A stretch of DNA of 64,000 nucleotides from an uncultured Gammaproteobacteria bacterium. GTDB lineage: Bacteria; Pseudomonadota; Gammaproteobacteria; UBA4575. The stretch covers positions 460,256 to 524,255 of the forward strand of contig CALSUC010000002.1 of assembly GCA_943789445.1 (NCBI GenBank). The letters run 5' to 3'. The notes beneath the pieces were generated by a model. It was not told the origin of the DNA, did no database searches, and saw nothing but the letters and a program-made list of their open reading frames with translations. Each line of letters opens with the position of its first letter. Positions within the stretch are counted from its first letter, which is position 1. Below, piece after piece: positions 1 through 64,000 of this stretch. The position numbers and the translations under genes are program-made.

Positions 1-666
1 GCTGATCAGGGTGATTTCGTGAGTAAATCAGGGTACTGGGCGCAATCAGATGGTCAGTATATCCATATAAAACAAATTGAAGATGGCCGTACGCCATATG
101 ATATTGAGCTTTTTGAATTTACAGCAGATTATCGTCTGCGACGTTACTTGACCGCCAGTTATGCAGATATTCAAAGCCAAGAGCAATGGCTTTTACATGA
201 TGTGAGTGAAAAGACCTTGGTTGGTGAAAGGATGCAGCAGAAAAACCATGACACGCTGCAATGGCAATCTTTTCTATCAGCTGAGCAGCTAGGCGTGATT
301 ATTTCCAGCCCACAGGCGCTCTCAATTACTGATCTGAACCAGTTTGTGCAAGGTTTGAAGCAACGTGGTGAAAAATCCTATCCTTTTGAAGTCTTGTTCT
401 GGCAGAAGCTAATGTCACCGCTAGCAGCCGGTATTATGATCGTGTTGGGTTTGTCTTTTGTTTTTGGGTCACAGAGACAGGTGAGTACGGGGCAGAGGAT
501 TACGATTGGCGTACTGACTGGGATGGGTTTCTATGTTTTCAGCCAAATGATCAATCATCTTGGCTTTGCCCTTGGCTGGCAGCCACTACTGGTGGCTGGA
601 TCACCTAATGCGATTGCGATTATTGCCTTGTTATTATTGGCATACCTACGCCAGGCTAAGGCTTAG
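1..666 (+). CDS. lptG: LPS export ABC permease LptG, 5'-truncated by window edge (C-terminal ~220 aa)
   Basis: The reading frame is open from base 1. The C-terminal TM-rich region and periplasmic domain match the LptF/LptG permease family (GIMIVLGLSF...GFALGWQP). Confidence 0.7.
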   Translation, partial: ADQGDFVSKSGYWAQSDGQYIHIKQIEDGRTPYDIELFEFTADYRLRRYLTASYADIQSQEQWLLHDVSEKTLVGERMQQKNHDTLQWQSFLSAEQLGVIISSPQALSITDLNQFVQGLKQRGEKSYPFEVLFWQKLMSPLAAGIMIVLGLSFVFGSQRQVSTGQRITIGVLTGMGFYVFSQMINHLGFALGWQPLLVAGSPNAIAIIALLLLAYLRQAKA

Positions 667-1646
667 AGTGCCGTTCGCTTGCTGTTAATAAATAAACCCT
701 GCTGCCTATCGTAGGCAAAGTCTTGGTATGACAGATGCCATTGTTTATCTTCTTGGCGTATTTCAAAAATTAGATATTGGGCGCGGTAGGGCTGTGCTTG
801 ACTGATGCTGCTGCAAGACGCGGCCCCAACTACGGGAATACTACGTTCTTCGTCTATCTGTAGCCTGTCATGAAAACGGCTATGGGCATGGCCATGCAGG
901 ATGAGTTCAACGGGTGTGTCGATTAAAGCCTCTATTAGCTCTTCTTGATTGATCAGCTCTTTGCGTGCCTTGACATGATTCTTGCTGACTGGGTGATGAA
1001 TCAAGAGCACTTTGCATAGGTTAGTGAGTTCTGGACGTTTTAATAGGGTCTTTAGTTTATTGATTTGTGCTGAGCTAATCTTCCCTGTTGCTTTAAACCA
1101 GGGGGCAGCAAAGACACTGGATAGACTGATGAAGGCAACTGGTCCTCGTATACGGACATGTGGATACATATTATTTAATGTGCTTAAGGCATCTTGCTCT
1201 AAAGCCTCATCTGGCTGTGGCATGTCATCGCCCAACATATAAGGCTGCCAATGATGAAAGGAGTGCTCCCAGCGAGCATTGACATAGAGGTCGTGGTTGC
1301 CTGGGATGACAGTGAGATTATCTGGTGTGGAGATCTGCTCTAGCCAGCTAGCGACCTGTTTAAATTCATCTTCTAGGCCAATATGGGTGAGATCTCCAGT
1401 CACCACATAATGGTCGATATGCTGTTGTTTCAATTGAGCGATGGCTATCTCTGCAATCTCACGTTGATGTGTATTACGACGTTTTTTTAGCCATGATAAA
1501 TAGCCTAGAAAGCGCTTGTTGAAGAGGTCTAAGGCCGATGCATTTTTGAGGTGCGAGAGATGAGGATCCGAAAGTTGCGCAAATCGGAAAGACTCATTAG
1601 CATGCGCTCCTTTTTTAGTGGTATCGTAATTCGAATTAATAGTCAT
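663..1646 (-). CDS. Calcineurin-like metallophosphoesterase
   Basis: Metallophosphoesterase motifs are present: (F)AQLSDPHL, GDLTH, GNHD and GHAH. It is divergent from the lipid operon, with only ~20-50 bp between the start codons. Confidence 0.75.
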   Translation of the reverse strand: MTINSNYDTTKKGAHANESFRFAQLSDPHLSHLKNASALDLFNKRFLGYLSWLKKRRNTHQREIAEIAIAQLKQQHIDHYVVTGDLTHIGLEDEFKQVASWLEQISTPDNLTVIPGNHDLYVNARWEHSFHHWQPYMLGDDMPQPDEALEQDALSTLNNMYPHVRIRGPVAFISLSSVFAAPWFKATGKISSAQINKLKTLLKRPELTNLCKVLLIHHPVSKNHVKARKELINQEELIEALIDTPVELILHGHAHSRFHDRLQIDEERSIPVVGAASCSSISQAQPYRAQYLIFEIRQEDKQWHLSYQDFAYDRQQGLFINSKRTAL

Positions 1647-1666
1647 CTCAGTGTCGACTCAATCTG

Positions 1667-2953
1667 TTGATTGTCGACCTTAACAAAAATAAAGCACATA
1701 TGTACTACCATCTTGTTAAACAATGCGGTGTTCCTCTTTGGGGTGTCAGCCCAGAGCAACGAGTCGCAAAAAATCTGGAAAAAGTAGGCGCCTTCGAACA
1801 GGTCGATGATCTTAGGTCATTGCAGCCTGATGATGCCATTTTAATCTTACGTTTAGACTATCTCTATGATGCCTACCTGCTGACTAAATTAGTTGCACAA
1901 CCCCATGTCAGTAGTAGCACACTTTTGAGTGATTCAAGTCAGGGTGCCTTGGTTGCAGCATGGACTTCGGTAGCAGCAGCGTCCCGCTTATTGACGCGGA
2001 TTGAGAATGAAGATATGGCTCAAGTGGTCGCTGAGGAAGAGGGTGATGCTGTCTCATTATTCTCACCGGAAGCACTGACTGGTGGATATGACCCTAAATT
2101 ACGTAAATTCAATCTATCGCATGTGGTTAAGGTAGTAGCAGAAGATCAGGTTCAGATTGAGAATTACCTCTACGATAAATCCTATAAAGGCATTACCGAT
2201 TTCGTCACTAAATGGTTTTGGCCAATACCCGCGAGACGTGTGGTAAGAAGTTGTGTTGAGAAGAATATTAGCCCGAATAAAGTGACCTCTATTGGTTGGT
2301 TGTTGACCGTGATTGCGGGTGTGCTTTTTTATCAAGGGCAGTTTGCTCTAGGATTGTTAGCGGCATGGCTGATGACTTTTTTGGATACCGTAGATGGTAA
2401 GTTGGCACGAGTCAGTTTGCAGTCAAGTAAGCTTGGACATTGGATGGATCATGGACTAGATATTATCCATCCACCCATATGGTATTGGTGCTGGGCACAG
2501 GGTTTGGCGCTAGATGAATTCAATGTTTTTGGACAGATGATTGCACTCGATAGCTTGCTCATCGTCATGTTACTCGCCTATGTTGGCGGTCGTCTATTTG
2601 AAGGTTTATTTCAGATCTCATTCGATAATATTGAGATTTTCTGCTGGAAGCCGATTGATTCTTATCATCGTTTATTCACCGCTAGACGTAACCCTTGCAT
2701 GGTGCTGCTTAGCATAGCGATATTTTTGATTAGCCCGCAGGCTGGCTTTATATGGGTTGTGCTTTGGAGCGCCTTATCCACTATTTTGCTTGCGCTAAGG
2801 TTTTTGCAGGCAGTGTTCTACCGTCTATTAGTCGGTCGTTTACGACCATGGATTGAAGATGTCGACCCAGAGCAGCCGAACCCATCACAGGTGATTCAGT
2901 GGTTTACTGGGCAACAAGCGATTACTACAATTTCTTCGCTGATTAAGCGATAA
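1667..2953 (+). CDS. CDP-alcohol phosphatidyltransferase family protein with ~200-aa N-terminal soluble domain of unknown function
   Basis: The canonical D-x2-DG-x2-AR...G-x3-D-x3-D motif is present (DTVDGKLARVSLQSSKLGHWMDHGLD), followed by a multi-TM C-terminus. The N-terminal half has no recognisable motif. An alternative start at ATG 1700 is possible. Confidence 0.7.
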   Translation: MIVDLNKNKAHMYYHLVKQCGVPLWGVSPEQRVAKNLEKVGAFEQVDDLRSLQPDDAILILRLDYLYDAYLLTKLVAQPHVSSSTLLSDSSQGALVAAWTSVAAASRLLTRIENEDMAQVVAEEEGDAVSLFSPEALTGGYDPKLRKFNLSHVVKVVAEDQVQIENYLYDKSYKGITDFVTKWFWPIPARRVVRSCVEKNISPNKVTSIGWLLTVIAGVLFYQGQFALGLLAAWLMTFLDTVDGKLARVSLQSSKLGHWMDHGLDIIHPPIWYWCWAQGLALDEFNVFGQMIALDSLLIVMLLAYVGGRLFEGLFQISFDNIEIFCWKPIDSYHRLFTARRNPCMVLLSIAIFLISPQAGFIWVVLWSALSTILLALRFLQAVFYRLLVGRLRPWIEDVDPEQPNPSQVIQWFTGQQAITTISSLIKR

Positions 2954-2971
2954 AGCATAGACTAAATTAGT

Positions 2972-3940
2972 ATGGATGCAGCTATTTCAATTACAGCGAT
3001 TAGCAACCCTAATAGTGGCCTGAATAAGCGCGGACAGTTTCGTCGTTTTTGTGAGGTGGTTGAATTATACCCACAGGTCCAACATGAGGTGACGTCGGTA
3101 GAAAGTGATATGGATCACGTCTTAGAGGCGTGTCAGCACGCCGCGATCCCAGTGATTGTTGTTAATGGTGGTGATGGCACTTTGCACAAAGTATTAAGCT
3201 TTTTGTCACGATCAGCCGCACAAGGGTATATGCCTAAATTAGCTATAATACGCGCAGGCACGACGAACATGACCTTTGGCGATATTGGATTGAAAGGTGA
3301 TTTAGCCGAACTATTTAAAGACCTTTTGGCTTATGTCTCAGGCCAAAAAAATAAAGTTAGAGAGTGCTCTAGGCCTATCTTGCGCATGCGAATACCGGCT
3401 GAAAATAAGGAAGTATGTGGTATGTTCTTTGGTGCAGGAGCGGTCTATTCAGGTATTTTATATTGTCGGCAGAATATTCATACGCGTGGTATCGCGGGTG
3501 AGTTTGGGCCAACATTAGCCATCTTGCGCTATCTCTTAGACTGGATCACTCGTGGCAAACTGATTCAATCTGCGGTGGGGCAGGCGCAGATTGATGAACA
3601 GTCTGTTATTGAGGGTGAATTTACAGTCATTTTGGCCTCTACTCTGCAACGCCTTATTGGAGGAATTTATCCATTTTGGGGTGATAGCAAATTCAACAAT
3701 GAGTTGGCCCTAACATTGATTAAATCCAATTCAAAAAAGTCATTGTTATCAAGTTTGCGGATACTACGTGGGCGGGCACCATGCAGAAATGATGATGGTT
3801 ATATGAGTGTGAAGGCAAAGGCAGTTAGGTTAATGATTAGGGGTGGCTTTACTTTAGATGGTGAGTTATTCGGTGGTGAAAATAAGGACAGTGAAGTATT
3901 TCTTGATGCTAATGCAATGGCACACTTTCTTACTCGATGA
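2972..3940 (+). CDS. YegS/DgkB-like lipid kinase (DAGK_cat superfamily)
   Basis: It carries the diacylglycerol-kinase catalytic-domain signature VVNGGDGTLHKV and is about 320 aa. An 18-bp gap separates it from the upstream gene. Confidence 0.7.
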   Translation: MDAAISITAISNPNSGLNKRGQFRRFCEVVELYPQVQHEVTSVESDMDHVLEACQHAAIPVIVVNGGDGTLHKVLSFLSRSAAQGYMPKLAIIRAGTTNMTFGDIGLKGDLAELFKDLLAYVSGQKNKVRECSRPILRMRIPAENKEVCGMFFGAGAVYSGILYCRQNIHTRGIAGEFGPTLAILRYLLDWITRGKLIQSAVGQAQIDEQSVIEGEFTVILASTLQRLIGGIYPFWGDSKFNNELALTLIKSNSKKSLLSSLRILRGRAPCRNDDGYMSVKAKAVRLMIRGGFTLDGELFGGENKDSEVFLDANAMAHFLTR

Positions 3941-4848
3941 AAAATATGGATACAAAGCTACTATTTCAGTGTCTAGATAAACAGCTTATTACTGTCGATG
4001 ATGTGATATTGACGGCGTTTGTTGAGGTGTTGCAACGTAAGTTTGATGCTTCTTTGCGTGCGATTATGTTCTATGGGTCATGTCTGCGTAGCCGCAAATA
4101 TAAAGATGCTATGTTGGATTTCTATGTCATCGTTGATGATTATCAAACAGCTTATGACTCAAAGACACACGCCGTGTTAAATGCCTGTTTAGCACCGAAT
4201 GTATACTTTCAAACAGTTGAAGTTGACGGTGTGAAAGTACAGGCAAAATATGCCGTGCTATCAGAAAAGGATTTACTGCTGCAAACATCTACACGTGCCT
4301 ATCATTCTTATTTCTGGGCGCGTTTTGCACAACCCTTTGCATTAATTTATCAAGCTGATGCACAGGCACGAATGCAGCTTATTCAAGCACAGCTTAATTC
4401 GATTACTACGATCTATACTAAGACTATTGGCCTATTCAACAGCCCTCCAACAGCGCAAGAGTTTTGGGTCGGTGCCTTGCAAAAGACATATTCTGCAGAA
4501 CTGCGTGCTGAAAGTAAGCTGCGCGCTGGTGTGATCTATGAATCAAATCAAAGGCATTATGACGAGGCCTTTAATACGCTTTTAAACATAGGTTTTAGCC
4601 ATTCGTCGCGCACATCGCGGTGGACAGCATGGAATTGGGTTATTCGTGCAGCCTGGGGCAAGTTATTGTCTGTCTTACGCCTGCTTAAAGCGGCAACCAC
4701 CTTTGAAAATGGGGTGGATTACTTGGCCTGGAAGATAGAACGACACAGTGGTGTGCATGTCGAAATTAACGACCGCCATCGAAAACACCCCTTTATATAT
4801 TGTTGGCCCATACTCTGGCGGCTTTGGCGTAAGGGTGCTGTTCAGTAG
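3937..4848 (+). CDS. Putative Tam41/MMP37-like nucleotidyltransferase (candidate CdsA-independent CDP-diacylglycerol synthase)
   Basis: Its start overlaps the kinase stop (ATGA), indicating translational coupling. N-terminal motifs FYGSCL..., DFYVIVDDY, VYFQT and KYAVLSEKDL resemble the Tam41/Mmp37 family. The family assignment was made by eye only. Confidence 0.45.
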   Translation: MKNMDTKLLFQCLDKQLITVDDVILTAFVEVLQRKFDASLRAIMFYGSCLRSRKYKDAMLDFYVIVDDYQTAYDSKTHAVLNACLAPNVYFQTVEVDGVKVQAKYAVLSEKDLLLQTSTRAYHSYFWARFAQPFALIYQADAQARMQLIQAQLNSITTIYTKTIGLFNSPPTAQEFWVGALQKTYSAELRAESKLRAGVIYESNQRHYDEAFNTLLNIGFSHSSRTSRWTAWNWVIRAAWGKLLSVLRLLKAATTFENGVDYLAWKIERHSGVHVEINDRHRKHPFIYCWPILWRLWRKGAVQ

Positions 4849-5025
4849 CACTTTTGTGCGTTGATTATTCGCCCTAATAGTATAAATATACAATTAATTA
4901 GGATATCTCGTAGTGTCTTTGGGCTATTTTTCGGTGTAAATCCCAAGACTTACTGAAATACTTAAGGTTTTTAAAGGAGAGGTTCACGTAAGGATTAGAT
5001 TAAGCAGCTAAGAGGTTAATTTGTT

Positions 5026-5307
5026 ATGGAATTGATTGACTATAATAAGATTAGACTTAAAAAATTAATGATCATTTATGGTAAGCCATCTAATAAAGTG
5101 GCTACTTTAATTGGAACAGTAACCGGTGACCATCTTTCTACCCGCACTGTGCAATCATGGAGTGCAGCACCTGGTTTGGTGAGTGCGCGTCCCTGTCCAG
5201 GTTGGGCCCTGTATATTCTTGAGAATGAATTACAGATGTTAGAAGAAGAGGAGGATGAGGACGTAGCTCCGCTACTGCCCCCTAAACTTCGTAAGCTCTT
5301 GGACTAA
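5026..5307 (+). CDS. Hypothetical small protein with acidic C-terminal tail
   Basis: A 93-aa ORF lies in an AT-rich gap with an AAGAGG-like RBS upstream. Its central segment resembles an HTH (KVATLIG...TVQSWS) and it ends in EEEEDED. It is convergent with ureG. Confidence 0.35.
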   Translation: MELIDYNKIRLKKLMIIYGKPSNKVATLIGTVTGDHLSTRTVQSWSAAPGLVSARPCPGWALYILENELQMLEEEEDEDVAPLLPPKLRKLLD

Positions 5308-5336
5308 GATCGCTGAGGGCTTCTTGATATCTAGGC

Positions 5337-5945
5337 TTAAGTTAGCATGCCTTTGTCTTTGATGAATTGCATGATTTCGGCCAAACCTTCTTCTTTTTTT
5401 AGATTGCTAAATAGAAAGGGTCTTTCACCGCGCATTTTCTTGGCGTCTCTCTGCATGACCTCTAACGATGCGCCTACCAATGGTGCCAAATCTGTTTTAT
5501 TGATGATCAGTAGATCAGACTTGGTAATTCCAGGACCACCTTTACGTGGTATTTTATCGCCTGCTGAGACGTCGATGACATAAATAGTTAAGTCTGACAG
5601 TTCTGGGCTAAAGGTTGCACTTAAGTTGTCGCCGCCACTTTCAATAAAGACGAAGTCTAGGTTTTTAAACTTACTGCAGAGCTCATCGACTGCTAATAGA
5701 TTCATTGAGGCATCTTCACGGATCGCAGTATGTGGGCAGCCACCGGTCTCTACGCCAATAATCCGCTCTTCTTCCAAGGCCTTATTATTAATAAGGAACT
5801 GGGCATCTTCTTTCGTATAGATGTCATTAGTGACGGCAGCTATCTCATAGTCATTCCGCATATTCATACATAATGTGCGTAATAATGCGGTTTTTCCTGA
5901 GCCAACTGGGCCGCCAACACCGATTCGTAAGACTTGTTTTTGCAT
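5337..5945 (-). CDS. ureG: Urease accessory GTPase UreG
   Basis: P-loop [11 protein letters not shown] is present. The length is 202 aa and it is the last gene of the ure cluster. Confidence 0.95.
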
Positions 5946-5971
5946 TGCTAATATTCCTTTTGTCTGGAGAG

Positions 5972-6694
5972 TTATGACCGAAATAATCGGCTATATTGTT
6001 CTTCGTGATGCATGCTTGCGAATACTAATCCGGGGCAACTGGCACCAATATTGTCGTCTTCTATATCTAAGCTTGCTGTAATAACATCATCTATCAAGGG
6101 TATCAGTTGCTGTAATACATGCTGGCCAGCTGTCTGTCCCAAAGGGATCAGCTTTATGGCAACACTGACTTGATTTTCCAACCAAGCCCAAAGCAACCCA
6201 TGGAGCGCGGCTTGTTCATCTATATGCCATTCAACGCAGGCAAGGCTGAAGATCGTGGCAAAACTACATTCTTGATCTTGCCATGCGATAACTTGGGTCA
6301 GGCCCTGATTCTTCAATAATCGAACTAGAGCCATACCTAGTTGACTGTCTTCAAGACGTAATTCACGAGTTTCTCGACTGGCTAATAAGTAAGCGTTCCA
6401 ATAATGCTGTTGATCTAGATCAGCAGTCTGATGCGCTCGGTATAGGCGCAGAAATAGGGGCAATTCTTGGTATAAAAAGCTTTGCTGTAAAACTATTGTG
6501 AGCCACTGCATGAGATCTTTTTCATTCTCTATGATGCCCTGGTCACAGGCAGATTCTAAACCCTGTGAATAGGCATAAGCACCAACAGGTAAGGCTGGGC
6601 TGCTCAGGCGTAAGAGCTGTAAAAGGGCGCTAGAACTAGTGTGCATGAGAGCTATGATAGGCGCCTGATTCTGGCTCAAAAGGAGCCAGTTCAT
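5972..6694 (-). CDS. ureF: Urease accessory protein UreF
   Basis: The UreF signature [20 protein letters not shown] is present. The maximal ORF overlaps ureE by 59 nt, so the real start is likely the internal Met at 6646. Confidence 0.85.
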
Positions 6695-7094
6695 GGATTA
6701 ATTCGATGCCGAAGGCGACTACCATCTCATCTAACACATGATCTTGTAGATAGCGTGCAAAGGTAGGTTGTATTTCTATCGGTACATGACGATTGCCTAA
6801 ATGGTAACAGCAGCGTGATAGTAGAAGTGGGTCGCTACTCTTTAAGGTACTGACAGCCTCGTCAGCAGCAATGATACGTACAGTTTCATCAGTTTCAGCC
6901 TGCACAATATCTCCACCACGTAGGATGATGCCTCTGGGTAAAAATAAGCCTACTTCTTGGCCGTTATCTAGTCGTGTCTTTAGGCGTGCTTTTTGTCTTA
7001 ATTCAAAGGCCAATGTCAGGCTTAAAGCAGTGTCACTGAATGTATTGTCAATGCTCATACTGGCGGCAGAATAATGTTTAGAGAGAGTGAGCAT
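6636..7094 (-). CDS. ureE: Urease accessory metallochaperone UreE
   Basis: UreE-family similarity (LLPRGIILRGGD, CYHLGNRHVP) and a His-rich C-terminus (HSSHAH). Confidence 0.9.
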   Translation of the reverse strand: MLTLSKHYSAASMSIDNTFSDTALSLTLAFELRQKARLKTRLDNGQEVGLFLPRGIILRGGDIVQAETDETVRIIAADEAVSTLKSSDPLLLSRCCYHLGNRHVPIEIQPTFARYLQDHVLDEMVVAFGIELIHELAPFEPESGAYHSSHAH

Positions 7095-7105
7095 ATTTGA
7101 CCCTA

Positions 7106-8809
7106 TTAGAATAAAAAATAACGTTGTGCCAGTGCGACTTCAGTCGCGGGTTCACAGACTAAAAGCTGACCATCGGCACGGACTTGATAGTTTTGTGGAT
7201 CGACTTCGATATGGGGTTGGTAAGTATTATGGATTAAATCCGCCTTACGTATAGTGCGTGTATTGCTGACCGCGATACACTGTTTTTGTAGACCTAATTG
7301 CTTTGCAATATCAGCTTCCAGCGCCGCTTGCGAAACAAAAGTGAAGCTAGTGGCATGATTGGCGCCAGCATAGGCACTAAACATAGACCGGTAATGCACT
7401 GGCTGCGGTGTTGGAATGGAGGCATTAGGGTCACCCATAGGTGCCGCTGCAATCATGCCTGCCTTCAAGATTAAGGCTGGCTTGGCACCAAAAAACATAG
7501 GGTCCCATAAGACTAGATCAGCCAGCTTACCAACCTCTACTGAACCGACATCTGCCGCGATTCCATGCGTGATGGCCGGATTAATTGTATATTTCGCAAT
7601 GTATCGTTTGGCCCGCATATTATCATTATTCATACTATCTTCTGCTAAGGCACCTCGTTGTTTTTTCATCTTGTCAGCGGTTTGCCAAGTGCGACTAATA
7701 ACTTCACCTACTCGGCCCATAGCCTGTGAATCTGATGCAATCATACTGAAGGCACCCAAATCATGAAGGATGTCTTCAGCTGCAATGGTTTCACGACGAA
7801 TACGTGATTCAGCGAAGGCGACGTCTTCAGCAATCTTGCTATCGAGGTGGTGACAAACCATTAACATATCTAGATGTTCATCAATGGTGTTATGCGTATA
7901 AGGGCGTGTTGGATTAGTGCTGGAAGGTAAGACATTAGCCTCACCACAAGCACGAATAATGTCAGGTGCATGACCGCCACCAGCACCTTCTGTATGGTAG
8001 GTGTGGATGGCGCGGCCTTTAAAAGCAGCAAGGGTATCTTCAACAAAGCCAGATTCATTCAATGTGTCGGTATGGATTGCAACTTGAATATCGTATTGTT
8101 CAGCAACGCTTAAACAGGTATCGATTGCGATAGGGGTAGTACCCCAATCCTCATGTAGTTTAAGGCCCATAGCGCCAGCAATTAGCTGTTCTTCCAGCGG
8201 GGCGGCAACACTCGCATTACCTTTGCCCATAAAACCTAAATTCATTGGGAAGGCATCAGCTGCTTGTAACATGCGATGAATATTCCAAGGGCCTGGTGTA
8301 CAGGTGGTTGCATTGGTGCCAGTAGCTGGTCCTGTTCCACCGCCTAACATGGTTGTGACACCTGACATCAAGGCTTCTTCAATTTGTTGCGGACAAATGA
8401 AATGGATATGTGCGTCGATGCCACCTGCTGTAATAATTTTACCTTCACCTGCAATCGCTTCAGTTCCCGGGCCAATAGCAATATCAATGTCTGACTGGAT
8501 ATCAGGGTTGCCAGCCTTGCCAATGGCTATGATGCGGCCATTCTTGATACCAATATCAGCTTTTACTATGCCCCAGTGATCAAGTATTAAGGCATTCGTT
8601 ATGACGCAGTCAACAACATCTGCAGCACAACCTTGTCCTTGCCCCATGCCATCACGAATGACTTTACCACCGCCAAATTTCACTTCTTCACCGTAGCGTG
8701 CAAAGTCCTTTTCGACTTCGATAATAATTTCTGTGTCACCCAGTCGAATTTTGTCACCGACTGTAGGTCCAAACATCTCTGCGTATGCCCGCCGACTCAT
8801 AGTGCTCAT
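7106..8809 (-). CDS. ureC: Urease alpha subunit UreC
   Basis: The protein is 567 aa and begins [27 protein letters not shown]. Active-site-region motifs match urease alpha. Confidence 0.97.
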
Positions 8810-8813
8810 AGTT

Positions 8814-9122
8814 TTAATCTAGATCCCCCATTATTTTCCCTTGGAAACCAAATATTTTACGTGCGCCAGCAAGTTCTATTAATTGGACTGTGCGAATTTG
8901 TCCCGGCTCAAATCGCACCGCAGTACCAGCAGGGATGTCTAGACGCATACCTTTAGTCTGCTCACGATCAAAATCTAATGCATTATTGGTCTCGTAGAAA
9001 TGGTAGTGCGAGCCGACTTGTATTGGGCGATCACCCATGTTGGAAACTACTAAGCTTTTGCGTTTGCGCCCAACATTGATCTCAATTTCGCCGTCGGCAA
9101 CGATAATTTCTCCAGGTATCAT
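8814..9122 (-). CDS. ureB: Urease beta subunit UreB
   Basis: It is 102 aa and begins MIPGEI...; it lies immediately upstream of ureC. Confidence 0.95.
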
Positions 9123-9137
9123 GCTCTACTCCAATGC

Positions 9138-9440
9138 CTAAATAATCGGTTCATGGACGGTAACTAATTTAGTGCCGTCTGGGAAAGTGGCTTCAACTTG
9201 TACCTCATGAATCATCCCAGCGATGCCATCCATGACGTCTTCTCTAGTTAAAATTTCACGACCATACTGCATTAATTCAGCAACTGTTTTGCCATCACGC
9301 GCACCCTCTAATATCTCACATGAGATGAGTGCAATAGCCTCAGGGTAATTCAGTTTCACACCTCTTTTTTTTCGCTTCTCTGCTAAAAGGCCAGCAGTGA
9401 ATAGTAATAACTTGTCTTTTTCTCTAGGTAATAATTCCAT
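9138..9440 (-). CDS. ureA: Urease gamma subunit UreA
   Basis: It is 100 aa and carries the [21 protein letters not shown]...R signature. Confidence 0.95.
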
Positions 9441-9461
9441 AATTTTTTCTACCTTTAAGTC

Positions 9462-10310
9462 TTAGGTTAACCAAATTCGTGGGATGCATGCTGGGCGTTT
9501 TAAGACTATTGGTCTGATTGTCTGCCATAGTTCTAAGAATAAGGTTTTAATCTGTTCTGCATAAGTTGCACTGGCGCGAATGACGAATATGTCTTGAATT
9601 ATGCTGCAGCCTGAGCGCAATTCTGGATGTTTTTCTAAAATATCAAGAATGATCTTTTTCTCGATTGTCTCATTATTTGCACGTATCAAAAAACTCCCAA
9701 TAGCCTCTGCAGCATGTAAGCCACAGGGTTGTGTTAAGAGTGGGCTAGAACCATCATAGCGATTACTTTCTATTAATAGTGGTTTGCCGTCTTGCCACAA
9801 TTCTAGAGTCTGAAAAATATGACCTGACTGAAACGAACGAGTTTGAGCAGGTAATCCAAGACATTGGATTTCCCATGCTAGTACACGACTATCTTTGGTG
9901 TAATCAATACGTGTGATGGTTCGTGCTTGGGCAGCATCAAAATAAACTGTCTCTTGTGGCAGCCATTCTATACTCGCACCTTCAGCGCATGTTATGCGTT
10001 GTTCTTGTTTCGCAATTGGTCCAATACTACGGTAGAACTTGGTTGCTCCCGGGGTGGTGATTAAACCATGCGCTTTAGCATCTAGTTTGACATCTAAGCG
10101 CAACTCGTCACCACCAGCGATACCTCCAGGAGGGTGTAATAAAACAACATGACAGCAATCTGACTGTTCTGGATAAAACGGTTTTTGAACCGCAAGTGGT
10201 CCAAAATGTGTTCGGTCAGTTAGAAAGGTTTTTCCATCTTTATTGATGAATTTTAAACGTAAACTAGCTTGCCACGATGAATCCCATATGGCATCTGACT
10301 GTGTGGTCAT
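9462..10310 (-). CDS. ureD: Urease accessory protein UreD/UreH
   Basis: It is 282 aa with UreD-family similarity and lies at the head of the ure structural genes. Confidence 0.85.
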   Translation of the reverse strand: MTTQSDAIWDSSWQASLRLKFINKDGKTFLTDRTHFGPLAVQKPFYPEQSDCCHVVLLHPPGGIAGGDELRLDVKLDAKAHGLITTPGATKFYRSIGPIAKQEQRITCAEGASIEWLPQETVYFDAAQARTITRIDYTKDSRVLAWEIQCLGLPAQTRSFQSGHIFQTLELWQDGKPLLIESNRYDGSSPLLTQPCGLHAAEAIGSFLIRANNETIEKKIILDILEKHPELRSGCSIIQDIFVIRASATYAEQIKTLFLELWQTIRPIVLKRPACIPRIWLT

Positions 10311-10492
10311 TTTTTAGCGATAGCAAATGCAATGATTGTGACAGGGAATGCGAGCAGGACTAGCCACTCAAAATGACTGTGTATCATCTGTAGGGGATGT
10401 GCGCTAATAGGGTGGGCGAAAATATTACTGCTATTAAGTAGCAAGATAGTGACTAATATGGATTTCACGTTCATTTGTTTTCCTCGTTGGGC

Positions 10493-11191
10493 TTATACTT
10501 TTAAATAGCGATCAATTAATTCATCGTCAAGTTTTTCTATACTACCTACTGCAACGTTACGACCTTTTTCCATAATGCAGAAATGACTGCCGACTCGACG
10601 AGCAAAGGGTAATTTTTGTTCTACTAAAAGAACAGTCAGTCCAAATTCTTGGTTTAAGCGTATTATAATATCGCCAATTTCACGAACAATATTCGGTTGT
10701 ATCCCCTCAGTAGGTTCATCCAAGATCAATAATTCAGGTTCTATTGCAAGCGCACGGCCAATAGCTAATTGCTGTTGCTGCCCTCCAGAAAGGTCTCCGC
10801 CACGACGATTTTTCATTTCTTTTAGGACTGGGAATAACTCAAATATGATATCGGGTAGTTTTTTTGAGCCACTGCTGATTAATCCTGTTTGTAAGTTTTC
10901 AGTAATACTGAGTTGAGAAAATATTTCGCGGCCTTGTGGTACATAACCAATTTTTAGCTTGGCGCGAGTTTCTGCGGTTGACTTGCTTAATTCATGTTGG
11001 CGAAAAGTGATTGAGCCTTTTCTAATCTTTTCTAAACCCATAATACTTTTTAGTAAGGTTGATTTACCAACACCATTGCGACCCATCAGGCAGGTAATGC
11101 TTCCTTCCTTAATGGCAAGTTTTAAATCCCATAGAGTATGACTTTCGCCATAATATTGGTTGATTCCATCTAACGTTAATAAATTAGCCAC
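10493..11191 (-). CDS. urtE: Urea ABC transporter ATP-binding protein UrtE
   Basis: ABC ATPase motifs (Walker A GRNGVGKST, LSGGQQQ) are present. The size and position match urtE of the branched-chain-type urea transporter. Confidence 0.85.
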   Translation of the reverse strand: MANLLTLDGINQYYGESHTLWDLKLAIKEGSITCLMGRNGVGKSTLLKSIMGLEKIRKGSITFRQHELSKSTAETRAKLKIGYVPQGREIFSQLSITENLQTGLISSGSKKLPDIIFELFPVLKEMKNRRGGDLSGGQQQQLAIGRALAIEPELLILDEPTEGIQPNIVREIGDIIIRLNQEFGLTVLLVEQKLPFARRVGSHFCIMEKGRNVAVGSIEKLDDELIDRYLKV

Positions 11192-11930
11192 CTAAGTAGA
11201 CCTCAATAACTTTCTCATTGTTGGTAATGCTATCCATAGGGCCTTCGGCTAAAACTTGACCTTGATGTAGTACGGTTACCTTATTTGCTATAAGGCGAAC
11301 AAATTCCATATCATGTTCAACTACGATAACCGATTGAGTGCGTGCTAAGTTTTGCAATAATTCAGCGGTTTTTTCGGTTTCCTGATAGGTCATGCCAGCA
11401 ACAGGCTCATCGACTAATAGGACCTGTGGATTCTGTGTGATTAGCATGCCTATTTCTAACCATTGTTTCTGGCCATGTGACAACTCGCCAGCAAGCCGAT
11501 ACTGCTCATTCGTTAGTCCGATAATTTCTAATGACTGCTCTATCTTTTCGATTTGTGGCTGCTTTAAGCGATGGAATAAATTAGCAAAGACACTACGGTC
11601 TCCTTCTAGGGCTAAGCATAGATTTTCATGTACCGTGTGCTGCTCAAATACTGTTGGCTTTTGAAACTTTCGGCCAATGCCTAGGTTGGCAATTTCTGCC
11701 TCGCTTTTGCCGATTAGATTTATATTTTCCGCAAAGATGATCTCTCCGGTATCAGGTTTTGTTTTTCCTGTAATGATGTCCATCATGGTTGTTTTGCCTG
11801 CACCATTTGGCCCAATGACACAACGTAATTCATTGCGCTCAACATAAAGGCTGAGGTTATTAATAGCCTGGAAGCCATCAAAACTAACCGATACATCATT
11901 TAGGTAGAGGATAGTTTCTTTACTTTTCAT
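11184..11930 (-). CDS. urtD: Urea ABC transporter ATP-binding protein UrtD
   Basis: ABC ATPase motifs GPNGAGKTT and LSHGQKQ are present. It overlaps urtE by 8 nt. Confidence 0.85.
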   Translation of the reverse strand: MKSKETILYLNDVSVSFDGFQAINNLSLYVERNELRCVIGPNGAGKTTMMDIITGKTKPDTGEIIFAENINLIGKSEAEIANLGIGRKFQKPTVFEQHTVHENLCLALEGDRSVFANLFHRLKQPQIEKIEQSLEIIGLTNEQYRLAGELSHGQKQWLEIGMLITQNPQVLLVDEPVAGMTYQETEKTAELLQNLARTQSVIVVEHDMEFVRLIANKVTVLHQGQVLAEGPMDSITNNEKVIEVYLGG

Positions 11931-13071
11931 CAGTACTGCCTCGCTTTAGTTTGTCACTGCTTGAATTACGCGAAAAGCGTGTGCGTAGTTGAGCATAAAG
12001 ACCGACTAAGCCTTTTGGCATGAATACGGTGACAAATACAAAGATACCACCAAGGATGAAAAGCCAGACCTCAGGGGCCCATGCTGTAAAAATAGTTTTT
12101 GCATAATTCACAACAAAGGCACCTAGGACGGCACCATATAGCGTGCCACGACCACCAATGGCGACCCAGATAACCATTTCAATGGAGCGAATAGGAGCGA
12201 ATTCACTAGGGTTTATGATACCAACCTGTGGTACGTATAAAGCGCCCGCAAGACCTGCTAATAGGGCAGAGATAACGAAGATGAAAAGTTTAATATGCTC
12301 ATCACGATAACCCATAAACCTAACTCGACTTTCAGCATCACGTATCGCCATGGTTAAACTGCCCAATCGGGACTGTGCTATGAATCTGCATATGGCATAA
12401 CCTAATAATAAAGCAGCAGCAGAGGCGATGAAAAGTGCATTGCGAGTGTTATCAGCTTGTAGGTTGAAACCAAGGATTTCCTTGAAGTCTGTGAGACCAT
12501 TGTTGCCACCAAATCCAAAGTTGTTTTGGAAGAAGGCAAGCATTAAAGCATAGGTCATAGCCTGCGTGATTATAGATAGATAGACGCCTGTTACACGTGA
12601 ACGAAACGCCAGCCAGCCGAAGACAAAAGCAAGTATTCCCGGCGCTAAAAAGACCATCAATAGCATCAATGGAAACTGGTCAAAGCCTTGCCAATACCAA
12701 GGTAACTCTGACCAGTTTAGGAAGACCATAAAATCAGGTAGTTCTGGATTGCTATAAACGCCCCTATCCCCAATCTGACGCATTAGATACATGCCCATTG
12801 CATAGCCACCTAATGCAAAGAATGCACCATGACCTAAGCTTAAAATACCTAAATAACCCCAAACCAAATCGACCGATAAGGCAAGAAGGGCATAGCATAG
12901 ATATTTCCCTATCAAGGTCACACTATAGGTTGAGACATGAAATTCTGAGTCTGAAGGTATGATTAAGTTACAGACTGGAACAATGACTGCGAGTGCAATG
13001 CAGCAGAAAGTGAGTACACGACTTCCGGTATCATTTAATAACAGCCGACCAATGAGTGAATGCTGAAGCAT
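11920..13071 (-). CDS. urtC: Urea ABC transporter permease UrtC
   Basis: It is a branched-chain-amino-acid-type permease (LivM-like), overlapping urtD by 11 nt. Confidence 0.85.
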   Translation of the reverse strand: MLQHSLIGRLLLNDTGSRVLTFCCIALAVIVPVCNLIIPSDSEFHVSTYSVTLIGKYLCYALLALSVDLVWGYLGILSLGHGAFFALGGYAMGMYLMRQIGDRGVYSNPELPDFMVFLNWSELPWYWQGFDQFPLMLLMVFLAPGILAFVFGWLAFRSRVTGVYLSIITQAMTYALMLAFFQNNFGFGGNNGLTDFKEILGFNLQADNTRNALFIASAAALLLGYAICRFIAQSRLGSLTMAIRDAESRVRFMGYRDEHIKLFIFVISALLAGLAGALYVPQVGIINPSEFAPIRSIEMVIWVAIGGRGTLYGAVLGAFVVNYAKTIFTAWAPEVWLFILGGIFVFVTVFMPKGLVGLYAQLRTRFSRNSSSDKLKRGSTDEK

Positions 13072-13074
13072 GAC

Positions 13075-14727
13075 TTAGTTCTCGGCTGAACGACCCTTCA
13101 GAGCAAACATACCCCTAGGTCGTTTTTGAATGAATAATATGATGAAGACTAAGATCACTACCTTTGCAATAACAGCACCGGTCATTGGCTCTAAATATTT
13201 ATTTGCGATGCCTAGGGTCATTGCACCAAAGAACGTACCCCATAAATTACCAACACCACCAAATACCACCACCATAAAGGAATCAATAATGTAGGCTTGG
13301 CCTAAATTAGGACCAACGTTAGTGAGCTGGCTAAGTGCAACACCAGCCATGCCAGCGATACCTGAGCCTAAGCCAAAGGTATAAGCATCGATCCAATCAG
13401 TACGAATACCCATGGCCTTAGCCATGGTGCGATTTTGTGTGACGGCACGTACTTGAAGTCCAAAACGTGTTTTCTGTAAAAGCAGCATTAAACCGATTAA
13501 TACTGCTATCGAAAATAGAATGATATAGAGGCGGTTATAGGTTAGTGCTAAAGCAGGATTGATTTGCAAAGAGCCACTCATCCATTCTGGAGTAGCTACT
13601 GCTCTATTTTGTGGTGAGATTATGGTGCGTACAGCTTGCTGTAGTATTAAGCTAATACCGAAAGTTGCGAGCAAAGTTTCTAAAGGACGGCCATAAAGAT
13701 GGCGAATTATGCTGCGTTCGATAATAACGCCAACCAGTGCAGTGAAGACAAAGGCAATCGGAATTGCGATCAGAGGTGAGTAAGCAATCGCGTTAGGCAT
13801 GATTTGCTGAATAATATAGGTAGTGTAGGCGCCTAACATAAGCATCTCGCCATGAGCCATATTGATTACACCCATAACACCAAAGGTGATGGCTAGGCCA
13901 ACTGCAGCTAGTAGTAAAACAGAGCCCAGACTGACACCAAAGAAGATGTTTTCAAGCTGTTTATACCAGCCTAGCTTAAAATCAATTTTTTCTATGCTGG
14001 CTTCTAGAGTGTGTTTTAGTTCTTGTTTTTCTGTGCTTAGAGGGTTTCCAGTGATACTTCTTAAGCCATTGCTTAAGGTATTTTTAACTTCAGGGTAGAG
14101 CGAATTAGAAAGCGTTTTTACTGCGCTAAGTTGTTCGTCGACACTGCCATTCTTGAATGAATATAAAGCGATGCCGGTTTGCATAATTTCGACTATAGAG
14201 TCATCTTTTTCTATGGTCAGCCGGCCTGTAAATAATTGAAGGCCACTTTTATTGATGTCTTTGAGGATTTCTTCAGCTGCTTGCTGGCGCACTGCTTTGT
14301 TCGGACTGTCCAAGGAGAGTTTGGCAATCTCCACTTTAAGTTGACGTCTTAGTTTATTATTAATACCTACTTTTTTAATTCTTTTTTTTGCGATAACACC
14401 TAAATCAGTGCCGCTAATAGCGTTACGTATCACAGCGTTTTTATTATCCAACTTGGCAATAACGATAGTTTTTGTTTTCTTCAGAAAATAGATATTGCCA
14501 TCTAAAAGTTGCTGAAGGATGACTAGCGCTTGTGAGTCTTTTGAGGTGGCGATAGCCTGTATATATTCTTTTTTCTTTGTGAAACTCTTTGATGAGAGGC
14601 CATTGATAGCGTCATGGAAGATGGTTTCTGAGATGGTGTCCGGTTTTATTTCTATGTCGTTAGACCAACTTAGGCCTGCACTGAATAAGCTGCCACATAA
14701 GATAAGTAGAAGAGCGAAATTTCGCAT
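13075..14727 (-). CDS. urtB: Urea ABC transporter permease UrtB, long form with ~250-aa N-terminal periplasmic domain
   Basis: The C-terminal 300 aa form a LivH-like permease. The N-terminus has a signal peptide plus a soluble domain. Confidence 0.8.
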   Translation of the reverse strand: MRNFALLLILCGSLFSAGLSWSNDIEIKPDTISETIFHDAINGLSSKSFTKKKEYIQAIATSKDSQALVILQQLLDGNIYFLKKTKTIVIAKLDNKNAVIRNAISGTDLGVIAKKRIKKVGINNKLRRQLKVEIAKLSLDSPNKAVRQQAAEEILKDINKSGLQLFTGRLTIEKDDSIVEIMQTGIALYSFKNGSVDEQLSAVKTLSNSLYPEVKNTLSNGLRSITGNPLSTEKQELKHTLEASIEKIDFKLGWYKQLENIFFGVSLGSVLLLAAVGLAITFGVMGVINMAHGEMLMLGAYTTYIIQQIMPNAIAYSPLIAIPIAFVFTALVGVIIERSIIRHLYGRPLETLLATFGISLILQQAVRTIISPQNRAVATPEWMSGSLQINPALALTYNRLYIILFSIAVLIGLMLLLQKTRFGLQVRAVTQNRTMAKAMGIRTDWIDAYTFGLGSGIAGMAGVALSQLTNVGPNLGQAYIIDSFMVVVFGGVGNLWGTFFGAMTLGIANKYLEPMTGAVIAKVVILVFIILFIQKRPRGMFALKGRSAEN

Positions 14728-14804
14728 GGTTATTCACTGGGTTAAAGATTACTGGGCACTTTCTTGTGCCCAGTGATCTTATGCTTAAGCTTAAGCGGTT
14801 CGAT

Positions 14805-16106
14805 TTAAAAGTTTTGCCCTGAGCACTTCTTGGTTTCTGTGTTGTAGTTACCACAGTTGATTGCTGGATCAGCCCAGTCCGACACAATGACTGCGCTTTC
14901 TGGTAGGAAGTCAGTCCAAGCATCACCGACTACTTCACCTTCAGTCTGCCAAACGATTTCAAATTGACCATCATCTTGAATCTCACCAATGAGTACTGGT
15001 TTTGATAGATGGTGGTTAGAGTTCATTACCGCTGTACCACCGGTTAAGTTAGGTAAAGACAGGCCATACATTGCTGGTCGTACTTTATCGACTTCAGTGC
15101 TGTCTACTTTACTAACTGCTTCGGCCCACATCTTAAAACCAATGTATGTTGCTTCCATTGGATCATTAGTTACGCGTGAATCATCACCAATGAAGCTCTG
15201 CCACGTTTCAATGAAGGTGTCATTGGTATCGCTCTCAGCTGATTGGAAATAGTTCCATGCTGCTAGATGACCGACTAGAGGTGTGGTATCGATGCCTGAT
15301 AATTCTTCTTCGCCAACAGAGAATGCAACGACTGGAATATTATCTGCAGAGAGACCTTGGTTACCCAGCTCTTTGTAGAAGGGTACGTTTGCATCACCAT
15401 TAATGGTGGAAACAACAGCAGTTTTCTTGCCAGTTGAACCAAATGATTTGATATCAGAGACAATAGTCTGCCAGTCAGAATGACCAAATGGAGTGTAGTT
15501 AATCATGATGTCTTTTGCAGCAACACCTTTGAGCTTTAGGTAAGACTCTAAGATTTTATTGGTAGTGCGTGGGTAAACGTAATCGGTGCCCGCTAAGACC
15601 CAACGCTTAACGCCTTGATCCATTAAGTAATCTACTGCAGGAATGGCTTGTTGATTAGGTGATGCACCAGTGTAAAAGACATTTTTAGATGACTCTTCAC
15701 CCTCATACTGCACTGGGTAAAATAAGAGGCCATTTAGTTCTTCTACTACAGGTAACACGGATTTGCGTGAAACAGACGTCCAGCAACCGAAAATGACATC
15801 TACTTCATGTACTTCGATAAGCTCACGCATTTTTTCAGCAAACAAAGGCCAGTCAGATGCAGGATCAACTACTACAGCTTCTAATTTTTTACCTAGTAAA
15901 CCACCAGCTTTATTTTGTTCTTCGATCATCATTAAAACGGTGTCTTTTAATGTGGTCTCACTGATTGCCATAGTGCCAGATAAGGAATGTAAAACACCTA
16001 CCTTAATAGTGTCGCTATGATCATCGGCTTGTGCACTCAGACTAAACAGGCTGAGTGTTAACAAACAAATGCTTAATAGAGAATGTTTCTTCATTGTGTA
16101 CTCCAT
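14805..16106 (-). CDS. urtA: Urea ABC transporter substrate-binding protein UrtA
   Basis: It is a 433-aa periplasmic binding protein with a signal peptide, of the LivJ/UrtA family. A GGAG RBS precedes the start codon. Confidence 0.9.
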   Translation of the reverse strand: MEYTMKKHSLLSICLLTLSLFSLSAQADDHSDTIKVGVLHSLSGTMAISETTLKDTVLMMIEEQNKAGGLLGKKLEAVVVDPASDWPLFAEKMRELIEVHEVDVIFGCWTSVSRKSVLPVVEELNGLLFYPVQYEGEESSKNVFYTGASPNQQAIPAVDYLMDQGVKRWVLAGTDYVYPRTTNKILESYLKLKGVAAKDIMINYTPFGHSDWQTIVSDIKSFGSTGKKTAVVSTINGDANVPFYKELGNQGLSADNIPVVAFSVGEEELSGIDTTPLVGHLAAWNYFQSAESDTNDTFIETWQSFIGDDSRVTNDPMEATYIGFKMWAEAVSKVDSTEVDKVRPAMYGLSLPNLTGGTAVMNSNHHLSKPVLIGEIQDDGQFEIVWQTEGEVVGDAWTDFLPESAVIVSDWADPAINCGNYNTETKKCSGQNF

Positions 16107-16163
16107 ATTGATTGAACATTAGTGTGGATATTTATTTCATAAATGTGTCTATGTGGATTAATC

Positions 16164-16179
16164 CTGCAAAATTGGTGCC
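16164..16179 (-). promoter_or_regulatory. Sigma-54 (RpoN) -24/-12 promoter of the urt-ure operon
   Basis: The minus strand reads TGGCACCAATTTTGCA, matching TGGCAC-N5-TTGCA exactly. It lies about 58 nt upstream of the urtA ATG. Confidence 0.75.
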
Positions 16180-16265
16180 AACTGTAAAAAAATTCGATGA
16201 AATCAAGTTCACATAACAAAATTGAATTTAATGCTTGAAGGATTTCCGTGCTGCAATGAAAGAAA

Positions 16266-16282
16266 GGCACTACCGTGGTGCA
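16266..16282. promoter_or_regulatory. NtrC-type enhancer dyad (GCAC-N6-GGTGCA)
   Basis: GGCACTACCGTGGTGCA resembles the TGCACC-N5-GGTGCA NtrC site. It sits ~100 bp upstream of the sigma-54 promoter. Confidence 0.55.
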
Positions 16283-16521
16283 GTTTTTGAGGGGTGTGTG
16301 AGTTACGCACTTGTTGAGTGCAATATGTTGATGAGCCTTAATTACCACAGATGAATTTGTGGTATTTCTCATTAGAGGGGCGAGGGTGCTGTTGTATAAG
16401 GAAAGTTGATGAAATATGGTGCGTATAATAGATATTTAATCTATTGAATATAAATTAAATGTACAAATCAATGTTTAGCCTGTAATATACTTAAACTTAA
16501 TTTATACATACAGAGACTATT

Positions 16522-17523
16522 ATGCAGACTCAAATTGCAAACGACGAATATAAAATTGGTGCAGTTTCCAAAATTACCGGTATCGGTACGGAGACCTTAC
16601 GGGCGTGGGAGCGACGTTATAAAGCGGTAGTTCCTAAGCGTTCTGAGTCTGGTGATCGTGTCTATGATGCCGAAAATCTATCCAAGCTCTTTATGCTGAA
16701 AAACCTAGTTGATGTCGGTAACTCCATTGGCACCATTGCTCATCTTTCCTTGAGCGAGCTTAAAGTGAAATGGGAAAATTCAAATCAGGCGGCAAATAGT
16801 ATGAAATGGGCGGAAGTTGATAACGTCCAGCCACGTGAGTTTAGCCGTACTCAAAAGTGTAGGGTCTTACTTCTAGGTGAAGAGTTTCCGCTACGTGTTT
16901 TAGATGGTATGTCTGATTTCGAAGGGGTTGAGGTTGTTGAACAGCCCATGGGATTAGATGAGTGGGCAGAAAGCAAAGATGACAATCCAATACATGTGGT
17001 AATTATTGAGCGACCAACGATTAATAGTGATACACGTGAATACATATCACAGATCTTAAAGTGTACAGGTGCTTGGCACGTCATTGCCCTATATGGTTTT
17101 GGTTCGCAGTCTGAGATTAATAAACTACAAAGTCCGCAAGTGAGTGCAATCCGTTCTTCAATTGATGTCTATGAACTTGCCCGACTTTGTGTTGATAGAG
17201 TCGGTGGTGATTCAAAGTTTGTTACGACTACTGCGGTCGGAACGGTTTACATGGAAGAGTCGATACCAACGCGTCGCTATAGTTCAAAGCAGTTGGAAAG
17301 CCTCTCACGGTTCCCATCATCTATTCAGTGCGAATGTCCGCAGCATATTTCGGACCTGATTAAAAACTTAGTCGCCTTCGAGATCTATAGTGCTGAATGT
17401 GAGAATAAGAATGATGATGATGCTAGGTTACATTCCTTCTTACATGCAACAACAGCGCAATCACGCGCTATTTTAGAAGATGCCTTAGCGCACTTACTGA
17501 AGTATGAAAACATTAGTATCTAG
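16522..17523 (+). CDS. MerR-family HTH regulator with long non-canonical C-terminal domain
   Basis: The N-terminal MerR-type HTH (YKIGAVSKITGIGTETLRAWERRY) is followed by ~260 aa containing a receiver-like fold segment (VLLLGEE...HVVIIER) and a Cys-containing tail. It is divergent from urtA. Confidence 0.7.
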   Translation: MQTQIANDEYKIGAVSKITGIGTETLRAWERRYKAVVPKRSESGDRVYDAENLSKLFMLKNLVDVGNSIGTIAHLSLSELKVKWENSNQAANSMKWAEVDNVQPREFSRTQKCRVLLLGEEFPLRVLDGMSDFEGVEVVEQPMGLDEWAESKDDNPIHVVIIERPTINSDTREYISQILKCTGAWHVIALYGFGSQSEINKLQSPQVSAIRSSIDVYELARLCVDRVGGDSKFVTTTAVGTVYMEESIPTRRYSSKQLESLSRFPSSIQCECPQHISDLIKNLVAFEIYSAECENKNDDDARLHSFLHATTAQSRAILEDALAHLLKYENISI

Positions 17524-17544
17524 TGCGTAGATACTTTTTTCGGA

Positions 17545-17580
17545 ACCAAAAAAAGACCCGCTTTTGCGGGTCTTTTTTTA
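17545..17580. terminator. Bidirectional rho-independent terminator
   Basis: The sequence is A-run, GACCCGC, tttt loop, GCGGGTC, T-run. It lies between the convergent MerR-like and ferredoxin genes. Confidence 0.85.
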
Positions 17581-17605
17581 TCTAGCCTTTTAAATGTAAA
17601 AGGTT

Positions 17606-17920
17606 TTAGTTGATAGCACCTTGCTCAAAATCAACTTCAATTTCAACATCACTCTGAAGGCGTGTTTGGCATGCGAGTACCATACCTGATTTTAACTGCT
17701 CTCCATCTAGGACATATGCAAAATCGTTTAAGGCCTTAATTTTTCCAGTCTTTACAGTTGCGCGACAGCTGCCACAGCTACCTACGCGGCATTCGTGTGG
17801 CCACTTAACACCTGCGTTCAAAGCTGCCTGCAGAAGGTTAATACCGCCTTTAACTTCGAAGCTTTCACCTGTGTTCAATATAGTTGCAGTGAAATCTTTC
17901 TTTTTGCCGAATCCAAACAT
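17606..17920 (-). CDS. Plant-type [2Fe-2S] ferredoxin
   Basis: It carries a Cys-motif (C-x4-C-x2-C...C), including CRVGSCGSCRA, and is 104 aa. Confidence 0.85.
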   Translation of the reverse strand: MFGFGKKKDFTATILNTGESFEVKGGINLLQAALNAGVKWPHECRVGSCGSCRATVKTGKIKALNDFAYVLDGEQLKSGMVLACQTRLQSDVEIEVDFEQGAIN

Positions 17921-18042
17921 GTCTTAAATCTCCAAATGTAAATTATTAAATATTAAATTATTTTTAAACTAGCCGGATTGGTTGCCGGTGATTATCCAAA
18001 AATGGTTCTTTGCTGATGAATTTGAGAGTAAGTCGTCTTTAA

Positions 18043-18222
18043 TCACTTATTAGTTGAAATGCCAAAGGGTAGATAAGCTGGACACCAGCCTAAAAGCCCT
18101 GTCATAACAGGTATCACTCCTAAGGCTCCCCACCAGGTGGGTTGTGCAAGGCCAACACCAACAATAAACATGCCTACTAAAATACGTGCCATCCGCTCGG
18201 TATTACTAACGTTACAAACCAT
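18043..18222 (-). CDS. DUF2892 (YgaP-like) small membrane protein, 59 aa (below ORF-track threshold)
   Basis: Manual translation gives MVCNVSNTERMARILVGMFIVGVGLAQPTWWGALGVIPVMTGLLGWCPAYLPFGISTNK. This matches the DUF2892 consensus (NV..ER..R...G......G......WW...G.IP...G..GWCP.Y...GIST). Confidence 0.7.
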   Translation of the reverse strand: MVCNVSNTERMARILVGMFIVGVGLAQPTWWGALGVIPVMTGLLGWCPAYLPFGISTNK

Positions 18223-18437
18223 TGTACTGTCTTTATATTTTTATTGTGTACACAGTATAACCCAGTTCATCTGTATATCGATTATTCAATGCTACTCTGT
18301 ACAGTCTTTGTTTGTTTAATTTTCCCGGTTTATAGGTGGAATATGTATTCCACCTACTCTTAATCCAGCAATCGTTGACGACACTCTGTTTCGTATAGGG
18401 ATTGAACAGGCTAGACGTTCCTAACTGGTGTAGCTAT

Positions 18438-18875
18438 CTATTTACCTGCGTCGGCAACTAAGCTGACTGCTTCAATCCCTGCAATAGCACAGGCTTCATC
18501 ATTATCAGACGTGTCACCAGTAATACCTACTGCTGCAATAACTTCACCCGAGGCATCCCGGACTAAAACGCCGCCAGGTACAGGGACTAGTTTTTGGTCG
18601 GCTAGACCAACTAAGGAATTCATGAACATTGGGCGTTCTTCACCAATATTGAACAGGGTGCGTGATGCCATACCAAGGGCCAATGAACCCCAAGCCTTAC
18701 CAAAGGCAATTTGAGGACGGAAGAAAGTCGCGCTATCAGCACGCTGCATGGCTTTTAGGTGGCCGCCGGCGTCTAAGACAACAATAGTCAAAGGCGCTAA
18801 TCCGAGTTCAGCTCCTTTGGCAAATGCGTTTTCAATAATGGTGTTGGCTTGTTCTAAGCTTAGTTGTGAGCTCAT
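18438..18875 (-). CDS. GlcG/HbpS-like (DUF336) heme-binding protein
   Basis: It is 145 aa with DUF336-family similarity (GGVLVRDASGEVIAAVGITG). Confidence 0.75.
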   Translation of the reverse strand: MSSQLSLEQANTIIENAFAKGAELGLAPLTIVVLDAGGHLKAMQRADSATFFRPQIAFGKAWGSLALGMASRTLFNIGEERPMFMNSLVGLADQKLVPVPGGVLVRDASGEVIAAVGITGDTSDNDEACAIAGIEAVSLVADAGK

Positions 18876-18981
18876 GATAGTCCTTCTAAGGGATTTGTTT
18901 ATTTGTATAGGCTGAAAATTATGAGCGCTAGAGTACTGTCGATTGTCTTCAGTTACTAGTTTATTTAGCCAAATAAGTAGC

Positions 18982-19361
18982 TTAAGCCGGAGATTTAAGC
19001 GTTTTAGATAGTGCTATGAAACGCAAGGTAGTGCCGTTATTGCACCAACGTTCACCGCTAGGGAGTGGGCCATCCATAATCAAATGTCCTGACGCCATTC
19101 ATGATTTAGAGGGCTAGAGCGGCGTGGCTCGGTCTTTGCCTGACGGAGTACCTGATAGGCATTGTCTTCCAGTAATTGACGCCATTGTTGATCACTATAA
19201 TGAAGCTGACGGAGATCTAGGCTACGCTAGTAGCGAGGTTGTGCTTTACCCCCTAAGTATTGTGTATAGATAAAGGCACCTAAGCCGATGCTGGCGAATA
19301 AAAAATGCCTTCTGTTTAATGCAAACGAGTTGGTACTGCGGTTTTTTGCGCTAAACTTCAC
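18982..19361 (-). pseudogene. msrB: Decayed Tat-signal MsrB (peptide-methionine (R)-S-oxide reductase) relic
   Basis: A GAGGTG RBS precedes a GTG start. The product begins with a Tat-type signal (NRRHFLFASIGLGAF) followed by an in-frame TAG. MsrB N-terminal (AYQVLRQAKTEP), middle (FDYGWPTP) and C-terminal (HLIMDGPLPSGERWCNNGTTLRF) fragments lie in three different frames, and the central part is deleted. Confidence 0.5.
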
Positions 19362-19442
19362 GATTACACCTCGGGATCATAGCTCTAGCTTAGAATATAG
19401 CTGGGTAGGCTAGTTCCCATTAACTGATTTCCTGAGATAGCT

Positions 19443-19733
19443 GTGACTACTGAACAAATCAAAGAGCAATTTAATCGTTTAAATCGACGCATCAGCTTAG
19501 GCATTGTAATGCTGACTTTGCTGGTCTCATTATTATTCTGGAAGCTGGGTTACACCTCAGGCGGCGAGCAATCACTGTGGATCGGTATTGCATTGATGTC
19601 GCTGGCACTGATCTTCGGCAAGATCCCACATATGTGTTTTCTGCTGATGCGAATGCAGGCAGGCGTGCAAGGGCATGATTTACTGCAAATGAGCTGGGCG
19701 GCTTTTAAGGACTGGATGCGGCAGAATAGCTGA
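19443..19733 (+). CDS. Hypothetical small membrane protein (2 TM), GTG start
   Basis: It is a 96-aa ORF with two hydrophobic helices. No homology was recognised. Confidence 0.4.
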   Translation: MTTEQIKEQFNRLNRRISLGIVMLTLLVSLLFWKLGYTSGGEQSLWIGIALMSLALIFGKIPHMCFLLMRMQAGVQGHDLLQMSWAAFKDWMRQNS

Positions 19734-19848
19734 TCTATATAGGGTCATTTAACGGTGCACTGATGTTGTATAACTAGATAGCGTTTAAGCCTTGTTCAAG
19801 CCTTGCTTGGGTGGTTGAATGCCTATCTGATTTTAATAAGGGATAGAA

Positions 19849-20211
19849 ATGAAAGCTTTATTACTCGTGGCACATGGAAGTCGTCGAACAGTATCTAATA
19901 TTGAAATTGCGGTCGTTGCCACTTCACTTAGAAAGCAAGTGGGTGATGATTTTGCACTTACTAGGCATGCCTTTTTGGAGATTGCACAGCCTTCTATTCC
20001 TGATGCCATCGATGAATTAATTGCCGATGGCGCCGATGATATTACCGTGTTGTGTTACTTCCTATCTGCGGGAAGGCATGTGCGTGAAGATGTCCCAGCC
20101 TTTGTTGAGGACAAGCGAAAACAGTATCCAGAGGTTAAGCTTTCCTTAGCCCCTTACCTTGGGCAGGCACCAGACTTGATTGGGGTCTTGCATCATCTGG
20201 CTAAAATTTAG
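19849..20211 (+). CDS. CbiX/SirB-like chelatase family protein
   Basis: The N-terminus MKALLLVAHGSRR and the 120-aa length are typical of the small CbiX family. Confidence 0.7.
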   Translation: MKALLLVAHGSRRTVSNIEIAVVATSLRKQVGDDFALTRHAFLEIAQPSIPDAIDELIADGADDITVLCYFLSAGRHVREDVPAFVEDKRKQYPEVKLSLAPYLGQAPDLIGVLHHLAKI

Positions 20212-20217
20212 ACTGGT

Positions 20218-20919
20218 TTAACTTAAAAGGTCCTCTACCTTTACCGGCTGGTAAGGTGTAGAGCGGATCTTATCGTGTCTATCCATGCGATAGTCGATGA
20301 AGCCTTCACTATCTGAAAAATGTAGGAAAGGATTACCTTCAATCTGATCTTCGATGCTGGAGCAGCTCGTGCAGGAATAATTATGGCCGGGGTGTAATTG
20401 CATCTTTCCAGGTAGCTCGTGCTTCATTTTTTGTAAGGTCTGAAACATATCTTCTGGATTACCGCCGTCTAAATCGCAGCGTCCACAGCCAAAAACAAAG
20501 AGGGTGTCACCAGTAATGATGTCGTCCTGCAACTGATAGCAGGCCGAGCCTGGTGTGTGTCCAGGGGTGTGTAAGATATTAAGTGCTGTGCGTCCTAACC
20601 GGATTTGATCCCCACCAACATGGAGATTAGGGCGTTGTAATTCTGTCTGCCAAAAATCAGCCTCAGCCTTGAGTAGGTGCAGTTCTGGATCATACTGCTG
20701 CAAGATATCTTCGACCCCATTGATGTGGTCATGATGGCTATGAGTAAGCAAGATGTCGCTAATATTGAGCTCATGCTTGCTGACATAGTCATGAATAGGC
20801 TGCATATCCCACGCCGGATCGACAATAGCAGTACGTTTGCTGTCACGATCAATGATCAAGTAAACAAAGTTTTGCATGGGCCCAAGTTCCATGCTGACGA
20901 TTTCATAGGGTTTATTCAT
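20218..20919 (-). CDS. MBL-fold metallo-hydrolase (glyoxalase II-like)
   Basis: The HxHxDH motif is present (THSHHDHINGV). Confidence 0.8.
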   Translation of the reverse strand: MNKPYEIVSMELGPMQNFVYLIIDRDSKRTAIVDPAWDMQPIHDYVSKHELNISDILLTHSHHDHINGVEDILQQYDPELHLLKAEADFWQTELQRPNLHVGGDQIRLGRTALNILHTPGHTPGSACYQLQDDIITGDTLFVFGCGRCDLDGGNPEDMFQTLQKMKHELPGKMQLHPGHNYSCTSCSSIEDQIEGNPFLHFSDSEGFIDYRMDRHDKIRSTPYQPVKVEDLLS

Positions 20920-20973
20920 AACAGTTTCTCCAACGGCTTGTAATACTAGCGAGGGAATTGCATATTTCCAAGT

Positions 20974-21525
20974 ATGACGACGGATAAAACCACAACAACT
21001 TTGGATGATTTTATAAGCGAAGATTTATTTTGCTTATCAATCGGTTTAAACCCATCTATTCCTTCGGTAAAGGCAGGCTATTATTTTGCTAATCCAAGGA
21101 ATCGCTTTTGGTCTGCACTGAATGCGGCCAATCTATTTCCAGAAGTGCTTGATCGTTCGATAGAAAGTCAGCGACGTTTGCATACACAGTACAGGATCGG
21201 CTTCACCGATGTGGTAAAACGTCCTAGTCGTATGGGGCATGAGCTTAATGCAGCTGATTTTCGGCGCGATGCACCGCTACTGAGAGATAAGATAGAGCGC
21301 TATCAACCCGGTTTACTCTGGTTTCACGGTAAGATCGCAGTGACTAAATTCTTCTACTATGCCTATGGCTTAAAGCAGGGGTGGGACTGGGGTGTATGTT
21401 CTGTCTCTGAGCTGACCATGCCAGTTTTGATTACGCCTAACCCAAGCCCAGCGAATGCAGCGTATAGCGTGCAAAATATCACGCAGCAGTACCAAGCCTT
21501 AACTCCATATTTGGTAGCTGATTAG
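20974..21525 (+). CDS. mug: G/U mismatch-specific DNA glycosylase
   Basis: GLNPSIPS...GYYFANPRNRFW matches Mug/TDG. Confidence 0.85.
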   Translation: MTTDKTTTTLDDFISEDLFCLSIGLNPSIPSVKAGYYFANPRNRFWSALNAANLFPEVLDRSIESQRRLHTQYRIGFTDVVKRPSRMGHELNAADFRRDAPLLRDKIERYQPGLLWFHGKIAVTKFFYYAYGLKQGWDWGVCSVSELTMPVLITPNPSPANAAYSVQNITQQYQALTPYLVAD

Positions 21526-21676
21526 CATGAAATATGAAGATATCTGCACAGTGGCTACTGTTATAATGCGACATTGCTTAAGACTTTTTCATAGCCAGTT
21601 TTCTATCGCATGAGTTTTTATGTAAAGACTTCATGTCAGGATTTAGATGCGCATCAGTGCATAGAGAGAATTTAGA

Positions 21677-22183
21677 ATGATGATGACTTATCGCCGGTAT
21701 CACTTATTGCTTGTGTTGTTAGTTTTGGCGGCACTCGCGTTTGCTGTGTTTTATCTTGAGGGTGCGCTCTATCTCGATCCATGTCCTCTATGTTTGGTCG
21801 ATAGGGCGTTATTACTGTTGCTCGCAGCAGTGAGTGTGATGGCCTGGTTACAGCATCCGCAAGGAATAGGACGGACCATCTATGCGGTGCTATCAGGAAT
21901 GATTGCCAGCACCGGTGTGGTGGTTGCATTACGACATATTTGGCTGCAGGGTCTACCACCTGATCAGGTGCCAGAATGTGGCCCTGGCCTCTATTTCATG
22001 TTGGATGTGATGCCCTTAGGAGATGTCTTTGGCCGCGTATTTAATGGTTCAGGTAGCTGTGCTGAAGTCAGCTGGACCTTCTTGGGCTTGTCTATTCCTG
22101 AGCAAACTTTAGGTTTATTTGTACTATTATTGCTGATTAATGTGTTGGCAAGTCGTTTGCCTCGAAACCCCAATAAAGTATAA
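21677..22183 (+). CDS. dsbB: Disulfide bond formation protein B
   Basis: It has four TM segments and the CPLCLVDR motif, and is 168 aa. Confidence 0.85.
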   Translation: MMMTYRRYHLLLVLLVLAALAFAVFYLEGALYLDPCPLCLVDRALLLLLAAVSVMAWLQHPQGIGRTIYAVLSGMIASTGVVVALRHIWLQGLPPDQVPECGPGLYFMLDVMPLGDVFGRVFNGSGSCAEVSWTFLGLSIPEQTLGLFVLLLLINVLASRLPRNPNKV

Positions 22184-22262
22184 AGCGTAGATGCCTGAGA
22201 CAGGTATCCGCGATATAATTGCCTACTTTTCGCCCAACATACCCCCATAAAGCGTAAATCGT

Positions 22263-23411
22263 ATGACCGAAAACATTGCTGCAAACGCATCACATAGAAT
22301 CCCACCTGCCAGTAAACTGGTCACCTTAGTCGGCGACTATGGTACGGCTGATTTTAAGCTACACCGTGGTGGTGTGTTGCAAGAGGTGGTGGTTGCCTAT
22401 GAATCATGGGGCTCGTTGTCAGATAATCACGATAATGTCATTTTAGTTTTTGGTGGTCTTTCACCATCAGCGCATGCAGCATCATCGCCTGAAGATCCAA
22501 GTCGTGGCTGGTGGGAATTTATGATTGGTCCAGGTAAGCCAATCGATACCGATCGTTTTTATGTGGTCTGTGTTAATTCCTTTGGTAGTTGCTTTGGCTC
22601 AACGAATCCCTCTTCAATCAATCCAGAAACGGGGAAAGCCTATGGTTTGGATTTTCCTGATGTCAGTATTGAAGATATTGCTAAATCAGCGCATCACGCC
22701 TTACAAGACCTAGGCATCGATCATCTACATGCCGTGGTCGGCGGTTCTATGGGCGGCATGTCATCGCTGGCTTATGCATTAATGTATCCCGACGAAGTCG
22801 ATCATCTGATATCTATTTCAGCAGCAGCCCGTGCGTTGCCTTTCACTATTGCCGTGCGTTCATTACAGCGTGAGATTATTCGCTGTGATCCAGGCTTTAA
22901 AAATGGTCAATATGATGCTGATGAAGAGCCGACGCATGGCATGATGCTAGCGCGTAAGTTGGGGCTGATGTCATACCGTGCATCTGAAGAGTGGCATCAA
23001 CGCTTTAACCGCGCACGTATTAGCCCTGATCGGAAATCTGATGAGCGCTTTGGTATTGAGTTCGAGGTGGAGTCCTATCTGGATTACAACGCAAAGAAGT
23101 TTGTGCGTACTTTTGATGCCAATAGCTATCTCTATCTATCGCGTGCAATGGATTTGTTTGATGTCGCCGAGCATGGTGGCTCAGTCAATGCTGGTCTAGC
23201 TAAAATTCAGGCCAAGAGCAGCCTTATTATCGGTGTAGAGACTGATATTCTATTTCCAGTTCAGCAGCAAGAGGAATTAGCAGAAGGTATTCAAAGGGCA
23301 GGGCGAAAGGCTGAATATATCCAGTTGAACTCGATCAACGGGCATGACTCTTTCTTGGTTGATGAAGCTCACTTTGGGCCAGTAGTACGAAATTTCTTTG
23401 ATCAAACCTAA
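22263..23411 (+). CDS. metX: Homoserine O-acyltransferase MetX (acetyl/succinyl)
   Basis: It has an alpha/beta-hydrolase fold with GGSMGGM. The 382-aa length matches the MetX family. Confidence 0.85.
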   Translation: MTENIAANASHRIPPASKLVTLVGDYGTADFKLHRGGVLQEVVVAYESWGSLSDNHDNVILVFGGLSPSAHAASSPEDPSRGWWEFMIGPGKPIDTDRFYVVCVNSFGSCFGSTNPSSINPETGKAYGLDFPDVSIEDIAKSAHHALQDLGIDHLHAVVGGSMGGMSSLAYALMYPDEVDHLISISAAARALPFTIAVRSLQREIIRCDPGFKNGQYDADEEPTHGMMLARKLGLMSYRASEEWHQRFNRARISPDRKSDERFGIEFEVESYLDYNAKKFVRTFDANSYLYLSRAMDLFDVAEHGGSVNAGLAKIQAKSSLIIGVETDILFPVQQQEELAEGIQRAGRKAEYIQLNSINGHDSFLVDEAHFGPVVRNFFDQT

Positions 23412-23514
23412 GGTATAGAAAGGCTGATCGATAGGCTAAACATTCAGTTTCGAGCACAAGCTGTGCCCGAAACCGATGGTGTACTGCTAGGTCTTTCTTC
23501 TATGAGAGGCTATT

Positions 23515-24828
23515 TTATCGCTTATCAGTAGCGATGTAATCACGCTCAGCTGAACCTGTAAATAACTGGCGAGGACGACCGATACGATTAGTCGGATCAC
23601 TCATCATTTCCATCCAATGAGACAGCCAACCAACCGTACGTGCTAGAGCAAAGATTACGGTATACATGCTGCTAGGGATGTTCATAGCTTTGAAGATAAT
23701 GCCGGAGTAAAAATCTACATTCGGGTATAGCTTACGTTGAATGAAGTAGTCATCTTCCAAGGCGATTTTTTCTAGATCCATTGCAGTTTTGAGTAACGGC
23801 TGATTAGGGTTGTCTTCACCCATCTCGTTGAGAAGGTCATGACAGATCGTCTGAATTAGTTTGGCACGTGGATCGTAGTTCTTGTAGACACGATGGCCAA
23901 AGCCCATTAGGCGGAAGCGGTCGGTCTTGTCTTTAGCACGAGTAATATAGTGACTTAGCTCTTTGCCTGAAGAAACGATCTCATTCAACATGCTGATAAC
24001 AGCCTCATTAGCACCGCCGTGAGCTGGTCCCCAGAGTGAGCCAATACCTGCTGCTATAGCTGCATAAGGACTGGCTTCTGAACTACCGGTTAAGCGCACA
24101 GTAGAGGTTGATGCATTCTGCTCGTGGTCAGCATGTAGGATCAAGATCAGATCCATCGCACGTACCATTGTTTCAGATGGCGTGTAAGAGCCGTCTTTAG
24201 AGCCAAACATCATGCGTAGAAAGTCTTCGGTATAACCACTGTTTGGATCAGAGGGGAGGAATTCCTTTCCTTGCTGATGCTTGTAGGTCCAAGCGGCCAG
24301 GGTAGGCATCTTGGCAATCAATCGATGTGCTGCTAGACGACGGGCTTGATCATCGTGTACATCAACATCATCGTTATGTTTGGCTGCTAATGCACCGACT
24401 GCTGAAATCAGCATAGCCATTGGGTGCGCATCTTGTTGAAATGCTTGAAATAACAATGGCAGCTTGTCATCAACTGCTTTGTGTTCAGCAATAGTTGCCT
24501 TGTACTCGTCCAATTGAACGGCCGTTGGTAACTCACCATTCATGAGTAGGTAGCAAGTTTCTTCGTAGTTACTTTTTTGGGCTAACTGCTCAATAGGGTA
24601 GCCACGGTATGAAAGTCTACCTTCGTCACCATCGATGAAAGTAATCTTACTTTCACAGCTAGCGGTTGAAACAAAACCAGGATCAAAAGTGAAGTAACCA
24701 AGTTCGCGGTTTAAAGCGCGAATATCAAGTGTGCTAGCACCATCTGTAGGTACTAATACCGGCATTTCTACCTGCTTCCCGCTGGCATTGTCGGTAATGG
24801 TTACTGTATTTTTAGGGTTGTCAGACAC
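23515..24828 (-). CDS. gltA: Citrate synthase (type II, GltA)
   Basis: GFGHRVYKNYDPRA and the N-terminal alignment to GltA support the call. The start was re-assigned to GTG 24826-24828, which is preceded by AGGAGG at 24835-24840. The longer ATG ORF running to 24930 is probably not translated. Confidence 0.85.
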   Translation of the reverse strand: MSDNPKNTVTITDNASGKQVEMPVLVPTDGASTLDIRALNRELGYFTFDPGFVSTASCESKITFIDGDEGRLSYRGYPIEQLAQKSNYEETCYLLMNGELPTAVQLDEYKATIAEHKAVDDKLPLLFQAFQQDAHPMAMLISAVGALAAKHNDDVDVHDDQARRLAAHRLIAKMPTLAAWTYKHQQGKEFLPSDPNSGYTEDFLRMMFGSKDGSYTPSETMVRAMDLILILHADHEQNASTSTVRLTGSSEASPYAAIAAGIGSLWGPAHGGANEAVISMLNEIVSSGKELSHYITRAKDKTDRFRLMGFGHRVYKNYDPRAKLIQTICHDLLNEMGEDNPNQPLLKTAMDLEKIALEDDYFIQRKLYPNVDFYSGIIFKAMNIPSSMYTVIFALARTVGWLSHWMEMMSDPTNRIGRPRQLFTGSAERDYIATDKR

Positions 24829-24858
24829 GTCTGTCCTCCTGAATCTTCGTTCAATACG

Positions 24859-24901
24859 CTCCCTGTCCCAGGCTGATGAAGCATCAGCCTGGGACAGGGA
24901 G
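24859..24901. promoter_or_regulatory. Perfect 20-bp-stem / 3-nt-loop hairpin in gltA leader
   Basis: The sequence is CTCCCTGTCCCAGGCTGATG-aag-CATCAGCCTGGGACAGGGAG. It lies ~30 nt upstream of the gltA RBS and has no flanking T-run. Confidence 0.6.
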
Positions 24902-25150
24902 TGATCTGAAAGCATAAGCTTGTTAATCAAATATCACTATTGAAATCAATAGCTTGCGAATTTTTTTCTTGTAGCGGGTGTTGTTTAAAGGCATCTGAAT
25001 AATGCCTTAGCACCTACTTAGGGCCAGGGTTTTATCGGTGAATGTTCTACTCGAACAGACTAAATACCAGTCAGGCCAATCAGGTATTTTACCTCACTTC
25101 AGCAAATAAATAATAACCAAAATGGGCAGATAGGCAGAAATTATGCTGTT

Positions 25151-25684
25151 TTAAGGTCTAGCCAATATGATTTTGAGAATAAATTGGGCGATTTCCTCAG
25201 GATTGTTTAGATCTAGCTGAGGAATATCCCGTTCTACCTGCAGTTTTTCATCACTAGCAATCGCGATAACGTGATCATCTTTTTCGCAGAGTAGAGGCAA
25301 GCCTAGAGACGGACGATGTAACTCAATCTTACCAATAGGCTCTTTTTTAAACCCCTCGACCAAGATTAAATCAGCAGCGTCAAAATCCAACTGTTGGATC
25401 AGTTGATCTAAAGAGGCCTCATCTTGTTCACTTGCATGATCATGCATTAGCGCCCAGCGATTAGCCGAAGAGATTAACATTTGCTTGGCACCGGCTTGGC
25501 GCAAACGGTAACTGTCTTTGTTTGGATGGTCGATATCAAAGGCATGATGCGCATGCTTAATCATCGCAATACGGACACCGTTCGCCACTAATAGAGGGAT
25601 CAACTGGGTTAGCAAGGTCGTCTTACCAGTACCGCTAAAGGCACAAAATCCCAGAATAGGCAGTGGACAATCGTGATAACTCAT
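25151..25684 (-). CDS. mobB: Molybdopterin-guanine dinucleotide biosynthesis adaptor MobB
   Basis: The P-loop GTGKTTLL is present and the product is 177 aa. Confidence 0.85.
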   Translation of the reverse strand: MSYHDCPLPILGFCAFSGTGKTTLLTQLIPLLVANGVRIAMIKHAHHAFDIDHPNKDSYRLRQAGAKQMLISSANRWALMHDHASEQDEASLDQLIQQLDFDAADLILVEGFKKEPIGKIELHRPSLGLPLLCEKDDHVIAIASDEKLQVERDIPQLDLNNPEEIAQFILKIILARP

Positions 25685-25688
25685 AGGT

Positions 25689-26285
25689 TTAAGGCTTTAG
25701 TTGTTGGCCGAGGTTGGTTAAATCCTCGCGCGAATTTACATTGGTGAAGATGTCAGATCGATCTGAGAAATCACATTCTGCATAGCCTTCTTGCTGATAC
25801 CAAAGGTCAATTTTACGATCACCGCGGGCTAAGAAGTCTAACAGACTTGGTAGTAATGATTGATGCAGTAAGGCATATACCGGCTGTAGACGCTTGCCAT
25901 CACTAGCGACGCTAATCTGAGCGCCTTGTGCTACAGCACTTTGATGTAAGCGTTGTACATAGTCATTACAGAGTAGGGGGCCATCACAGGGTGCTGTCAC
26001 CATGTAGTCTGTTGAGCATTGCTTCAGGCCGCTAGCAAAACCGGCTAGAGGGCCTTGAAAATCACTTAATTCATCACGGATAACTGGGTGACCATAAGCT
26101 TGGTATTGGTCAACGCTGCGATTTGCATTGATGGCTACAGATTGAACCTGTGGTGCTAGTGATGCGAGTACGTACTCGATCATTGCTTGGCCATTAAGCA
26201 AGACTAATCCTTTGTCTTCGCCGCCCATACGCTGAGCACGACCACCCGCAAGAATCAGGCCTGAGATGTTATCATGTGGATACAT
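25689..26285 (-). CDS. mobA: Molybdenum cofactor guanylyltransferase MobA
   Basis: GLILAGGRAQRMGG is present and the product is 198 aa. Confidence 0.85.
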   Translation of the reverse strand: MYPHDNISGLILAGGRAQRMGGEDKGLVLLNGQAMIEYVLASLAPQVQSVAINANRSVDQYQAYGHPVIRDELSDFQGPLAGFASGLKQCSTDYMVTAPCDGPLLCNDYVQRLHQSAVAQGAQISVASDGKRLQPVYALLHQSLLPSLLDFLARGDRKIDLWYQQEGYAECDFSDRSDIFTNVNSREDLTNLGQQLKP

Positions 26286-26486
26286 AATGTTATTTTAACT
26301 GAATTAAGTGACGTGGCTGAAATCGCTGCACTCTACCACTATGAACGGGTAGTCCCAAGTGTATAGCGCTCTGATTTATTGGTGCCTAGTCTATCAGCTC
26401 TTAACTAAGGGACGATACGAGACTGAGGGGTGCCAATCAGAAGATTTCGCCAGTGTTCTAGCTAGATTTGTATAAGGAGATTTTAG

Positions 26487-26783
26487 ATGAGAGATAAAGA
26501 AATGACGACTACGGAAATTGAAGCCGCTGTTTTTAGGCGTTTAGTGTCCCATTTCCAGACGCATACAGACGTGCAAAATATTGATCTGATGAATTTGGCT
26601 GATTTCTGTCGCAACTGCCTTTCAAAGTGGTATGTCGCAGCGGCAGAAGATAAGGGGCTTGATATGGACTATGAGGCAGCGCGTGAGTTGGTTTATGGCA
26701 TGCCTTATTCCGACTGGAAAGAGAAATACCAAACGCCACCTACAAAAGAACAATTAGACAAATTTAATGCTCGTGGCAAGTAG
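26487..26783 (+). CDS. DUF1244 family protein
   Basis: It is 98 aa with DUF1244-like conserved Cys/Trp positions (CRNCLSKWY). Confidence 0.6.
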   Translation: MRDKEMTTTEIEAAVFRRLVSHFQTHTDVQNIDLMNLADFCRNCLSKWYVAAAEDKGLDMDYEAARELVYGMPYSDWKEKYQTPPTKEQLDKFNARGK

Positions 26784-26837
26784 CTGTTGCTTGCCGTAAG
26801 CTATTACTTGGTTTGTTAACTATTAGAAAATACCGCG

Positions 26838-27602
26838 ATGAGTGAGAGTGAGTTAAGCGATCAGCAGCTGTTGCGTTATAGTCGACAGATTATGTTGCCA
26901 CAGCTAGATGTGTCTGGGCAGCAGCGTCTATTAGATGCGCGTGTACTGATATTAGGTGCTGGTGGCTTAGGTTGTCCGTTAGCCCTATACCTAGCAAGCA
27001 GCGGTGTTGGACATATCACTATCGTTGATGATGATGTGGTTGAACTCTCTAATCTGCAGCGTCAAATTCTATATACCGACGCTGATGTTGGTCGACTTAA
27101 AGCTGAAGTGGTATGTGAACGTTTGGCGGTCGTTAATCCAGAGGTCACAGTAAATGCTATTTGTCAGCGGCCGAATTCAGAAGACTTGAGCCGCCTGATT
27201 AAGGAGGTCGACTTGGTCTTAGATGGTACCGATAACTTCACTTCTCGCTATCAGCATAACCGTGCATGTATAGCACTGAAAAAGCCGTTGTTGTCAGCCT
27301 CTGTTATCCGCTTTGAAGGCCAGTTAATGTACTTTCATCCGACTATGGATGGCCCTTGCTATGCCTGTCTTTATCCTTCAGCTAATGATGTGGATGAAAA
27401 CTGTAGTGAAAATGGTGTGTTAGCGCCGGTTGCAGGTGTTATGGCGACGGCAATGGCGACAGAGGCCTTAAAGCAACTTTTGAAAATAGGGGCTAGCAGT
27501 ATCGGCCGTCTGCATTTATTTGATGCGTTAGCCATGGAATGGCGCACAGTAAAGGTCAAGGCTGATCCTGAATGTTCTGATTGCGCCACATGCCGAATCT
27601 AA
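26838..27602 (+). CDS. moeB: Molybdopterin-synthase adenylyltransferase MoeB (ThiF family)
   Basis: The nucleotide-binding motif GAGGLGCP and a C-terminal CxxC pair are present; the product is 254 aa. Confidence 0.85.
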   Translation: MSESELSDQQLLRYSRQIMLPQLDVSGQQRLLDARVLILGAGGLGCPLALYLASSGVGHITIVDDDVVELSNLQRQILYTDADVGRLKAEVVCERLAVVNPEVTVNAICQRPNSEDLSRLIKEVDLVLDGTDNFTSRYQHNRACIALKKPLLSASVIRFEGQLMYFHPTMDGPCYACLYPSANDVDENCSENGVLAPVAGVMATAMATEALKQLLKIGASSIGRLHLFDALAMEWRTVKVKADPECSDCATCRI

Positions 27603-28945
27603 AGCTAAGTCGCTGGCATGACTATGTTTGGGCTAGCGAGCTCACTGCCGTAGGCCCACTCCAACAAATCTTAATCCGCTGCCTGCGTTTCTTGCAGACC
27701 TTGATGTTGGAACTATCCGATGGGCAGCTTAATTTGCGTGCCATGTCACTAGTTTTTACCACCATACTTTCTTTTGTGCCGCTATTAGCCGTGAGCTTTT
27801 CAGTGCTGAAAGCCTTTGGTGTGCATGGACAGATTGAGCCTTTGTTACTAGCTGTGTTTAGTCATTTAGGTGATCGTGGACCAGAAATTAGCGCGACGAT
27901 TATTGGCTTTGTCGATAATGTTCGAGTTGGCTTATTAGGTGCTGTAGGTATCGCATTCTTATTTTATTCAGTAATTTCTCTGCTACAGAAAATCGAAGAG
28001 GCCTTTAACTACACTTGGTATGTTGGGCGACTACGTGCCTTGAACGAACGCTTTAGTCGTTATCTCAGTGTGGTGTTGGTTGGCCCAGTATTAGTGTTTG
28101 CTGGTATCGCCTTGACGGCAAAACTATTGAACAACGAGGTGGCGCAAAGCGTTAATGATCTATCGGTCATGAAGGATATGCTACATATGTTAGCCAACGC
28201 CTTGCCTTATGTGTGTGTGATCTCTGCCTTTACCTTTGCCTATTATTTTGTACCAAACACTAAGGTTCAGTTTCGTGCTGCCTTAGTCGGGGGGGTAGTA
28301 GCGGGAGTTCTGTGGCAGTCGGTGGGCTGGATCTATGCGGTCTCTATTGCTAATGCCTCGGCACAAGTAGCGATCTATGCTGGCTTTGCAGTGCTTTTCT
28401 TCTTTATGTTCTGGCTTTATTTGAATTGGTTTGTGTTGCTTTTGGGTTCGAGTATTGCCTATCTTTATCAGCACCCAGAAAGACGTTATTTCGATGCCAA
28501 TGAGTTCCAAAGTAAAGATATCTACACTGAGGAATGTCTCAGCATGGATGTGCTGCTAATTATCGCGCAGCAATATTATCTGAAACAAGAGCCAGTGACT
28601 GAAACGCAATTGGCTGAACGTTGTCATTGCAGTTTACCCGCGTTGAGAGCAGTGCTTGCACAGTTGTTCGCACACCATTTCATTGTTCCCGTCGACACAC
28701 CTGGAGGGGGTTATGTTCCTGCCTTGCCAGCAGAAGATCTTAGTTTAGCTCAGGTATATTTGGCGATACGACACCGCAGACCAGCATCCGATAGGATTAA
28801 GGCGACTGCTGAAATGGATCCATCGCAGATGCATGTGATTGATCGGGTAGAGCAAATGGTAAGTAATGGCTTAGCGCAACAGACACTGAAAGATTTAATC
28901 TCTAGTGGCCAGCCAAATAGTGTTTCAACACTCTCCAGCAAATAA
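27581..28945 (+). CDS. YihY/BrkB family inner-membrane protein with ~150-aa C-terminal extension
   Basis: A six-TM YihY core is followed by a soluble C-terminal domain. The start is probably the internal Met near 27590. Confidence 0.7.
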   Translation: MRHMPNLKLSRWHDYVWASELTAVGPLQQILIRCLRFLQTLMLELSDGQLNLRAMSLVFTTILSFVPLLAVSFSVLKAFGVHGQIEPLLLAVFSHLGDRGPEISATIIGFVDNVRVGLLGAVGIAFLFYSVISLLQKIEEAFNYTWYVGRLRALNERFSRYLSVVLVGPVLVFAGIALTAKLLNNEVAQSVNDLSVMKDMLHMLANALPYVCVISAFTFAYYFVPNTKVQFRAALVGGVVAGVLWQSVGWIYAVSIANASAQVAIYAGFAVLFFFMFWLYLNWFVLLLGSSIAYLYQHPERRYFDANEFQSKDIYTEECLSMDVLLIIAQQYYLKQEPVTETQLAERCHCSLPALRAVLAQLFAHHFIVPVDTPGGGYVPALPAEDLSLAQVYLAIRHRRPASDRIKATAEMDPSQMHVIDRVEQMVSNGLAQQTLKDLISSGQPNSVSTLSSK

Positions 28946-28958
28946 TTAAAAGACTAGT

Positions 28959-30161
28959 ATGAGCAACCTGCAAAACGAACCACATAAAATCATTCAGCTT
29001 GCCGAATGTAAGATTACCCTACTGGGCACAGCGCATGTTTCTAGGCAAAGTGTAGAGGCCGTTAAAGAGCAGATTGTTAGCGGTGACTATGATGCGGTTG
29101 CAATAGAGCTTTGTGATAGCCGTTATGCCTCGATGAATGATGCCAAAGGCTATGCGGAGATGGATTTATTCGCTGTTATTAAACAGGGGAAGGCGAGCAT
29201 GGTTGCCGCTAGCCTAGCCTTAGGTGCCTATCAACAACGCATAGCTGAACAATTTGATATCCAGCCCGGTGCAGAGATGAAGATAGCGAGTGAGTTAGCT
29301 CAGGCGCAAGCACTACCACTGTTGTTGATTGACCGTGATGTGGGTATTACTTTGAAAAAGGTCTATCGCAGCATCCCGTGGTGGCGAAAAATGACTGTAG
29401 TGTCAGGTTTGATTGCGAGTCTCTTCAGTCGTGAAAAAGTGTCTGAAGAAGAAATAGAACAGTTAAAACAAGGGGATATTCTTGAGAATGCATTTAGCCA
29501 ATTCTCAGAATCGGCCGATGATTTATTACAACCTTTAATCGCTGAACGTGATGAATATATGGCGGCTAAGATCTTGAGCGCTATTCAGTCGAATACATAT
29601 CAACATCTTTTGGTTGTGGTTGGGGCCGGTCATTTGGCCGGTCTTTTAGCACATCTGCAGCAGGGACTGAGTGCTCCTATGAGCCGTGTGCAAGAGTTGC
29701 AGCAGATACCGCCCAGTAATCGTATACTGCCCTATGTGCCGTGGTTGATTGTGTTATTAGTGATGATTGGTTTTGCTTTTGGCTTTAATAAAAGCTCGGA
29801 ATTAGGTTGGAGCTTAGTACTCGATTGGATCCTGATTAATGGTGGTTTATCGGCCGCTGGTACCCTGCTTGCAGGAGGGCATTTTTTGACTGTGGTGGTG
29901 GCATTTTTTGCAGCCCCATTAACATCATTGAATCCAGCAATTGGGGCAGGGGTGGTCACGGCTAGCGCTGAGATCTATCTACGTAAGCCAATGGTTCAAG
30001 ACTTCCAGCAGTTACGTAATGACAGTACTAGTTTTTCTGGTTGGCGTGGTAACCGAGTAGCCAGAGTAATACTGGTGTTTCTATTGAGCACGGTTGGTTC
30101 GGCCTTGGGTACCTACATTGCTGGGTTTCAAATCTTAGACAGTCTGTCTACCGCATACTAA
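28959..30161 (+). CDS. TraB/GumN family protein
   Basis: The N-terminus ITLLGTAHVSRQS is present, and the C-terminus has TM helices. Confidence 0.7.
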   Translation: MSNLQNEPHKIIQLAECKITLLGTAHVSRQSVEAVKEQIVSGDYDAVAIELCDSRYASMNDAKGYAEMDLFAVIKQGKASMVAASLALGAYQQRIAEQFDIQPGAEMKIASELAQAQALPLLLIDRDVGITLKKVYRSIPWWRKMTVVSGLIASLFSREKVSEEEIEQLKQGDILENAFSQFSESADDLLQPLIAERDEYMAAKILSAIQSNTYQHLLVVVGAGHLAGLLAHLQQGLSAPMSRVQELQQIPPSNRILPYVPWLIVLLVMIGFAFGFNKSSELGWSLVLDWILINGGLSAAGTLLAGGHFLTVVVAFFAAPLTSLNPAIGAGVVTASAEIYLRKPMVQDFQQLRNDSTSFSGWRGNRVARVILVFLLSTVGSALGTYIAGFQILDSLSTAY

Positions 30162-30172
30162 TCAATTTAGCT

Positions 30173-31021
30173 GTGCTGATATTTTCAGCAGGGCTGGAGA
30201 GATTCACTGTAACGTCTATGATATCGATTGAATTTATATTAGCGCTCTTACTATTAGGTGTCGTGGTAGGCTTTTTTGCTGGCTTATTTGGAATTGGTGG
30301 TGGAGGCATTATGGTGCCTATCCTAACCAGCCTCTTTCTTTGGCAATCTGTGCCATTAGAGCAGGTAGTCCATCTTGCTTTAGGCACGTCGATGGCCTGT
30401 ATCATCATGACAGCCATCGCAAGCTTGCGTGCGCATCATGCGCGGGGTGGTGTGCGATGGCCTATCGTACGTCTGATGACGCCGGGTGTGCTATTGGGGA
30501 CCTTTGTAGGAGCCTTCTTAGCCTCCATTCTCAGCACACAATATCTGGCCATCTTTTTCACCCTATTTATGGCCTTTATCGCCTTGCAGATGTTTCGTTC
30601 AGAGCCTGGCCAAAGTCGTCATGCCGATATTAATGGGCTTGGCATTCATGGGGTATCACTATCTATTGGATCACTATCTGCGTTGGTGGCGATAGGGGGT
30701 GGCTCATTGACAGTGCCTTATCTGCTTTGGCGTCATATTGATATTAAGACTGCGATTGGTACTTCAGCAGCGGTGGGTCTGCCGATTGCATTGGCCGGTA
30801 GCAGTGGTTACTTGGTGGCAGGCTGGGGGGTTGCGATAGAGCAAGAGTGGGTCTTGGGCTACATTTACCTGCCTGCAGTTATAGCCATTTCTATAGCCAG
30901 CTCATTGACTGCACCACTGGGTGCTAGGGCAGCACATGCCTTGCCCACGGGGCTACTTAAAAAGCTATTTGGTGTGTGCATGTTAGTGCTGAGCCTGCAG
31001 ATGTTAATCAGCGTGATGTAA
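30173..31021 (+). CDS. TauE/SafE (DUF81) family anion exporter
   Basis: A two-repeat membrane protein with GxGGG motifs. Confidence 0.7.
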   Translation: MLIFSAGLERFTVTSMISIEFILALLLLGVVVGFFAGLFGIGGGGIMVPILTSLFLWQSVPLEQVVHLALGTSMACIIMTAIASLRAHHARGGVRWPIVRLMTPGVLLGTFVGAFLASILSTQYLAIFFTLFMAFIALQMFRSEPGQSRHADINGLGIHGVSLSIGSLSALVAIGGGSLTVPYLLWRHIDIKTAIGTSAAVGLPIALAGSSGYLVAGWGVAIEQEWVLGYIYLPAVIAISIASSLTAPLGARAAHALPTGLLKKLFGVCMLVLSLQMLISVM

Positions 31022-31041
31022 GCTCAGATTAATGGCTTAGA

Positions 31042-33138
31042 TTAGTTAGCAGCAGTTTGCTTTAGTGGTTGAATCGCTTGGCTTTTACGGTTCCAGAAGA
31101 TCTTCAAATCATGTGCAATTTCTGCCGCCTCTAATAGCAGCACATCATTTTCTGGATCGATCTTGTTATCTTCGTCAAAGCTTTCTTCGTCCTGACTGTC
31201 TTTAATACCAAGTGCGGTTTCAAATTCTTTACGTTTGCTTTCTAGTTCATCAAAGCGTTTTTTACGTGTGGTCTCGTTTAGAGAGACGGTCTTGCGATCT
31301 GTTAGGGTCTCATTTAACTCAAATAACTTGACCATGGTTTGATAGCGTTGGTTATCAGCAACACGTGTTAAGTGCTGTTTATCTAACTGGTCAATTACAC
31401 TGCGAGCAATGACCTGACCTAAGTAACTTGCAGGTGTGATCTGGCTCCAAGGTAAGGCGTTCTTTAAGCTACGCTCACCTCGTTCACTGACTTTGATCCC
31501 TTCAACATAGTTGATATCAGGCAATACGCCCTTATGTTGTGTGCTACCACCATCGACACGGAAATACTGTGCAATAGTAGCCTTGAGCTGACCTAGCTTA
31601 GCTTTTTTACTTCGGCTAAAGCGATTTAGATCTATTAGTTGTTGTACCGAGCCTTTGCCATATGTGGCCTCACCAACAACGACTGCGCGACCATAGTCTT
31701 GTAGGGCGCTGGCAACGATCTCTGAAGCAGATGCACTAAAGCGATCGACTAAGACAACTAAAGGACCATCATAGGAAACACCTTTTTTGAGATCTTTGTG
31801 AATTTCTAGATTGCCACTAGAGTCTTGTACTTGCACTACTGGGCCATGATCAATGAAGAGACCAGCAAGATTGGTTGCTTCAATCAGAGAGCCGCCGCCG
31901 TTAGAGCGCAAATCTAATATCAGCGTATCAATATCTTCATCTTTTAGTTCATTAAGCAGTTGGTCTACGTCTCTGGTTGTGCTGCGGTAATTTTTCTCAC
32001 CTTTTTGGTAGGCAGCAAAATCCATATAGAAAGTAGGGATGGTAATGACACCGATCTTGCTACTGTCAGTTTCATGATTGATCTCTAAGACGGTTTTTTG
32101 TGCGGCCTGTTCTTCTAACTTAATCTTATTACGAGTCAAACTTATCTCTTCAGGGACGGCAGCATCACCTTGTTCACCACGAAGAAGTTGAAGTCTAACA
32201 ACGGTACCTTTTTTGCCTCGAATCAGATCGACTACTTCATCTAAACGCCAGCCAACAACATCAACAAAATTTTCTTCATCGACTTGTGCGATACCAATAA
32301 TGCGATCTTTAGATTTTAATAAACCACTGAGATCAGCTGGCCCGCCAGGGATGACGCGGCTAACCAGAGTGTATTCTCCATCTAAACGTAGCATTGCGCC
32401 TATACCCTCTAGCGATAGCGACATGCGGATCTCAAAGTTGTCGTAGCTGCGTGGGGATAAATAGCTGGTGTGTGGGTCTATGCTGGTAGCAAAGGCATTG
32501 ATAAATAATTGATAGACATCGTTTGAATTTAACTGATGACTACGTTTATTTATGCCTTCATAGCGTTTCTTTAAGGTTGTCTTGATTTCATCTGCTGTCT
32601 TGCCCGCTAGGTGCAATGATAAGACATCGTTCTTTACACGTTTACGCCATATATCGTTTTGTTCAAGTTGGCTATTGGGCCAAGAGGCCTCCTCGCGATT
32701 GATTAGGAAGACTTCATCTTTAGAGAAGTCAAAATCAGTTTCAAGTAGGGATAAGGCATAGTTCACGCGTTCACTAACACGTTGTTGATAGAGGGCAAAA
32801 AAGGAATAAGGTGCTCTGAGATCAGCGTTCAGTAAAAAGTCATCTAGCAGGTAGCGATATTGTTCAAAGTTTTGGATGTCGCTGGCTAGAAAGTAATTCT
32901 TTCCTGAGTCTAAGCTCTCTATAAAATGACTGTGTATTTTGTCTGAAAAGGCATCATCTAAATCAAATTTGCGATAATGGTAACGTTGTAGAAAATTAGT
33001 AATGAGGCTAGTTGCTTTCAGATGCACATCTGTTGGGCTCATCAGCACTGTGTCTGTATTGTTGTTGCTTAAGCTGTTGCTGCTTGCGAACAGGGATGAC
33101 AGGATCAGTAAAGCCAGAACGATATTTTTTCTAAACAC
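31042..33138 (-). CDS. prc: Tail-specific (C-terminal processing) protease Prc, S41 family
   Basis: It has a signal peptide, a PDZ domain and an S41 core (GGGSLIEA...), and is 698 aa. Confidence 0.9.
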   Translation of the reverse strand: MFRKNIVLALLILSSLFASSNSLSNNNTDTVLMSPTDVHLKATSLITNFLQRYHYRKFDLDDAFSDKIHSHFIESLDSGKNYFLASDIQNFEQYRYLLDDFLLNADLRAPYSFFALYQQRVSERVNYALSLLETDFDFSKDEVFLINREEASWPNSQLEQNDIWRKRVKNDVLSLHLAGKTADEIKTTLKKRYEGINKRSHQLNSNDVYQLFINAFATSIDPHTSYLSPRSYDNFEIRMSLSLEGIGAMLRLDGEYTLVSRVIPGGPADLSGLLKSKDRIIGIAQVDEENFVDVVGWRLDEVVDLIRGKKGTVVRLQLLRGEQGDAAVPEEISLTRNKIKLEEQAAQKTVLEINHETDSSKIGVITIPTFYMDFAAYQKGEKNYRSTTRDVDQLLNELKDEDIDTLILDLRSNGGGSLIEATNLAGLFIDHGPVVQVQDSSGNLEIHKDLKKGVSYDGPLVVLVDRFSASASEIVASALQDYGRAVVVGEATYGKGSVQQLIDLNRFSRSKKAKLGQLKATIAQYFRVDGGSTQHKGVLPDINYVEGIKVSERGERSLKNALPWSQITPASYLGQVIARSVIDQLDKQHLTRVADNQRYQTMVKLFELNETLTDRKTVSLNETTRKKRFDELESKRKEFETALGIKDSQDEESFDEDNKIDPENDVLLLEAAEIAHDLKIFWNRKSQAIQPLKQTAAN

Positions 33139-33387
33139 TATGTATGGGCCTTCTTAAGAGGACGCCGTTAGGCGGGTTACAGTGGTTCTAGTATATGCGT
33201 ATTTCTAAAGCAGTACGAGGCAAGCTACAGCCACTTAGTTCCTTATCTGTACAATATGGTGCAGGGTGTTGGCTAGTCAGAGCCTAAAATCTGATTTAGT
33301 ATGCGCGCCTGTCTATTGATTAAACTAATCATCAGATGGGTTTTTTGAACCCATAGATCTGAGTCTATGCAATTTGAGGAGTGCAGT

Positions 33388-33879
33388 ATGTCTGAAGCAC
33401 AAGAAAAGTCTCTTTTTATGACGCGTCTAATGACGCCTGATATGGCTAACTTTTCCGGTAAAGTACATGGTGGAGCGTTACTCAAGGTATTAGATGAAGC
33501 AGCTTATTCTTGCGCCTCACGCTACTGCAAGGCTTATGTAGTGACGGCTGCACTAGATCACGTGGGCTTTAAACGCGCGGTTATGGTGGGTGATCTGATT
33601 ACATTTAAATGTAATGTTAACTATGTTGGTCGTTCCTCGATGGAGATCGGTATTCGGGTTGAAGCGGAAAACATCAAGAGCACGACTAAATATCACGCCA
33701 TCTCCTGTTACTTCACTATGGTAGCGGTTGATGATGATGGTAAGGGCTTAGAAGTACCACGCTTACAGCTTAACTCTGAAGAAGAGAAGAAATTATTTGA
33801 AGCCGGCAAGATGCGTTGTGAAATGCGTAAAGAGATGGAACAGCGTAACCAAGAGTTACACGTCGGTCTGCCTGCCTAG
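33388..33879 (+). CDS. Acyl-CoA thioesterase (hotdog fold, YciA-like)
   Basis: The HGGALL motif is present. The start is set at ATG 33388, which follows a GAGGAG RBS. Confidence 0.8.
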   Translation: MSEAQEKSLFMTRLMTPDMANFSGKVHGGALLKVLDEAAYSCASRYCKAYVVTAALDHVGFKRAVMVGDLITFKCNVNYVGRSSMEIGIRVEAENIKSTTKYHAISCYFTMVAVDDDGKGLEVPRLQLNSEEEKKLFEAGKMRCEMRKEMEQRNQELHVGLPA

Positions 33880-33888
33880 GCTCTAACT

Positions 33889-35067
33889 TTAGGCGAGCTG
33901 CTGCAAGCCCTTAATCAAGCGTTGCATGCCGATATCGACGTTGTCTGAAGTCAGTGCACCATAAGAAACCCTAAGATAACCCTCTGTTGCAAAGGCGCTA
34001 CCAGGAATGGTGGCGACGCCATTTTCACGTATTAAATGATGAGCGGTTTCTAGATCGCTAAGCCTGCTTTGAATGCGTGCAAAGATATAAAAAGCGCCCT
34101 CTGACTGTACTCTTTGGCGCAAGACCCCTGAATCATTTAAGGCCTGTAAGCACAGTGCACGTGAGTTTTTGATCTCATTTAAGTGTGTTTGTAAGTAATG
34201 CGTATCGGCCTGCAAAGCGCCTAAGGCGGCAAGCTGAGAGACGATTGGGGGTGATATTAAGACCGTGTCTTGAACCTTGCGCAGCGTGTCTGCGAGCTCG
34301 GCAGGTACTAACATATAGCCCACACGCCAACCAGCAAAGCCATAGGCCTTGGAGAAGGAATAGAGGCTGATCGTATGGGCGGCGCTATTGTTCAAGCTAG
34401 CAGCAGAAAAATGTTCGGTGTCTTCAAACACAAAGTCTTCATAAGCTTCATCTGAAATATGATAAAGGCCATGTTGCTCGCACAGTTGATTGATTTCAGT
34501 CAGTTCTTCTTGGCTGTAGACTGCGGCACTCGGGTTATTAGGTGAAACAGTCACTATCGCTTTAGTGCGTGCTGTGATGTTGTTTTTGATGGCATCTAGA
34601 TCAGGATGAAAATTGTCTAAGGTAGGTGTTAATACTGCTTTAGCATTAGCCAGAGTAATGGCCATCTCATGATTGAAATAGAACGGCGTCAGCAGGATAA
34701 CCTCATCATCTGGGTCGAGCAGGGCCAACATCAAAGAGCTAAAGGCCATATTCGAGCCGGCAGTGACAAAGATTTCTTGCCCTTGATCAAAGCGGATCTG
34801 ATTTTTTTGTTCAAGCTTGTGGCGTAAAGCGGCTACTAGCTCTGGGATACCTTGTACCGGTCCATAGAGGTCCAGCTGTTTCTCATGTAAGCGATCTTCT
34901 ACTGCCGCTAGAGCTTCTTGAGGCGGAGAGAAAAAGGCAATGCCCTGACCTAATGAAATAGTCCCGGGGTGCTGACGAACCCAGCCATTGATGGTTGGAA
35001 TAATAGGGCTTCTAACCGCTGCACTACGTGCGCTGGGGCTGAGAAGGGCTGGAGTGGTGTCAGGCAT
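33889..35067 (-). CDS. Class I/II PLP-dependent aminotransferase
   Basis: It carries SFSKAYGFAGWRVGY with the PLP-lysine. The start is set at ATG 35065-35067, 4 nt after the stop of the upstream VWA gene. Confidence 0.8.
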   Translation of the reverse strand: MPDTTPALLSPSARSAAVRSPIIPTINGWVRQHPGTISLGQGIAFFSPPQEALAAVEDRLHEKQLDLYGPVQGIPELVAALRHKLEQKNQIRFDQGQEIFVTAGSNMAFSSLMLALLDPDDEVILLTPFYFNHEMAITLANAKAVLTPTLDNFHPDLDAIKNNITARTKAIVTVSPNNPSAAVYSQEELTEINQLCEQHGLYHISDEAYEDFVFEDTEHFSAASLNNSAAHTISLYSFSKAYGFAGWRVGYMLVPAELADTLRKVQDTVLISPPIVSQLAALGALQADTHYLQTHLNEIKNSRALCLQALNDSGVLRQRVQSEGAFYIFARIQSRLSDLETAHHLIRENGVATIPGSAFATEGYLRVSYGALTSDNVDIGMQRLIKGLQQLA

Positions 35068-35071
35068 GGCG

Positions 35072-37339
35072 TTACATCGTGATTCGTCTATAAATGTCCG
35101 ACACCTTATACGGTAATTTATCGACCTGGTCGACAATCGTGAAGTTTACTGGACCATACATATGTTTTAGGTAGTCTGCAGATTCTGTATCAATGGTGAT
35201 GCAGAAAGGATGAATACCCAAGAACTTTGCCTCGACTAAGGCGCGACGGGTGTCTTCAATGCCATAGACGCCACGATAGCCATCTTGGTCATCAGGCCGG
35301 CCATCGGATAGTGTAATCAATAGCTTACTCTTTGCTTCAACCTTGCTTAAGAGCTTACTCAGGTGACGGATGGCGACGCCCATGCGTGTATAGTCTTGCG
35401 GCTTGATACCTGCAATACGCGCCTTTACTTCCTTTGAATAAGGCTCATCAAATTCTTTGATCCGATATAGATCACAACGCTGATGGGTTCTGCCAGAAAA
35501 ACCATAGATGGCATACTGGTCACCTAAGAGTTGTAAAGATTCACACAGTAAGATCAATGCTTCACGCTCCATATCATTAATCCAACCAGAGGTAGAGCCG
35601 CTCATATCAACCATAAACATGACTGCAATATTGCGGTCGACTTTTCGTTGTTTGATAAAGAGGTTTTGACTTAACTCATGGCCATTGATGATATCGGCAT
35701 AGGATTCAATGACTGCATCTAGATCAATATCCTCACCATATGGTTGCTTGCGTAAGCGACGGTTATCGTCACGTAAGGCCTCAAAGGTACGGTTTAAACT
35801 CTTCATCAAACCATAGTGTTTTTTCAGAGTCTTGGCGGCAAAGTCTGATGTGATGGCAGGTACTGTCTGCTCATATAGGTGGCAGTAATCTTTGCGGTAT
35901 TTCTGGCGTGAGTGGTCCCACTCATCATACAAGGCAAGCGGCTCACCTAATGCTTCATTCTGTTCACTTTCAGCTGCGGCATTATCGTTATCAGTACTAG
36001 CCTTGTCTTCATTAGTCTCTAAGTATTCTTCTGGGATATCACCTACATCTTGTTGGATTGAATTCAACAGCTCTTGGATATCTTCTGGTATATCGACGGT
36101 CTTACCATCAAGCTCTAGATCATAACGATAGCCATCTGGACGTTGGTCATCTTCTACTTCGCGTAGCTCAAAGTTTTCTTCATCGGCGTCACCTTCGCCC
36201 GGCATCGTATCTGTGCCTGACATCAATTCTTCACGTAATTCAGTCAACTTCTCTTGCAGCTCAGCTTTTTCTTGATCTGTGCGTTCCTGAATCTTGCTAT
36301 TTGCCAGCTCTGGGTCTAATTCACCTTGATATAGCGTACGTTCTGGCAAATAAGCTTGGTCGTAAAGGGCGTAGAGTAGTTCCGCCGTATCGTGCACGGT
36401 CGCCTCTGGTGTCGATAGCTTTTCGATCGCCTGCTGCCAAGTGACAGGCAGGTCTGTCGCCGCTAGCAATGAATTAAATTGACGCATGGCGCGAGCGATA
36501 CCGGGTAGCTCCCGTTCTATCTGTTTGTCTAGACGTACGGTCTCTAAGGCATGGAATAGATTTAATGCGCGCTCACTGTCTTTAAAGGTAGCGACTAACT
36601 GTTGAATATTGATCCGGAAGGTACCGAACCAAGTTTGTGCCCATTGGTGTATGGCGATTGATTTATACAGCGCAAAGTTCTCTTCACGCGTCTTAAATTC
36701 ACTCAAACGTGCAGGGAGGTGCAAGGTTTCAGTATCGGTAAAGAGGTTTTCACTACTCTCTAAATTTAGTGAACGACCATTAAGACCCAACACAATACTT
36801 TCAACAACGCGGGATATTTCATCGTAGCTGACTGAGCTGGGTGCACTGCTTTTGCTAGCGACATATTGTTCTATCGCCTGCATTTCAGTAATTGCAGCCT
36901 GCACATCATGCGCTCGGTATTGACTGAGTATATGTTCAAGCCAATCAGCCCAGGCACCTTCGTCTAGTAACATCAGGGCGGGCGGGGCAAGGTGGCAGAA
37001 ATGGTAAGAGAGTTCGGCGTTTGCGTCTGAGACAGTAGTAGCGGATTGAATAAAACGTTCTTGGTCAGCCAGACTAAACTGAGTGAGCTGTTGTGCTGGT
37101 GCAAAGACACTGCGTGCGGTGGTTAATACCTGATCGACGACGAGTTCTAGGCGGAGCTGGATTTCCCGCTCACTCATTCCGCCATAAATGGAACCATTCT
37201 GATTGCGTCCGGCACGATCTAAGGACTGAATGAAACCGCCATCCTTTGAATAGGCCTTAATCTCGTACTGGTACTCAGGGTCTGCTGGTGCAGCTGTTGT
37301 GGATTTGCTCTTGTCGCGGCGCCAAAATCTGAAGTTCAT
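35072..37339 (-). CDS. NorD/CobT-like large VWA-domain protein
   Basis: It has a C-terminal VWA domain with a MIDAS motif (DMSGSTSG) and a long acidic linker; the product is 755 aa. No MoxR/CbbQ ATPase gene is nearby. Confidence 0.7.
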   Translation of the reverse strand: MNFRFWRRDKSKSTTAAPADPEYQYEIKAYSKDGGFIQSLDRAGRNQNGSIYGGMSEREIQLRLELVVDQVLTTARSVFAPAQQLTQFSLADQERFIQSATTVSDANAELSYHFCHLAPPALMLLDEGAWADWLEHILSQYRAHDVQAAITEMQAIEQYVASKSSAPSSVSYDEISRVVESIVLGLNGRSLNLESSENLFTDTETLHLPARLSEFKTREENFALYKSIAIHQWAQTWFGTFRINIQQLVATFKDSERALNLFHALETVRLDKQIERELPGIARAMRQFNSLLAATDLPVTWQQAIEKLSTPEATVHDTAELLYALYDQAYLPERTLYQGELDPELANSKIQERTDQEKAELQEKLTELREELMSGTDTMPGEGDADEENFELREVEDDQRPDGYRYDLELDGKTVDIPEDIQELLNSIQQDVGDIPEEYLETNEDKASTDNDNAAAESEQNEALGEPLALYDEWDHSRQKYRKDYCHLYEQTVPAITSDFAAKTLKKHYGLMKSLNRTFEALRDDNRRLRKQPYGEDIDLDAVIESYADIINGHELSQNLFIKQRKVDRNIAVMFMVDMSGSTSGWINDMEREALILLCESLQLLGDQYAIYGFSGRTHQRCDLYRIKEFDEPYSKEVKARIAGIKPQDYTRMGVAIRHLSKLLSKVEAKSKLLITLSDGRPDDQDGYRGVYGIEDTRRALVEAKFLGIHPFCITIDTESADYLKHMYGPVNFTIVDQVDKLPYKVSDIYRRITM

Positions 37340-37345
37340 AGCTAT

Positions 37346-38068
37346 TTAATCTGTAATTTGAGCGATCAGCAGATCCCGTGCTTGGTTAATCTTGACGGCT
37401 AAATAACTAGAGCCACCGCGATCAGGGTGAATTTTCTGCATCAACTGTTTATGTGCTTTCAGAATACTCTGTTTATCGGCCCCTGGCTCTAGTCCAAGGA
37501 TTGCATAAGCCTCATTTTCTGATAGTTGTGCAGTACTAGTTTCTTCTGTTTTATTCGACTGGTTTTGAGCGCGCCATTCAGTGCCATGGGTTCTGTCGAT
37601 GTAATTACCTAGTAATTGTTCGGAGTCAGGGTCTAGTTTTAGATAGCTTTGATACAGTTCTAACAGCTGATTTTGGTTTAATTGTTGTAACTCCATGCCT
37701 ACATGTAGGCCGCTTTTAACGCTGCCGGAGAGCTGCCCGCTGTCGTGATCTAGGCTCATACTTAAGTATTGGGTCTCCACCAATGACTGCTGACCATTGC
37801 TAGGCGCGTTATTACTCACGCGATTGAATACACCACGTAATAGGGGGGCATAGCGTAATAGACCGAACAGGCGCCTTACGACAGGAATCGCCGCACCTAT
37901 CAAGGCAAATAACCAATGCATGCGTCCGGTCGCAACCAGTATCAGCAAAACACCAGCGATAAGCATGGCGATTACCTTCCAGCGTTTCTCCACCGGTTGT
38001 CGTTTGAGCCAACGGACTAAGACCAAGGCGGCGATAATCGCGAGGATAAGTAGGACAATGCGTGCCAT
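37346..38068 (-). CDS. J-domain membrane protein (DjlA-like architecture)
   Basis: It has two N-terminal TM helices and a C-terminal J domain with HPD (AYAILGL...KIHPDRGG). Confidence 0.75.
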   Translation of the reverse strand: MARIVLLILAIIAALVLVRWLKRQPVEKRWKVIAMLIAGVLLILVATGRMHWLFALIGAAIPVVRRLFGLLRYAPLLRGVFNRVSNNAPSNGQQSLVETQYLSMSLDHDSGQLSGSVKSGLHVGMELQQLNQNQLLELYQSYLKLDPDSEQLLGNYIDRTHGTEWRAQNQSNKTEETSTAQLSENEAYAILGLEPGADKQSILKAHKQLMQKIHPDRGGSSYLAVKINQARDLLIAQITD

Positions 38069-38071
38069 AAA

Positions 38072-38764
38072 TTATTTTGCAGGTAGTTGTTTGATTAATT
38101 GCTTGAGTAAGGCATTTTTACCTTGATCGTGTTGCTGTAAGGCCTTTACTCCACCGACGGCATAGCTTGCCACAGCGGCTAATAATTCTCTCAGTTGTGC
38201 CAAGCTGTTTTCATCAAAGCGACAATAAGCACCGTTGCTGAGTTGGCTTAAATGACGAAAGGCCTTTTCGGCACTGCTGTTGTATCCTTCTTGAAAAATA
38301 AACAAGGGGATTCCTAAAAGACCGAGGCGGGCGGCATCATGTGCGATTGTATCGATAGATTCTTCAAAGCAATCGGCGACTAATACGACAGCCTTCATCT
38401 TTTGTTTGCTGCCTTGGCTGACGGCATGACCTAAAACCTGTCCTATCTGTGTGTGTCCAGCGAGGCAGCAGACGCTGCGCATTTGTTTTTGCAGAACAGT
38501 GCTGTTTTGACTCCATGGGAAGCTATGAAATTCACCGATGCCACGGTAATAGCACAGGCTGATCTCTAAACCTGCCGCTGCTGCAAACATGTCAGACTGA
38601 ATTTGACAGGCCATGTTCCAGCTAGCTTCTCGGCTAGCGGTAGCATCCATGGCAAATAATAGGCGACCCTTGGCCTTATCTTGGGCCTGTGTATTAGGCA
38701 GGTGTTGCTTGCTAGCCGCTAGGAAAGCCTTTACTGAGCTAGTGGTGGAGAGGTCTTTTGGCAT
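38072..38764 (-). CDS. Small VWA-domain protein
   Basis: It has a MIDAS-like DATAS motif and a Rossmann-like core; the product is 230 aa. Confidence 0.6.
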   Translation of the reverse strand: MPKDLSTTSSVKAFLAASKQHLPNTQAQDKAKGRLLFAMDATASREASWNMACQIQSDMFAAAAGLEISLCYYRGIGEFHSFPWSQNSTVLQKQMRSVCCLAGHTQIGQVLGHAVSQGSKQKMKAVVLVADCFEESIDTIAHDAARLGLLGIPLFIFQEGYNSSAEKAFRHLSQLSNGAYCRFDENSLAQLRELLAAVASYAVGGVKALQQHDQGKNALLKQLIKQLPAK

Positions 38765-38914
38765 ATCAGTTTAGATTCCGATGAGTTTCAACTTTCTTAG
38801 CCTAGATGCTAGCGAAGGCGCTTGGGGTAAAGCAAGTACTAGTCTTATTGCTCGTAACTTAAGCAGCCTGACTACGATACATAAGCTACACTGTTTTTTT
38901 TATTTGATGATGTT

Positions 38915-39820
38915 ATGACTACTTATCGACCTACTGCCTGGCTAGGCCTGCTGACGCTAGTGGTGATGTTTGGCTCAGCGTTTTTGCTGACCAAGATTGC
39001 CCTCAATGATATGCCACCATTAACCGTGGTTACTTGGCGTATTGTGGTTGCGGCTTTAACGCTATGGTGCATCGTCTTATACCAGCGAAAGGCAATTTCT
39101 GAATTACTGCCTTACTGGAAAATATTTCTACTGTTGGCCTTAACAGGTAATTGCTTGCCATTCTTTTTGATCGCTTGGGGTCAACAGTATGTCGACAGCG
39201 GTTTGGCCGGTATTTTAATGGCGATGATGCCTCTAGTTACTATCATCCTAGCGCATTTCTTCGTTGTTAATGAACGCATTACCTTAAATAAGGCGATTGG
39301 CTTTGGGCTTGGTTTTATCGGTATCTTGATCTTAATGCGCCCCGATATCGGGGCTGAGAAGGTGACAGATTGGGCGGTATTAATAGCGATGCTATCTATT
39401 CTCTGTGGCGCGGTTAGCTATGCCGCTAACTCGGTGATTGCACATCAATTACCGAAGATTAGCTTGAGCCTGATTTCACTCGGTGTATTGTCTTTTTCTA
39501 GCATCATCATTATGTCGATCTGGCTGTTCTTATATGGCCTTGATGGTTTTGATAGCATAGTAAAAAGCTCAGATATGGCGATTTATTCAGTCATTATATT
39601 AGGTGTTTTCCCCACAGGACTGGCGACTATTGTTTACTTCAGTGTGATTCGTCGGGCAGGTGCTGCATTTTTGTCGCAGATCAACTACCTGATCCCACTC
39701 TGGGCGGTCATGATTGGAGTTTGGTTTGGTGGTGAGCAGCTTTCCTGGAGTGCTCTGGTCGCGCTGCTGGTGATTCTGTGTGGTATTGCGATTGCGCAAC
39801 GCGGATCACGGGCGGCTTAG
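38915..39820 (+). CDS. EamA/DMT family transporter
   Basis: A 10-TM protein with a duplicated EamA domain. Confidence 0.75.
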   Translation: MTTYRPTAWLGLLTLVVMFGSAFLLTKIALNDMPPLTVVTWRIVVAALTLWCIVLYQRKAISELLPYWKIFLLLALTGNCLPFFLIAWGQQYVDSGLAGILMAMMPLVTIILAHFFVVNERITLNKAIGFGLGFIGILILMRPDIGAEKVTDWAVLIAMLSILCGAVSYAANSVIAHQLPKISLSLISLGVLSFSSIIIMSIWLFLYGLDGFDSIVKSSDMAIYSVIILGVFPTGLATIVYFSVIRRAGAAFLSQINYLIPLWAVMIGVWFGGEQLSWSALVALLVILCGIAIAQRGSRAA

Positions 39821-39892
39821 TCTAGCTTAATGCTCGCAGCTCTCAGGGCTAAGAAGCCTTAGAAATAGGCCTGAGGGCTTTGTTTATTCACT

Positions 39893-40564
39893 TCAGGCGG
39901 CAAGGCCACCGACACGCACATAAATCAAACAGCCTTCACGTGAGAACGGTTTATGTACGCTCATATGTGGGCCGCGGATCCAAGAGCCAGCGGAGTAGCT
40001 GCCATGTTCATCTTCAAAACAACCTTGAAGCACAAAGATCTCTTCACCACCAGGATGGGTGTGTTGATGAAAGAAAGTGCCAGCTTCCCAGTGCACCAAA
40101 GCCATGCTTTCAGGATGACTTTTTTGTGAATACAGCGGTAAGACCGACAAGCCGTCGACCATGCCCTGTTGCCAAGGGGTATTGCTAGTATCGATATGGA
40201 CTTGAGGCCGATCACCAGCATATTGGCGCAAGCGAACGAGTAAAACACAGCCTTCATCAGAGAAGGGCGCATGTTCGCTGCCGTCTGGATTGAGTAAATA
40301 ACTACCTGCTGGATAGCGCCCATGGTCATCACAGAACTCACCCTCTAACACTAATATCTCTTCACCCTGTGGATGGGGATGGCTGTGAAACTGGCCGCCG
40401 GCCTGGTAACGAACCAAACTGGTTACTGCACCAAACTCACCCCCTTCACGGTAGAGCGGTTTACGCCAGACAGTGCCGCTAGGGCTGCTCTCCCATTCCA
40501 TGGCATTCGTATCTAAGACGATGCGTTGACTTAGGTCGGCATTGATATCAGGTAAAGAAGACAT
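39893..40564 (-). CDS. Bicupin (two cupin domains) protein, ChrR-C-terminal-like
   Basis: It contains a duplicated HxH...GEEI(L/F)VL(E/Q)G cupin motif. Confidence 0.7.
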   Translation of the reverse strand: MSSLPDINADLSQRIVLDTNAMEWESSPSGTVWRKPLYREGGEFGAVTSLVRYQAGGQFHSHPHPQGEEILVLEGEFCDDHGRYPAGSYLLNPDGSEHAPFSDEGCVLLVRLRQYAGDRPQVHIDTSNTPWQQGMVDGLSVLPLYSQKSHPESMALVHWEAGTFFHQHTHPGGEEIFVLQGCFEDEHGSYSAGSWIRGPHMSVHKPFSREGCLIYVRVGGLAA

Positions 40565-40615
40565 GGTAAATATCGATCAAATAAATGGAGGCTATTGTAA
40601 AAACAGTCTTAGGAA

Positions 40616-41170
40616 TTAGTCCAGAAATAACTCTAATGAATCTAAGTCGATAGCATTTGAGCTGATTGCGGCAACTTGATTGTCCTTATCGAAAAGCAGA
40701 TAGGATGGTGGGCCGACCAATTCTTCTTCGGCAGCCTGCAAATAGTATTCAGCAGCAACCTTTTCTGTGGTCAAGATATGTGTGTAATGTAGATTATTTT
40801 TCTTTATCAAGGCTCGCGCTTTTGTCTCTTCTTCGATGCCATCAAAGGCGACACCCATTAAGTCGAGCTTAAGCTCTGGACGTTCGGCCAGAAAGGCTTG
40901 CAGATGTTTGAAGTCGCTCTTGCAGACAGAACACCAGGTGGCCCAGAACATGACTAATTGCCAACGTCCAGCAGTTAGCTCAGGCTCTAGATGCTGGCCT
41001 AGCTGTTGATTTGCAACAATCAGCTTGGTGTTGTTCTCATCTTGGTTAGCAGTAACTGTGCTGCCAAGAAATAGGGACATCAAAACAATCGCAATAAGGC
41101 TGCGAGCAGCAAGACCTTGAGTAATAGAGTAGTGACGAGATGTGTTGAGTAAAGTAGTCATAGTGGTCAT
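40616..41170 (-). CDS. TlpA/ResA-like thiol-disulfide oxidoreductase
   Basis: A signal anchor is followed by a thioredoxin fold with WATWCSVCK. Confidence 0.8.
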   Translation of the reverse strand: MTTMTTLLNTSRHYSITQGLAARSLIAIVLMSLFLGSTVTANQDENNTKLIVANQQLGQHLEPELTAGRWQLVMFWATWCSVCKSDFKHLQAFLAERPELKLDLMGVAFDGIEEETKARALIKKNNLHYTHILTTEKVAAEYYLQAAEEELVGPPSYLLFDKDNQVAAISSNAIDLDSLELFLD

Positions 41171-41248
41171 CCTAAACTGATTGAGGTTTATAACGAATGG
41201 TGTTGTAAGAGGAGATTTTTTTTGTAGACAGGGTTCACAGCTATAAGT

Positions 41249-41575
41249 TTACTTATTGGTGTAAAGTTTATAGCAGGCGGCTTGTAAATATTGCGCAGCC
41301 ACCTCTGAACGTACGGACTTCGCCTTACGTTTAACACACTGGTCAGCACTATTAAAACCAAACCAGCTGGAATTTTTTTCGATAAAAATGCGCGTATGAA
41401 TAGGGTAGCTATCTTTACATTGGTTAACGATAGATTCTGCTACGGTGTCGTTTTTTACATCAGGCAATTCATTCAGTAGACATTGCCAATAATTATCTTG
41501 CTGGCCCCACCAAGCCTGTCCGTTAGAACTCAGGCAGGTTAGGAATAGCAATGCGATAAATGGGGTCTTTCTCAT
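41249..41575 (-). CDS. Hypothetical secreted protein (4 Cys)
   Basis: It has a signal peptide and is 108 aa. Confidence 0.5.
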   Translation of the reverse strand: MRKTPFIALLFLTCLSSNGQAWWGQQDNYWQCLLNELPDVKNDTVAESIVNQCKDSYPIHTRIFIEKNSSWFGFNSADQCVKRKAKSVRSEVAAQYLQAACYKLYTNK

Positions 41576-41595
41576 ATTAGGAACCTCGTTCCGGC

Positions 41596-43116
41596 TTAGA
41601 GTTGCATCATAGGCTTAATCACCCACAAGCTATAACTGGTGATGACAATAATGGCAATGAGGTTTAACCACAGACCTGCACGAACCATGTCGCCTATACG
41701 TAGATGACCAGAGCCAAAGACAATGGCATTGGGAGGTGTCGCAATCGGCATCATAAAGGCGAAACTGGCAGCCAGTGTGGCAGGAATGATTAGTAAGTGT
41801 GGATGCATCCCTAGGCCTATGGCGATACCCGCGAGTAAGGGGATTAAGGTAGCGGTGGTTGCCGTGTTCGAAGTCAGCTCGGTGAGGAATACGACGCCAC
41901 TGCAAATAATCACTAGAATTACGACTTCTGGTAATTCCGGTAAGAGGTTGGCTTGGGCGCCAATAAAGCTAGCCACTCCGTTTTGCTGTATGGCTTTAGC
42001 TAGTGCAAGGCCACCTCCAAATAAGATGAAAATTCCCCACGGTAGTTTAGTCGCCGTCGGCCAATCCATTAGAAAACGACGTTGTTTGAAATCAGCGGGC
42101 GTGATGAATAGTAGGCAGGCGGCCAACATAGCAATGCCTGCATCGCTTAAGCCAGCTAGTGGCTGTACGGTGTTTCCTGCGATTTGTAATGACCATTGCT
42201 GTAATGAGCTACGGCTGATCCATAAAAATACAGTTAAAGCGAAGATCGACAGCGTAAGGGTCTGGCCGCGATTCAGTGCAGCTAGTTTTATATTGGTCGT
42301 GTCTTTTTGTAATTTAAGTTTGCTGCTGTCAATCGGAAAGCTGACATAGCTGAGCAATAACCAGATGATGGGTAGAAAGATTAAGGCTAGAGGGGCCATC
42401 ATCAAGGTCCATTGACTAAAACTCATATCAAACTGGAATGTTGGCTCTATACCTTCATTTAAAAAACTGGCTAGGAAGAGGTTAGGTGCCGTGCCGATTA
42501 AGGTGGTGGTACCTCCAATGGATGCAGCGTAAGCCAGACCCAGCATAAGACACTTAGCAAAGTTGGTTTGCGCCTGTAGGGTGTCTGTATCCTCATGCTT
42601 TGACAGCGTCTCACTGCTGAAGAGGGCGATAATACTGAGGCCTATGGGTAGCATTAAGGCAGTGGTTGCAGTGTTTGAAATAAAGGCACTTAAGACCGCG
42701 GCGGAAAACATAAAGGCCGCAATAATCGCTCTCGGTGATGTCCCAGAAAGGCGTAATACTTTTGTGGCTAGTCGCTCATCCAATTTCCAACGTTGTAGAG
42801 CTAATGCGATTAAAAAGCCACCCATAAAGAGGAAGATCAGAGGAGAGGCGTAGGCAGCAGTCGTGCTTTTAATGTCATTAATGCCCAAGAGTGGAAACAA
42901 AACGATGGGCAATAAGGCAGTAGCGCTGAGGTCAATCGCCTCGGTTAGCCACCACAAAGCCATTAAAAACGTGACGCAAAGTGTTGTTTTTGCGGCAAAA
43001 GAGAGAGGAGTTAATGCTTTTTGGGTATCGACATAATGGTCGGGTAAGACCAAAAATAGGGCTATTGCCCCTAGTGGCCCAGCGAAAAACCCAATTCGTT
43101 GCAAACTACTATTCAT
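41596..43116 (-). CDS. DASS/SLC13 family anion:sodium symporter
   Basis: A 506-aa polytopic protein with CitT/SLC13-like repeats. Confidence 0.8.
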   Translation of the reverse strand: MNSSLQRIGFFAGPLGAIALFLVLPDHYVDTQKALTPLSFAAKTTLCVTFLMALWWLTEAIDLSATALLPIVLFPLLGINDIKSTTAAYASPLIFLFMGGFLIALALQRWKLDERLATKVLRLSGTSPRAIIAAFMFSAAVLSAFISNTATTALMLPIGLSIIALFSSETLSKHEDTDTLQAQTNFAKCLMLGLAYAASIGGTTTLIGTAPNLFLASFLNEGIEPTFQFDMSFSQWTLMMAPLALIFLPIIWLLLSYVSFPIDSSKLKLQKDTTNIKLAALNRGQTLTLSIFALTVFLWISRSSLQQWSLQIAGNTVQPLAGLSDAGIAMLAACLLFITPADFKQRRFLMDWPTATKLPWGIFILFGGGLALAKAIQQNGVASFIGAQANLLPELPEVVILVIICSGVVFLTELTSNTATTATLIPLLAGIAIGLGMHPHLLIIPATLAASFAFMMPIATPPNAIVFGSGHLRIGDMVRAGLWLNLIAIIVITSYSLWVIKPMMQL

Positions 43117-43169
43117 ACGATAAAAAGTAAGAGTTAAAAAGTGCCCATCGCACGACTATAGTAAATGAT

Positions 43170-44198
43170 ATGACGAATCCAGTTGACCAATTTGATCGGC
43201 CTATGCGCGATCTTAGAATTTCAGTGACCGATCGCTGCAATTTTCGTTGTACCTATTGTATGCCAAAAGAGGTTTTCAATTCGAAATATCAATTTCTACC
43301 GCGTACTGACTTACTCTCATTTGAAGAAATCACCCGTCTAGCTGGATTATTCGCTGCGCAGGGCGTGCGTAAGTTACGTCTTACCGGTGGTGAACCACTG
43401 CTGCGTAAGAACCTCGATGTCTTGGTCACTGAGCTGGCTAAGATAGACGGTATAGAAGACATTGCCTTGACTACTAATGCTTCCATCTTAACCTTGCCAC
43501 GTGCAGAGCAGCTACGTGATGCAGGCCTAGATCGTATTACTGTCAGTTTAGATGCGATTGATGAACAACGCTTCCGACAGATGAATGATATGGATGTATC
43601 AGTCGAGAAGGTATTACAAGGTATCGACAATGCGGAGCGTGCCGGCTTTGATAACATCAAGGTCAACATGGTCGTACAAAAAGGCGTCAACGAAGAAGAG
43701 ATCGTGCCGATGGCGCGGTACTTCAAAGATAGTAAGCAGATTTTGCGATTTATCGAATTTATGGATGTTGGTACGACTAATGGCTGGAATCTCGAGCAAG
43801 TGGTTTCAGGGCAAGAAATCGTCGAAAGAATTAGCGAGCATTTTGAGTTGGAACCTTTAGACCCCAATTATCGTGGTGAAGTCGCTAAACGCTGGCGTTA
43901 TGTCGATGGTGGCAACGAGTTTGGTTTGATTACCTCGGTGACTGAAGCCTTCTGTGGTGATTGTAGCCGTGTTCGATTATCTGCTAAGGGTAGTGTTTAT
44001 AGTTGTTTATTTGCTTCACGCGGTACGGACTTACGTCATCTATTGCGAGGTGGTGCAAATGACGAGGTCGTCAATGCAGTCATCGCAGATATGTGGAAGG
44101 CGCGTAGTGATCGTTATTCTGAGATTCGTGGTGCAGGAGAATCTACGGCAGAAGAGCATGTCTTAGAAAAAGTCGAGATGTCCTACATCGGTGGCTGA
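43170..44198 (+). CDS. moaA: GTP 3',8-cyclase MoaA
   Basis: It has the radical-SAM CNFRCTYCMP motif and a C-terminal Cys cluster; the product is 342 aa. Confidence 0.92.
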   Translation: MTNPVDQFDRPMRDLRISVTDRCNFRCTYCMPKEVFNSKYQFLPRTDLLSFEEITRLAGLFAAQGVRKLRLTGGEPLLRKNLDVLVTELAKIDGIEDIALTTNASILTLPRAEQLRDAGLDRITVSLDAIDEQRFRQMNDMDVSVEKVLQGIDNAERAGFDNIKVNMVVQKGVNEEEIVPMARYFKDSKQILRFIEFMDVGTTNGWNLEQVVSGQEIVERISEHFELEPLDPNYRGEVAKRWRYVDGGNEFGLITSVTEAFCGDCSRVRLSAKGSVYSCLFASRGTDLRHLLRGGANDEVVNAVIADMWKARSDRYSEIRGAGESTAEEHVLEKVEMSYIGG

Positions 44199-44589
44199 AG
44201 ACACTAGCAACAGCAGTTTATTCGATCAAATCGGTGGCCAAACGGCGGTCTTTAATCTAGCCGATCAATTCTATCTAGTGATGCAACGTGAAGCAGAGTT
44301 GTCAAAGTTACTCGTGATGCATCCTAGTAATCTCACGCGTTCGCGTAAAAAATTAGCAGGATACCTCTGCCAATGGTTCGGTGGACCAGCCTTATTTGGA
44401 GAAGACTACATGTCTGCTGAATGGATCAGGCAGCGGCATCAGCACTTACAGATTGGTTTTGAAGAGCGAGATCAATGGCTGCGTTGTATGCATCTTGCGA
44501 TGAAAGATCTAGGTTATAACGATCAACTCAGACATGCCTTGGGCCGAAAGTTTTTTCAGCTAGCAGGGTTTATTAGGACCACAGTTTAG
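44191..44589 (+). CDS. Group II truncated hemoglobin (2/2 Hb, GlbO-like)
   Basis: FDQIGGQTAVFNLADQFY matches the trHbO N-terminus. The GTG start overlaps the moaA stop. Confidence 0.7.
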   Translation: MAEDTSNSSLFDQIGGQTAVFNLADQFYLVMQREAELSKLLVMHPSNLTRSRKKLAGYLCQWFGGPALFGEDYMSAEWIRQRHQHLQIGFEERDQWLRCMHLAMKDLGYNDQLRHALGRKFFQLAGFIRTTV

Positions 44590-44634
44590 ATAAGTTTTTT
44601 ATCGGTCTGCGATAGGGTCACTATTGTGAGGGGG

Positions 44635-45159
44635 TTATTTTTCTTTCAGCCGTGGCATCAGCTCGACTAGATTGCAGGGGCGATGACGGTAATCTAATTG
44701 CTGGTTGATTAGTTTATCCCAAGCATCAGCACAGGCACCTGAAGAGCCCGGCAGACAGAACAGGTAACAACCATTAGCAACGCCAGCAGTGGTTCTTGAT
44801 TGCAGGGTAGAGGTTGAGATCGATTCAAACGATAAGACGCGGAACATTTCACCAAAACCTTGGATTTCTTTATCAAATAACGGTGTGATCGCCTCAGGTG
44901 TGCCATCACGCCCAGTGACTCCAGTACCACCGGTGGTCAATATGACATCGACAGCAGGGTCAGCGATCCAATGCGATACCGTTGCACGTATTTGATAAAT
45001 ATCATCACGATTTATCGCCTTTTCATATAAGTTATGGCCCGCCTTTTGTAGCCGTGCCACTAGTAATTTTCCAGACTTATCCTGGTCTTCACCACGGCTG
45101 TCTGACACCGTTAGTACGGCAATAGAAAGTGCTTTGAAATCTCGTTTTTGATCAATCAT
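44635..45159 (-). CDS. moaB: Molybdenum cofactor biosynthesis protein MoaB (MogA/MoaB family)
   Basis: The product is 174 aa and contains TTGGTG. Confidence 0.8.
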
Positions 45160-45258
45160 GGAAGGGACACCGTCTCCAAGCCAAATAGGGCTTATAAATT
45201 CGCTCGTGCAAAACTAGGGCTACGGGCAAGATGATAGAGCGATAGATTATATCGATTA

Positions 45259-45771
45259 ATGCAGGGTTTGGTGAAAAAGAATAGACTAAGCACAGTCCAT
45301 TTCCTTGCAGACAGCATGATTATTGAATTATTTGCAGAGCCTTTCGACCCCTGGTCTTGGCTGCAGAATTACCAACAGGCCCAATCCACCATGGCTGAAT
45401 CCGCAGTCGGCCATAAGGTGGGTGCGACTAATGTGTTTGTTGGCACTATGCGTGATTTTAACGAGGGTGACGATGTCCAAAGTATGGTCTTAGAGCATTA
45501 TTCAGGTATGACCGAAAAGCATCTGACAGCGATTGCGCAAGATGCTATGGAACAATGGGATATCGAAGATATTGCGATTGCACATCGCTATGGTGAGGTT
45601 TTTCCAGGGGATACCTTGGTTTGTATTGTAGTCTGGTCATCTCACCGTAAAGCAGCGTACGAGGCTAATCGTAGGGTCATGGAAGATCTGAAATCGAAGG
45701 CACCGTTCTGGAAAAAAGAAACCTTGAGCGAAGGATATCGCTGGGTAGCAAAGAATACCAAAGGTTATTAA
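45259..45771 (+). CDS. moaE: Molybdopterin synthase catalytic subunit MoaE
   Basis: HYSGMTEKHL...APFWKKE matches MoaE. An alternative start at ATG 45316 is possible, and no moaD lies upstream. Confidence 0.8.
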   Translation: MQGLVKKNRLSTVHFLADSMIIELFAEPFDPWSWLQNYQQAQSTMAESAVGHKVGATNVFVGTMRDFNEGDDVQSMVLEHYSGMTEKHLTAIAQDAMEQWDIEDIAIAHRYGEVFPGDTLVCIVVWSSHRKAAYEANRRVMEDLKSKAPFWKKETLSEGYRWVAKNTKGY

Positions 45772-45780
45772 GGCCCCCTC

Positions 45781-46557
45781 ATGCATATTTTTCTTTGGCT
45801 GTTTGGCCTAAGCGTAGCGCTGTATCTGGCTGGTGCAGTAGTACTCACCTTATTTCAACGCAGCTTTATTTACTGGCCGACGTCTGTGGTGCAGCGTAGT
45901 GATGCGATTCGCAGCTTTAGTTTGGAAAGCGATGATGCACAGTTACAGATCTGGCAGATCAATCCGGGGCAGGGGCTGGCGATTATCTACTTTGGTGGGA
46001 ATTGTGAAAAAGTTGCGCTCAAGGCTGAGTATTGGCAGACCTTATTTCCGAATCATACGATCTATCTGAACGAATATCGTGGCTATGGCGAGAGCACGGG
46101 CAAGCCAAAGCAAACACAGCTCTACCAAGATGCACTCAATCTATATGACGCCTTAGCACCTAAGCATCAAAGCGTCGATGTCATAGGGCGTAGTTTGGGG
46201 GCGGCTATGGCAATCTACTTGGCTGCTCATCGCAAGCTTGGTCGTCTCGTCTTAGTCACTCCCTTTGATAGCATGCTGCATCTGGTACAACGCATATATT
46301 GGATCTTTCCAGTAGGGCTAATGCTCAAGGAGCGTTACCCATCGGTAGATTTTGCCGCCAAAGTGACTGTGCCAACCTTAGTTGTGATCGCAGACAAAGA
46401 TAAAGTCGTGCCACCACGCCATGCTTGGCAGTTATTTGAGGCCCTACCCAATGATTTGCGTCAAAGTGTGGTGCTTGAAGGGCATGGGCATAATCAATTT
46501 CATACCGAGCCTGTGTATGAGCAAGCGCTTTTACAGTTTTTTAAGCAATCGACGTGA
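45781..46557 (+). CDS. Alpha/beta hydrolase
   Basis: The GRSLG nucleophile elbow is present, together with a catalytic His/Asp. Confidence 0.7.
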   Translation: MHIFLWLFGLSVALYLAGAVVLTLFQRSFIYWPTSVVQRSDAIRSFSLESDDAQLQIWQINPGQGLAIIYFGGNCEKVALKAEYWQTLFPNHTIYLNEYRGYGESTGKPKQTQLYQDALNLYDALAPKHQSVDVIGRSLGAAMAIYLAAHRKLGRLVLVTPFDSMLHLVQRIYWIFPVGLMLKERYPSVDFAAKVTVPTLVVIADKDKVVPPRHAWQLFEALPNDLRQSVVLEGHGHNQFHTEPVYEQALLQFFKQST

Positions 46558-46771
46558 TTTATAGCGGCTTGATGTTAGTAATTAAGGGGGCTGAACTTAA
46601 TTTAGCCAAAGGACGCAAATAAACGTATAGTTTTTCGGATCTTTCTTAATCTTTCCCCGCTGTTTGTCGAGACAATGATCAGTCTTGTTAAGCGTGAGTG
46701 GGTTTGGTAAAAAATGAGGCACCCGCAAATATATGTGGGGCTGGTAGCTTGAGTGGAGTTGAAGAGTAGGC

Positions 46772-47497
46772 ATGATAGAAATAGAACAGTTAACCAAGAG
46801 ATTCGGTCTTTTTACTGCAGTAGACGGTATTTCTTTTGATGTTGAGCCAGGTCAGGTGCTGGGGTTTTTAGGCCCTAATGGCGCTGGTAAATCAACCACG
46901 ATGAAAATGATCACAGGCTTTTTGGCGCCGACCTCGGGTCAAGTCAGGGTTTGTGGTCACAAAGTCGAAGGTGACGCGCGCGACGCTAAGCGTGTCATGG
47001 GCTATCTACCAGAAGGCGCGCCTAGTTATGGCGAGATGACGGTGGCTCAATTTCTCTCCTTCATTGCCGATGTCAGATTATTGAAAGGTGCTGAGCGCAA
47101 GCAGCGTACCGACTCTGTTATCGAGCAACTGAATCTACAAGCGGTGATTAATCAACCGGTAGAAACTCTATCTAAAGGTTTTAAGCGCCGAGTAGGTATG
47201 GCGCAGGCGATTCTGCATGACCCACAGGTCTTGATTATGGATGAACCTACCGACGGTCTTGATCCCAATCAAAAGCATGAGGTGCGCGAGCTAATCAAGG
47301 GCATGGCGCAGGATAAGATCGTGATTATTTCAACCCATATATTAGAAGAGGTCGACGCGGTTTGTTCGCGTGCGATCATTATCGCCAGAGGCCGTATTGT
47401 TGCTGATGAAACCCCACAAAGCTTGTTAGCCCGTTCGCCCAGTGGCAAATTGGATGACGTGTTCCGCGAAATCACCTGTGCTGAGGTGCGATCATGA
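46772..47497 (+). CDS. ABC transporter ATP-binding protein (GldA-like)
   Basis: Walker A GPNGAGKST, the signature motif and Walker B are present. Confidence 0.85.
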   Translation: MIEIEQLTKRFGLFTAVDGISFDVEPGQVLGFLGPNGAGKSTTMKMITGFLAPTSGQVRVCGHKVEGDARDAKRVMGYLPEGAPSYGEMTVAQFLSFIADVRLLKGAERKQRTDSVIEQLNLQAVINQPVETLSKGFKRRVGMAQAILHDPQVLIMDEPTDGLDPNQKHEVRELIKGMAQDKIVIISTHILEEVDAVCSRAIIIARGRIVADETPQSLLARSPSGKLDDVFREITCAEVRS

Positions 47498-48228
47498 ATA
47501 ATATTGCTATCATTTTACGACGTGAGCTTAGTGCCTATTTTGCGACACCTGTCGCTTATGTTTTTATCGTTATCTTCTTGGTCTTAAGTGGCGCCTTAAC
47601 TTTTCACCTAGGTGGATTTTATGAACGTGGTCAAGCAGATTTAGCACCCTTCTTTAATTTCCATCCTTGGCTGTATCTGTTCTTGGTGCCTGCGATTTCT
47701 ATGCGTCTATGGGCCGAGGAACGTAAGTCCGGCAATATTGAATTGTTGCTGACTCTGCCGATCACGATGGCAGAAGCAGTAGTTGGTAAGTTCTTAGCGG
47801 CCTGGTTATTTACCGGTATCGCCTTGGTCTTAACCTTCCCACTTTGGATTAGTGTCAACTACTTAGGTGATCCAGATAACGGCGTTATCTTGGCAGCCTA
47901 TATTGGTAGCATGTTAATGGCCGGTGGTTTTCTTGCGATTGGTGCCTGCATTTCAGCAACGACTAAGAATCAGGTTATTGCCTTTATTATTAGTGTCGTC
48001 ATTTGTTTTGCCTTTTTACTCAGCGGGTTTTCTATTGTCTTAGATTTCTTCCGCGCATGGGCACCGCAGATGGTAGTGGATGCAATTGCTTCACTCAGCT
48101 TCCTCACTCATTTCTCTTCGATCAGCAAGGGTGTGATCGATCTACGAGACATTATTTACTTCATTAGTTTGATTGCGTTCTGGCTATATGCCAACACCGT
48201 GGTCATTGAACTGAAAAAAGCGAGTTAA
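47494..48228 (+). CDS. ABC-2 family permease (GldF-like)
   Basis: A six-TM ABC-2 permease that overlaps the upstream gene by 4 nt. Confidence 0.75.
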   Translation: MNNIAIILRRELSAYFATPVAYVFIVIFLVLSGALTFHLGGFYERGQADLAPFFNFHPWLYLFLVPAISMRLWAEERKSGNIELLLTLPITMAEAVVGKFLAAWLFTGIALVLTFPLWISVNYLGDPDNGVILAAYIGSMLMAGGFLAIGACISATTKNQVIAFIISVVICFAFLLSGFSIVLDFFRAWAPQMVVDAIASLSFLTHFSSISKGVIDLRDIIYFISLIAFWLYANTVVIELKKAS

Positions 48229-48230
48229 GT

Positions 48231-50105
48231 GTGAAATCTAAAAATGCAAAAACCATAGGCTATGTCGGCTTAGCATTACTTGCGGTCTTGTTTGTTGTGG
48301 TCAATATGGTCAGCAATAAGCTTTTTCAAGGCACCCGTGTTGATCTGACCGAGAATCAGTTATATACCTTATCGCCAGGGACTCTGAATATTGTCGGTAA
48401 TATCCAAGAGCCGATTACCTTGTATTACTTTTTCTCTGATCAAGCCACTGAGAATGTACCGCAGTTGCGTACATATGCCACCCGTGTGCGTGAGTTATTA
48501 AGTGAATATGCACAGTTATCGAATGGCAAGATCACGCTGAAGACGATTGATCCAATCCCTTATTCTGAAGAAGAAGATCAAGCGACTGAGTTTGGTTTGC
48601 AGGGTATTCCTGTAGATGCTTCAGGTAAGAGTATTTACTTCGGTTTAGCGGGTAGTAATTCAGTGGGTGACGCTGAAGTCATTGCCTTCTTTCAGCCAAA
48701 TAAAGAACAGTTCCTAGAATATGATGTCAGTAAGCTGATTTACAGCTTGCAAAACACCAAGAAGCCAGTGGTTGGATTAATCTCGCGTCTACCGATGTTC
48801 TCTTCCTTTGATGTTGAGACCCAGCGCATTCGTGATCCATGGGTGATCTCAACGCAACTGCAACAGTTCTTTGATGTTCGTAGTATTGATTTTGCGGCCA
48901 CTGAATTCGATCAAGATCTAGAGTTATTGATTGTGGTGCAGCCGCGTGATTTCAGCCAAGACACGCTGTATGCCATTGACCAATACGTCATGCAGGGTGG
49001 TAATCTTTTAGTCTTTGTTGATCCTTATGCCGAGGCCGATGTGCCAATAATACAGCAGGACTCACCAATAGAAGCAGCGGGTGCCCGTAGCTCTAACCTG
49101 CAAGCCTTGCTTGGCCCTTGGGGTATTGAGTTCACTCCAGCAGAAGTCGTAGGTGATCGTAAATATGCCTTAACGATCGACACAGGTGATGGTAAGCAGG
49201 AAAGACATTACGCTATTCTGGGTCTGGATAAGGCGGCCTTTAACGCCGCTGAAAGTAGCACTGCTGGTCTTGATTTCATCACCATGGCGATAGCCGGTCA
49301 TGTGCGACCAAAAGCCGATGCAGATATTGGTTTTACACCATTGATTACGGCCAGTAATGAATCTGCATTATTTGAAACAAGTAAGTTCCGCTTCCTACCT
49401 AAGGTCAGTGCCTTGGCCGAGGGCTTTCAGCCTACTGGTGAAGAATATACGCTGGCAGCACACTTCCAATTACGTCCAAGCACAGCCTTTCCACAGGGTG
49501 CGCCTAATGCCGATGCAAAACAGCAGGCGCATCTAACGCAAAGTCCAGAAGAGGTGAATATTGTCGTCGTTGCCGATGCCGATATGCTGGCTGATCGGAT
49601 GTGGGTTAAGGTGCAAAATATGTTTGGTCAGAAGATCACTGAGCCTTGGGCATCTAATGGTGATTTCACGATTAACCTAGTAGATAACCTGTTGGGCAGC
49701 AACGATCTGATCAGTGTGCGTGGCCGTGCGGCAGCGACTAAACCCTTTACCTTGGTAGAAGAGCTAAGGCGTGAAGCAGACGATCAGTTCCGTGTGCAAG
49801 AACAGGCCTTGCAGACCAGACTGCGTGAGACTGAACAAAAGATTGCCTCACTGCAATCACAGCGTAGTGATGATGGTCAGGTGTTATTGAGTCCAGAGCA
49901 AAGTCAGGCGATTGCACGCTTCCAAGCAGAGAAGCTAGAGGTCAGAAAACAACTACGTCGAGTGCGACATGAGTTGGATAAAAATATTCGTAGCCTAGGC
50001 TCTCAGCTAAAGGCGATTAATATCGGCTTAGTGCCAGCCTTGATTACCCTGATCGCTTTGATTATCTCCGTTGTACGTCTGCGTAAACGTGCCCGTCGAG
50101 ATTAA
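48231..50105 (+). CDS. GldG-like ABC-transporter auxiliary protein
   Basis: The 624-aa product has N- and C-terminal TM anchors and a coiled-coil. Confidence 0.7.
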   Translation: MKSKNAKTIGYVGLALLAVLFVVVNMVSNKLFQGTRVDLTENQLYTLSPGTLNIVGNIQEPITLYYFFSDQATENVPQLRTYATRVRELLSEYAQLSNGKITLKTIDPIPYSEEEDQATEFGLQGIPVDASGKSIYFGLAGSNSVGDAEVIAFFQPNKEQFLEYDVSKLIYSLQNTKKPVVGLISRLPMFSSFDVETQRIRDPWVISTQLQQFFDVRSIDFAATEFDQDLELLIVVQPRDFSQDTLYAIDQYVMQGGNLLVFVDPYAEADVPIIQQDSPIEAAGARSSNLQALLGPWGIEFTPAEVVGDRKYALTIDTGDGKQERHYAILGLDKAAFNAAESSTAGLDFITMAIAGHVRPKADADIGFTPLITASNESALFETSKFRFLPKVSALAEGFQPTGEEYTLAAHFQLRPSTAFPQGAPNADAKQQAHLTQSPEEVNIVVVADADMLADRMWVKVQNMFGQKITEPWASNGDFTINLVDNLLGSNDLISVRGRAAATKPFTLVEELRREADDQFRVQEQALQTRLRETEQKIASLQSQRSDDGQVLLSPEQSQAIARFQAEKLEVRKQLRRVRHELDKNIRSLGSQLKAINIGLVPALITLIALIISVVRLRKRARRD

Positions 50106-50133
50106 TCTTAGTACTAACCGCGAGTTTTAAAGC

Positions 50134-51219
50134 ATGAGCCTAAAAACCTTACTTATCCTATTATTACTTTCGGTAGTCGGTGCAGCCGCCTACTGGTCAA
50201 CTGATAATAAGGACGACGTCAATGCAGCTGCCCAAGTGGGTGCCTTGTTAGTGCCGGGTTTGATGACGGATTTAAATCAAGTCGATCGTATCCATTTACA
50301 AGCTGCAGGTGATCAAACTATAGCTACCTTAGTACGATCAGAGCAGGGCTGGGGTGTGTTAGAAAAAGATCATTTTCCTGCCGATGTCAGTAAGATTAGG
50401 GCAACCGTATTGGCCTTGGCCGAGGCCTATATTGTTGAAGAAAAGACCTCGAATCCAGAGTTGTATACACGCCTAGGCGTGGAAGAAGTCGCCGCCAGTG
50501 ATGCCAGTGGTGTGCAGATGACAGTGTCTACAGCAGGGCAGGCGCATACACTGATTGTCGGTAAGCCTGGGCCACAAATGAATCGTTCGCGCTATGTGCG
50601 TATGCAGACTGAGGCAACGACCTGGTTAATCGATCGTAAGATCGACGTGCAATACGATGTGGCTTATTGGCTGCGCAAAGATCTATTCAGTGTTGAAGCG
50701 AGTGAATTGACTGCACTCTCGGTACAGGAACCGGATGGGCATGCTATGAAGTTGCTACGTAAGACGGCTGAACATGATCATAGCCAACATGCTGAGCATG
50801 CCTCATCGATGGCGAATAATGAGTCTGAGAGTGGGTTCATCTTAGCTAACCCGAGTCAGCCTGATGCGCAGGTAATCGATGCGGAGCTACAACAGATGGT
50901 CAATGCCTTGTCGTCTTTTCAGTTATTAGATGTTGAGCCTGCAGTGGCAGCCACCAAGTTGAAGGCGACCATGCAAGCTGAGTTTCATTTACTGCGTGGC
51001 ATTAAGCTCAAGCTATCAGGCTACGAGAGTGAAAAAGACAAATACGTACAGATCGAAGCTAGTGTGTCGGCAGGTGCCGATACTGCGGCCAAGGACTGGG
51101 TGTCTGATATCAATGCGCGCGTACAAGGCTGGTTATTTAGGATCCCTGCAGTGAGTTATGACGCTATTAATAAACGCGAAGCAGATGTGCTTGCGATCAC
51201 TGTCGATCAATTGAATTAA
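50134..51219 (+). CDS. DUF4340 domain protein
   Basis: It has a signal peptide and is the conserved fourth gene of the GldA/F/G-like module. Confidence 0.6.
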   Translation: MSLKTLLILLLLSVVGAAAYWSTDNKDDVNAAAQVGALLVPGLMTDLNQVDRIHLQAAGDQTIATLVRSEQGWGVLEKDHFPADVSKIRATVLALAEAYIVEEKTSNPELYTRLGVEEVAASDASGVQMTVSTAGQAHTLIVGKPGPQMNRSRYVRMQTEATTWLIDRKIDVQYDVAYWLRKDLFSVEASELTALSVQEPDGHAMKLLRKTAEHDHSQHAEHASSMANNESESGFILANPSQPDAQVIDAELQQMVNALSSFQLLDVEPAVAATKLKATMQAEFHLLRGIKLKLSGYESEKDKYVQIEASVSAGADTAAKDWVSDINARVQGWLFRIPAVSYDAINKREADVLAITVDQLN

Positions 51220-51267
51220 CCTTCTCGATGGCAATAGCTGCTAAAAGCAGCGTTAAATTGGGATCAA

Positions 51268-51304
51268 TAAAAAAGGCTGCTAAGCGAACTTAGCAGCCTT
51301 TTTT
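51268..51304. terminator. Bidirectional rho-independent terminator
   Basis: The sequence is A-run, GGCTGCTAAG, cgaa loop, CTTAGCAGCC, T-run. It lies between the convergent DUF4340 gene and purB. Confidence 0.85.
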
Positions 51305-51333
51305 GATGGGCTTATCTAAAACAAATAACGGCT

Positions 51334-52842
<1,509 letters not shown>

Positions 52843-52889
52843 CTACAGCCCTTTTCATAAGACCTAAGAAGAACACAAGTAGGAAGCAG

Positions 52890-54278
52890 ATGAGCACAAA
52901 ATACAGAATAGAAAAAGACAGTATGGGTGAACTACAGGTGCCAGAAGACGCCTTATACGGTGCCCAGACCCAACGCGCAGTGAATAATTTTCCAATCAGT
53001 GGCCTGCCAATGCCGCGCAGCTTTATTCGCGCTTTAGGCCTGATTAAATCCGCCTGTGCTAGTGCCAACCTAGATCTAGGGTTGATGGAGCAAGCGACTG
53101 CAGACGCGATCATCGCGGCAGCCAAAACTGTGACTAATGGTGAAGTTGATACCCATTTTCCAGTCGACGTCTTCCAGACCGGTTCAGGTACTAGCTCGAA
53201 TATGAATTGTAATGAAGTGATCGCTCATCTAGCGGCCAATGCTGGTGCTAGTGATGTGCACCCGAATGATCACGTCAATATGGGCCAAAGCTCAAACGAC
53301 GTCATTCCAACGGCGATTCATGTCAGTGCCAGCATCGAGATTGCTGAGCAGTTACTACCGGCATTAGATCACCTGGCGACTACCTTACGTAGCAAAGCAG
53401 GCGAACTAGAAGGCGCAGTTAAAACCGGGCGTACGCATCTAATGGATGCGATGCCAGTGACCCTAGCGCAGGAACTCAATGCCTGGGCGACACAAATCGA
53501 AAATGGTAAGGCCCGCGTACTGTCTGCTATGCCACGGTTGCTTGAACTCGCACAGGGTGGCACCGCTGTTGGTACCGGCATCAACGCACACCCTGATTTC
53601 GCAGTGAAAGTTGCTGAGCACCTCAGTAGTCTTTCCAGCGTCGCCTTCGTTACCAAGCCGGACAAATTTGAAGCACTCAGCAGCCAAGACGCGGCAGTAG
53701 AAATGAGTGGCCAACTAAAGACCATCGCTGTCAGTATGACTAAGATGGCCAACGATCTACGTTGGATGAACTCAGGCCCACTTGCCGGTCTCGGTGAGAT
53801 CGCATTACCAGCCTTACAACCGGGTAGTAGCATCATGCCGGGCAAGGTAAACCCAGTGATCCCAGAGGCGACTGCAATGGTCGCAGCACAGGTCATCGGT
53901 AACGACGCCACGATTACGATTGGTGGTCAGGCCGGTAACTTCCAACTGAATGTGATGTTGCCAGTGATCGCTTACAACTTGCTGCAAAGCATCAGCCTAT
54001 TGGCTAACTCAGCACGTCTAATGGCCGACAGCGCAATCAAAGGCTTTACGGTCAACGACGATGCATTAAACAATGCCTTAAGCCGCAACCCTATTTTAGT
54101 CACTGCACTGAACAGTGTTATCGGCTACGAAAAGGGCGCAGCAGTAGCCAAGAAAGCCTATGCTGAAGGTATTACAGTGGTTGAAGCAGCACTCGCGCTG
54201 ACCGATCTATCGGAACAAGAACTACTTAAACTGCTAGACCCTGCCTTGTTAACTAAAGGTGGCATCCAAGGCCTCTAA
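52890..54278 (+). CDS. fumC: Class II fumarate hydratase FumC
   Basis: GSSIMPGKVNP is present and the product is 462 aa. Confidence 0.92.
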   Translation: MSTKYRIEKDSMGELQVPEDALYGAQTQRAVNNFPISGLPMPRSFIRALGLIKSACASANLDLGLMEQATADAIIAAAKTVTNGEVDTHFPVDVFQTGSGTSSNMNCNEVIAHLAANAGASDVHPNDHVNMGQSSNDVIPTAIHVSASIEIAEQLLPALDHLATTLRSKAGELEGAVKTGRTHLMDAMPVTLAQELNAWATQIENGKARVLSAMPRLLELAQGGTAVGTGINAHPDFAVKVAEHLSSLSSVAFVTKPDKFEALSSQDAAVEMSGQLKTIAVSMTKMANDLRWMNSGPLAGLGEIALPALQPGSSIMPGKVNPVIPEATAMVAAQVIGNDATITIGGQAGNFQLNVMLPVIAYNLLQSISLLANSARLMADSAIKGFTVNDDALNNALSRNPILVTALNSVIGYEKGAAVAKKAYAEGITVVEAALALTDLSEQELLKLLDPALLTKGGIQGL

Positions 54279-54294
54279 GACCGACTAAAGATGA

Positions 54295-54326
54295 CAGGCT
54301 CAGTCAATGCTGAGCCTGTTCTCTTT
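54295..54326 (+). terminator. Rho-independent terminator of fumC
   Basis: CAGGCTCAG, tcaatg loop, CTGAGCCTG, followed by a T-rich tract. Confidence 0.6.
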
Positions 54327-54417
54327 CAATATTTTATCTATTAAGTTTATCTCGCCATGAATTATTTCACTCATACATATTTAATTGATATATTAAAAAA
54401 TAATATAAATAAACTAT

Positions 54418-54930
54418 ATGGCGAGCTGTATGACTTACTTTGATCTTCTTGTTGTTATCGCGATTCTACTTTCACCAATAATTGCACTTAAAGTGGATGC
54501 GTACTCTTCACATAAGAGAACAAAGGAGAAGAGAAAGGTTGATGTCTTTGAAATACTTATGGCGACAAGAGGTGACACTCTTGCCACTGAGCATGTTCGA
54601 GCTCTGAATATGATTGCATTAGTTTTTTCGGTGAAAGATCAAACTGATAAGGAAGTTTTATCTGCTTGGAAGGAATACCACCATCATTTGTGCGATAGGG
54701 ATTATCTTCCGGCTGGATGGAGAAAGCGTCGTGAAGAGTTATTAATGGAGCTTTTGATAAAAATGGCCGGAGCACTTGGTTATAACTATGATAATGCGGA
54801 TATTAGACTAAGTTATAATCCAGAGGTATACGCCCAAATAGTAAGCCAGCAAGAACAGATTCGCAAAGGTCTGATTGATGTCATAAATGGGAATGCCCCA
54901 ATATCTATAAATGTACGCGAGAATGAGTAG
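54418..54930 (+). CDS. Hypothetical protein (N-terminal TM anchor), low-GC gene
   Basis: A 170-aa ORF with AT-rich upstream DNA. No family was recognised. Confidence 0.5.
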   Translation: MASCMTYFDLLVVIAILLSPIIALKVDAYSSHKRTKEKRKVDVFEILMATRGDTLATEHVRALNMIALVFSVKDQTDKEVLSAWKEYHHHLCDRDYLPAGWRKRREELLMELLIKMAGALGYNYDNADIRLSYNPEVYAQIVSQQEQIRKGLIDVINGNAPISINVRENE

Positions 54931-54943
54931 GAGCAAGAAGCTA

Positions 54944-55791
54944 ATGAAAGGCCCAAAATTTTTGCGTTACGTGCGCCCTTTGCTTGAAGTGTTGCGTAGT
55001 GTCGGCGGTTCTGGTGTTACTGCAGATATTATTGATCAAGTGCTTGCAGTGATGAGTGTCTCTGAATCAGAGCTTAGGAGGTGACGGCTTCTGGAGCACC
55101 GAAAGTACGTAATCAGGTGCAATGGGCTCGTTTATATTTAGTAAAGGCTAGTTTTATCGATGCTTCAAGACGAGGGGTCTGGAGTCTGACTTCTAAAGCT
55201 TATGAGACTCCATTGTTAACGGATGAGGATGTCCATACATTATTTCAAATGGTTTCTCGTAGCTACCAGTCAGAGAGGAAAGAAAAGTCTGCTAAGAATG
55301 GTGATGACGATGGGGAGCTTACGCTTGAAGATGAATTGCATGGTGATAGCCTCCTTAGTATTTTAAAGGGCCTAAGTGCAGAAGGGTTTGAACAGATTTG
55401 TAAGCGTTTGTTATCGGAAATTGGTATCCATGATGTGCAGGTGACTGGTGGGTCTAACGATAAAGGTATTGACGGTACTGGTGTGATTAAGGTCAATGAC
55501 GTTGTTGGTTTTAATATCATTTTTCAATGTAAGCGCTATAAGGAATCAGTAGGTCCTCATTACGTGCGGGATTTTCGCGGTTCGATGCAAGGTAGAGCAG
55601 ATAAAGGCATTATCTTGACGACGGGATGGTTTAGTTCAGAGGCAAAGAAAGAGGCTGTGCGTGATGGTGTGCCACCGATTGAGTTGATTGACGGTGAGCG
55701 GCTTGTGTCTCTATTTGAAAAGCACCAGCTAGGCTTAAAGCCTAAAACTGTTTATGACATTGACTCTAGCTTCTTTGCCCACTATCAGTAG
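54944..55791 (+). pseudogene. mrr: Mrr-family restriction endonuclease, frameshifted
   Basis: The Mrr_N winged helix begins in one frame (MKGPKFLRYVRPLLEVL...SESELRR, stop at 55082-55084). It continues in the -1 frame from 55081 (TASGAPKVRNQVQWARLYL...) into the Mrr_cat domain (D-x-(D/E)-x-K region GIDGTG...QCKRY). Confidence 0.6.
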
Positions 55792-55984
55792 TAAGAAGGT
55801 GAACTAGTTACAACCTTCGCACTTAAATAGAGTCTTAGAAAGGATTGCAAGGATACTGAAAGGTAAAGCGATCAGTAGCTTGAATTGCTCAAGCTATTAC
55901 TTAGGTGACTTATAAATTAAAGGAATCAGAGGTCTATCTGTTCTGATCCCTTTAACTCTATCTCTAATTAATTTTTAGAGATTT

Positions 55985-56269
55985 TTATTCTGCGTCGTGG
56001 GTGTAATGCTTACGTAACTGCTTAGTTACAGACCAAACGCTTTTCAGACCTTTTGGAAAAGTGATGTAATCACCTGGAACCAATGTCACTGGCTCACCGC
56101 CATCAGGCGTAACAACGATCTCGCCTTCTAAGATGTAAGATCGCTCAAGTTCTTGATCAAAATCAAGTCTGAACTGTCTAACTTCACATTCCCAAACATT
56201 CCAATCAGAAATACCTAATTCGGCCTTACGTGCATCAGTAAGGTCCTTTTCAACGCTAATCTCTGGCAT
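55985..56269 (-). CDS. Cupin (DUF861/cupin_3) domain protein
   Basis: It is 94 aa with a cupin beta-barrel motif region (GEIVVTPDGGEPVTLVPGDYITFPKG). Confidence 0.65.
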   Translation of the reverse strand: MPEISVEKDLTDARKAELGISDWNVWECEVRQFRLDFDQELERSYILEGEIVVTPDGGEPVTLVPGDYITFPKGLKSVWSVTKQLRKHYTHDAE

Positions 56270-56394
56270 ATCAATCCTAATTTATTTTAATTTAAATAAA
56301 CCCATCTAATGAGTACTTCATTATTAGCTGAATTTTATCGGCGAGCGGATGATAACAGAGTTAAGTGACCTGCACTAAATATGGCTTTTATTTT

Positions 56395-57252
56395 CTAGGT
56401 TTTCTGTGGTTTATAAATCAACACGATCCCAGCCAGGATGATCAAGGCGGCACCGATGACAGTTTGCAACTCCGGTAATTCATTCCAGAACAGATAACCG
56501 GCGATGGTTGCCCAGATCAAGGAGGAGTAGGTAAAGGTGGCTACCTGGCTGGCAGGTGCCATTCGATAACCCTGTGTTAGGCAGAGTTGGCCACAGGTGC
56601 CGAGTATGCCGAGGAGTAATAGCCATGGCCAGTGTGTGGTGCTGGGCCAGTGTGTGTCGCCAATGAATAACGATAGGCTTGAGAGGAGGGTGGCAAACAA
56701 GGCGAAGTAAAAGACGATACGGGTAGCCGGCTCAGTGTCAGACATCTTACGAATAGAGACCTTAGCGAGTCCGGCAAAGGCTCCGCCAGCTAAGCCGATA
56801 ATGCCAGCCATTTGAATGCCTGCCTGCGGATCCAAAAAGACAGTGACACCAAAGAAGCCTAAGGCGATCGCAAAAATTGTCTTGGCGTTGATCTGTTCTT
56901 TAATCCAGAGCACGGCGATGATCGGGATGAACAACGGTACGGTCATCTTTAACAACATGGCGTTGGCCAGCTGAATGTTAGCTAAGGCATAGAAGAAGCA
57001 GAACATGGCCAATAACCCACTGCTAGCACGCAGTAGGTGTAACTTGATTCGGTCGGTCTTGAGCCCGTTGAGGCCGTTACGGTAAAGGATTGGGATCAGC
57101 ACCAGTGCGCCGAAGATGTTGCGGAAGAACACCAGTTGCTGACTGCTGAAGGTCTCGCTGAGTATCTTGATCAGCATGCCCATGCCGACGAAGAGTAGCT
57201 CGCCTGCCATCACAAAGAGGCTGCCTAATAGTAGTGTTTTATTTAATGGCAT
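56395..57252 (-). CDS. EamA/DMT family transporter
   Basis: A 10-TM protein of 285 aa. Confidence 0.7.
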   Translation of the reverse strand: MPLNKTLLLGSLFVMAGELLFVGMGMLIKILSETFSSQQLVFFRNIFGALVLIPILYRNGLNGLKTDRIKLHLLRASSGLLAMFCFFYALANIQLANAMLLKMTVPLFIPIIAVLWIKEQINAKTIFAIALGFFGVTVFLDPQAGIQMAGIIGLAGGAFAGLAKVSIRKMSDTEPATRIVFYFALFATLLSSLSLFIGDTHWPSTTHWPWLLLLGILGTCGQLCLTQGYRMAPASQVATFTYSSLIWATIAGYLFWNELPELQTVIGAALIILAGIVLIYKPQKT

Positions 57253-57255
57253 AAA

Positions 57256-57283
57256 GCAAAAACCCCGCCGAAGCGGGGTTCTT
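57256..57283 (-). terminator. Rho-independent terminator of acnA
   Basis: The minus strand reads CCCCGC-uucg-GCGGGG followed by UUUUUGCUUU. Confidence 0.75.
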
Positions 57284-57308
57284 AAGAGTCTTACTTGAGG
57301 CTTTGATT

Positions 57309-59969
57309 CTAAGCTGCAAGTTGACGCAGTACATAGTGCAAGATACCGCCGTTCTGGTAGTACTCGATCTCTTGTGGCGTATCGATACGAACCTTAGCGG
57401 TGAAGGTGATGCTGCTGCCGTCTTCTTTGGTAGCAACCACTTCAACAGATTTCGCAGTACCGTTAGTTAGACCAACGATATCGATGCTTTCACGACCACT
57501 TAAGCCGATGCTTTCTGCGTTCTGACCTTCTTCATACTGTAGTGGCAAGATACCCATGCCAACTAAGTTTGAACGGTGAATACGCTCGTAGCTTTCTGCA
57601 ATAACTGCACTCACACCTAGTAGACGTGGACCTTTTGCTGCCCAGTCACGTGATGAGCCACTGCCGTACTCTTTGCCTGCCAAAATGATGGTAGGGACAC
57701 TATCAGCTTGATACTGCATCGCTGCTTCAAAGATGGTTGTTTCAGTGTCTGCAGGTTGCATGCGAGTGAAGCCACCCTCAGTGCCTGGAGCCATCTTGTT
57801 ACGCAAACGGATGTTGGCAAAGGTGCCACGCATCATGATCTCGTGGTTACCACGACGTGAGCCATAAGAGTTGAAGTCACCTGGGCTAACCCCTTTCTCT
57901 TGCAGGTATTTGCCTGCAGGGCTGTCGGCCTTAATAGAGCCAGCAGGAGAGATGTGGTCAGTAGTTACTGAGTCACCTAGGTAAGCTAGAACACGTGCAC
58001 CTGTAATATCAGCCACTGGGCTGATATCGGCTGTCATGTTCTCGAAGTATGGCGGGTTAGCGACATAGGTTGAGTCATCCCAGCTGTAAAGCTGGCTTTC
58101 TTCAACGTCTAACTTGGCCCAGTTTGCATCACCTGCAAATAGGTCTTTGTAAGACTTAGTGAATTGCTCAACAGTTAAGAAATCACGCACGGTATCGGCG
58201 ACTTCTTTCTGTGTTGGCCAGATATCTTTCAGGAAGACTTCTTTGCCATCAGCCGTTGTTGTTAGCGGCTCGTTGTAAACGTCGATATCCATACGGCCGG
58301 CAATAGCGTAAGCCACGACCAATGGTGGTGAAGCAAGGTAGTTCATCTTCACTTCGGCGTGTACGCGACCTTCAAAGTTACGGTTGCCTGATAGGACAGA
58401 AGTCACTGTTAGATCGTTATCGATGATCGCCTTAGAGACTGGCTCAGGTAATGGACCTGAGTTACCAATACAAGTGGTACAGCCATAACCAACTACGTGG
58501 AAACCTAAGCTCTTTAGTGGGTCGAGTAGGCCTGCATTTTCTAGGTATTCAGTAACTACCAGTGATCCCGGTGCTAGTGAAGTCTTAACCCAAGGTTTAA
58601 CTTTAACGCCTAGAGCTGCTGCCTTCTTCGCAACCAAGCCTGCACCTAACATAACGTTAGGGTTAGAGGTGTTGGTGCAAGAGGTAATCGCTGCAATAAC
58701 CACTGCGCCATCATTTAGCGCAAACTCGCTACCGTTGTATTCAACTTGAGCAGTGCCAGCAGACTTTGTGCCACGTTCTTTTTGTAGTGCAGCATGAGCA
58801 TCTACATACATAGACTTAGAGTCACTTAGTGGTACACGATCCTGTGGACGTTTTGGTCCCGCGAGGCTAGGCACTACAGTGCTCATGTCTAGGCTTAGGT
58901 TTTCGCTGTATTCTGCAGTTGTTGAGTTTTCGTCATTCCACATGCCCTGTGCTTTCGCATAGGCTTCAACTAGTGCGACTTGGTCTGCGTCACGGCCAGA
59001 AAGTGCGAGGAAGTCGATAGTTTCTTGGTCAACTGGGAAGATGCCACAGGTAGCGCCGTACTCAGGTGCCATGTTCGCGATAGTTGCGCGGTCACCTAAT
59101 GGTAAGTTAGCAAGACCTTCACCGTGGAATTCAACAAACTTTCCAACTACACCGTGCTGACGCAGGGTATCAACGATGGTTAGCACTAAGTCAGTTGCTG
59201 TTGCGCCTTCTGGCACCTTGCCAGTCAGTTCAAAGCCAACGACTTTTGGAATTAACATAGAGATAGGTTGACCAAGCATAGAAGCTTCAGCTTCGATGCC
59301 ACCAACACCCCAACCAAGGACGCCAACGCCGTTGATCATGGTGGTGTGTGAGTCGGTACCAACTAATGTATCTGGGTAAGCTTGAGTGGTGCCGTTGTTG
59401 TCTTGTGTGAAGACAACGCGTGCTAGGTACTCTAAGTTAACCTGATGCACGATACCGGTGTCTGGTGGTACAACCTTGAAGTTAGAAAATGCCTTTTGGC
59501 CCCATTTCAAGAAGTTGTAACGCTCACGGTTGCGTGAGAACTCTAAGCTAGCGTTGAGGTCCATCGCTTGGTCTGAACCAAACTCATCTACCTGTACTGA
59601 GTGGTCAATAACTAACTCAGCTGGCTGTAGTGGATTAATCTTGTTTGGGTCGCCGCCAAGCTGTTTCATTGCATCACGCATGGCTGCTAGATCTACTACA
59701 GCGGGTACGCCGGTGAAATCTTGCATTAATACGCGAGCAGGGCGATAGGCGATCTCTTTTGATGGATCAGCACTAGGGTCCCATTGGAGGATGGCTTCAA
59801 TGTCATTCTTATCTACAGTCTTTCCATCTTCATGGCGAAGAAGGTTCTCGAGAAGAATCTTCATGGAGAATGGGAGGCGTTCTGCGCCTGCAACCTTGGT
59901 CAGTTGGAATATCTCGTATTCCTTGCCGTCTACGTTCAGAGACGCACGTGCATCGAAGCTATTACTCAT
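57309..59969 (-). CDS. acnA: Aconitate hydratase AcnA
   Basis: The 886-aa product begins [21 protein letters not shown], and aconitase Fe-S Cys ligands are present. Confidence 0.95.
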
Positions 59970-60047
59970 AATTTTCCTCAGAAAAGATAAATTTGGAATC
60001 TTGAAGGCGCGCGATTATCGCTCATTTTGTCGACAGTTTGTAGCGTG

Positions 60048-60665
60048 TTAGGTCAATAAATGATCGATATGGCGTAAATATTTGGATTTTCCGACTAGGA
60101 AGTTGAACTGAGTGCCGCCAGCTTGGCGCCATAAGACGATACTACGTACTGCCGCCAGTAATAATGCGCGGATGGCATTACTGTGCTGAGCTTCGGTCAA
60201 AAGATTGGCTTGCCCATGAATTATCAGTTGTGGGCGAAATGGACTGATGGTGTTTTGGTAGAGTCTGGCCAGTCGTTGTAAGACATAGTCACGTTGACTC
60301 TGTAGGTCGTGTATCTCGCCCTGTAAAATATTTAAGGTGGTGCTGACCTGAGAGACAAGATTGGTGTCGGCTAGGAACTTTTTAGTCAGTACGTTTAGAG
60401 TTGCAAAGTAACGTAAACGCTCCATCGCGGTCTTATCGGTATCTTGGCCTAAGGTGCTTGCAAGTACATTCAGCCCTTCCTGTATTCTGTCTACGCCACC
60501 ATAGACCGCTACATAGCTTTCCGGGTCTTCAATGAATAGGCTGGTTAGGCAGGGATCTACGGTGGCGGCATCATAACTACCATGCCATGCGATTTGCTGC
60601 ACTTGTGCTAGGCATTGTTGCATGCCTGCAAGGGCGATGGTACGGGCTTCATAATCCTGGGTCAT
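60048..60665 (-). CDS. hflD: High-frequency-lysogenization protein HflD homologue
   Basis: It shows HflD/UPF0274 family similarity and sits in the conserved position next to mnmA. Confidence 0.8.
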   Translation of the reverse strand: MTQDYEARTIALAGMQQCLAQVQQIAWHGSYDAATVDPCLTSLFIEDPESYVAVYGGVDRIQEGLNVLASTLGQDTDKTAMERLRYFATLNVLTKKFLADTNLVSQVSTTLNILQGEIHDLQSQRDYVLQRLARLYQNTISPFRPQLIIHGQANLLTEAQHSNAIRALLLAAVRSIVLWRQAGGTQFNFLVGKSKYLRHIDHLLT

Positions 60666-60717
60666 GCTTGAATCCTAGTAAAATATGGTGGCGATGATGG
60701 CTGTGCTCGTTTATAGG

Positions 60718-61800
60718 TTACTTCCGTAACTGAATGACGGCTCCACCCAAGCAGCGGTCTTGCTCATAGAGTACGGCGAACTGTCCTGGTGTGACAGCCC
60801 GTTGGGCTTGGTCAAAGGCCAATTCCCAATGACCACTTTCATTACGTAGCAGCTGACAGGTTTGATGTGACTGACGGTAGCGAATCTTAGCGCTACAGTG
60901 ACAATTGTCACGACGGTCTTCTGGGTCAATCCAATGCATATCTTCTAACTGCAGACGCTGATTAAACAGTGCCGGATGATCGCTGCCTTGGGCCACGATA
61001 ACCCTATTGTTTGTCATGTCCTTATCCACTACATACCAGGGTTCGGCAGAACTGTCGGCACGGCCGCCTATACCTAAGCCTTGACGCTGTCCGATAGTGA
61101 AGAAGGTGGCGCCTTGATGATCACCGATGATATTGCCATCCAGATCAACGATATCACCACGCTTATTGGGTAGATATTGCTGCAAGAATTCACTGAACTT
61201 ACGTTCACCAATAAAACAGATGCCAGTGCTGTCTTTCTTGTCATGGATTGCTAGATCAAGATCAGCAGCGATGTGACGCACCTCAGGTTTTTCTAAGGCG
61301 CCTAGTGGCATCAGCGATTTACTCAGTTGAGCTTGGTTCAAGCCATGCAGAAAATAACTTTGATCTTTGCCTTGGTCTAAACCACAGAGCAATTGATAAC
61401 GCCCGTGTTGTTCTGCAATACGTGCATAGTGTCCTGTCGCAATGCGATCGACACCTAACTGGCTGGCGTATTCTAAAAAGACCTTAAACTTAATCTCGGT
61501 ATTGCACAGGATGTCCGGATTGGGTGTGCGTCCAGCGCGGTGTTCAGCAAGGAAGTATTCAAACACTGAGTCCCAGTATTCGCTGGAAAAATTAACGGTT
61601 TTCAGTGGGATCTCAAGCTTGGCACAGACCTCTTCAGCATCGGCAAGGTCTTCGGTAGCGGAGCAGTGCTCATCATCGTCTTCATCCCAGTTCTTCATAA
61701 AGACGGCCTGCACATCATAGCCTTGGCGTTGTAATAGGTGAGCGCAGACAGCGGAGTCGACACCACCTGATAATCCCACCACTATTGATTCTTTAGTCAT
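60718..61800 (-). CDS. mnmA: tRNA 2-thiouridine(34) synthase MnmA
   Basis: The PP-loop GLSGGVDS and catalytic Cys residues are present; the product is 360 aa. Confidence 0.92.
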   Translation of the reverse strand: MTKESIVVGLSGGVDSAVCAHLLQRQGYDVQAVFMKNWDEDDDEHCSATEDLADAEEVCAKLEIPLKTVNFSSEYWDSVFEYFLAEHRAGRTPNPDILCNTEIKFKVFLEYASQLGVDRIATGHYARIAEQHGRYQLLCGLDQGKDQSYFLHGLNQAQLSKSLMPLGALEKPEVRHIAADLDLAIHDKKDSTGICFIGERKFSEFLQQYLPNKRGDIVDLDGNIIGDHQGATFFTIGQRQGLGIGGRADSSAEPWYVVDKDMTNNRVIVAQGSDHPALFNQRLQLEDMHWIDPEDRRDNCHCSAKIRYRQSHQTCQLLRNESGHWELAFDQAQRAVTPGQFAVLYEQDRCLGGAVIQLRK

Positions 61801-61814
61801 GATTTACTCTATAG

Positions 61815-62273
61815 CTACCAGCTTTCTTTGACTTCAGTCAGCAGATCAAGGCTGTAACGAATGCCATTTTCATAATCTTCTATACTTTTTAGTACTAGGG
61901 CACTGCGGCGCTGTAATTCATCTAGGGCCTCGATTTCGGGGCGCGTCATCCAGCAAGCTTCAATAATGCCATGGTCTAGCTCTAATTCTGGGTGAAAGGC
62001 AGTCGCTTTACCGCAGAACGTGGTGCGCACAAACACGCTGTCCTCTTCTGGGTGTGGCCAGCGGTAGATGCCAACAATGGCCTCAGGCTGGTAATCCCAA
62101 GCGGTTTCTTCCAATGTCTCGCGGATAGAGGCCTGAATAAAGGTCTCATTGATCTCCCAATGCCCTGCAGGCTGATTGTAGACCTCTAGGCCATTGGCCA
62201 TCTCTTTAACCATGAGATAGGAGCCATCTTTTTCAATAACGGCTGCAACTGTGATGTGTGAGCTGTAGGACAT
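61815..62273 (-). CDS. nudJ: NUDIX hydrolase (NudJ-like)
   Basis: The Nudix box (GHWEINETFIQASIRETLEE) is present, and it sits in the conserved position upstream of mnmA. Confidence 0.8.
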   Translation of the reverse strand: MSYSSHITVAAVIEKDGSYLMVKEMANGLEVYNQPAGHWEINETFIQASIRETLEETAWDYQPEAIVGIYRWPHPEEDSVFVRTTFCGKATAFHPELELDHGIIEACWMTRPEIEALDELQRRSALVLKSIEDYENGIRYSLDLLTEVKESW

Positions 62274-62466
62274 GACTGCTTGGTGCCTTTTTAAAGAGGG
62301 CGTTATTAATCGCTTTTCTGCCTTAATTTCGCCGATTTGTATAGTTCAATCTTAGATATATGGGTTTTTTACAGGCCTTCTGTTATTTTCATATCTAGCG
62401 GTCTATATTTAGTCATAATTCATGGCCGTATAATACTCGAATTAGCGAACATGGCGCACAAATTGA

Positions 62467-62790
62467 ATGTCTACAGATAAGGATCATCAACACGGTGATG
62501 ATGGGGTTGCAGTAGAAGAGGCTCCCCCAAAACTAAAACAACCACCGATGTATAAAGTTTTATTGCTTAATGATGACTACACTCCAATGGAGTTTGTAGT
62601 TCACATTTTGGAAAATTTTTTTCGTATGGACCGCGAGCAGGCAACGCGTGTCATGCTAAATGTGCATACGCATGGCAAAGGTATTTGCGGAACGTATACG
62701 CGCGAAGTGGCTGAGACCAAAGTGGCTCAGGTGAACGAATACTCACGTCAGAATAGTCATCCTCTTTTATGTGATATGGAAGAAGCATAA
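62467..62790 (+). CDS. clpS: ATP-dependent Clp protease adaptor ClpS
   Basis: [19 protein letters not shown] is present and the product is 107 aa. Confidence 0.92.
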
Positions 62791-62812
62791 AGCGATCAAT
62801 GAGAGCAAATTA

Positions 62813-64000
62813 ATGTTAGCAAAAGAATTAGAAAAAACACTGAATAATGCGTTTAAACGAGCGCGCGAGAAACGTCATGAATTTATGACGGTAGAGCATT
62901 TGTTGCTGGCACTGCTGGATAATGATTCAGCTTTAGATGTGTTGCGTGCCTGTGGCGCTAAGATAGATGCATTAAGTCAGCAGCTCGATGTCTTTATCGA
63001 AGATAACACGCCGTTATTAGATGAAGATGAAGATCGTGATACCTCACCGACACTAGGTTTTCAACGTGTATTGCAGCGTGCAGTATTTCACGTGCAATCT
63101 GCTGGAAATAAGGAAGTGACAGGAGCGAATGTCTTGGTTGCCATATTTGGTGAGCAAGAAAGTCAGGCTGTTTTTCTATTGAGTCAGAATGATGTTGTGC
63201 GGCTAGACGTGCTGAACTACATCTCACATGGTATTTCGAACATGACTGATGATGCACAAGAAGGTGTATCACAGGACGGTGGTGAGCAACAGCAGGCCGA
63301 AGGTGAGGCTGAGTTATCACCACTAGAACAGTTTGCGACTAACCTTAATAAGCGCGCCAAAGAAGGCAAGATAGACCCTTTAATCGGGCGTCAATATGAG
63401 CTTGAAAGAGCCATACAAATTCTTTGCCGACGACGTAAGAATAACCCACTGTTAGTGGGTGAGGCCGGTGTCGGTAAGACCGCTATTGCTGAAGGCTTGG
63501 CGCGTAAGATTGTCGACAAAGAGATTCCAGAAGTGCTGCAAGACAGCACGATTTACTCACTCGATTTGGGCGCCTTGGTTGCAGGGACTAAATACCGTGG
63601 TGATTTTGAGAAGCGTTTAAAAGGTGTTTTAAAGCAGCTTGCAGATGAGCCGAGTGCAGTACTCTTTATCGATGAAATTCATACGATCATCGGTGCGGGT
63701 GCAGCATCGGGTGGTGTTATGGATGCCTCAAACCTGATTAAGCCAGCGTTGTCCTCATCTGAGTTGAAATGCATGGGTTCAACAACCTATCAAGAATATC
63801 GCGGTATCTTCGAGAAAGATAAGGCCTTAGCGCGTCGTTTCCAAAAGATTGAAGTGGCTGAGCCTAGTGTGAATGAGACCTTTAGTATCCTGAAAGGTCT
63901 GCGTAGCCAGTATGAAGAACATCACCAGGTTAAATATACCGATAAGGCGTTGAAGTCTGCGGCAGAGTTATCGGCACGTTATATCTCTGATCGTTTCTTG
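62813..64000 (+). CDS. clpA: ATP-dependent Clp protease ATP-binding subunit ClpA (3'-truncated by window edge)
   Basis: MLAKELEKTLNNAF...EHLLLALL and the GEAGVGKTAIAEGLA Walker A are near-identical to the ClpA N-domain and D1. No stop codon occurs before the window end. Confidence 0.9.
   Translation, partial: MLAKELEKTLNNAFKRAREKRHEFMTVEHLLLALLDNDSALDVLRACGAKIDALSQQLDVFIEDNTPLLDEDEDRDTSPTLGFQRVLQRAVFHVQSAGNKEVTGANVLVAIFGEQESQAVFLLSQNDVVRLDVLNYISHGISNMTDDAQEGVSQDGGEQQQAEGEAELSPLEQFATNLNKRAKEGKIDPLIGRQYELERAIQILCRRRKNNPLLVGEAGVGKTAIAEGLARKIVDKEIPEVLQDSTIYSLDLGALVAGTKYRGDFEKRLKGVLKQLADEPSAVLFIDEIHTIIGAGAASGGVMDASNLIKPALSSSELKCMGSTTYQEYRGIFEKDKALARRFQKIEVAEPSVNETFSILKGLRSQYEEHHQVKYTDKALKSAAELSARYISDRFL

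Follow-up and report, generated by a model that had tools for sequence, protein, structure and literature searches.

Four adjacent genes at the start of the window (the whole 64,000-nt stretch of DNA analysed here) probably form, judging from sequence, the head-group end of a complete bacterial sphingolipid locus, as counterparts of CC_1158, cpgA, cpgB and cpgC of Caulobacter crescentus. The Caulobacter genes make ceramide (di)phosphoglycerate (CPG/CPG2), an anionic outer-membrane lipid. The locus belongs to a known pathway and is not a new kind of system. A preliminary description took the four genes for a self-contained module and knew of no characterised pathway of such composition. Neither statement holds: the four genes end a ∼15-gene sphingolipid locus (with genes for spt, ACP, reductase, acyl-ACP synthetase, GNAT and lptFG), and the Caulobacter set CC_1158/cpgA/cpgB/cpgC matches the composition (PMC9393093, PMC11324152, PMC10331486, PMC12275187).

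In Caulobacter, cpgA (CC_1159/CCNA_01217), cpgB (CC_1160/CCNA_01218) and cpgC (CC_1161/CCNA_01219) lie within the CC_1152–CC_1165 sphingolipid locus (accessions for CCNA_01216–01219: ACL94681–ACL94684); lipidomics of the cpgA, cpgB and cpgC deletions has been published (PMC9393093). According to PMC11324152 (main text and S1 Text), CC_1158 contains a phosphoesterase domain of the calcineurin type, and CC_1159 combines PF01066 with a cytoplasmic domain at its N-terminus. The same source describes CC_1160 as a ceramide kinase, CC_1161 as a carrier of IPR015222 (Tam41) and CC_1155/1156 as LptG2/F2. Putative orthology to the Caulobacter proteins was assigned here from the domains present, the order of the genes, their location beside spt and the published description.

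Layout of the four genes

The metallophosphoesterase gene (663–1646, minus strand; 327 aa, calcineurin-type, counterpart of CC_1158) is divergent from an operon of three plus-strand genes. These encode a CpgA-like CDP-alcohol phosphotransferase (1700–2953, 417 aa), a predicted CpgB-like lipid (ceramide) kinase (2972–3940; 322 aa, soluble) and a CpgC-like Tam41-fold nucleotidyltransferase (3937–4848; 303 aa, with an aromatic and basic C-terminal helix). The phosphoesterase gene also meets the 3′ part of lptG (19–666, plus strand; gene start upstream of the window) in a convergent overlap of 4 nt between its 3′ end and the lptG stop. An ORF check of the window found the four ORFs (that of the transferase as 1667–2953), and the coordinates, the Pfam domains and the intact catalytic motifs given below confirm the four genes as first described. 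The tight coupling of the three plus-strand genes was confirmed as well: transferase and kinase genes are separated by 18 bp (2954–2971), while kinase and Tam41-like genes overlap by 4 nt (ATGA, 3937–3940).

The transferase almost certainly starts at ATG 1700 and has 417 aa, not the 428 aa of the mechanical ORF (1667–2953, from TTG 1667) adopted earlier, since its homologs have 408–425 aa and begin with MYYH, ATG 1700 is kept in four relatives and TTG 1667 is not, and the gene call on a contig 99.99% identical to window positions 1–11500 (L092) also gives 417 aa. The divergent spacer is therefore 53 bp (1647–1699), not about 20 bp; the divergent orientation stands, and the near absence of intergenic space does not. 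The spacer carries two copies of GTCGAC and presumably holds both promoters; no match to a promoter consensus was found in this region. A 101-nt stretch that includes the spacer has ∼94% mean column identity among four relatives with proteins 78–95% identical. At the other end, a terminator-like hairpin (4827–4859, plus strand) with a 15-pair stem spans the stop codon of the last gene and is followed by a T-rich tail. It is a likely operon end, though the evidence is only suggestive, because the region as a whole holds no more hairpins of this kind than expected from shuffled sequence.

Sphingolipid genes upstream of the window

Contig L092 was used to see the DNA upstream of the window. The lptG 3′ part (Pfam LptF_LptG, E = 1e-35; TIGR04408 LptG, E = 2e-53) is there completed to a gene of 358 aa, the second of an lptF–lptG pair. 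Beyond LptG and LptF the contig encodes an NTP_transferase, a MobA-like nucleotidyltransferase, a 382-aa GNAT-like protein, an FA_hydroxylase, a 148-aa HIT-like protein, and proteins of the AMP-binding, Epimerase, ACP and Aminotran_1_2 families. All five gene types spt, acpR, cerR, aasR and bcerS thus lie directly upstream. The 382-aa protein, a ceramide-synthase-like candidate, is GNAT-like by family clustering only. In a related locus (L088, 78–90% identical) the aminotransferase scores 582.6 bits with the NCBIfam equivalog model for serine palmitoyltransferase, above its cutoff of 500, and the AMP-binding family is represented by a fatty acyl-AMP ligase. CpgD-like (LicC/IMPCT-like) and CC_1153-like (MobA/CofC-like) nucleotidyltransferases are present in the locus along with the LptF2/LptG2 types; neither lptC2 nor a flippase was seen within reach.

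Conservation across loci

Kinase adjacency was scored in 74 species-representative loci, and flanks in 41 such loci with 8 kb or more on each side. In 57 of the 74 the Tam41-like gene is immediately preceded on its own strand by the kinase gene, mostly at a distance of at most 10 nt, an arrangement far beyond chance. In the full-flank loci the Tam41-like gene has a ceramide-synthesis marker beside it in 38 of 41 cases, an adjoining LptFG pair in 27 and a neighbour of the Metallophos family in 24. Clustering of neighbours around the Tam41-like gene, which took in 86 loci, gave DAGK (69), LptFG (47), GNAT (43), Metallophos (43), MobA-like nucleotidyltransferase (37), AMP-binding (37), CDP-OH (32), NTP_transferase (23), Epimerase (23), Spt-like (17) and ACP (11). 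Two loci (L067 and L061) have LptFG, HIT, Metallophos, CDP-OH, DAGK, Tam41-like and Spt genes in the Caulobacter order. The kinase/Tam41-like pair is a conserved core of sphingolipid loci in Gammaproteobacteria, Alphaproteobacteria, Nitrospirales, Desulfobacterales and Calditrichota. Exact copies of the window proteins are encoded on dozens of metagenome contigs, with members from Tara Oceans in their clusters.

The metallophosphoesterase

The phosphoesterase matches Pfam Metallophos (E = 3e-11) with the motifs DPH, GD, GNHD and GHAH intact, and its best PDB relative is Lmo2642 (E = 2e-6). The analogy with LpxH drawn in the preliminary description was dropped and LpxH identity rejected: the match reaches 17 bits where the cutoff is 134, and it covers only 44 residues. 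The same comparison bears on the reading of the genes as an LPS or lipid A modification module, whose probability we consider close to nil. The adjacent lptF and lptG, whose counterparts in close relatives exceed the cutoffs of the NCBIfam LptF/LptG equivalogs, and the weak C-terminal LpxH match (E = 0.0025) would suit such a module; however, the LpxH score is far under its cutoff, the locus contains no genes for the biosynthesis of lipid A or core, and lptFG paralogs are documented in sphingolipid loci, where LptF2G2 is needed for sphingolipid transport (bioRxiv 10.64898/2026.04.12.717747).

The lipid kinase and the Tam41-fold protein

The kinase matches Pfam DAGK_cat (E = 4e-14), has the motifs NPNSG and GGDGT, and shows no hydrophobic segment in its sequence. 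It shares the DAGK_cat catalytic domain and GGDGT with the soluble lipid kinases YegS/DgkB, but in contrast to them it has only the general domain and no equivalog-level match: all YegS/DgkB NCBIfam models score far under their cutoffs (best TIGR00147, 40.5 bits versus 118.65). This is consistent with the separate clade formed by CpgB-type ceramide kinases (PMC10331486). It most likely acts on ceramide and not on DAG, given the ceramide-synthesis marker beside the Tam41-like gene in nearly all full-flank loci.

The 303-aa protein consists of an NTase domain and a winged-helix domain, i.e. has the Tam41 fold. It has no match to the Pfam Tam41/Mmp37 model (PF09139, IPR015222) at E ≤ 1, whereas 16 of its 45 homologs match the model (best E = 2e-9). 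The claim of a Tam41/MMP37-like protein stands at the level of fold and not as a PF09139 match of the protein itself. The Tam41/Mmp37 CDP-diacylglycerol synthases of S. pombe (6ig2/6ig4) and Firmicutes (7ecd) are 15–17% identical to it. They use phosphatidate, whereas the genomic context of the 303-aa protein points to ceramide-1-phosphate as its probable substrate.

Read as a self-contained glycerophospholipid pathway, the preliminary description would have the kinase make phosphatidic acid from DAG, the Tam41-like protein convert it to CDP-DAG without CdsA, the transferase pass the phosphatidyl group to a novel alcohol and the phosphoesterase trim the product. Such a glycerophospholipid pathway is highly improbable. 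It agrees with the activity of the solved Tam41 enzymes, which are CTP:phosphatidate cytidylyltransferases, and with that of Caulobacter CpgB, whose kinase activity on ceramide was shown biochemically and which phosphorylates DAG in vitro about equally well (PMC10331486). Against it, the genes sit within a ceramide-synthesis locus, in the window genome as in 38 of 41 other species, and deletion of cpgB in Caulobacter leaves phosphatidic acid levels unchanged (PMC10331486). Its order of steps also disagrees with genetics: cpgC is required for conversion of ceramide-1-phosphate to ceramide phosphoglycerate, and the PF01066 enzyme is dispensable for the step after cpgC, being needed for the second phosphoglycerate instead (PMC9393093). 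The architecture of the transferase, described below, argues in the same direction.

The CDP-alcohol phosphotransferase

The transferase matches Pfam CDP-OH_P_transf (PF01066; E = 3e-7, 31.4 bits versus a gathering cutoff of 22). The CDP-alcohol motif reported earlier is borne out in full: the signature DTVDGKLARVSLQSSKLGHWMDHGLD (D-x2-DG-x2-AR-x8-G-x3-D-x3-D) is intact at residues 229–254 of the 417-aa form and present in 31 of 33 members of the transferase cluster. An N-terminal cytoplasmic domain (residues ∼1–175) precedes the C-terminal transmembrane catalytic domain. With the AF2 model (pLDDT 91), the best Foldseek matches were AF2299 (4o6n/4o6m; ∼390 of 417 residues, E = 3.5e-10, target-normalised TM 0.68) and also IPCT-DIPPS (4mnd).

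The N-terminal domain had been described as lacking any recognisable motif. Residues 1–175 indeed have no nucleotidyltransferase match in Pfam or NCBIfam; however, in the predicted structure the domain is recognisable as an AF2299/IPCT-DIPPS-type cytidylyltransferase-like domain, and it has a weak sequence match to AF2299. Like the transferase, these Archaeoglobus fulgidus enzymes combine an N-terminal cytidylyltransferase-like cytoplasmic domain with a six-helix CDP-alcohol phosphotransferase domain bearing the full signature; they differ in sequence (13–16% identity), and a G-x-G-x-R nucleotide-binding loop is not evident in the N-terminal domain of the transferase on sequence inspection. 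This domain probably has no catalytic role, and the cytidylyltransferase would come from a separate gene. The acceptor of the transferase is probably a lipid. DIPPS, the member of the group with known activity, uses the soluble donor CDP-inositol, which speaks against transfer from a CDP-lipid as in the glycerophospholipid pathway; soluble CDP-glycerate is the proposed donor for the Caulobacter PF01066 enzyme.

The nearest solved and NCBIfam relatives of the transferase are inositol-phosphate enzymes (AF2299, PIP synthases, IPCT-DIPPS), and the head group could be other than phosphoglycerate within the same sphingolipid context: a phospho-inositol, phospho-glycerol, or further glycosylated or sulfated ceramide, with the nucleotidyltransferases activating a different small phospho-alcohol. 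The accessory genes by the kinase/Tam41 pair vary among related loci (Elm1, sulfotransferase, GT2, desaturase), and identities to alphaproteobacterial counterparts are modest (26–40% overall; 36–40% for the Tam41-like protein, 26–31% for the kinase), so that head-group specificity could differ. We nevertheless consider another head group unlikely: the full CPG2 set (PF01066 enzyme, both nucleotidyltransferases, kinase and Tam41-like protein; PMC11324152) is in the same genome, and the locus showed neither a myo-inositol-phosphate synthase nor a gene for any other head-group precursor.

Proposed pathway

In the preferred reading, a pathway to ceramide (di)phosphoglycerate, ceramide synthesis would fall to the Spt, ACP, acyl-ACP synthetase, reductase and GNAT proteins encoded upstream; their genes are present and their activities predicted. 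The DAGK-type kinase would convert ceramide to ceramide-1-phosphate, as shown biochemically for Caulobacter CpgB. The Tam41-fold enzyme would then act on ceramide-1-phosphate, most plausibly adding CMP from CTP, and the CDP-activated ceramide may react with glycerate to give ceramide phosphoglycerate. An upstream LicC/IMPCT-like nucleotidyltransferase would make CDP-glycerate, as CpgD does in Caulobacter (PMC12275187). From this donor the CDP-alcohol phosphotransferase would pass phosphoglycerate to the lipid, giving the di-phosphoglycerate ceramide, a step with genetic support in Caulobacter; the metallophosphoesterase may assist this last conversion, by analogy with the partial phenotype of the Caulobacter CC_1158 mutant. 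The adjacent LptF/LptG would serve to move the anionic sphingolipid in the direction of the outer membrane.

We tentatively propose that the Tam41-fold enzyme of the widespread kinase/Tam41 pair forms CDP-ceramide from ceramide-1-phosphate and CTP. To our knowledge, such a liponucleotide has not been described. If true, CDP-ceramide formation would fill in the missing activation step by which bacteria build phosphosphingolipids, and loci that keep the pair with a swapped PF01066 enzyme, Elm1 or sulfotransferase would build different head groups from one activated ceramide. Structural evidence is added here for a true Tam41 fold in CpgC-type enzymes and for the AF2299/DIPPS architecture in CpgA-type proteins, which sharpens the question of how ceramide-1-phosphate becomes ceramide phosphoglycerate.

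Comparison with the Caulobacter locus

The full set of genes for an anionic-sphingolipid pathway, with its own LptFG pair, is placed in an uncultured marine gammaproteobacterium. Its gene set and largely its gene order are those of Caulobacter CC_1152–CC_1165. The four domain types match, the plus-strand order of transferase, kinase and Tam41-like genes is identical, the phosphoesterase gene adjoins the transferase gene, and an lptFG pair is adjacent, in a position equivalent to CC_1156/CC_1155 (LptF2/LptG2). Both genomes have a CerS-like GNAT, two nucleotidyltransferases, HIT, acyl-ACP synthetase, reductase, ACP and Spt in the locus.

The two loci differ in host and in the spt block, which here is found on the opposite side of lptFG. 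Window-type loci broadly retain the phosphoesterase, whereas a published comparison gives no CC_1158 ortholog in four genomes, and the published text has the ortholog absent also from A. vinelandii and P. luteola. The window locus has an extra fatty-acid hydroxylase, to which the loci of relatives, also with a fatty-acid hydroxylase, add GT2, a 2OG-Fe oxygenase and a large (782-aa) Elm1-domain protein. None of these is among the 17 genes listed for Caulobacter CC_1152–CC_1168 (PMC11324152, S1 Text), so the final lipid may be further decorated in comparison with that of Caulobacter.

Gene content and boundaries of the module

An ORF check of the window confirmed all four genes of the preliminary description: a phosphoesterase gene on the minus strand (663-1646) and, on the plus strand, genes for a transferase (1700-2953), a kinase (2972-3940) and a 303-aa protein (3937-4848). 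The spacing of the plus-strand genes, with an 18-bp gap and an ATGA overlap, had also been described correctly. The 327-aa phosphoesterase belongs to the calcineurin-type metallophosphoesterases and retains every metal-binding motif (Pfam and motif inspection); its gene overlaps the lptG stop codon by 4 nt. The transferase has a CDP-alcohol phosphotransferase domain scoring above the Pfam cutoff, with the complete signature D-x2-DG-x2-AR-x8-G-x3-D-x3-D, and the second plus-strand protein, a kinase of the DAGK_cat family, carries the motifs NPNSG and GGDGT. An analogy of the phosphoesterase with LpxH was rejected after NCBIfam and PDB searches.

The transferase almost certainly starts at ATG 1700 (417 aa) and not at TTG 1667, judging from alignments: its homologs are 408-425 aa long with the N-terminus MYYH, the ATG, unlike the TTG, is invariant across four relatives, and the protein is called at 417 aa on a contig identical to the window. 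Since the transferase starts at ATG 1700, the spacer separating it from the phosphoesterase is 53 bp; the two genes are indeed divergent, but not with the near-zero intergenic space claimed earlier.

This spacer (1647-1699) holds two copies of GTCGAC, and a 101-nt stretch around it keeps ∼94% identity across four relatives with 5-22% protein divergence. The spacer is a candidate operator or promoter region. Promoter and terminator scans of the region gave counts not above shuffled expectation. Some deltaproteobacterial loci include a MarR-type regulator within the cluster.

Fold assignment of the 303-aa protein and of the transferase N-terminal domain

Taken alone, the 303-aa protein had no usable family match in direct Pfam and NCBIfam scans and no match in a phmmer search of PDB. 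The link to Tam41 is visible only via a family profile and the predicted structure. The protein has thousands of homologs, part of them with PF09139; this family was matched by 16 of 45 homologs at E ≤ 0.01, with no competing family. A profile of the 45 homologs matches Schizosaccharomyces pombe Tam41 at E = 2e-6 (PDB search), and the motifs YGS, KY[AG]V, RFxQP and Y..[ED].R align between the two. The top three Foldseek ranks for the AlphaFold model (pLDDT 89) are the three Tam41 entries. By profile and model, then, the earlier assignment to Tam41/Mmp37 holds at the fold and superfamily level; at the level of the Pfam model it fails for the window protein itself.

The N-terminal domain of the transferase had been considered to lack a recognizable motif. 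In PDB sequence searches the transferase matches AF2299 best, with weak similarity in the N-terminal region as well; the transferase model (pLDDT 91) aligns in Foldseek to AF2299 over ∼390 of 417 residues and also to bifunctional IPCT-DIPPS. The N-terminal 175-200 residues are therefore predicted to form an AF2299-type cytidylyltransferase-like domain. Nucleotidyltransferases such as MurU, MobA and IMPCT appear lower in the Foldseek list with weak scores. The domain is probably non-catalytic, since no nucleotidyltransferase family model in Pfam or NCBIfam matches it.

The module as one end of a sphingolipid locus

After walking upstream on contigs of relatives, we used an exact match of the window's phosphoesterase to reach L092, a public contig 99.99% identical to window positions 1-11500 that extends upstream. 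Upstream of the window L092 carries genes for LptG, LptF, an NTP_transferase, a MobA-like nucleotidyltransferase, a 382-aa GNAT-like protein and an FA_hydroxylase, followed by a HIT-like protein, AMP-binding, Epimerase and ACP genes and the start of an Spt-like gene. Because these remaining genes lie directly upstream, the module forms the end of a sphingolipid locus that is complete in this same genome; it is real, but not self-contained as had been thought. The whole block is contiguous on contigs of 78-95% identical relatives, whose aminotransferase passes the NCBIfam serine palmitoyltransferase equivalog (582.6 bits versus a cutoff of 500). A homology search did not return the exact HIT protein of the relative L086. 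The only class I/II aminotransferase inside the window (33889-35136) was rejected as an spt gene; it is a generic PRK05957 enzyme.

Window positions 19-666 cover the 3′ end of lptG, the same gene that lies in the locus of two close relatives. In these contigs lptF and lptG (L086:4604-6730, L088:4210-6408) score 243-303 bits against NCBIfam equivalog cutoffs of 230/240, and would be annotated as ordinary LPS permeases. A reading of the locus as an LPS-modification system was rejected.

The relatives carry accessory genes, upstream of the window, at L088:9147-9866, 15000-15998, 17047-17745 and 17782-20130: a fatty-acid hydroxylase adjoining the CerS-like gene and, beyond spt, a GT2 glycosyltransferase, a 2OG-Fe(II) oxygenase and a 782-aa Elm1-domain protein. 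These domains hint at hydroxylated, perhaps glycosylated products of the gammaproteobacterial locus.

Distribution across genomes

At least 589 relatives turned up when species-representative genomes were scanned; they belong to Gammaproteobacteria, Nitrospirales, Kordiimonas, Sphingomonadales, Desulfobacterales, Nitrococcus mobilis and Calditrichota. In distant relatives lptF-lptG is still followed by the phosphoesterase, transferase, kinase and Tam41-like genes. No close relative was found among these genomes; the best match of the Tam41-like protein has only 46% identity, so the species is absent from the representatives. Exact window proteins occur on 25-42 public contigs (the longest 1.06 Mb), and the same 90%-identity clusters include NCBI marine MAGs labelled ‘Gammaproteobacteria bacterium’ and a Tara Oceans sample; the lineage seems to be common in the sea, with no named-species representative.

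To define neighbour families, all ORFs of 86 loci were clustered and recurrent clusters annotated. Near the Tam41-like gene we found DAGK in 69 loci, LptFG in 47, a ∼383-aa GNAT protein and Metallophos in 43 each, MobA-like nucleotidyltransferase and AMP-binding in 37 each, CDP-OH in 32, NTP_transferase and Epimerase in 23 each, AONS-type aminotransferase in 17 and ACP in 11. Where at least 8 kb was available on both sides, 38 of 41 loci had a ceramide-synthesis marker.

A metallophosphoesterase neighbour was present in 24 of the 41 loci with full flanks, and a published comparison gives no CC_1158 ortholog in six comparison genomes (four from tables, two from text). Gene neighbourhoods suggest that the metallophosphoesterase may belong to the pathway more regularly than published work indicates. 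Many loci (L041, L059, L068, L069, L072, L074, L075, L082 and others) keep the kinase/Tam41-like pair and lack PF01066 and CpgD-like genes; they have Elm1-domain proteins, and some of them also sulfotransferases. Such loci suggest that the same initial steps can lead to alternative head groups. Cultured Pseudomonas asuensis (GCA_042660065.1) has the same locus without the phosphoesterase; AMP-binding, CDP-OH and MobA-like genes are among those appearing split in the assembly, which could reflect sequencing error or decay. This locus was left out of the analysis because its genes look fragmented.

Other features of the window

Just 3′ of the operon, a 93-aa ORF (5026-5307, plus strand) with an acidic C-terminal stretch and no family match occupies the same position in gammaproteobacterial relatives (L086, L001, L009; 67-84% identity). 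The lipid operon adjoins a complete urease operon, ureDABCEFG, with five transporter-type genes beyond it (5337-16106, minus strand); this junction is common to the 78-95% identical relatives, while distant ones have flagellar motor genes there instead. On contigs identical or nearly identical to the window, the five genes correspond to two ABC ATPases, a pair of branched-chain-type permeases and a periplasmic binding protein, and by similarity the set looks like a urea-type ABC transporter. An Rfam 5_ureB_sRNA match (8374-8660, plus strand; 107.7 bits, E = 2e-27) lies antisense within the urease alpha-subunit gene (7106-8809, minus strand) and may simply reflect conservation of the urease coding sequence, not an actual antisense RNA. 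Housekeeping genes make up the remainder of the window: urease, urea ABC transporter, citrate synthase, aconitase, purB, fumC, mnmA, hflD and clpA.

Proposed pathway and comparison with Caulobacter

All pathway genes are present; their activities in this organism we infer as follows. The kinase would phosphorylate ceramide, and the Tam41-fold enzyme would activate or convert ceramide-1-phosphate, by analogy with Tam41 via CDP-ceramide. The AF2299-type transferase would then draw on CDP-glycerate, provided by the nucleotidyltransferase encoded upstream, to add phosphoglycerate, the phosphoesterase would assist the last conversion and LptFG would export the product. The head group could be other than phosphoglycerate. 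The enzymology of the preliminary description was perceptive.

Its claim that no characterized pathway has such a composition does not stand. The Caulobacter crescentus locus CC_1152-CC_1165 holds the same gene set, as matched by domains and published descriptions. It includes CpgD (CC_1152), a MobA/CofC-like nucleotidyltransferase (CC_1153), bCerS (CC_1154), LptG2 and LptF2 (CC_1155 and CC_1156), a HIT protein (CC_1157), a calcineurin-type phosphoesterase (CC_1158), CpgA with PF01066 and an N-terminal cytoplasmic domain (CC_1159), ceramide kinase CpgB (CC_1160) and CpgC with IPR015222, Tam41 (CC_1161), along with spt, acpR, cerR and aasR (PMC11324152, S1 Text). According to lipidomics of deletion strains, ceramide phosphate, ceramide phosphoglycerate (CPG) and ceramide diphosphoglycerate (CPG2) are all missing in cpgB mutants; cpgC mutants retain ceramide phosphate and lack CPG and CPG2, and cpgA mutants lack CPG2 alone (PMC9393093). 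In vitro, both ceramide and DAG are phosphorylated by CpgB (PMC10331486). The CDP-glycerate proposed as donor for CpgA is made by CpgD, and the mechanism of CpgC is explicitly described as unknown (PMC12275187). A PDB search found no solved structure of CpgD or CpgB. Sphingolipid transport requires LptF2/G2, which are reported from many sphingolipid loci of alpha- and gammaproteobacteria (bioRxiv 10.64898/2026.04.12.717747). Rather than founding a new kind of system, the locus adds a gammaproteobacterial member to the already described, partly characterized pathway.

Follow-up and report, generated by a model that had tools for sequence, protein, structure and literature searches.

The window, i.e., the whole stretch of 64,000 nucleotides that was analysed, contains a cluster of four co-directional minus-strand genes which, according to the ORF map and a reading of the sequence, encode proteins of 230, 240, 755 and 392 amino acids (Table 1). 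The first-pass annotation had described tightly packed co-directional genes for a small VWA protein, a J-protein, a large VWA protein and an aminotransferase, and the ORF calls confirm this description. The tight packing also stands, but the spacers between consecutive genes read 3, 6 and 4 nt in the sequence, not 4, 7 and 4 bp as given there. The unit is bordered upstream by a divergent EamA gene, with which it shares an intergenic region, and downstream by a convergent 4HBT gene. The promoter is presumed to lie in this shared region; its position is an inference, because a consensus scan gave no convincing sigma-70-like or sigma-32-like site upstream of the first gene. The same kind of scan found no convincing promoter or terminator within the four-gene unit, and neither an Rfam match near the operon nor a tRNA was found.

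Table 1. Genes of the cluster and sequence elements within them (positions in the 64-kb window).
Feature	Position (nt)	Strand	Evidence
Small VWA protein, 230 aa	38072..38764	-	ORF call; AF2/Foldseek VWA fold
D40-x-T42-x-S44 of the small VWA protein	38633..38647
Membrane J-protein, 240 aa	37346..38068	-	ORF call; Pfam DnaJ; orthologue alignments
Three hydrophobic segments of the J-protein, about aa 1-72	37853..38068
Middle domain of the J-protein, aa 96-165	37574..37783
J domain, aa 184-240	37349..37519
HPD motif, residues 214-216	37421..37429
NorD/CbbO-family adaptor, 755 aa	35072..37339	-	ORF call; phmmer vs PDB NorD; Pfam VWA_2
Pore-finger region of the adaptor, aa 525-570	35630..35767
C-terminal tail of the adaptor, aa 741-755	35075..35119
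Class I PLP aminotransferase, 392 aa, last in unit	33889..35067	-	Pfam Aminotran_1_2; NCBIfam PRK05957
Intergenic region, 150 nt, common to the divergent EamA gene; presumed promoter region	38765..38914	.	ORF map + sequence

The product of the first gene is a cytosolic protein that sources name only "hypothetical" or "VWA domain-containing". Its score with Pfam VWA_2 is sub-threshold (16.6 bits; cut-off 27), and a profile of its family gave nothing significant against PDB sequences (the best match, a thioesterase at E = 0.0097, was taken as spurious), which made a fold search necessary. The AF2 model of the protein (pLDDT 89, pTM 0.83) matches the VWA folds of BatB, TFIIH p44 and the integrin I-domain with a Foldseek probability of 1.00, BatB (3ibs_A) being the closest, and the MIDAS-type residues D40, T42, S44, T105 and D131 are invariant in 40 family members. 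Model, fold matches and invariant residues together identify a Rossmann-like VWA fold with MIDAS residues, and the earlier recognition of a second MIDAS-containing VWA protein in the cluster was thus correct. The family is large (928 clusters at 50% identity, E <= 1e-10) and occurs in Alpha- and Gammaproteobacteria.

The second gene encodes a type III J-domain co-chaperone that matches Pfam DnaJ (31 bits; cut-off 27.8) and carries its J domain at the C-terminus, with an HPD motif that does not vary among 41 orthologues aligned in sets of 34 and 7 (Azospirillum and Microvirga included). J domains switch on the ATPase of DnaK. The protein had been annotated as having two transmembrane segments and no recognisable feature other than the J domain. 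Neither statement holds: there are three hydrophobic segments, and the J domain is not the sole feature because it is preceded by a conserved middle domain, about 70 aa long. In its architecture the protein resembles DjlA of Escherichia coli, a membrane-anchored type III J-protein in which an N-terminal anchor and a middle region outside the J domain likewise precede a C-terminal, HPD-bearing J domain. It differs from DjlA in having three hydrophobic segments, another middle domain and a dedicated VWA partner; we know of no dedicated VWA partner of DjlA. Identity with DjlA was rejected, the match to the NCBIfam equivalog PRK09430 (E = 5.9e-8, 32.6 bits) being far below its cut-off of 162. Another relative in design is Tim14/Pam18 (with Tim16/Pam16), the J-protein of the mitochondrial import motor: both J-proteins are small and membrane-anchored and, judged by motif reading, the J domain seems to end alike (HPD-x-GGS...KIN.A..LL). 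Precomputed Pfam Pam16 matches are on record for some orthologues, and the J-protein studied here scores 14.1 bits with this family, below the cut-off of 30.3. Unlike Tim14/Pam18, it stands in a bacterial setting without a Tim23-like partner. Short variants of about 160 aa, which occur in the clade described below, consist of the anchor and the J domain alone and in this also resemble Tim14/Pam18.

The genes for these two proteins travel together. Of 65 metagenome loci in which the sequence extends for 400 bp or more past the small VWA gene, 64 have the J gene as the very next gene, typically after a gap of 1-13 nt, and the neighbours are otherwise unrelated. The Thiogranum MAG GCA_039768325.1 carries the pair (L092) on one contig and the cbbQ and large VWA genes (L089) on another. 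Judged from these gene orders, the small VWA and J genes are an old, free-standing gene pair of Alpha- and Gammaproteobacteria. Within the J-protein, the middle domain co-varies with the small VWA gene: it is present in 60 and absent in none of the loci that have this gene, and among the loci that lack it the domain is kept in 10 and absent in 13. Because the domain is present wherever the small VWA gene is, and lost only without that gene, it probably holds the small VWA protein. No published account of the pair, or of the four-gene combination, was found in the literature covered, which included a census of vWA systems (PMC7159879), in agreement with the earlier remark that the combination is undescribed; most subscription journals lay outside the scope of this search, which makes it weak evidence.

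The 755-aa product of the third gene matches Pfam VWA_2 (29.2 bits; cut-off 27) and, over its C-terminal 290 aa, the NorD chains 9qhd_G (E = 2.6e-49) and 9qh6_G (E = 8.5e-42) in a phmmer search of the PDB. The alignment with 9qhd_G joins residues 462-753 to residues 348-643 of the 646 in the chain, and the N-terminal two thirds of the protein resemble NorD only faintly. An N-terminal domain (aa 1-345) is followed by a long acidic linker (aa 346-465), the finger, the VWA domain with a complete MIDAS (DxSxS...T...D; D578, S580, S582, T651 and D679, invariant in 15 orthologues) and a short C-terminal tail, the same order of parts as in NorD and CbbO. No NCBIfam family matches the protein; CoxE (VWA_CoxE, 15.8 bits; cut-off 26.4), CobT (no Pfam match) and DUF58 were rejected because all scores were below their cut-offs. 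The choice between NorD, CobT and CoxE that had been left to HMM searches thus falls on the first: by homology over the finger, VWA domain and C-terminus, the protein is a member of the NorD/CbbO family. An AF2 model built from a 15-sequence alignment had a pLDDT of 51.5, with the VWA half below 50, too low for use.

Members of this family act as VWA adaptors of MoxR-class AAA+ hexamers, NorQ-NorD in FeB insertion into cNOR and CbbQ-CbbO as a Rubisco activase. In NorD, a finger enters the AAA+ pore, and finger and C-terminal tail dock onto NorQ (PMC13036017). Both elements of the 755-aa protein align without loss to its CbbQ-linked relatives, so that at the sequence level the docking elements are present. 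The finger has a mean conservation of 0.80 in the clade versus 0.81 in the CbbQ-linked relatives, the tail one of 0.92 versus 0.96, and the consensus sequences are nearly the same (e.g., KLPYKVSDIYRRITM versus KLPLKVSDIYRRLTT). The setting of the gene is different from that of norD and cbbO: no cbbQ/norQ adjoins it or lies in the window, neighbour Pfam labels and the window ORF map show no NOR or Rubisco genes nearby, and the neighbours are instead the genes for the membrane J-protein and the aminotransferase.

This last enzyme, whose ATG lies 4 nt after the preceding stop, looks like an intact, ordinary class I aminotransferase from its sequence. It matches Pfam Aminotran_1_2 (E = 2.4e-66) and, above the cut-off of 498, the generic NCBIfam family PRK05957 (512.7 bits), contains the SFSK lysine motif for PLP expected of class I/II enzymes, has 7vrx_A as nearest solved structure (E = 2.2e-65) and is similar to aminotransferases of the aspartate and aromatic types.

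The J, large VWA and aminotransferase genes occur together in all 32 species-level genome loci whose large VWA protein is at least 52% identical to the one studied here, and a J or aminotransferase gene is found in none of the 48 loci at 51% identity or less. A neighbour-joining (NJ) tree unites the genomes with the J-large VWA order in a monophyletic marine gammaproteobacterial clade, in every member of which the J gene precedes the large VWA gene by 4-30 nt. The small VWA gene accompanies these three in only about half of the clade, and each of the 23 clade loci from which it has been lost still has a J gene with intact HPD immediately before the large VWA gene. The flanks are also conserved across the clade (EamA upstream, S41 peptidase downstream), and adjacency alone is therefore weak evidence either way. 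On comparative grounds, the four-gene cluster is a lineage-specific composite of two modules and an ordinary aminotransferase, and for this reason the earlier interpretation is only partly supported. The four genes do not form one co-conserved system, since the small VWA and J genes occur alone and the rest is confined to one clade; neighbourhood profiling of the three non-enzymatic genes upholds the link between small VWA and J, whereas the large VWA gene goes with J in this clade only.

The statement that no MoxR-class AAA+ partner gene is present proved correct and extends beyond the window. A CbbQ/NorQ query found no such ORF in the 64 kb even at E <= 10, and no cbbQ/norQ or MoxR-class gene lies within about 10 kb of the locus in 32 related genomes (about 0.9 Mb). 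A 13-sequence CbbQ profile run against a 5.8-billion-protein set gave 120 listed matches, all of outgroup type, the outgroup saturating the list; two loci looked up further (P0333 and P0336) also belonged to the outgroup and have Hdr/Qmo-like neighbours. Among 47 loci from the other half of the family tree, 21 have a cbbQ/norQ gene (AAA_5 + CbbQ_C) immediately before the large VWA gene. The other 26 do not, so unlinked copies are common, and upstream of these no alternative conserved partner was found and no J gene lies nearby. Consequently, the step from a missing neighbouring AAA+ gene to "DnaK rather than MoxR" is a weak one, and with the NorQ-docking elements conserved as well it is not supported in the form given. 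In the NJ tree, the groups that are sister to the clade already lack the linkage to cbbQ, from which it follows that the J gene did not replace cbbQ at its position.

The reading we prefer, at somewhat better than even confidence, is that two chaperone-adaptor modules have been joined in this clade alone to form the operon, with a transaminase gene at its 3' end. In the first module, the J-protein would be anchored in the inner membrane by its three hydrophobic segments with the C-terminal part facing the cytoplasm, as the positively charged first loop suggests, and the J domain with its intact HPD would activate the DnaK ATPase at the membrane, as J domains are known to do. The middle domain would hold the small VWA protein, whose invariant MIDAS face may bind the client. 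This would make the pair an Hsp70-driven analogue of MoxR-VWA pairs such as RavA-ViaA and BatA/BatB, with which it shares the BatB-like fold and the logic of a MIDAS adaptor joined to an ATP-driven remodeller; what sets it apart is a gene partner that encodes a J-domain co-chaperone and so points to Hsp70 and not to an AAA+ ATPase. The 755-aa adaptor most likely still works with a CbbQ/NorQ-type hexamer, and a location of this motor elsewhere in the genome is the likeliest, because the AAA+-docking elements appear as constrained as in the cbbQ/norQ-linked relatives. Counting against a motor acting in trans is the lack of a cbbQ/norQ gene both in the window and in the related loci. That the J gene stays beside the large VWA gene after loss of the small one hints that the J-protein may also serve the large adaptor. 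Because Rubisco and NOR are encoded adjacent to their adaptors, the aminotransferase may be a client of the 755-aa protein, or else a passenger.

That the modules are functionally unrelated is a possibility we hold doubtful. The large VWA and aminotransferase genes would have landed behind the pair in one ancestor, their order persisting by slow rearrangement, and the aminotransferase would be a housekeeping enzyme. The conserved wider synteny would fit such a history, as would the separate occurrence of each module elsewhere and an aminotransferase that reaches the cut-off of a generic family and resembles the enzyme types named above. It fits less well with the very short spacers, with the lack of an internal promoter or terminator and with an order of J, large VWA and aminotransferase genes that all 32 species-level genomes share, even at 52% identity.

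We consider it unlikely that the MoxR-class motor was lost in the clade and that DnaK, recruited by the membrane J-protein, drives the NorD/CbbO-like adaptor, the four genes forming one membrane-anchored maturation machine. The constant place of the J gene directly upstream of the large VWA gene, with HPD kept after small VWA loss, and the lack of a cbbQ-like ORF in the window and related loci would agree with it. However, the finger that enters the AAA+ pore (PMC13036017) and the C-terminal tail are as conserved as in CbbQ-linked relatives, many large VWA genes outside the clade are likewise unlinked and have no J gene in their vicinity, the sister groups were already unlinked, so that the J gene did not step into the place of cbbQ, and the J-protein family is widespread without a large VWA protein. 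The boldest form, in which the CbbQ/NorQ motor is wholly lost in the marine clade, DnaK powers the adaptor via the J-protein, the aminotransferase is the enzyme matured or reactivated and the pair is a new Hsp70-driven class of VWA adaptors in Proteobacteria, seems to us decidedly unlikely. An anti-phage or conflict system centred on vWA is scarcely credible: VWA proteins are frequent in such systems, but the vWA systems in the census need MoxR or GTPase cores (PMC7159879), both absent here, an effector domain is also absent, a PADLOC comparison of the four proteins gave no match (E <= 0.01), and the cluster occupies a stable chromosomal position with conserved synteny.

To our knowledge, what is understood of bacterial VWA adaptors concerns almost exclusively their partnership with MoxR-class AAA+ rings (NorQD, CbbQO, RavA-ViaA). 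The main lead from this locus is the possible role of the small VWA and J-protein pair as an Hsp70-coupled VWA adaptor. If the pair works as proposed for the join of two modules, adaptor logic would be coupled to Hsp70, and DnaK would gain a dedicated, membrane-localised client-selection device. This operon is the one setting in which the pair is combined with a NorD/CbbO-type adaptor, and it thus offers a natural test of whether an adaptor can be common to the two motor systems or pass from one to the other. Should the motor of the large adaptor simply be a CbbQ from another locus, the operon would be unremarkable and only the pair of interest. The pair is annotated in cultured Azospirillum brasilense and Microvirga sp. 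VF16, and Azospirillum is also genetically tractable.

The four minus-strand genes at window positions 38764-33889 form a compact unit; reading the sequence directly gives intergenic spacers of 3, 6 and 4 nt. The first-pass annotation had described four co-directional, tightly packed genes, and the ORF calls bear this out; its spacers of 4, 7 and 4 bp were right in being short and off by one base in the first two. The unit is flanked on its upstream side by a divergent EamA transporter gene and on its downstream side by a convergent 4HBT thioesterase gene, and a consensus scan returned no convincing internal promoter or terminator. The AAA+ partner that had been noted as absent from the window is indeed so, as no ORF resembles CbbQ/NorQ in these 64 kb, even at E <= 10.

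Coordinates of the four-gene unit, of other window features and of related loci (L numbers) from the homology scans
Feature	Position	Strand	Basis
Small VWA protein, 230 aa	38764..38072	minus	ORF call
J-protein, 240 aa	38068..37346	minus	ORF call
Large VWA protein, 755 aa	37339..35072	minus	ORF call
Aminotransferase, 392 aa	start ATG at 35067, unit ends 33889	minus	ORF call
MobA/MobB	25151-26285		
ThiF-like gene	26838-27602		
MoaA	43170-44198		
MoaE	45259-45771		
Bacterial globin ORF	44191-44589	+	Pfam Bac_globin in identical locus L001
Hdr-adjacent cbbQ + large VWA	L052 2925-9066; L089; L077; L065; L176 2576-10990		
Fused large VWA, ~1000 aa	L047-L053, L056, L060-L062, L064, L073, L075, L078-L081, L085, L087-L089; e.g., L049 9077-12118		

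The 755-aa large VWA protein is assigned by homology to the NorD/CbbO family. Pfam VWA_2 matches it at 29.2 bits, above the threshold of 27, and an end-to-end alignment with NorD chains from the NorQD cryo-EM structures covers its last 290 residues (E = 2.6e-49 for 9qhd_G and 8.5e-42 for 9qh6_G). All 15 orthologues compared share its MIDAS residues D578, S580, S582, T651 and D679. The HMM classification called for by the first-pass annotation thus returns NorD homology; CoxE and DUF58 score below their cut-offs, no NCBIfam family matches the protein, and the gene-context features of the NorD/CbbO family are missing from its surroundings. The 392-aa protein is a class I aminotransferase that looks intact (NCBIfam PRK05957, 512.7 bits, cut-off 498). 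In the 240-aa J-protein, three hydrophobic N-terminal segments and a middle domain conserved over ~70 aa accompany a J domain (Pfam, 31 bits against a cut-off of 27.8) with the HPD motif at residues 214-216. This layout resembles that of DjlA and Tim14/Pam18, but profile scores place the protein in neither family; it is not DjlA, whose profile it matches with only 32.6 bits (cut-off 162). The 230-aa small VWA protein scores below the Pfam VWA_2 threshold; its AF2 model (pLDDT 89) has a clear VWA fold that Foldseek matches to BatB, TFIIH p44 and integrin I-domains with probability 1.00, and all 40 family members aligned have D40-x-T42-x-S44, T105 and D131. Among its gammaproteobacterial relatives C53, C100 and C181 never vary and at least 90% of the sequences have C71, while in the wider family only C100 is nearly invariant; these cysteines could form a clade-specific metal or redox site.

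The small VWA protein and the J-protein constitute a free-standing pair. A metagenome scan with the small VWA alignment yielded 80 loci, 65 of them with at least 400 bp of downstream sequence, and a full-length J-protein follows immediately in 64 of these 65, usually after a gap of 1-13 nt. The remaining neighbours are unrelated from locus to locus, and the large VWA gene comes after the pair in only six metagenome loci, all clade relatives. The pair also occurs in Azospirillum brasilense, where its two genes (H1Q64_RS32675 and RS32680) carry, in gene order, the annotations 'VWA domain-containing protein' and 'DnaJ domain-containing protein', and, with unchanged J-protein architecture, in Microvirga sp. 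VF16. In loci L091 and L092 a J-protein homologue (~45% identity) is preceded by a small VWA homologue, with no large VWA or aminotransferase gene downstream; L092 and L089, which carries cbbQ and a large VWA gene, are different contigs of one Thiogranum MAG. The small VWA family comprises 928 clusters at 50% identity (E <= 1e-10), whose members bear only the name 'hypothetical protein' in the sources. No paper describing a bacterial VWA + J-protein pair was found in the open-access literature, and it is in this widespread pair, more than in the four-gene operon, that the interest of the finding lies. Every one of the 60 loci with a small VWA gene encodes a J-protein that has the middle domain; where the small VWA gene is missing, 10 loci retain the domain and 13 lack it. 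Because the middle domain tracks the small VWA gene in this way, it is probably where the small VWA protein docks. By analogy, the logic of the pair would be that of a VWA adaptor acting with an ATP-driven chaperone, Hsp70/J replacing MoxR.

The complete set is distributed more narrowly. A scan with the alignment of the 755-aa protein (one genome per species) gave 80 loci, and the four window proteins served as queries against the ORFs called in them. In all 32 loci at >=52% identity the gene order is J-protein, large VWA, aminotransferase, and neither the J-protein nor the aminotransferase gene is found in any of the 48 loci at <=51%. A neighbour-joining tree places the J-linked loci in a single clade, with a membership that suggests uncultured marine and invertebrate-associated Gammaproteobacteria. 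The four genes, taken by the first-pass annotation as one system, do not behave as such: the gene order is limited to this clade, and only about half of it has the small VWA gene, which the tree indicates was lost several times. One MAG, JBFGJY01, holds both a J-linked large VWA (L041) and an outgroup-type one (L074) with neither cbbQ nor a J gene nearby, so that either the genome has paralogues or the bin is contaminated. At L001 (GCA_017891565.1, contig JAAVJM011119723.1, 223 kb) the 755-aa protein and its surroundings are identical to those of the window; the contig numbering of that NCBI assembly exceeds 1.1 million, which suggests a metagenome-like or host-associated assembly, not an isolate.

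Outside the J-linked clade, a 270-aa AAA_5 + CbbQ_C protein, annotated in the source as CbbQ/NirQ/NorQ/GpvN, is encoded directly upstream of the large VWA in 21 outgroup loci, which makes the large VWA family an ordinary partner family of CbbQ/NorQ. In the other 26 outgroup loci there is no such gene within 10 kb, and no substitute conserved partner was found. The J-linked clade has as its sister groups a low-GC marine group adjoining recA-recX-alaS and locus L035, both already without cbbQ linkage. Therefore, the J gene did not step into a former cbbQ position; the adaptor gene had lost that linkage before it ended up downstream of the J gene.

NorD binds NorQ via a finger that enters the pore and via its last residues, and metal insertion depends on its linker (PMC13036017). 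Residues 525-570 of the 755-aa protein correspond to the finger and residues 741-755 to the tail. Their mean column conservation in the J-linked clade (0.80 and 0.92, respectively) is close to that in CbbQ-linked relatives (0.81 and 0.96), with nearly identical consensus sequences. Since such conservation would be hard to explain with the ring gone, a CbbQ/NorQ encoded elsewhere in the genome is favoured; among the matches listed in the CbbQ profile search there are outgroup clusters only. Both the conserved docking elements and the lack of a positional swap speak against the proposal of the first-pass annotation that DnaK, recruited by the J domain, replaces MoxR for the large adaptor, which we regard as unlikely. 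What this proposal has on its side is that a J gene with intact HPD persists directly upstream of the large VWA in 23 of 23 clade loci that lost the small VWA gene, in some of which the J-protein is cut down to anchor and J domain. This retention would fit a link between J-protein and large adaptor, an argument weakened because the wider synteny around the unit is also conserved across the clade. The same synteny would be expected if the modules were independent and joined by history, a reading to which we give limited though somewhat greater credence. That the unit is a defence system, with zero PADLOC matches, is hardly credible.

The data show directly which domains the proteins carry, how the operon is arranged, where each of the two modules occurs and that the docking elements are conserved. 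The reading towards which we lean, with modest confidence, is composite: a small VWA + J module joined to an adaptor module that would use CbbQ/NorQ in trans. In the first module, the J domain would face the cytoplasm and activate DnaK at the membrane, the middle domain would hold the small VWA protein and the MIDAS face of the latter would choose the client. In the second, the 755-aa adaptor would partner the trans-encoded ring, with the aminotransferase as its client or a passenger.

Several further features were observed in these loci. In MAGs of sulfur oxidisers (Thiogranum, Thiohalobacter, Acidiferrobacterales), cbbQ/norQ-like and large VWA genes adjoin TusA and divergent Hdr-type genes (HdrA/MvhD(FlpD)-, HdrC- and HdrB(CCG)-like), often with a class II ribonucleotide reductase downstream; an Hdr/Qmo-like complex could be the target of this CbbQ-VWA pair. 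In ~25 outgroup loci the NorD/CbbO-like protein carries an N-terminal fusion of a ~300-aa domain resembling a SAM-dependent methyltransferase (Pfam Methyltrans_SAM, 24.6 bits, below the cut-off of 27). Within the window, at 5337-16106, a urease structural and accessory cluster lies beside a five-gene ABC transporter, presumably for urea. An Rfam 5_ureB_sRNA match (8374-8660, +; 107.7 bits, gathering score 40) falls within the urease alpha-subunit gene (7106-8809, minus) but on the opposite strand, and probably reflects coding-sequence conservation, not a real sRNA. Molybdenum-cofactor biosynthesis genes are scattered around the four-gene operon, and the globin ORF shares 8 nt with the end of the MoaA gene, which suggests that the globin is translationally coupled to Moco synthesis.
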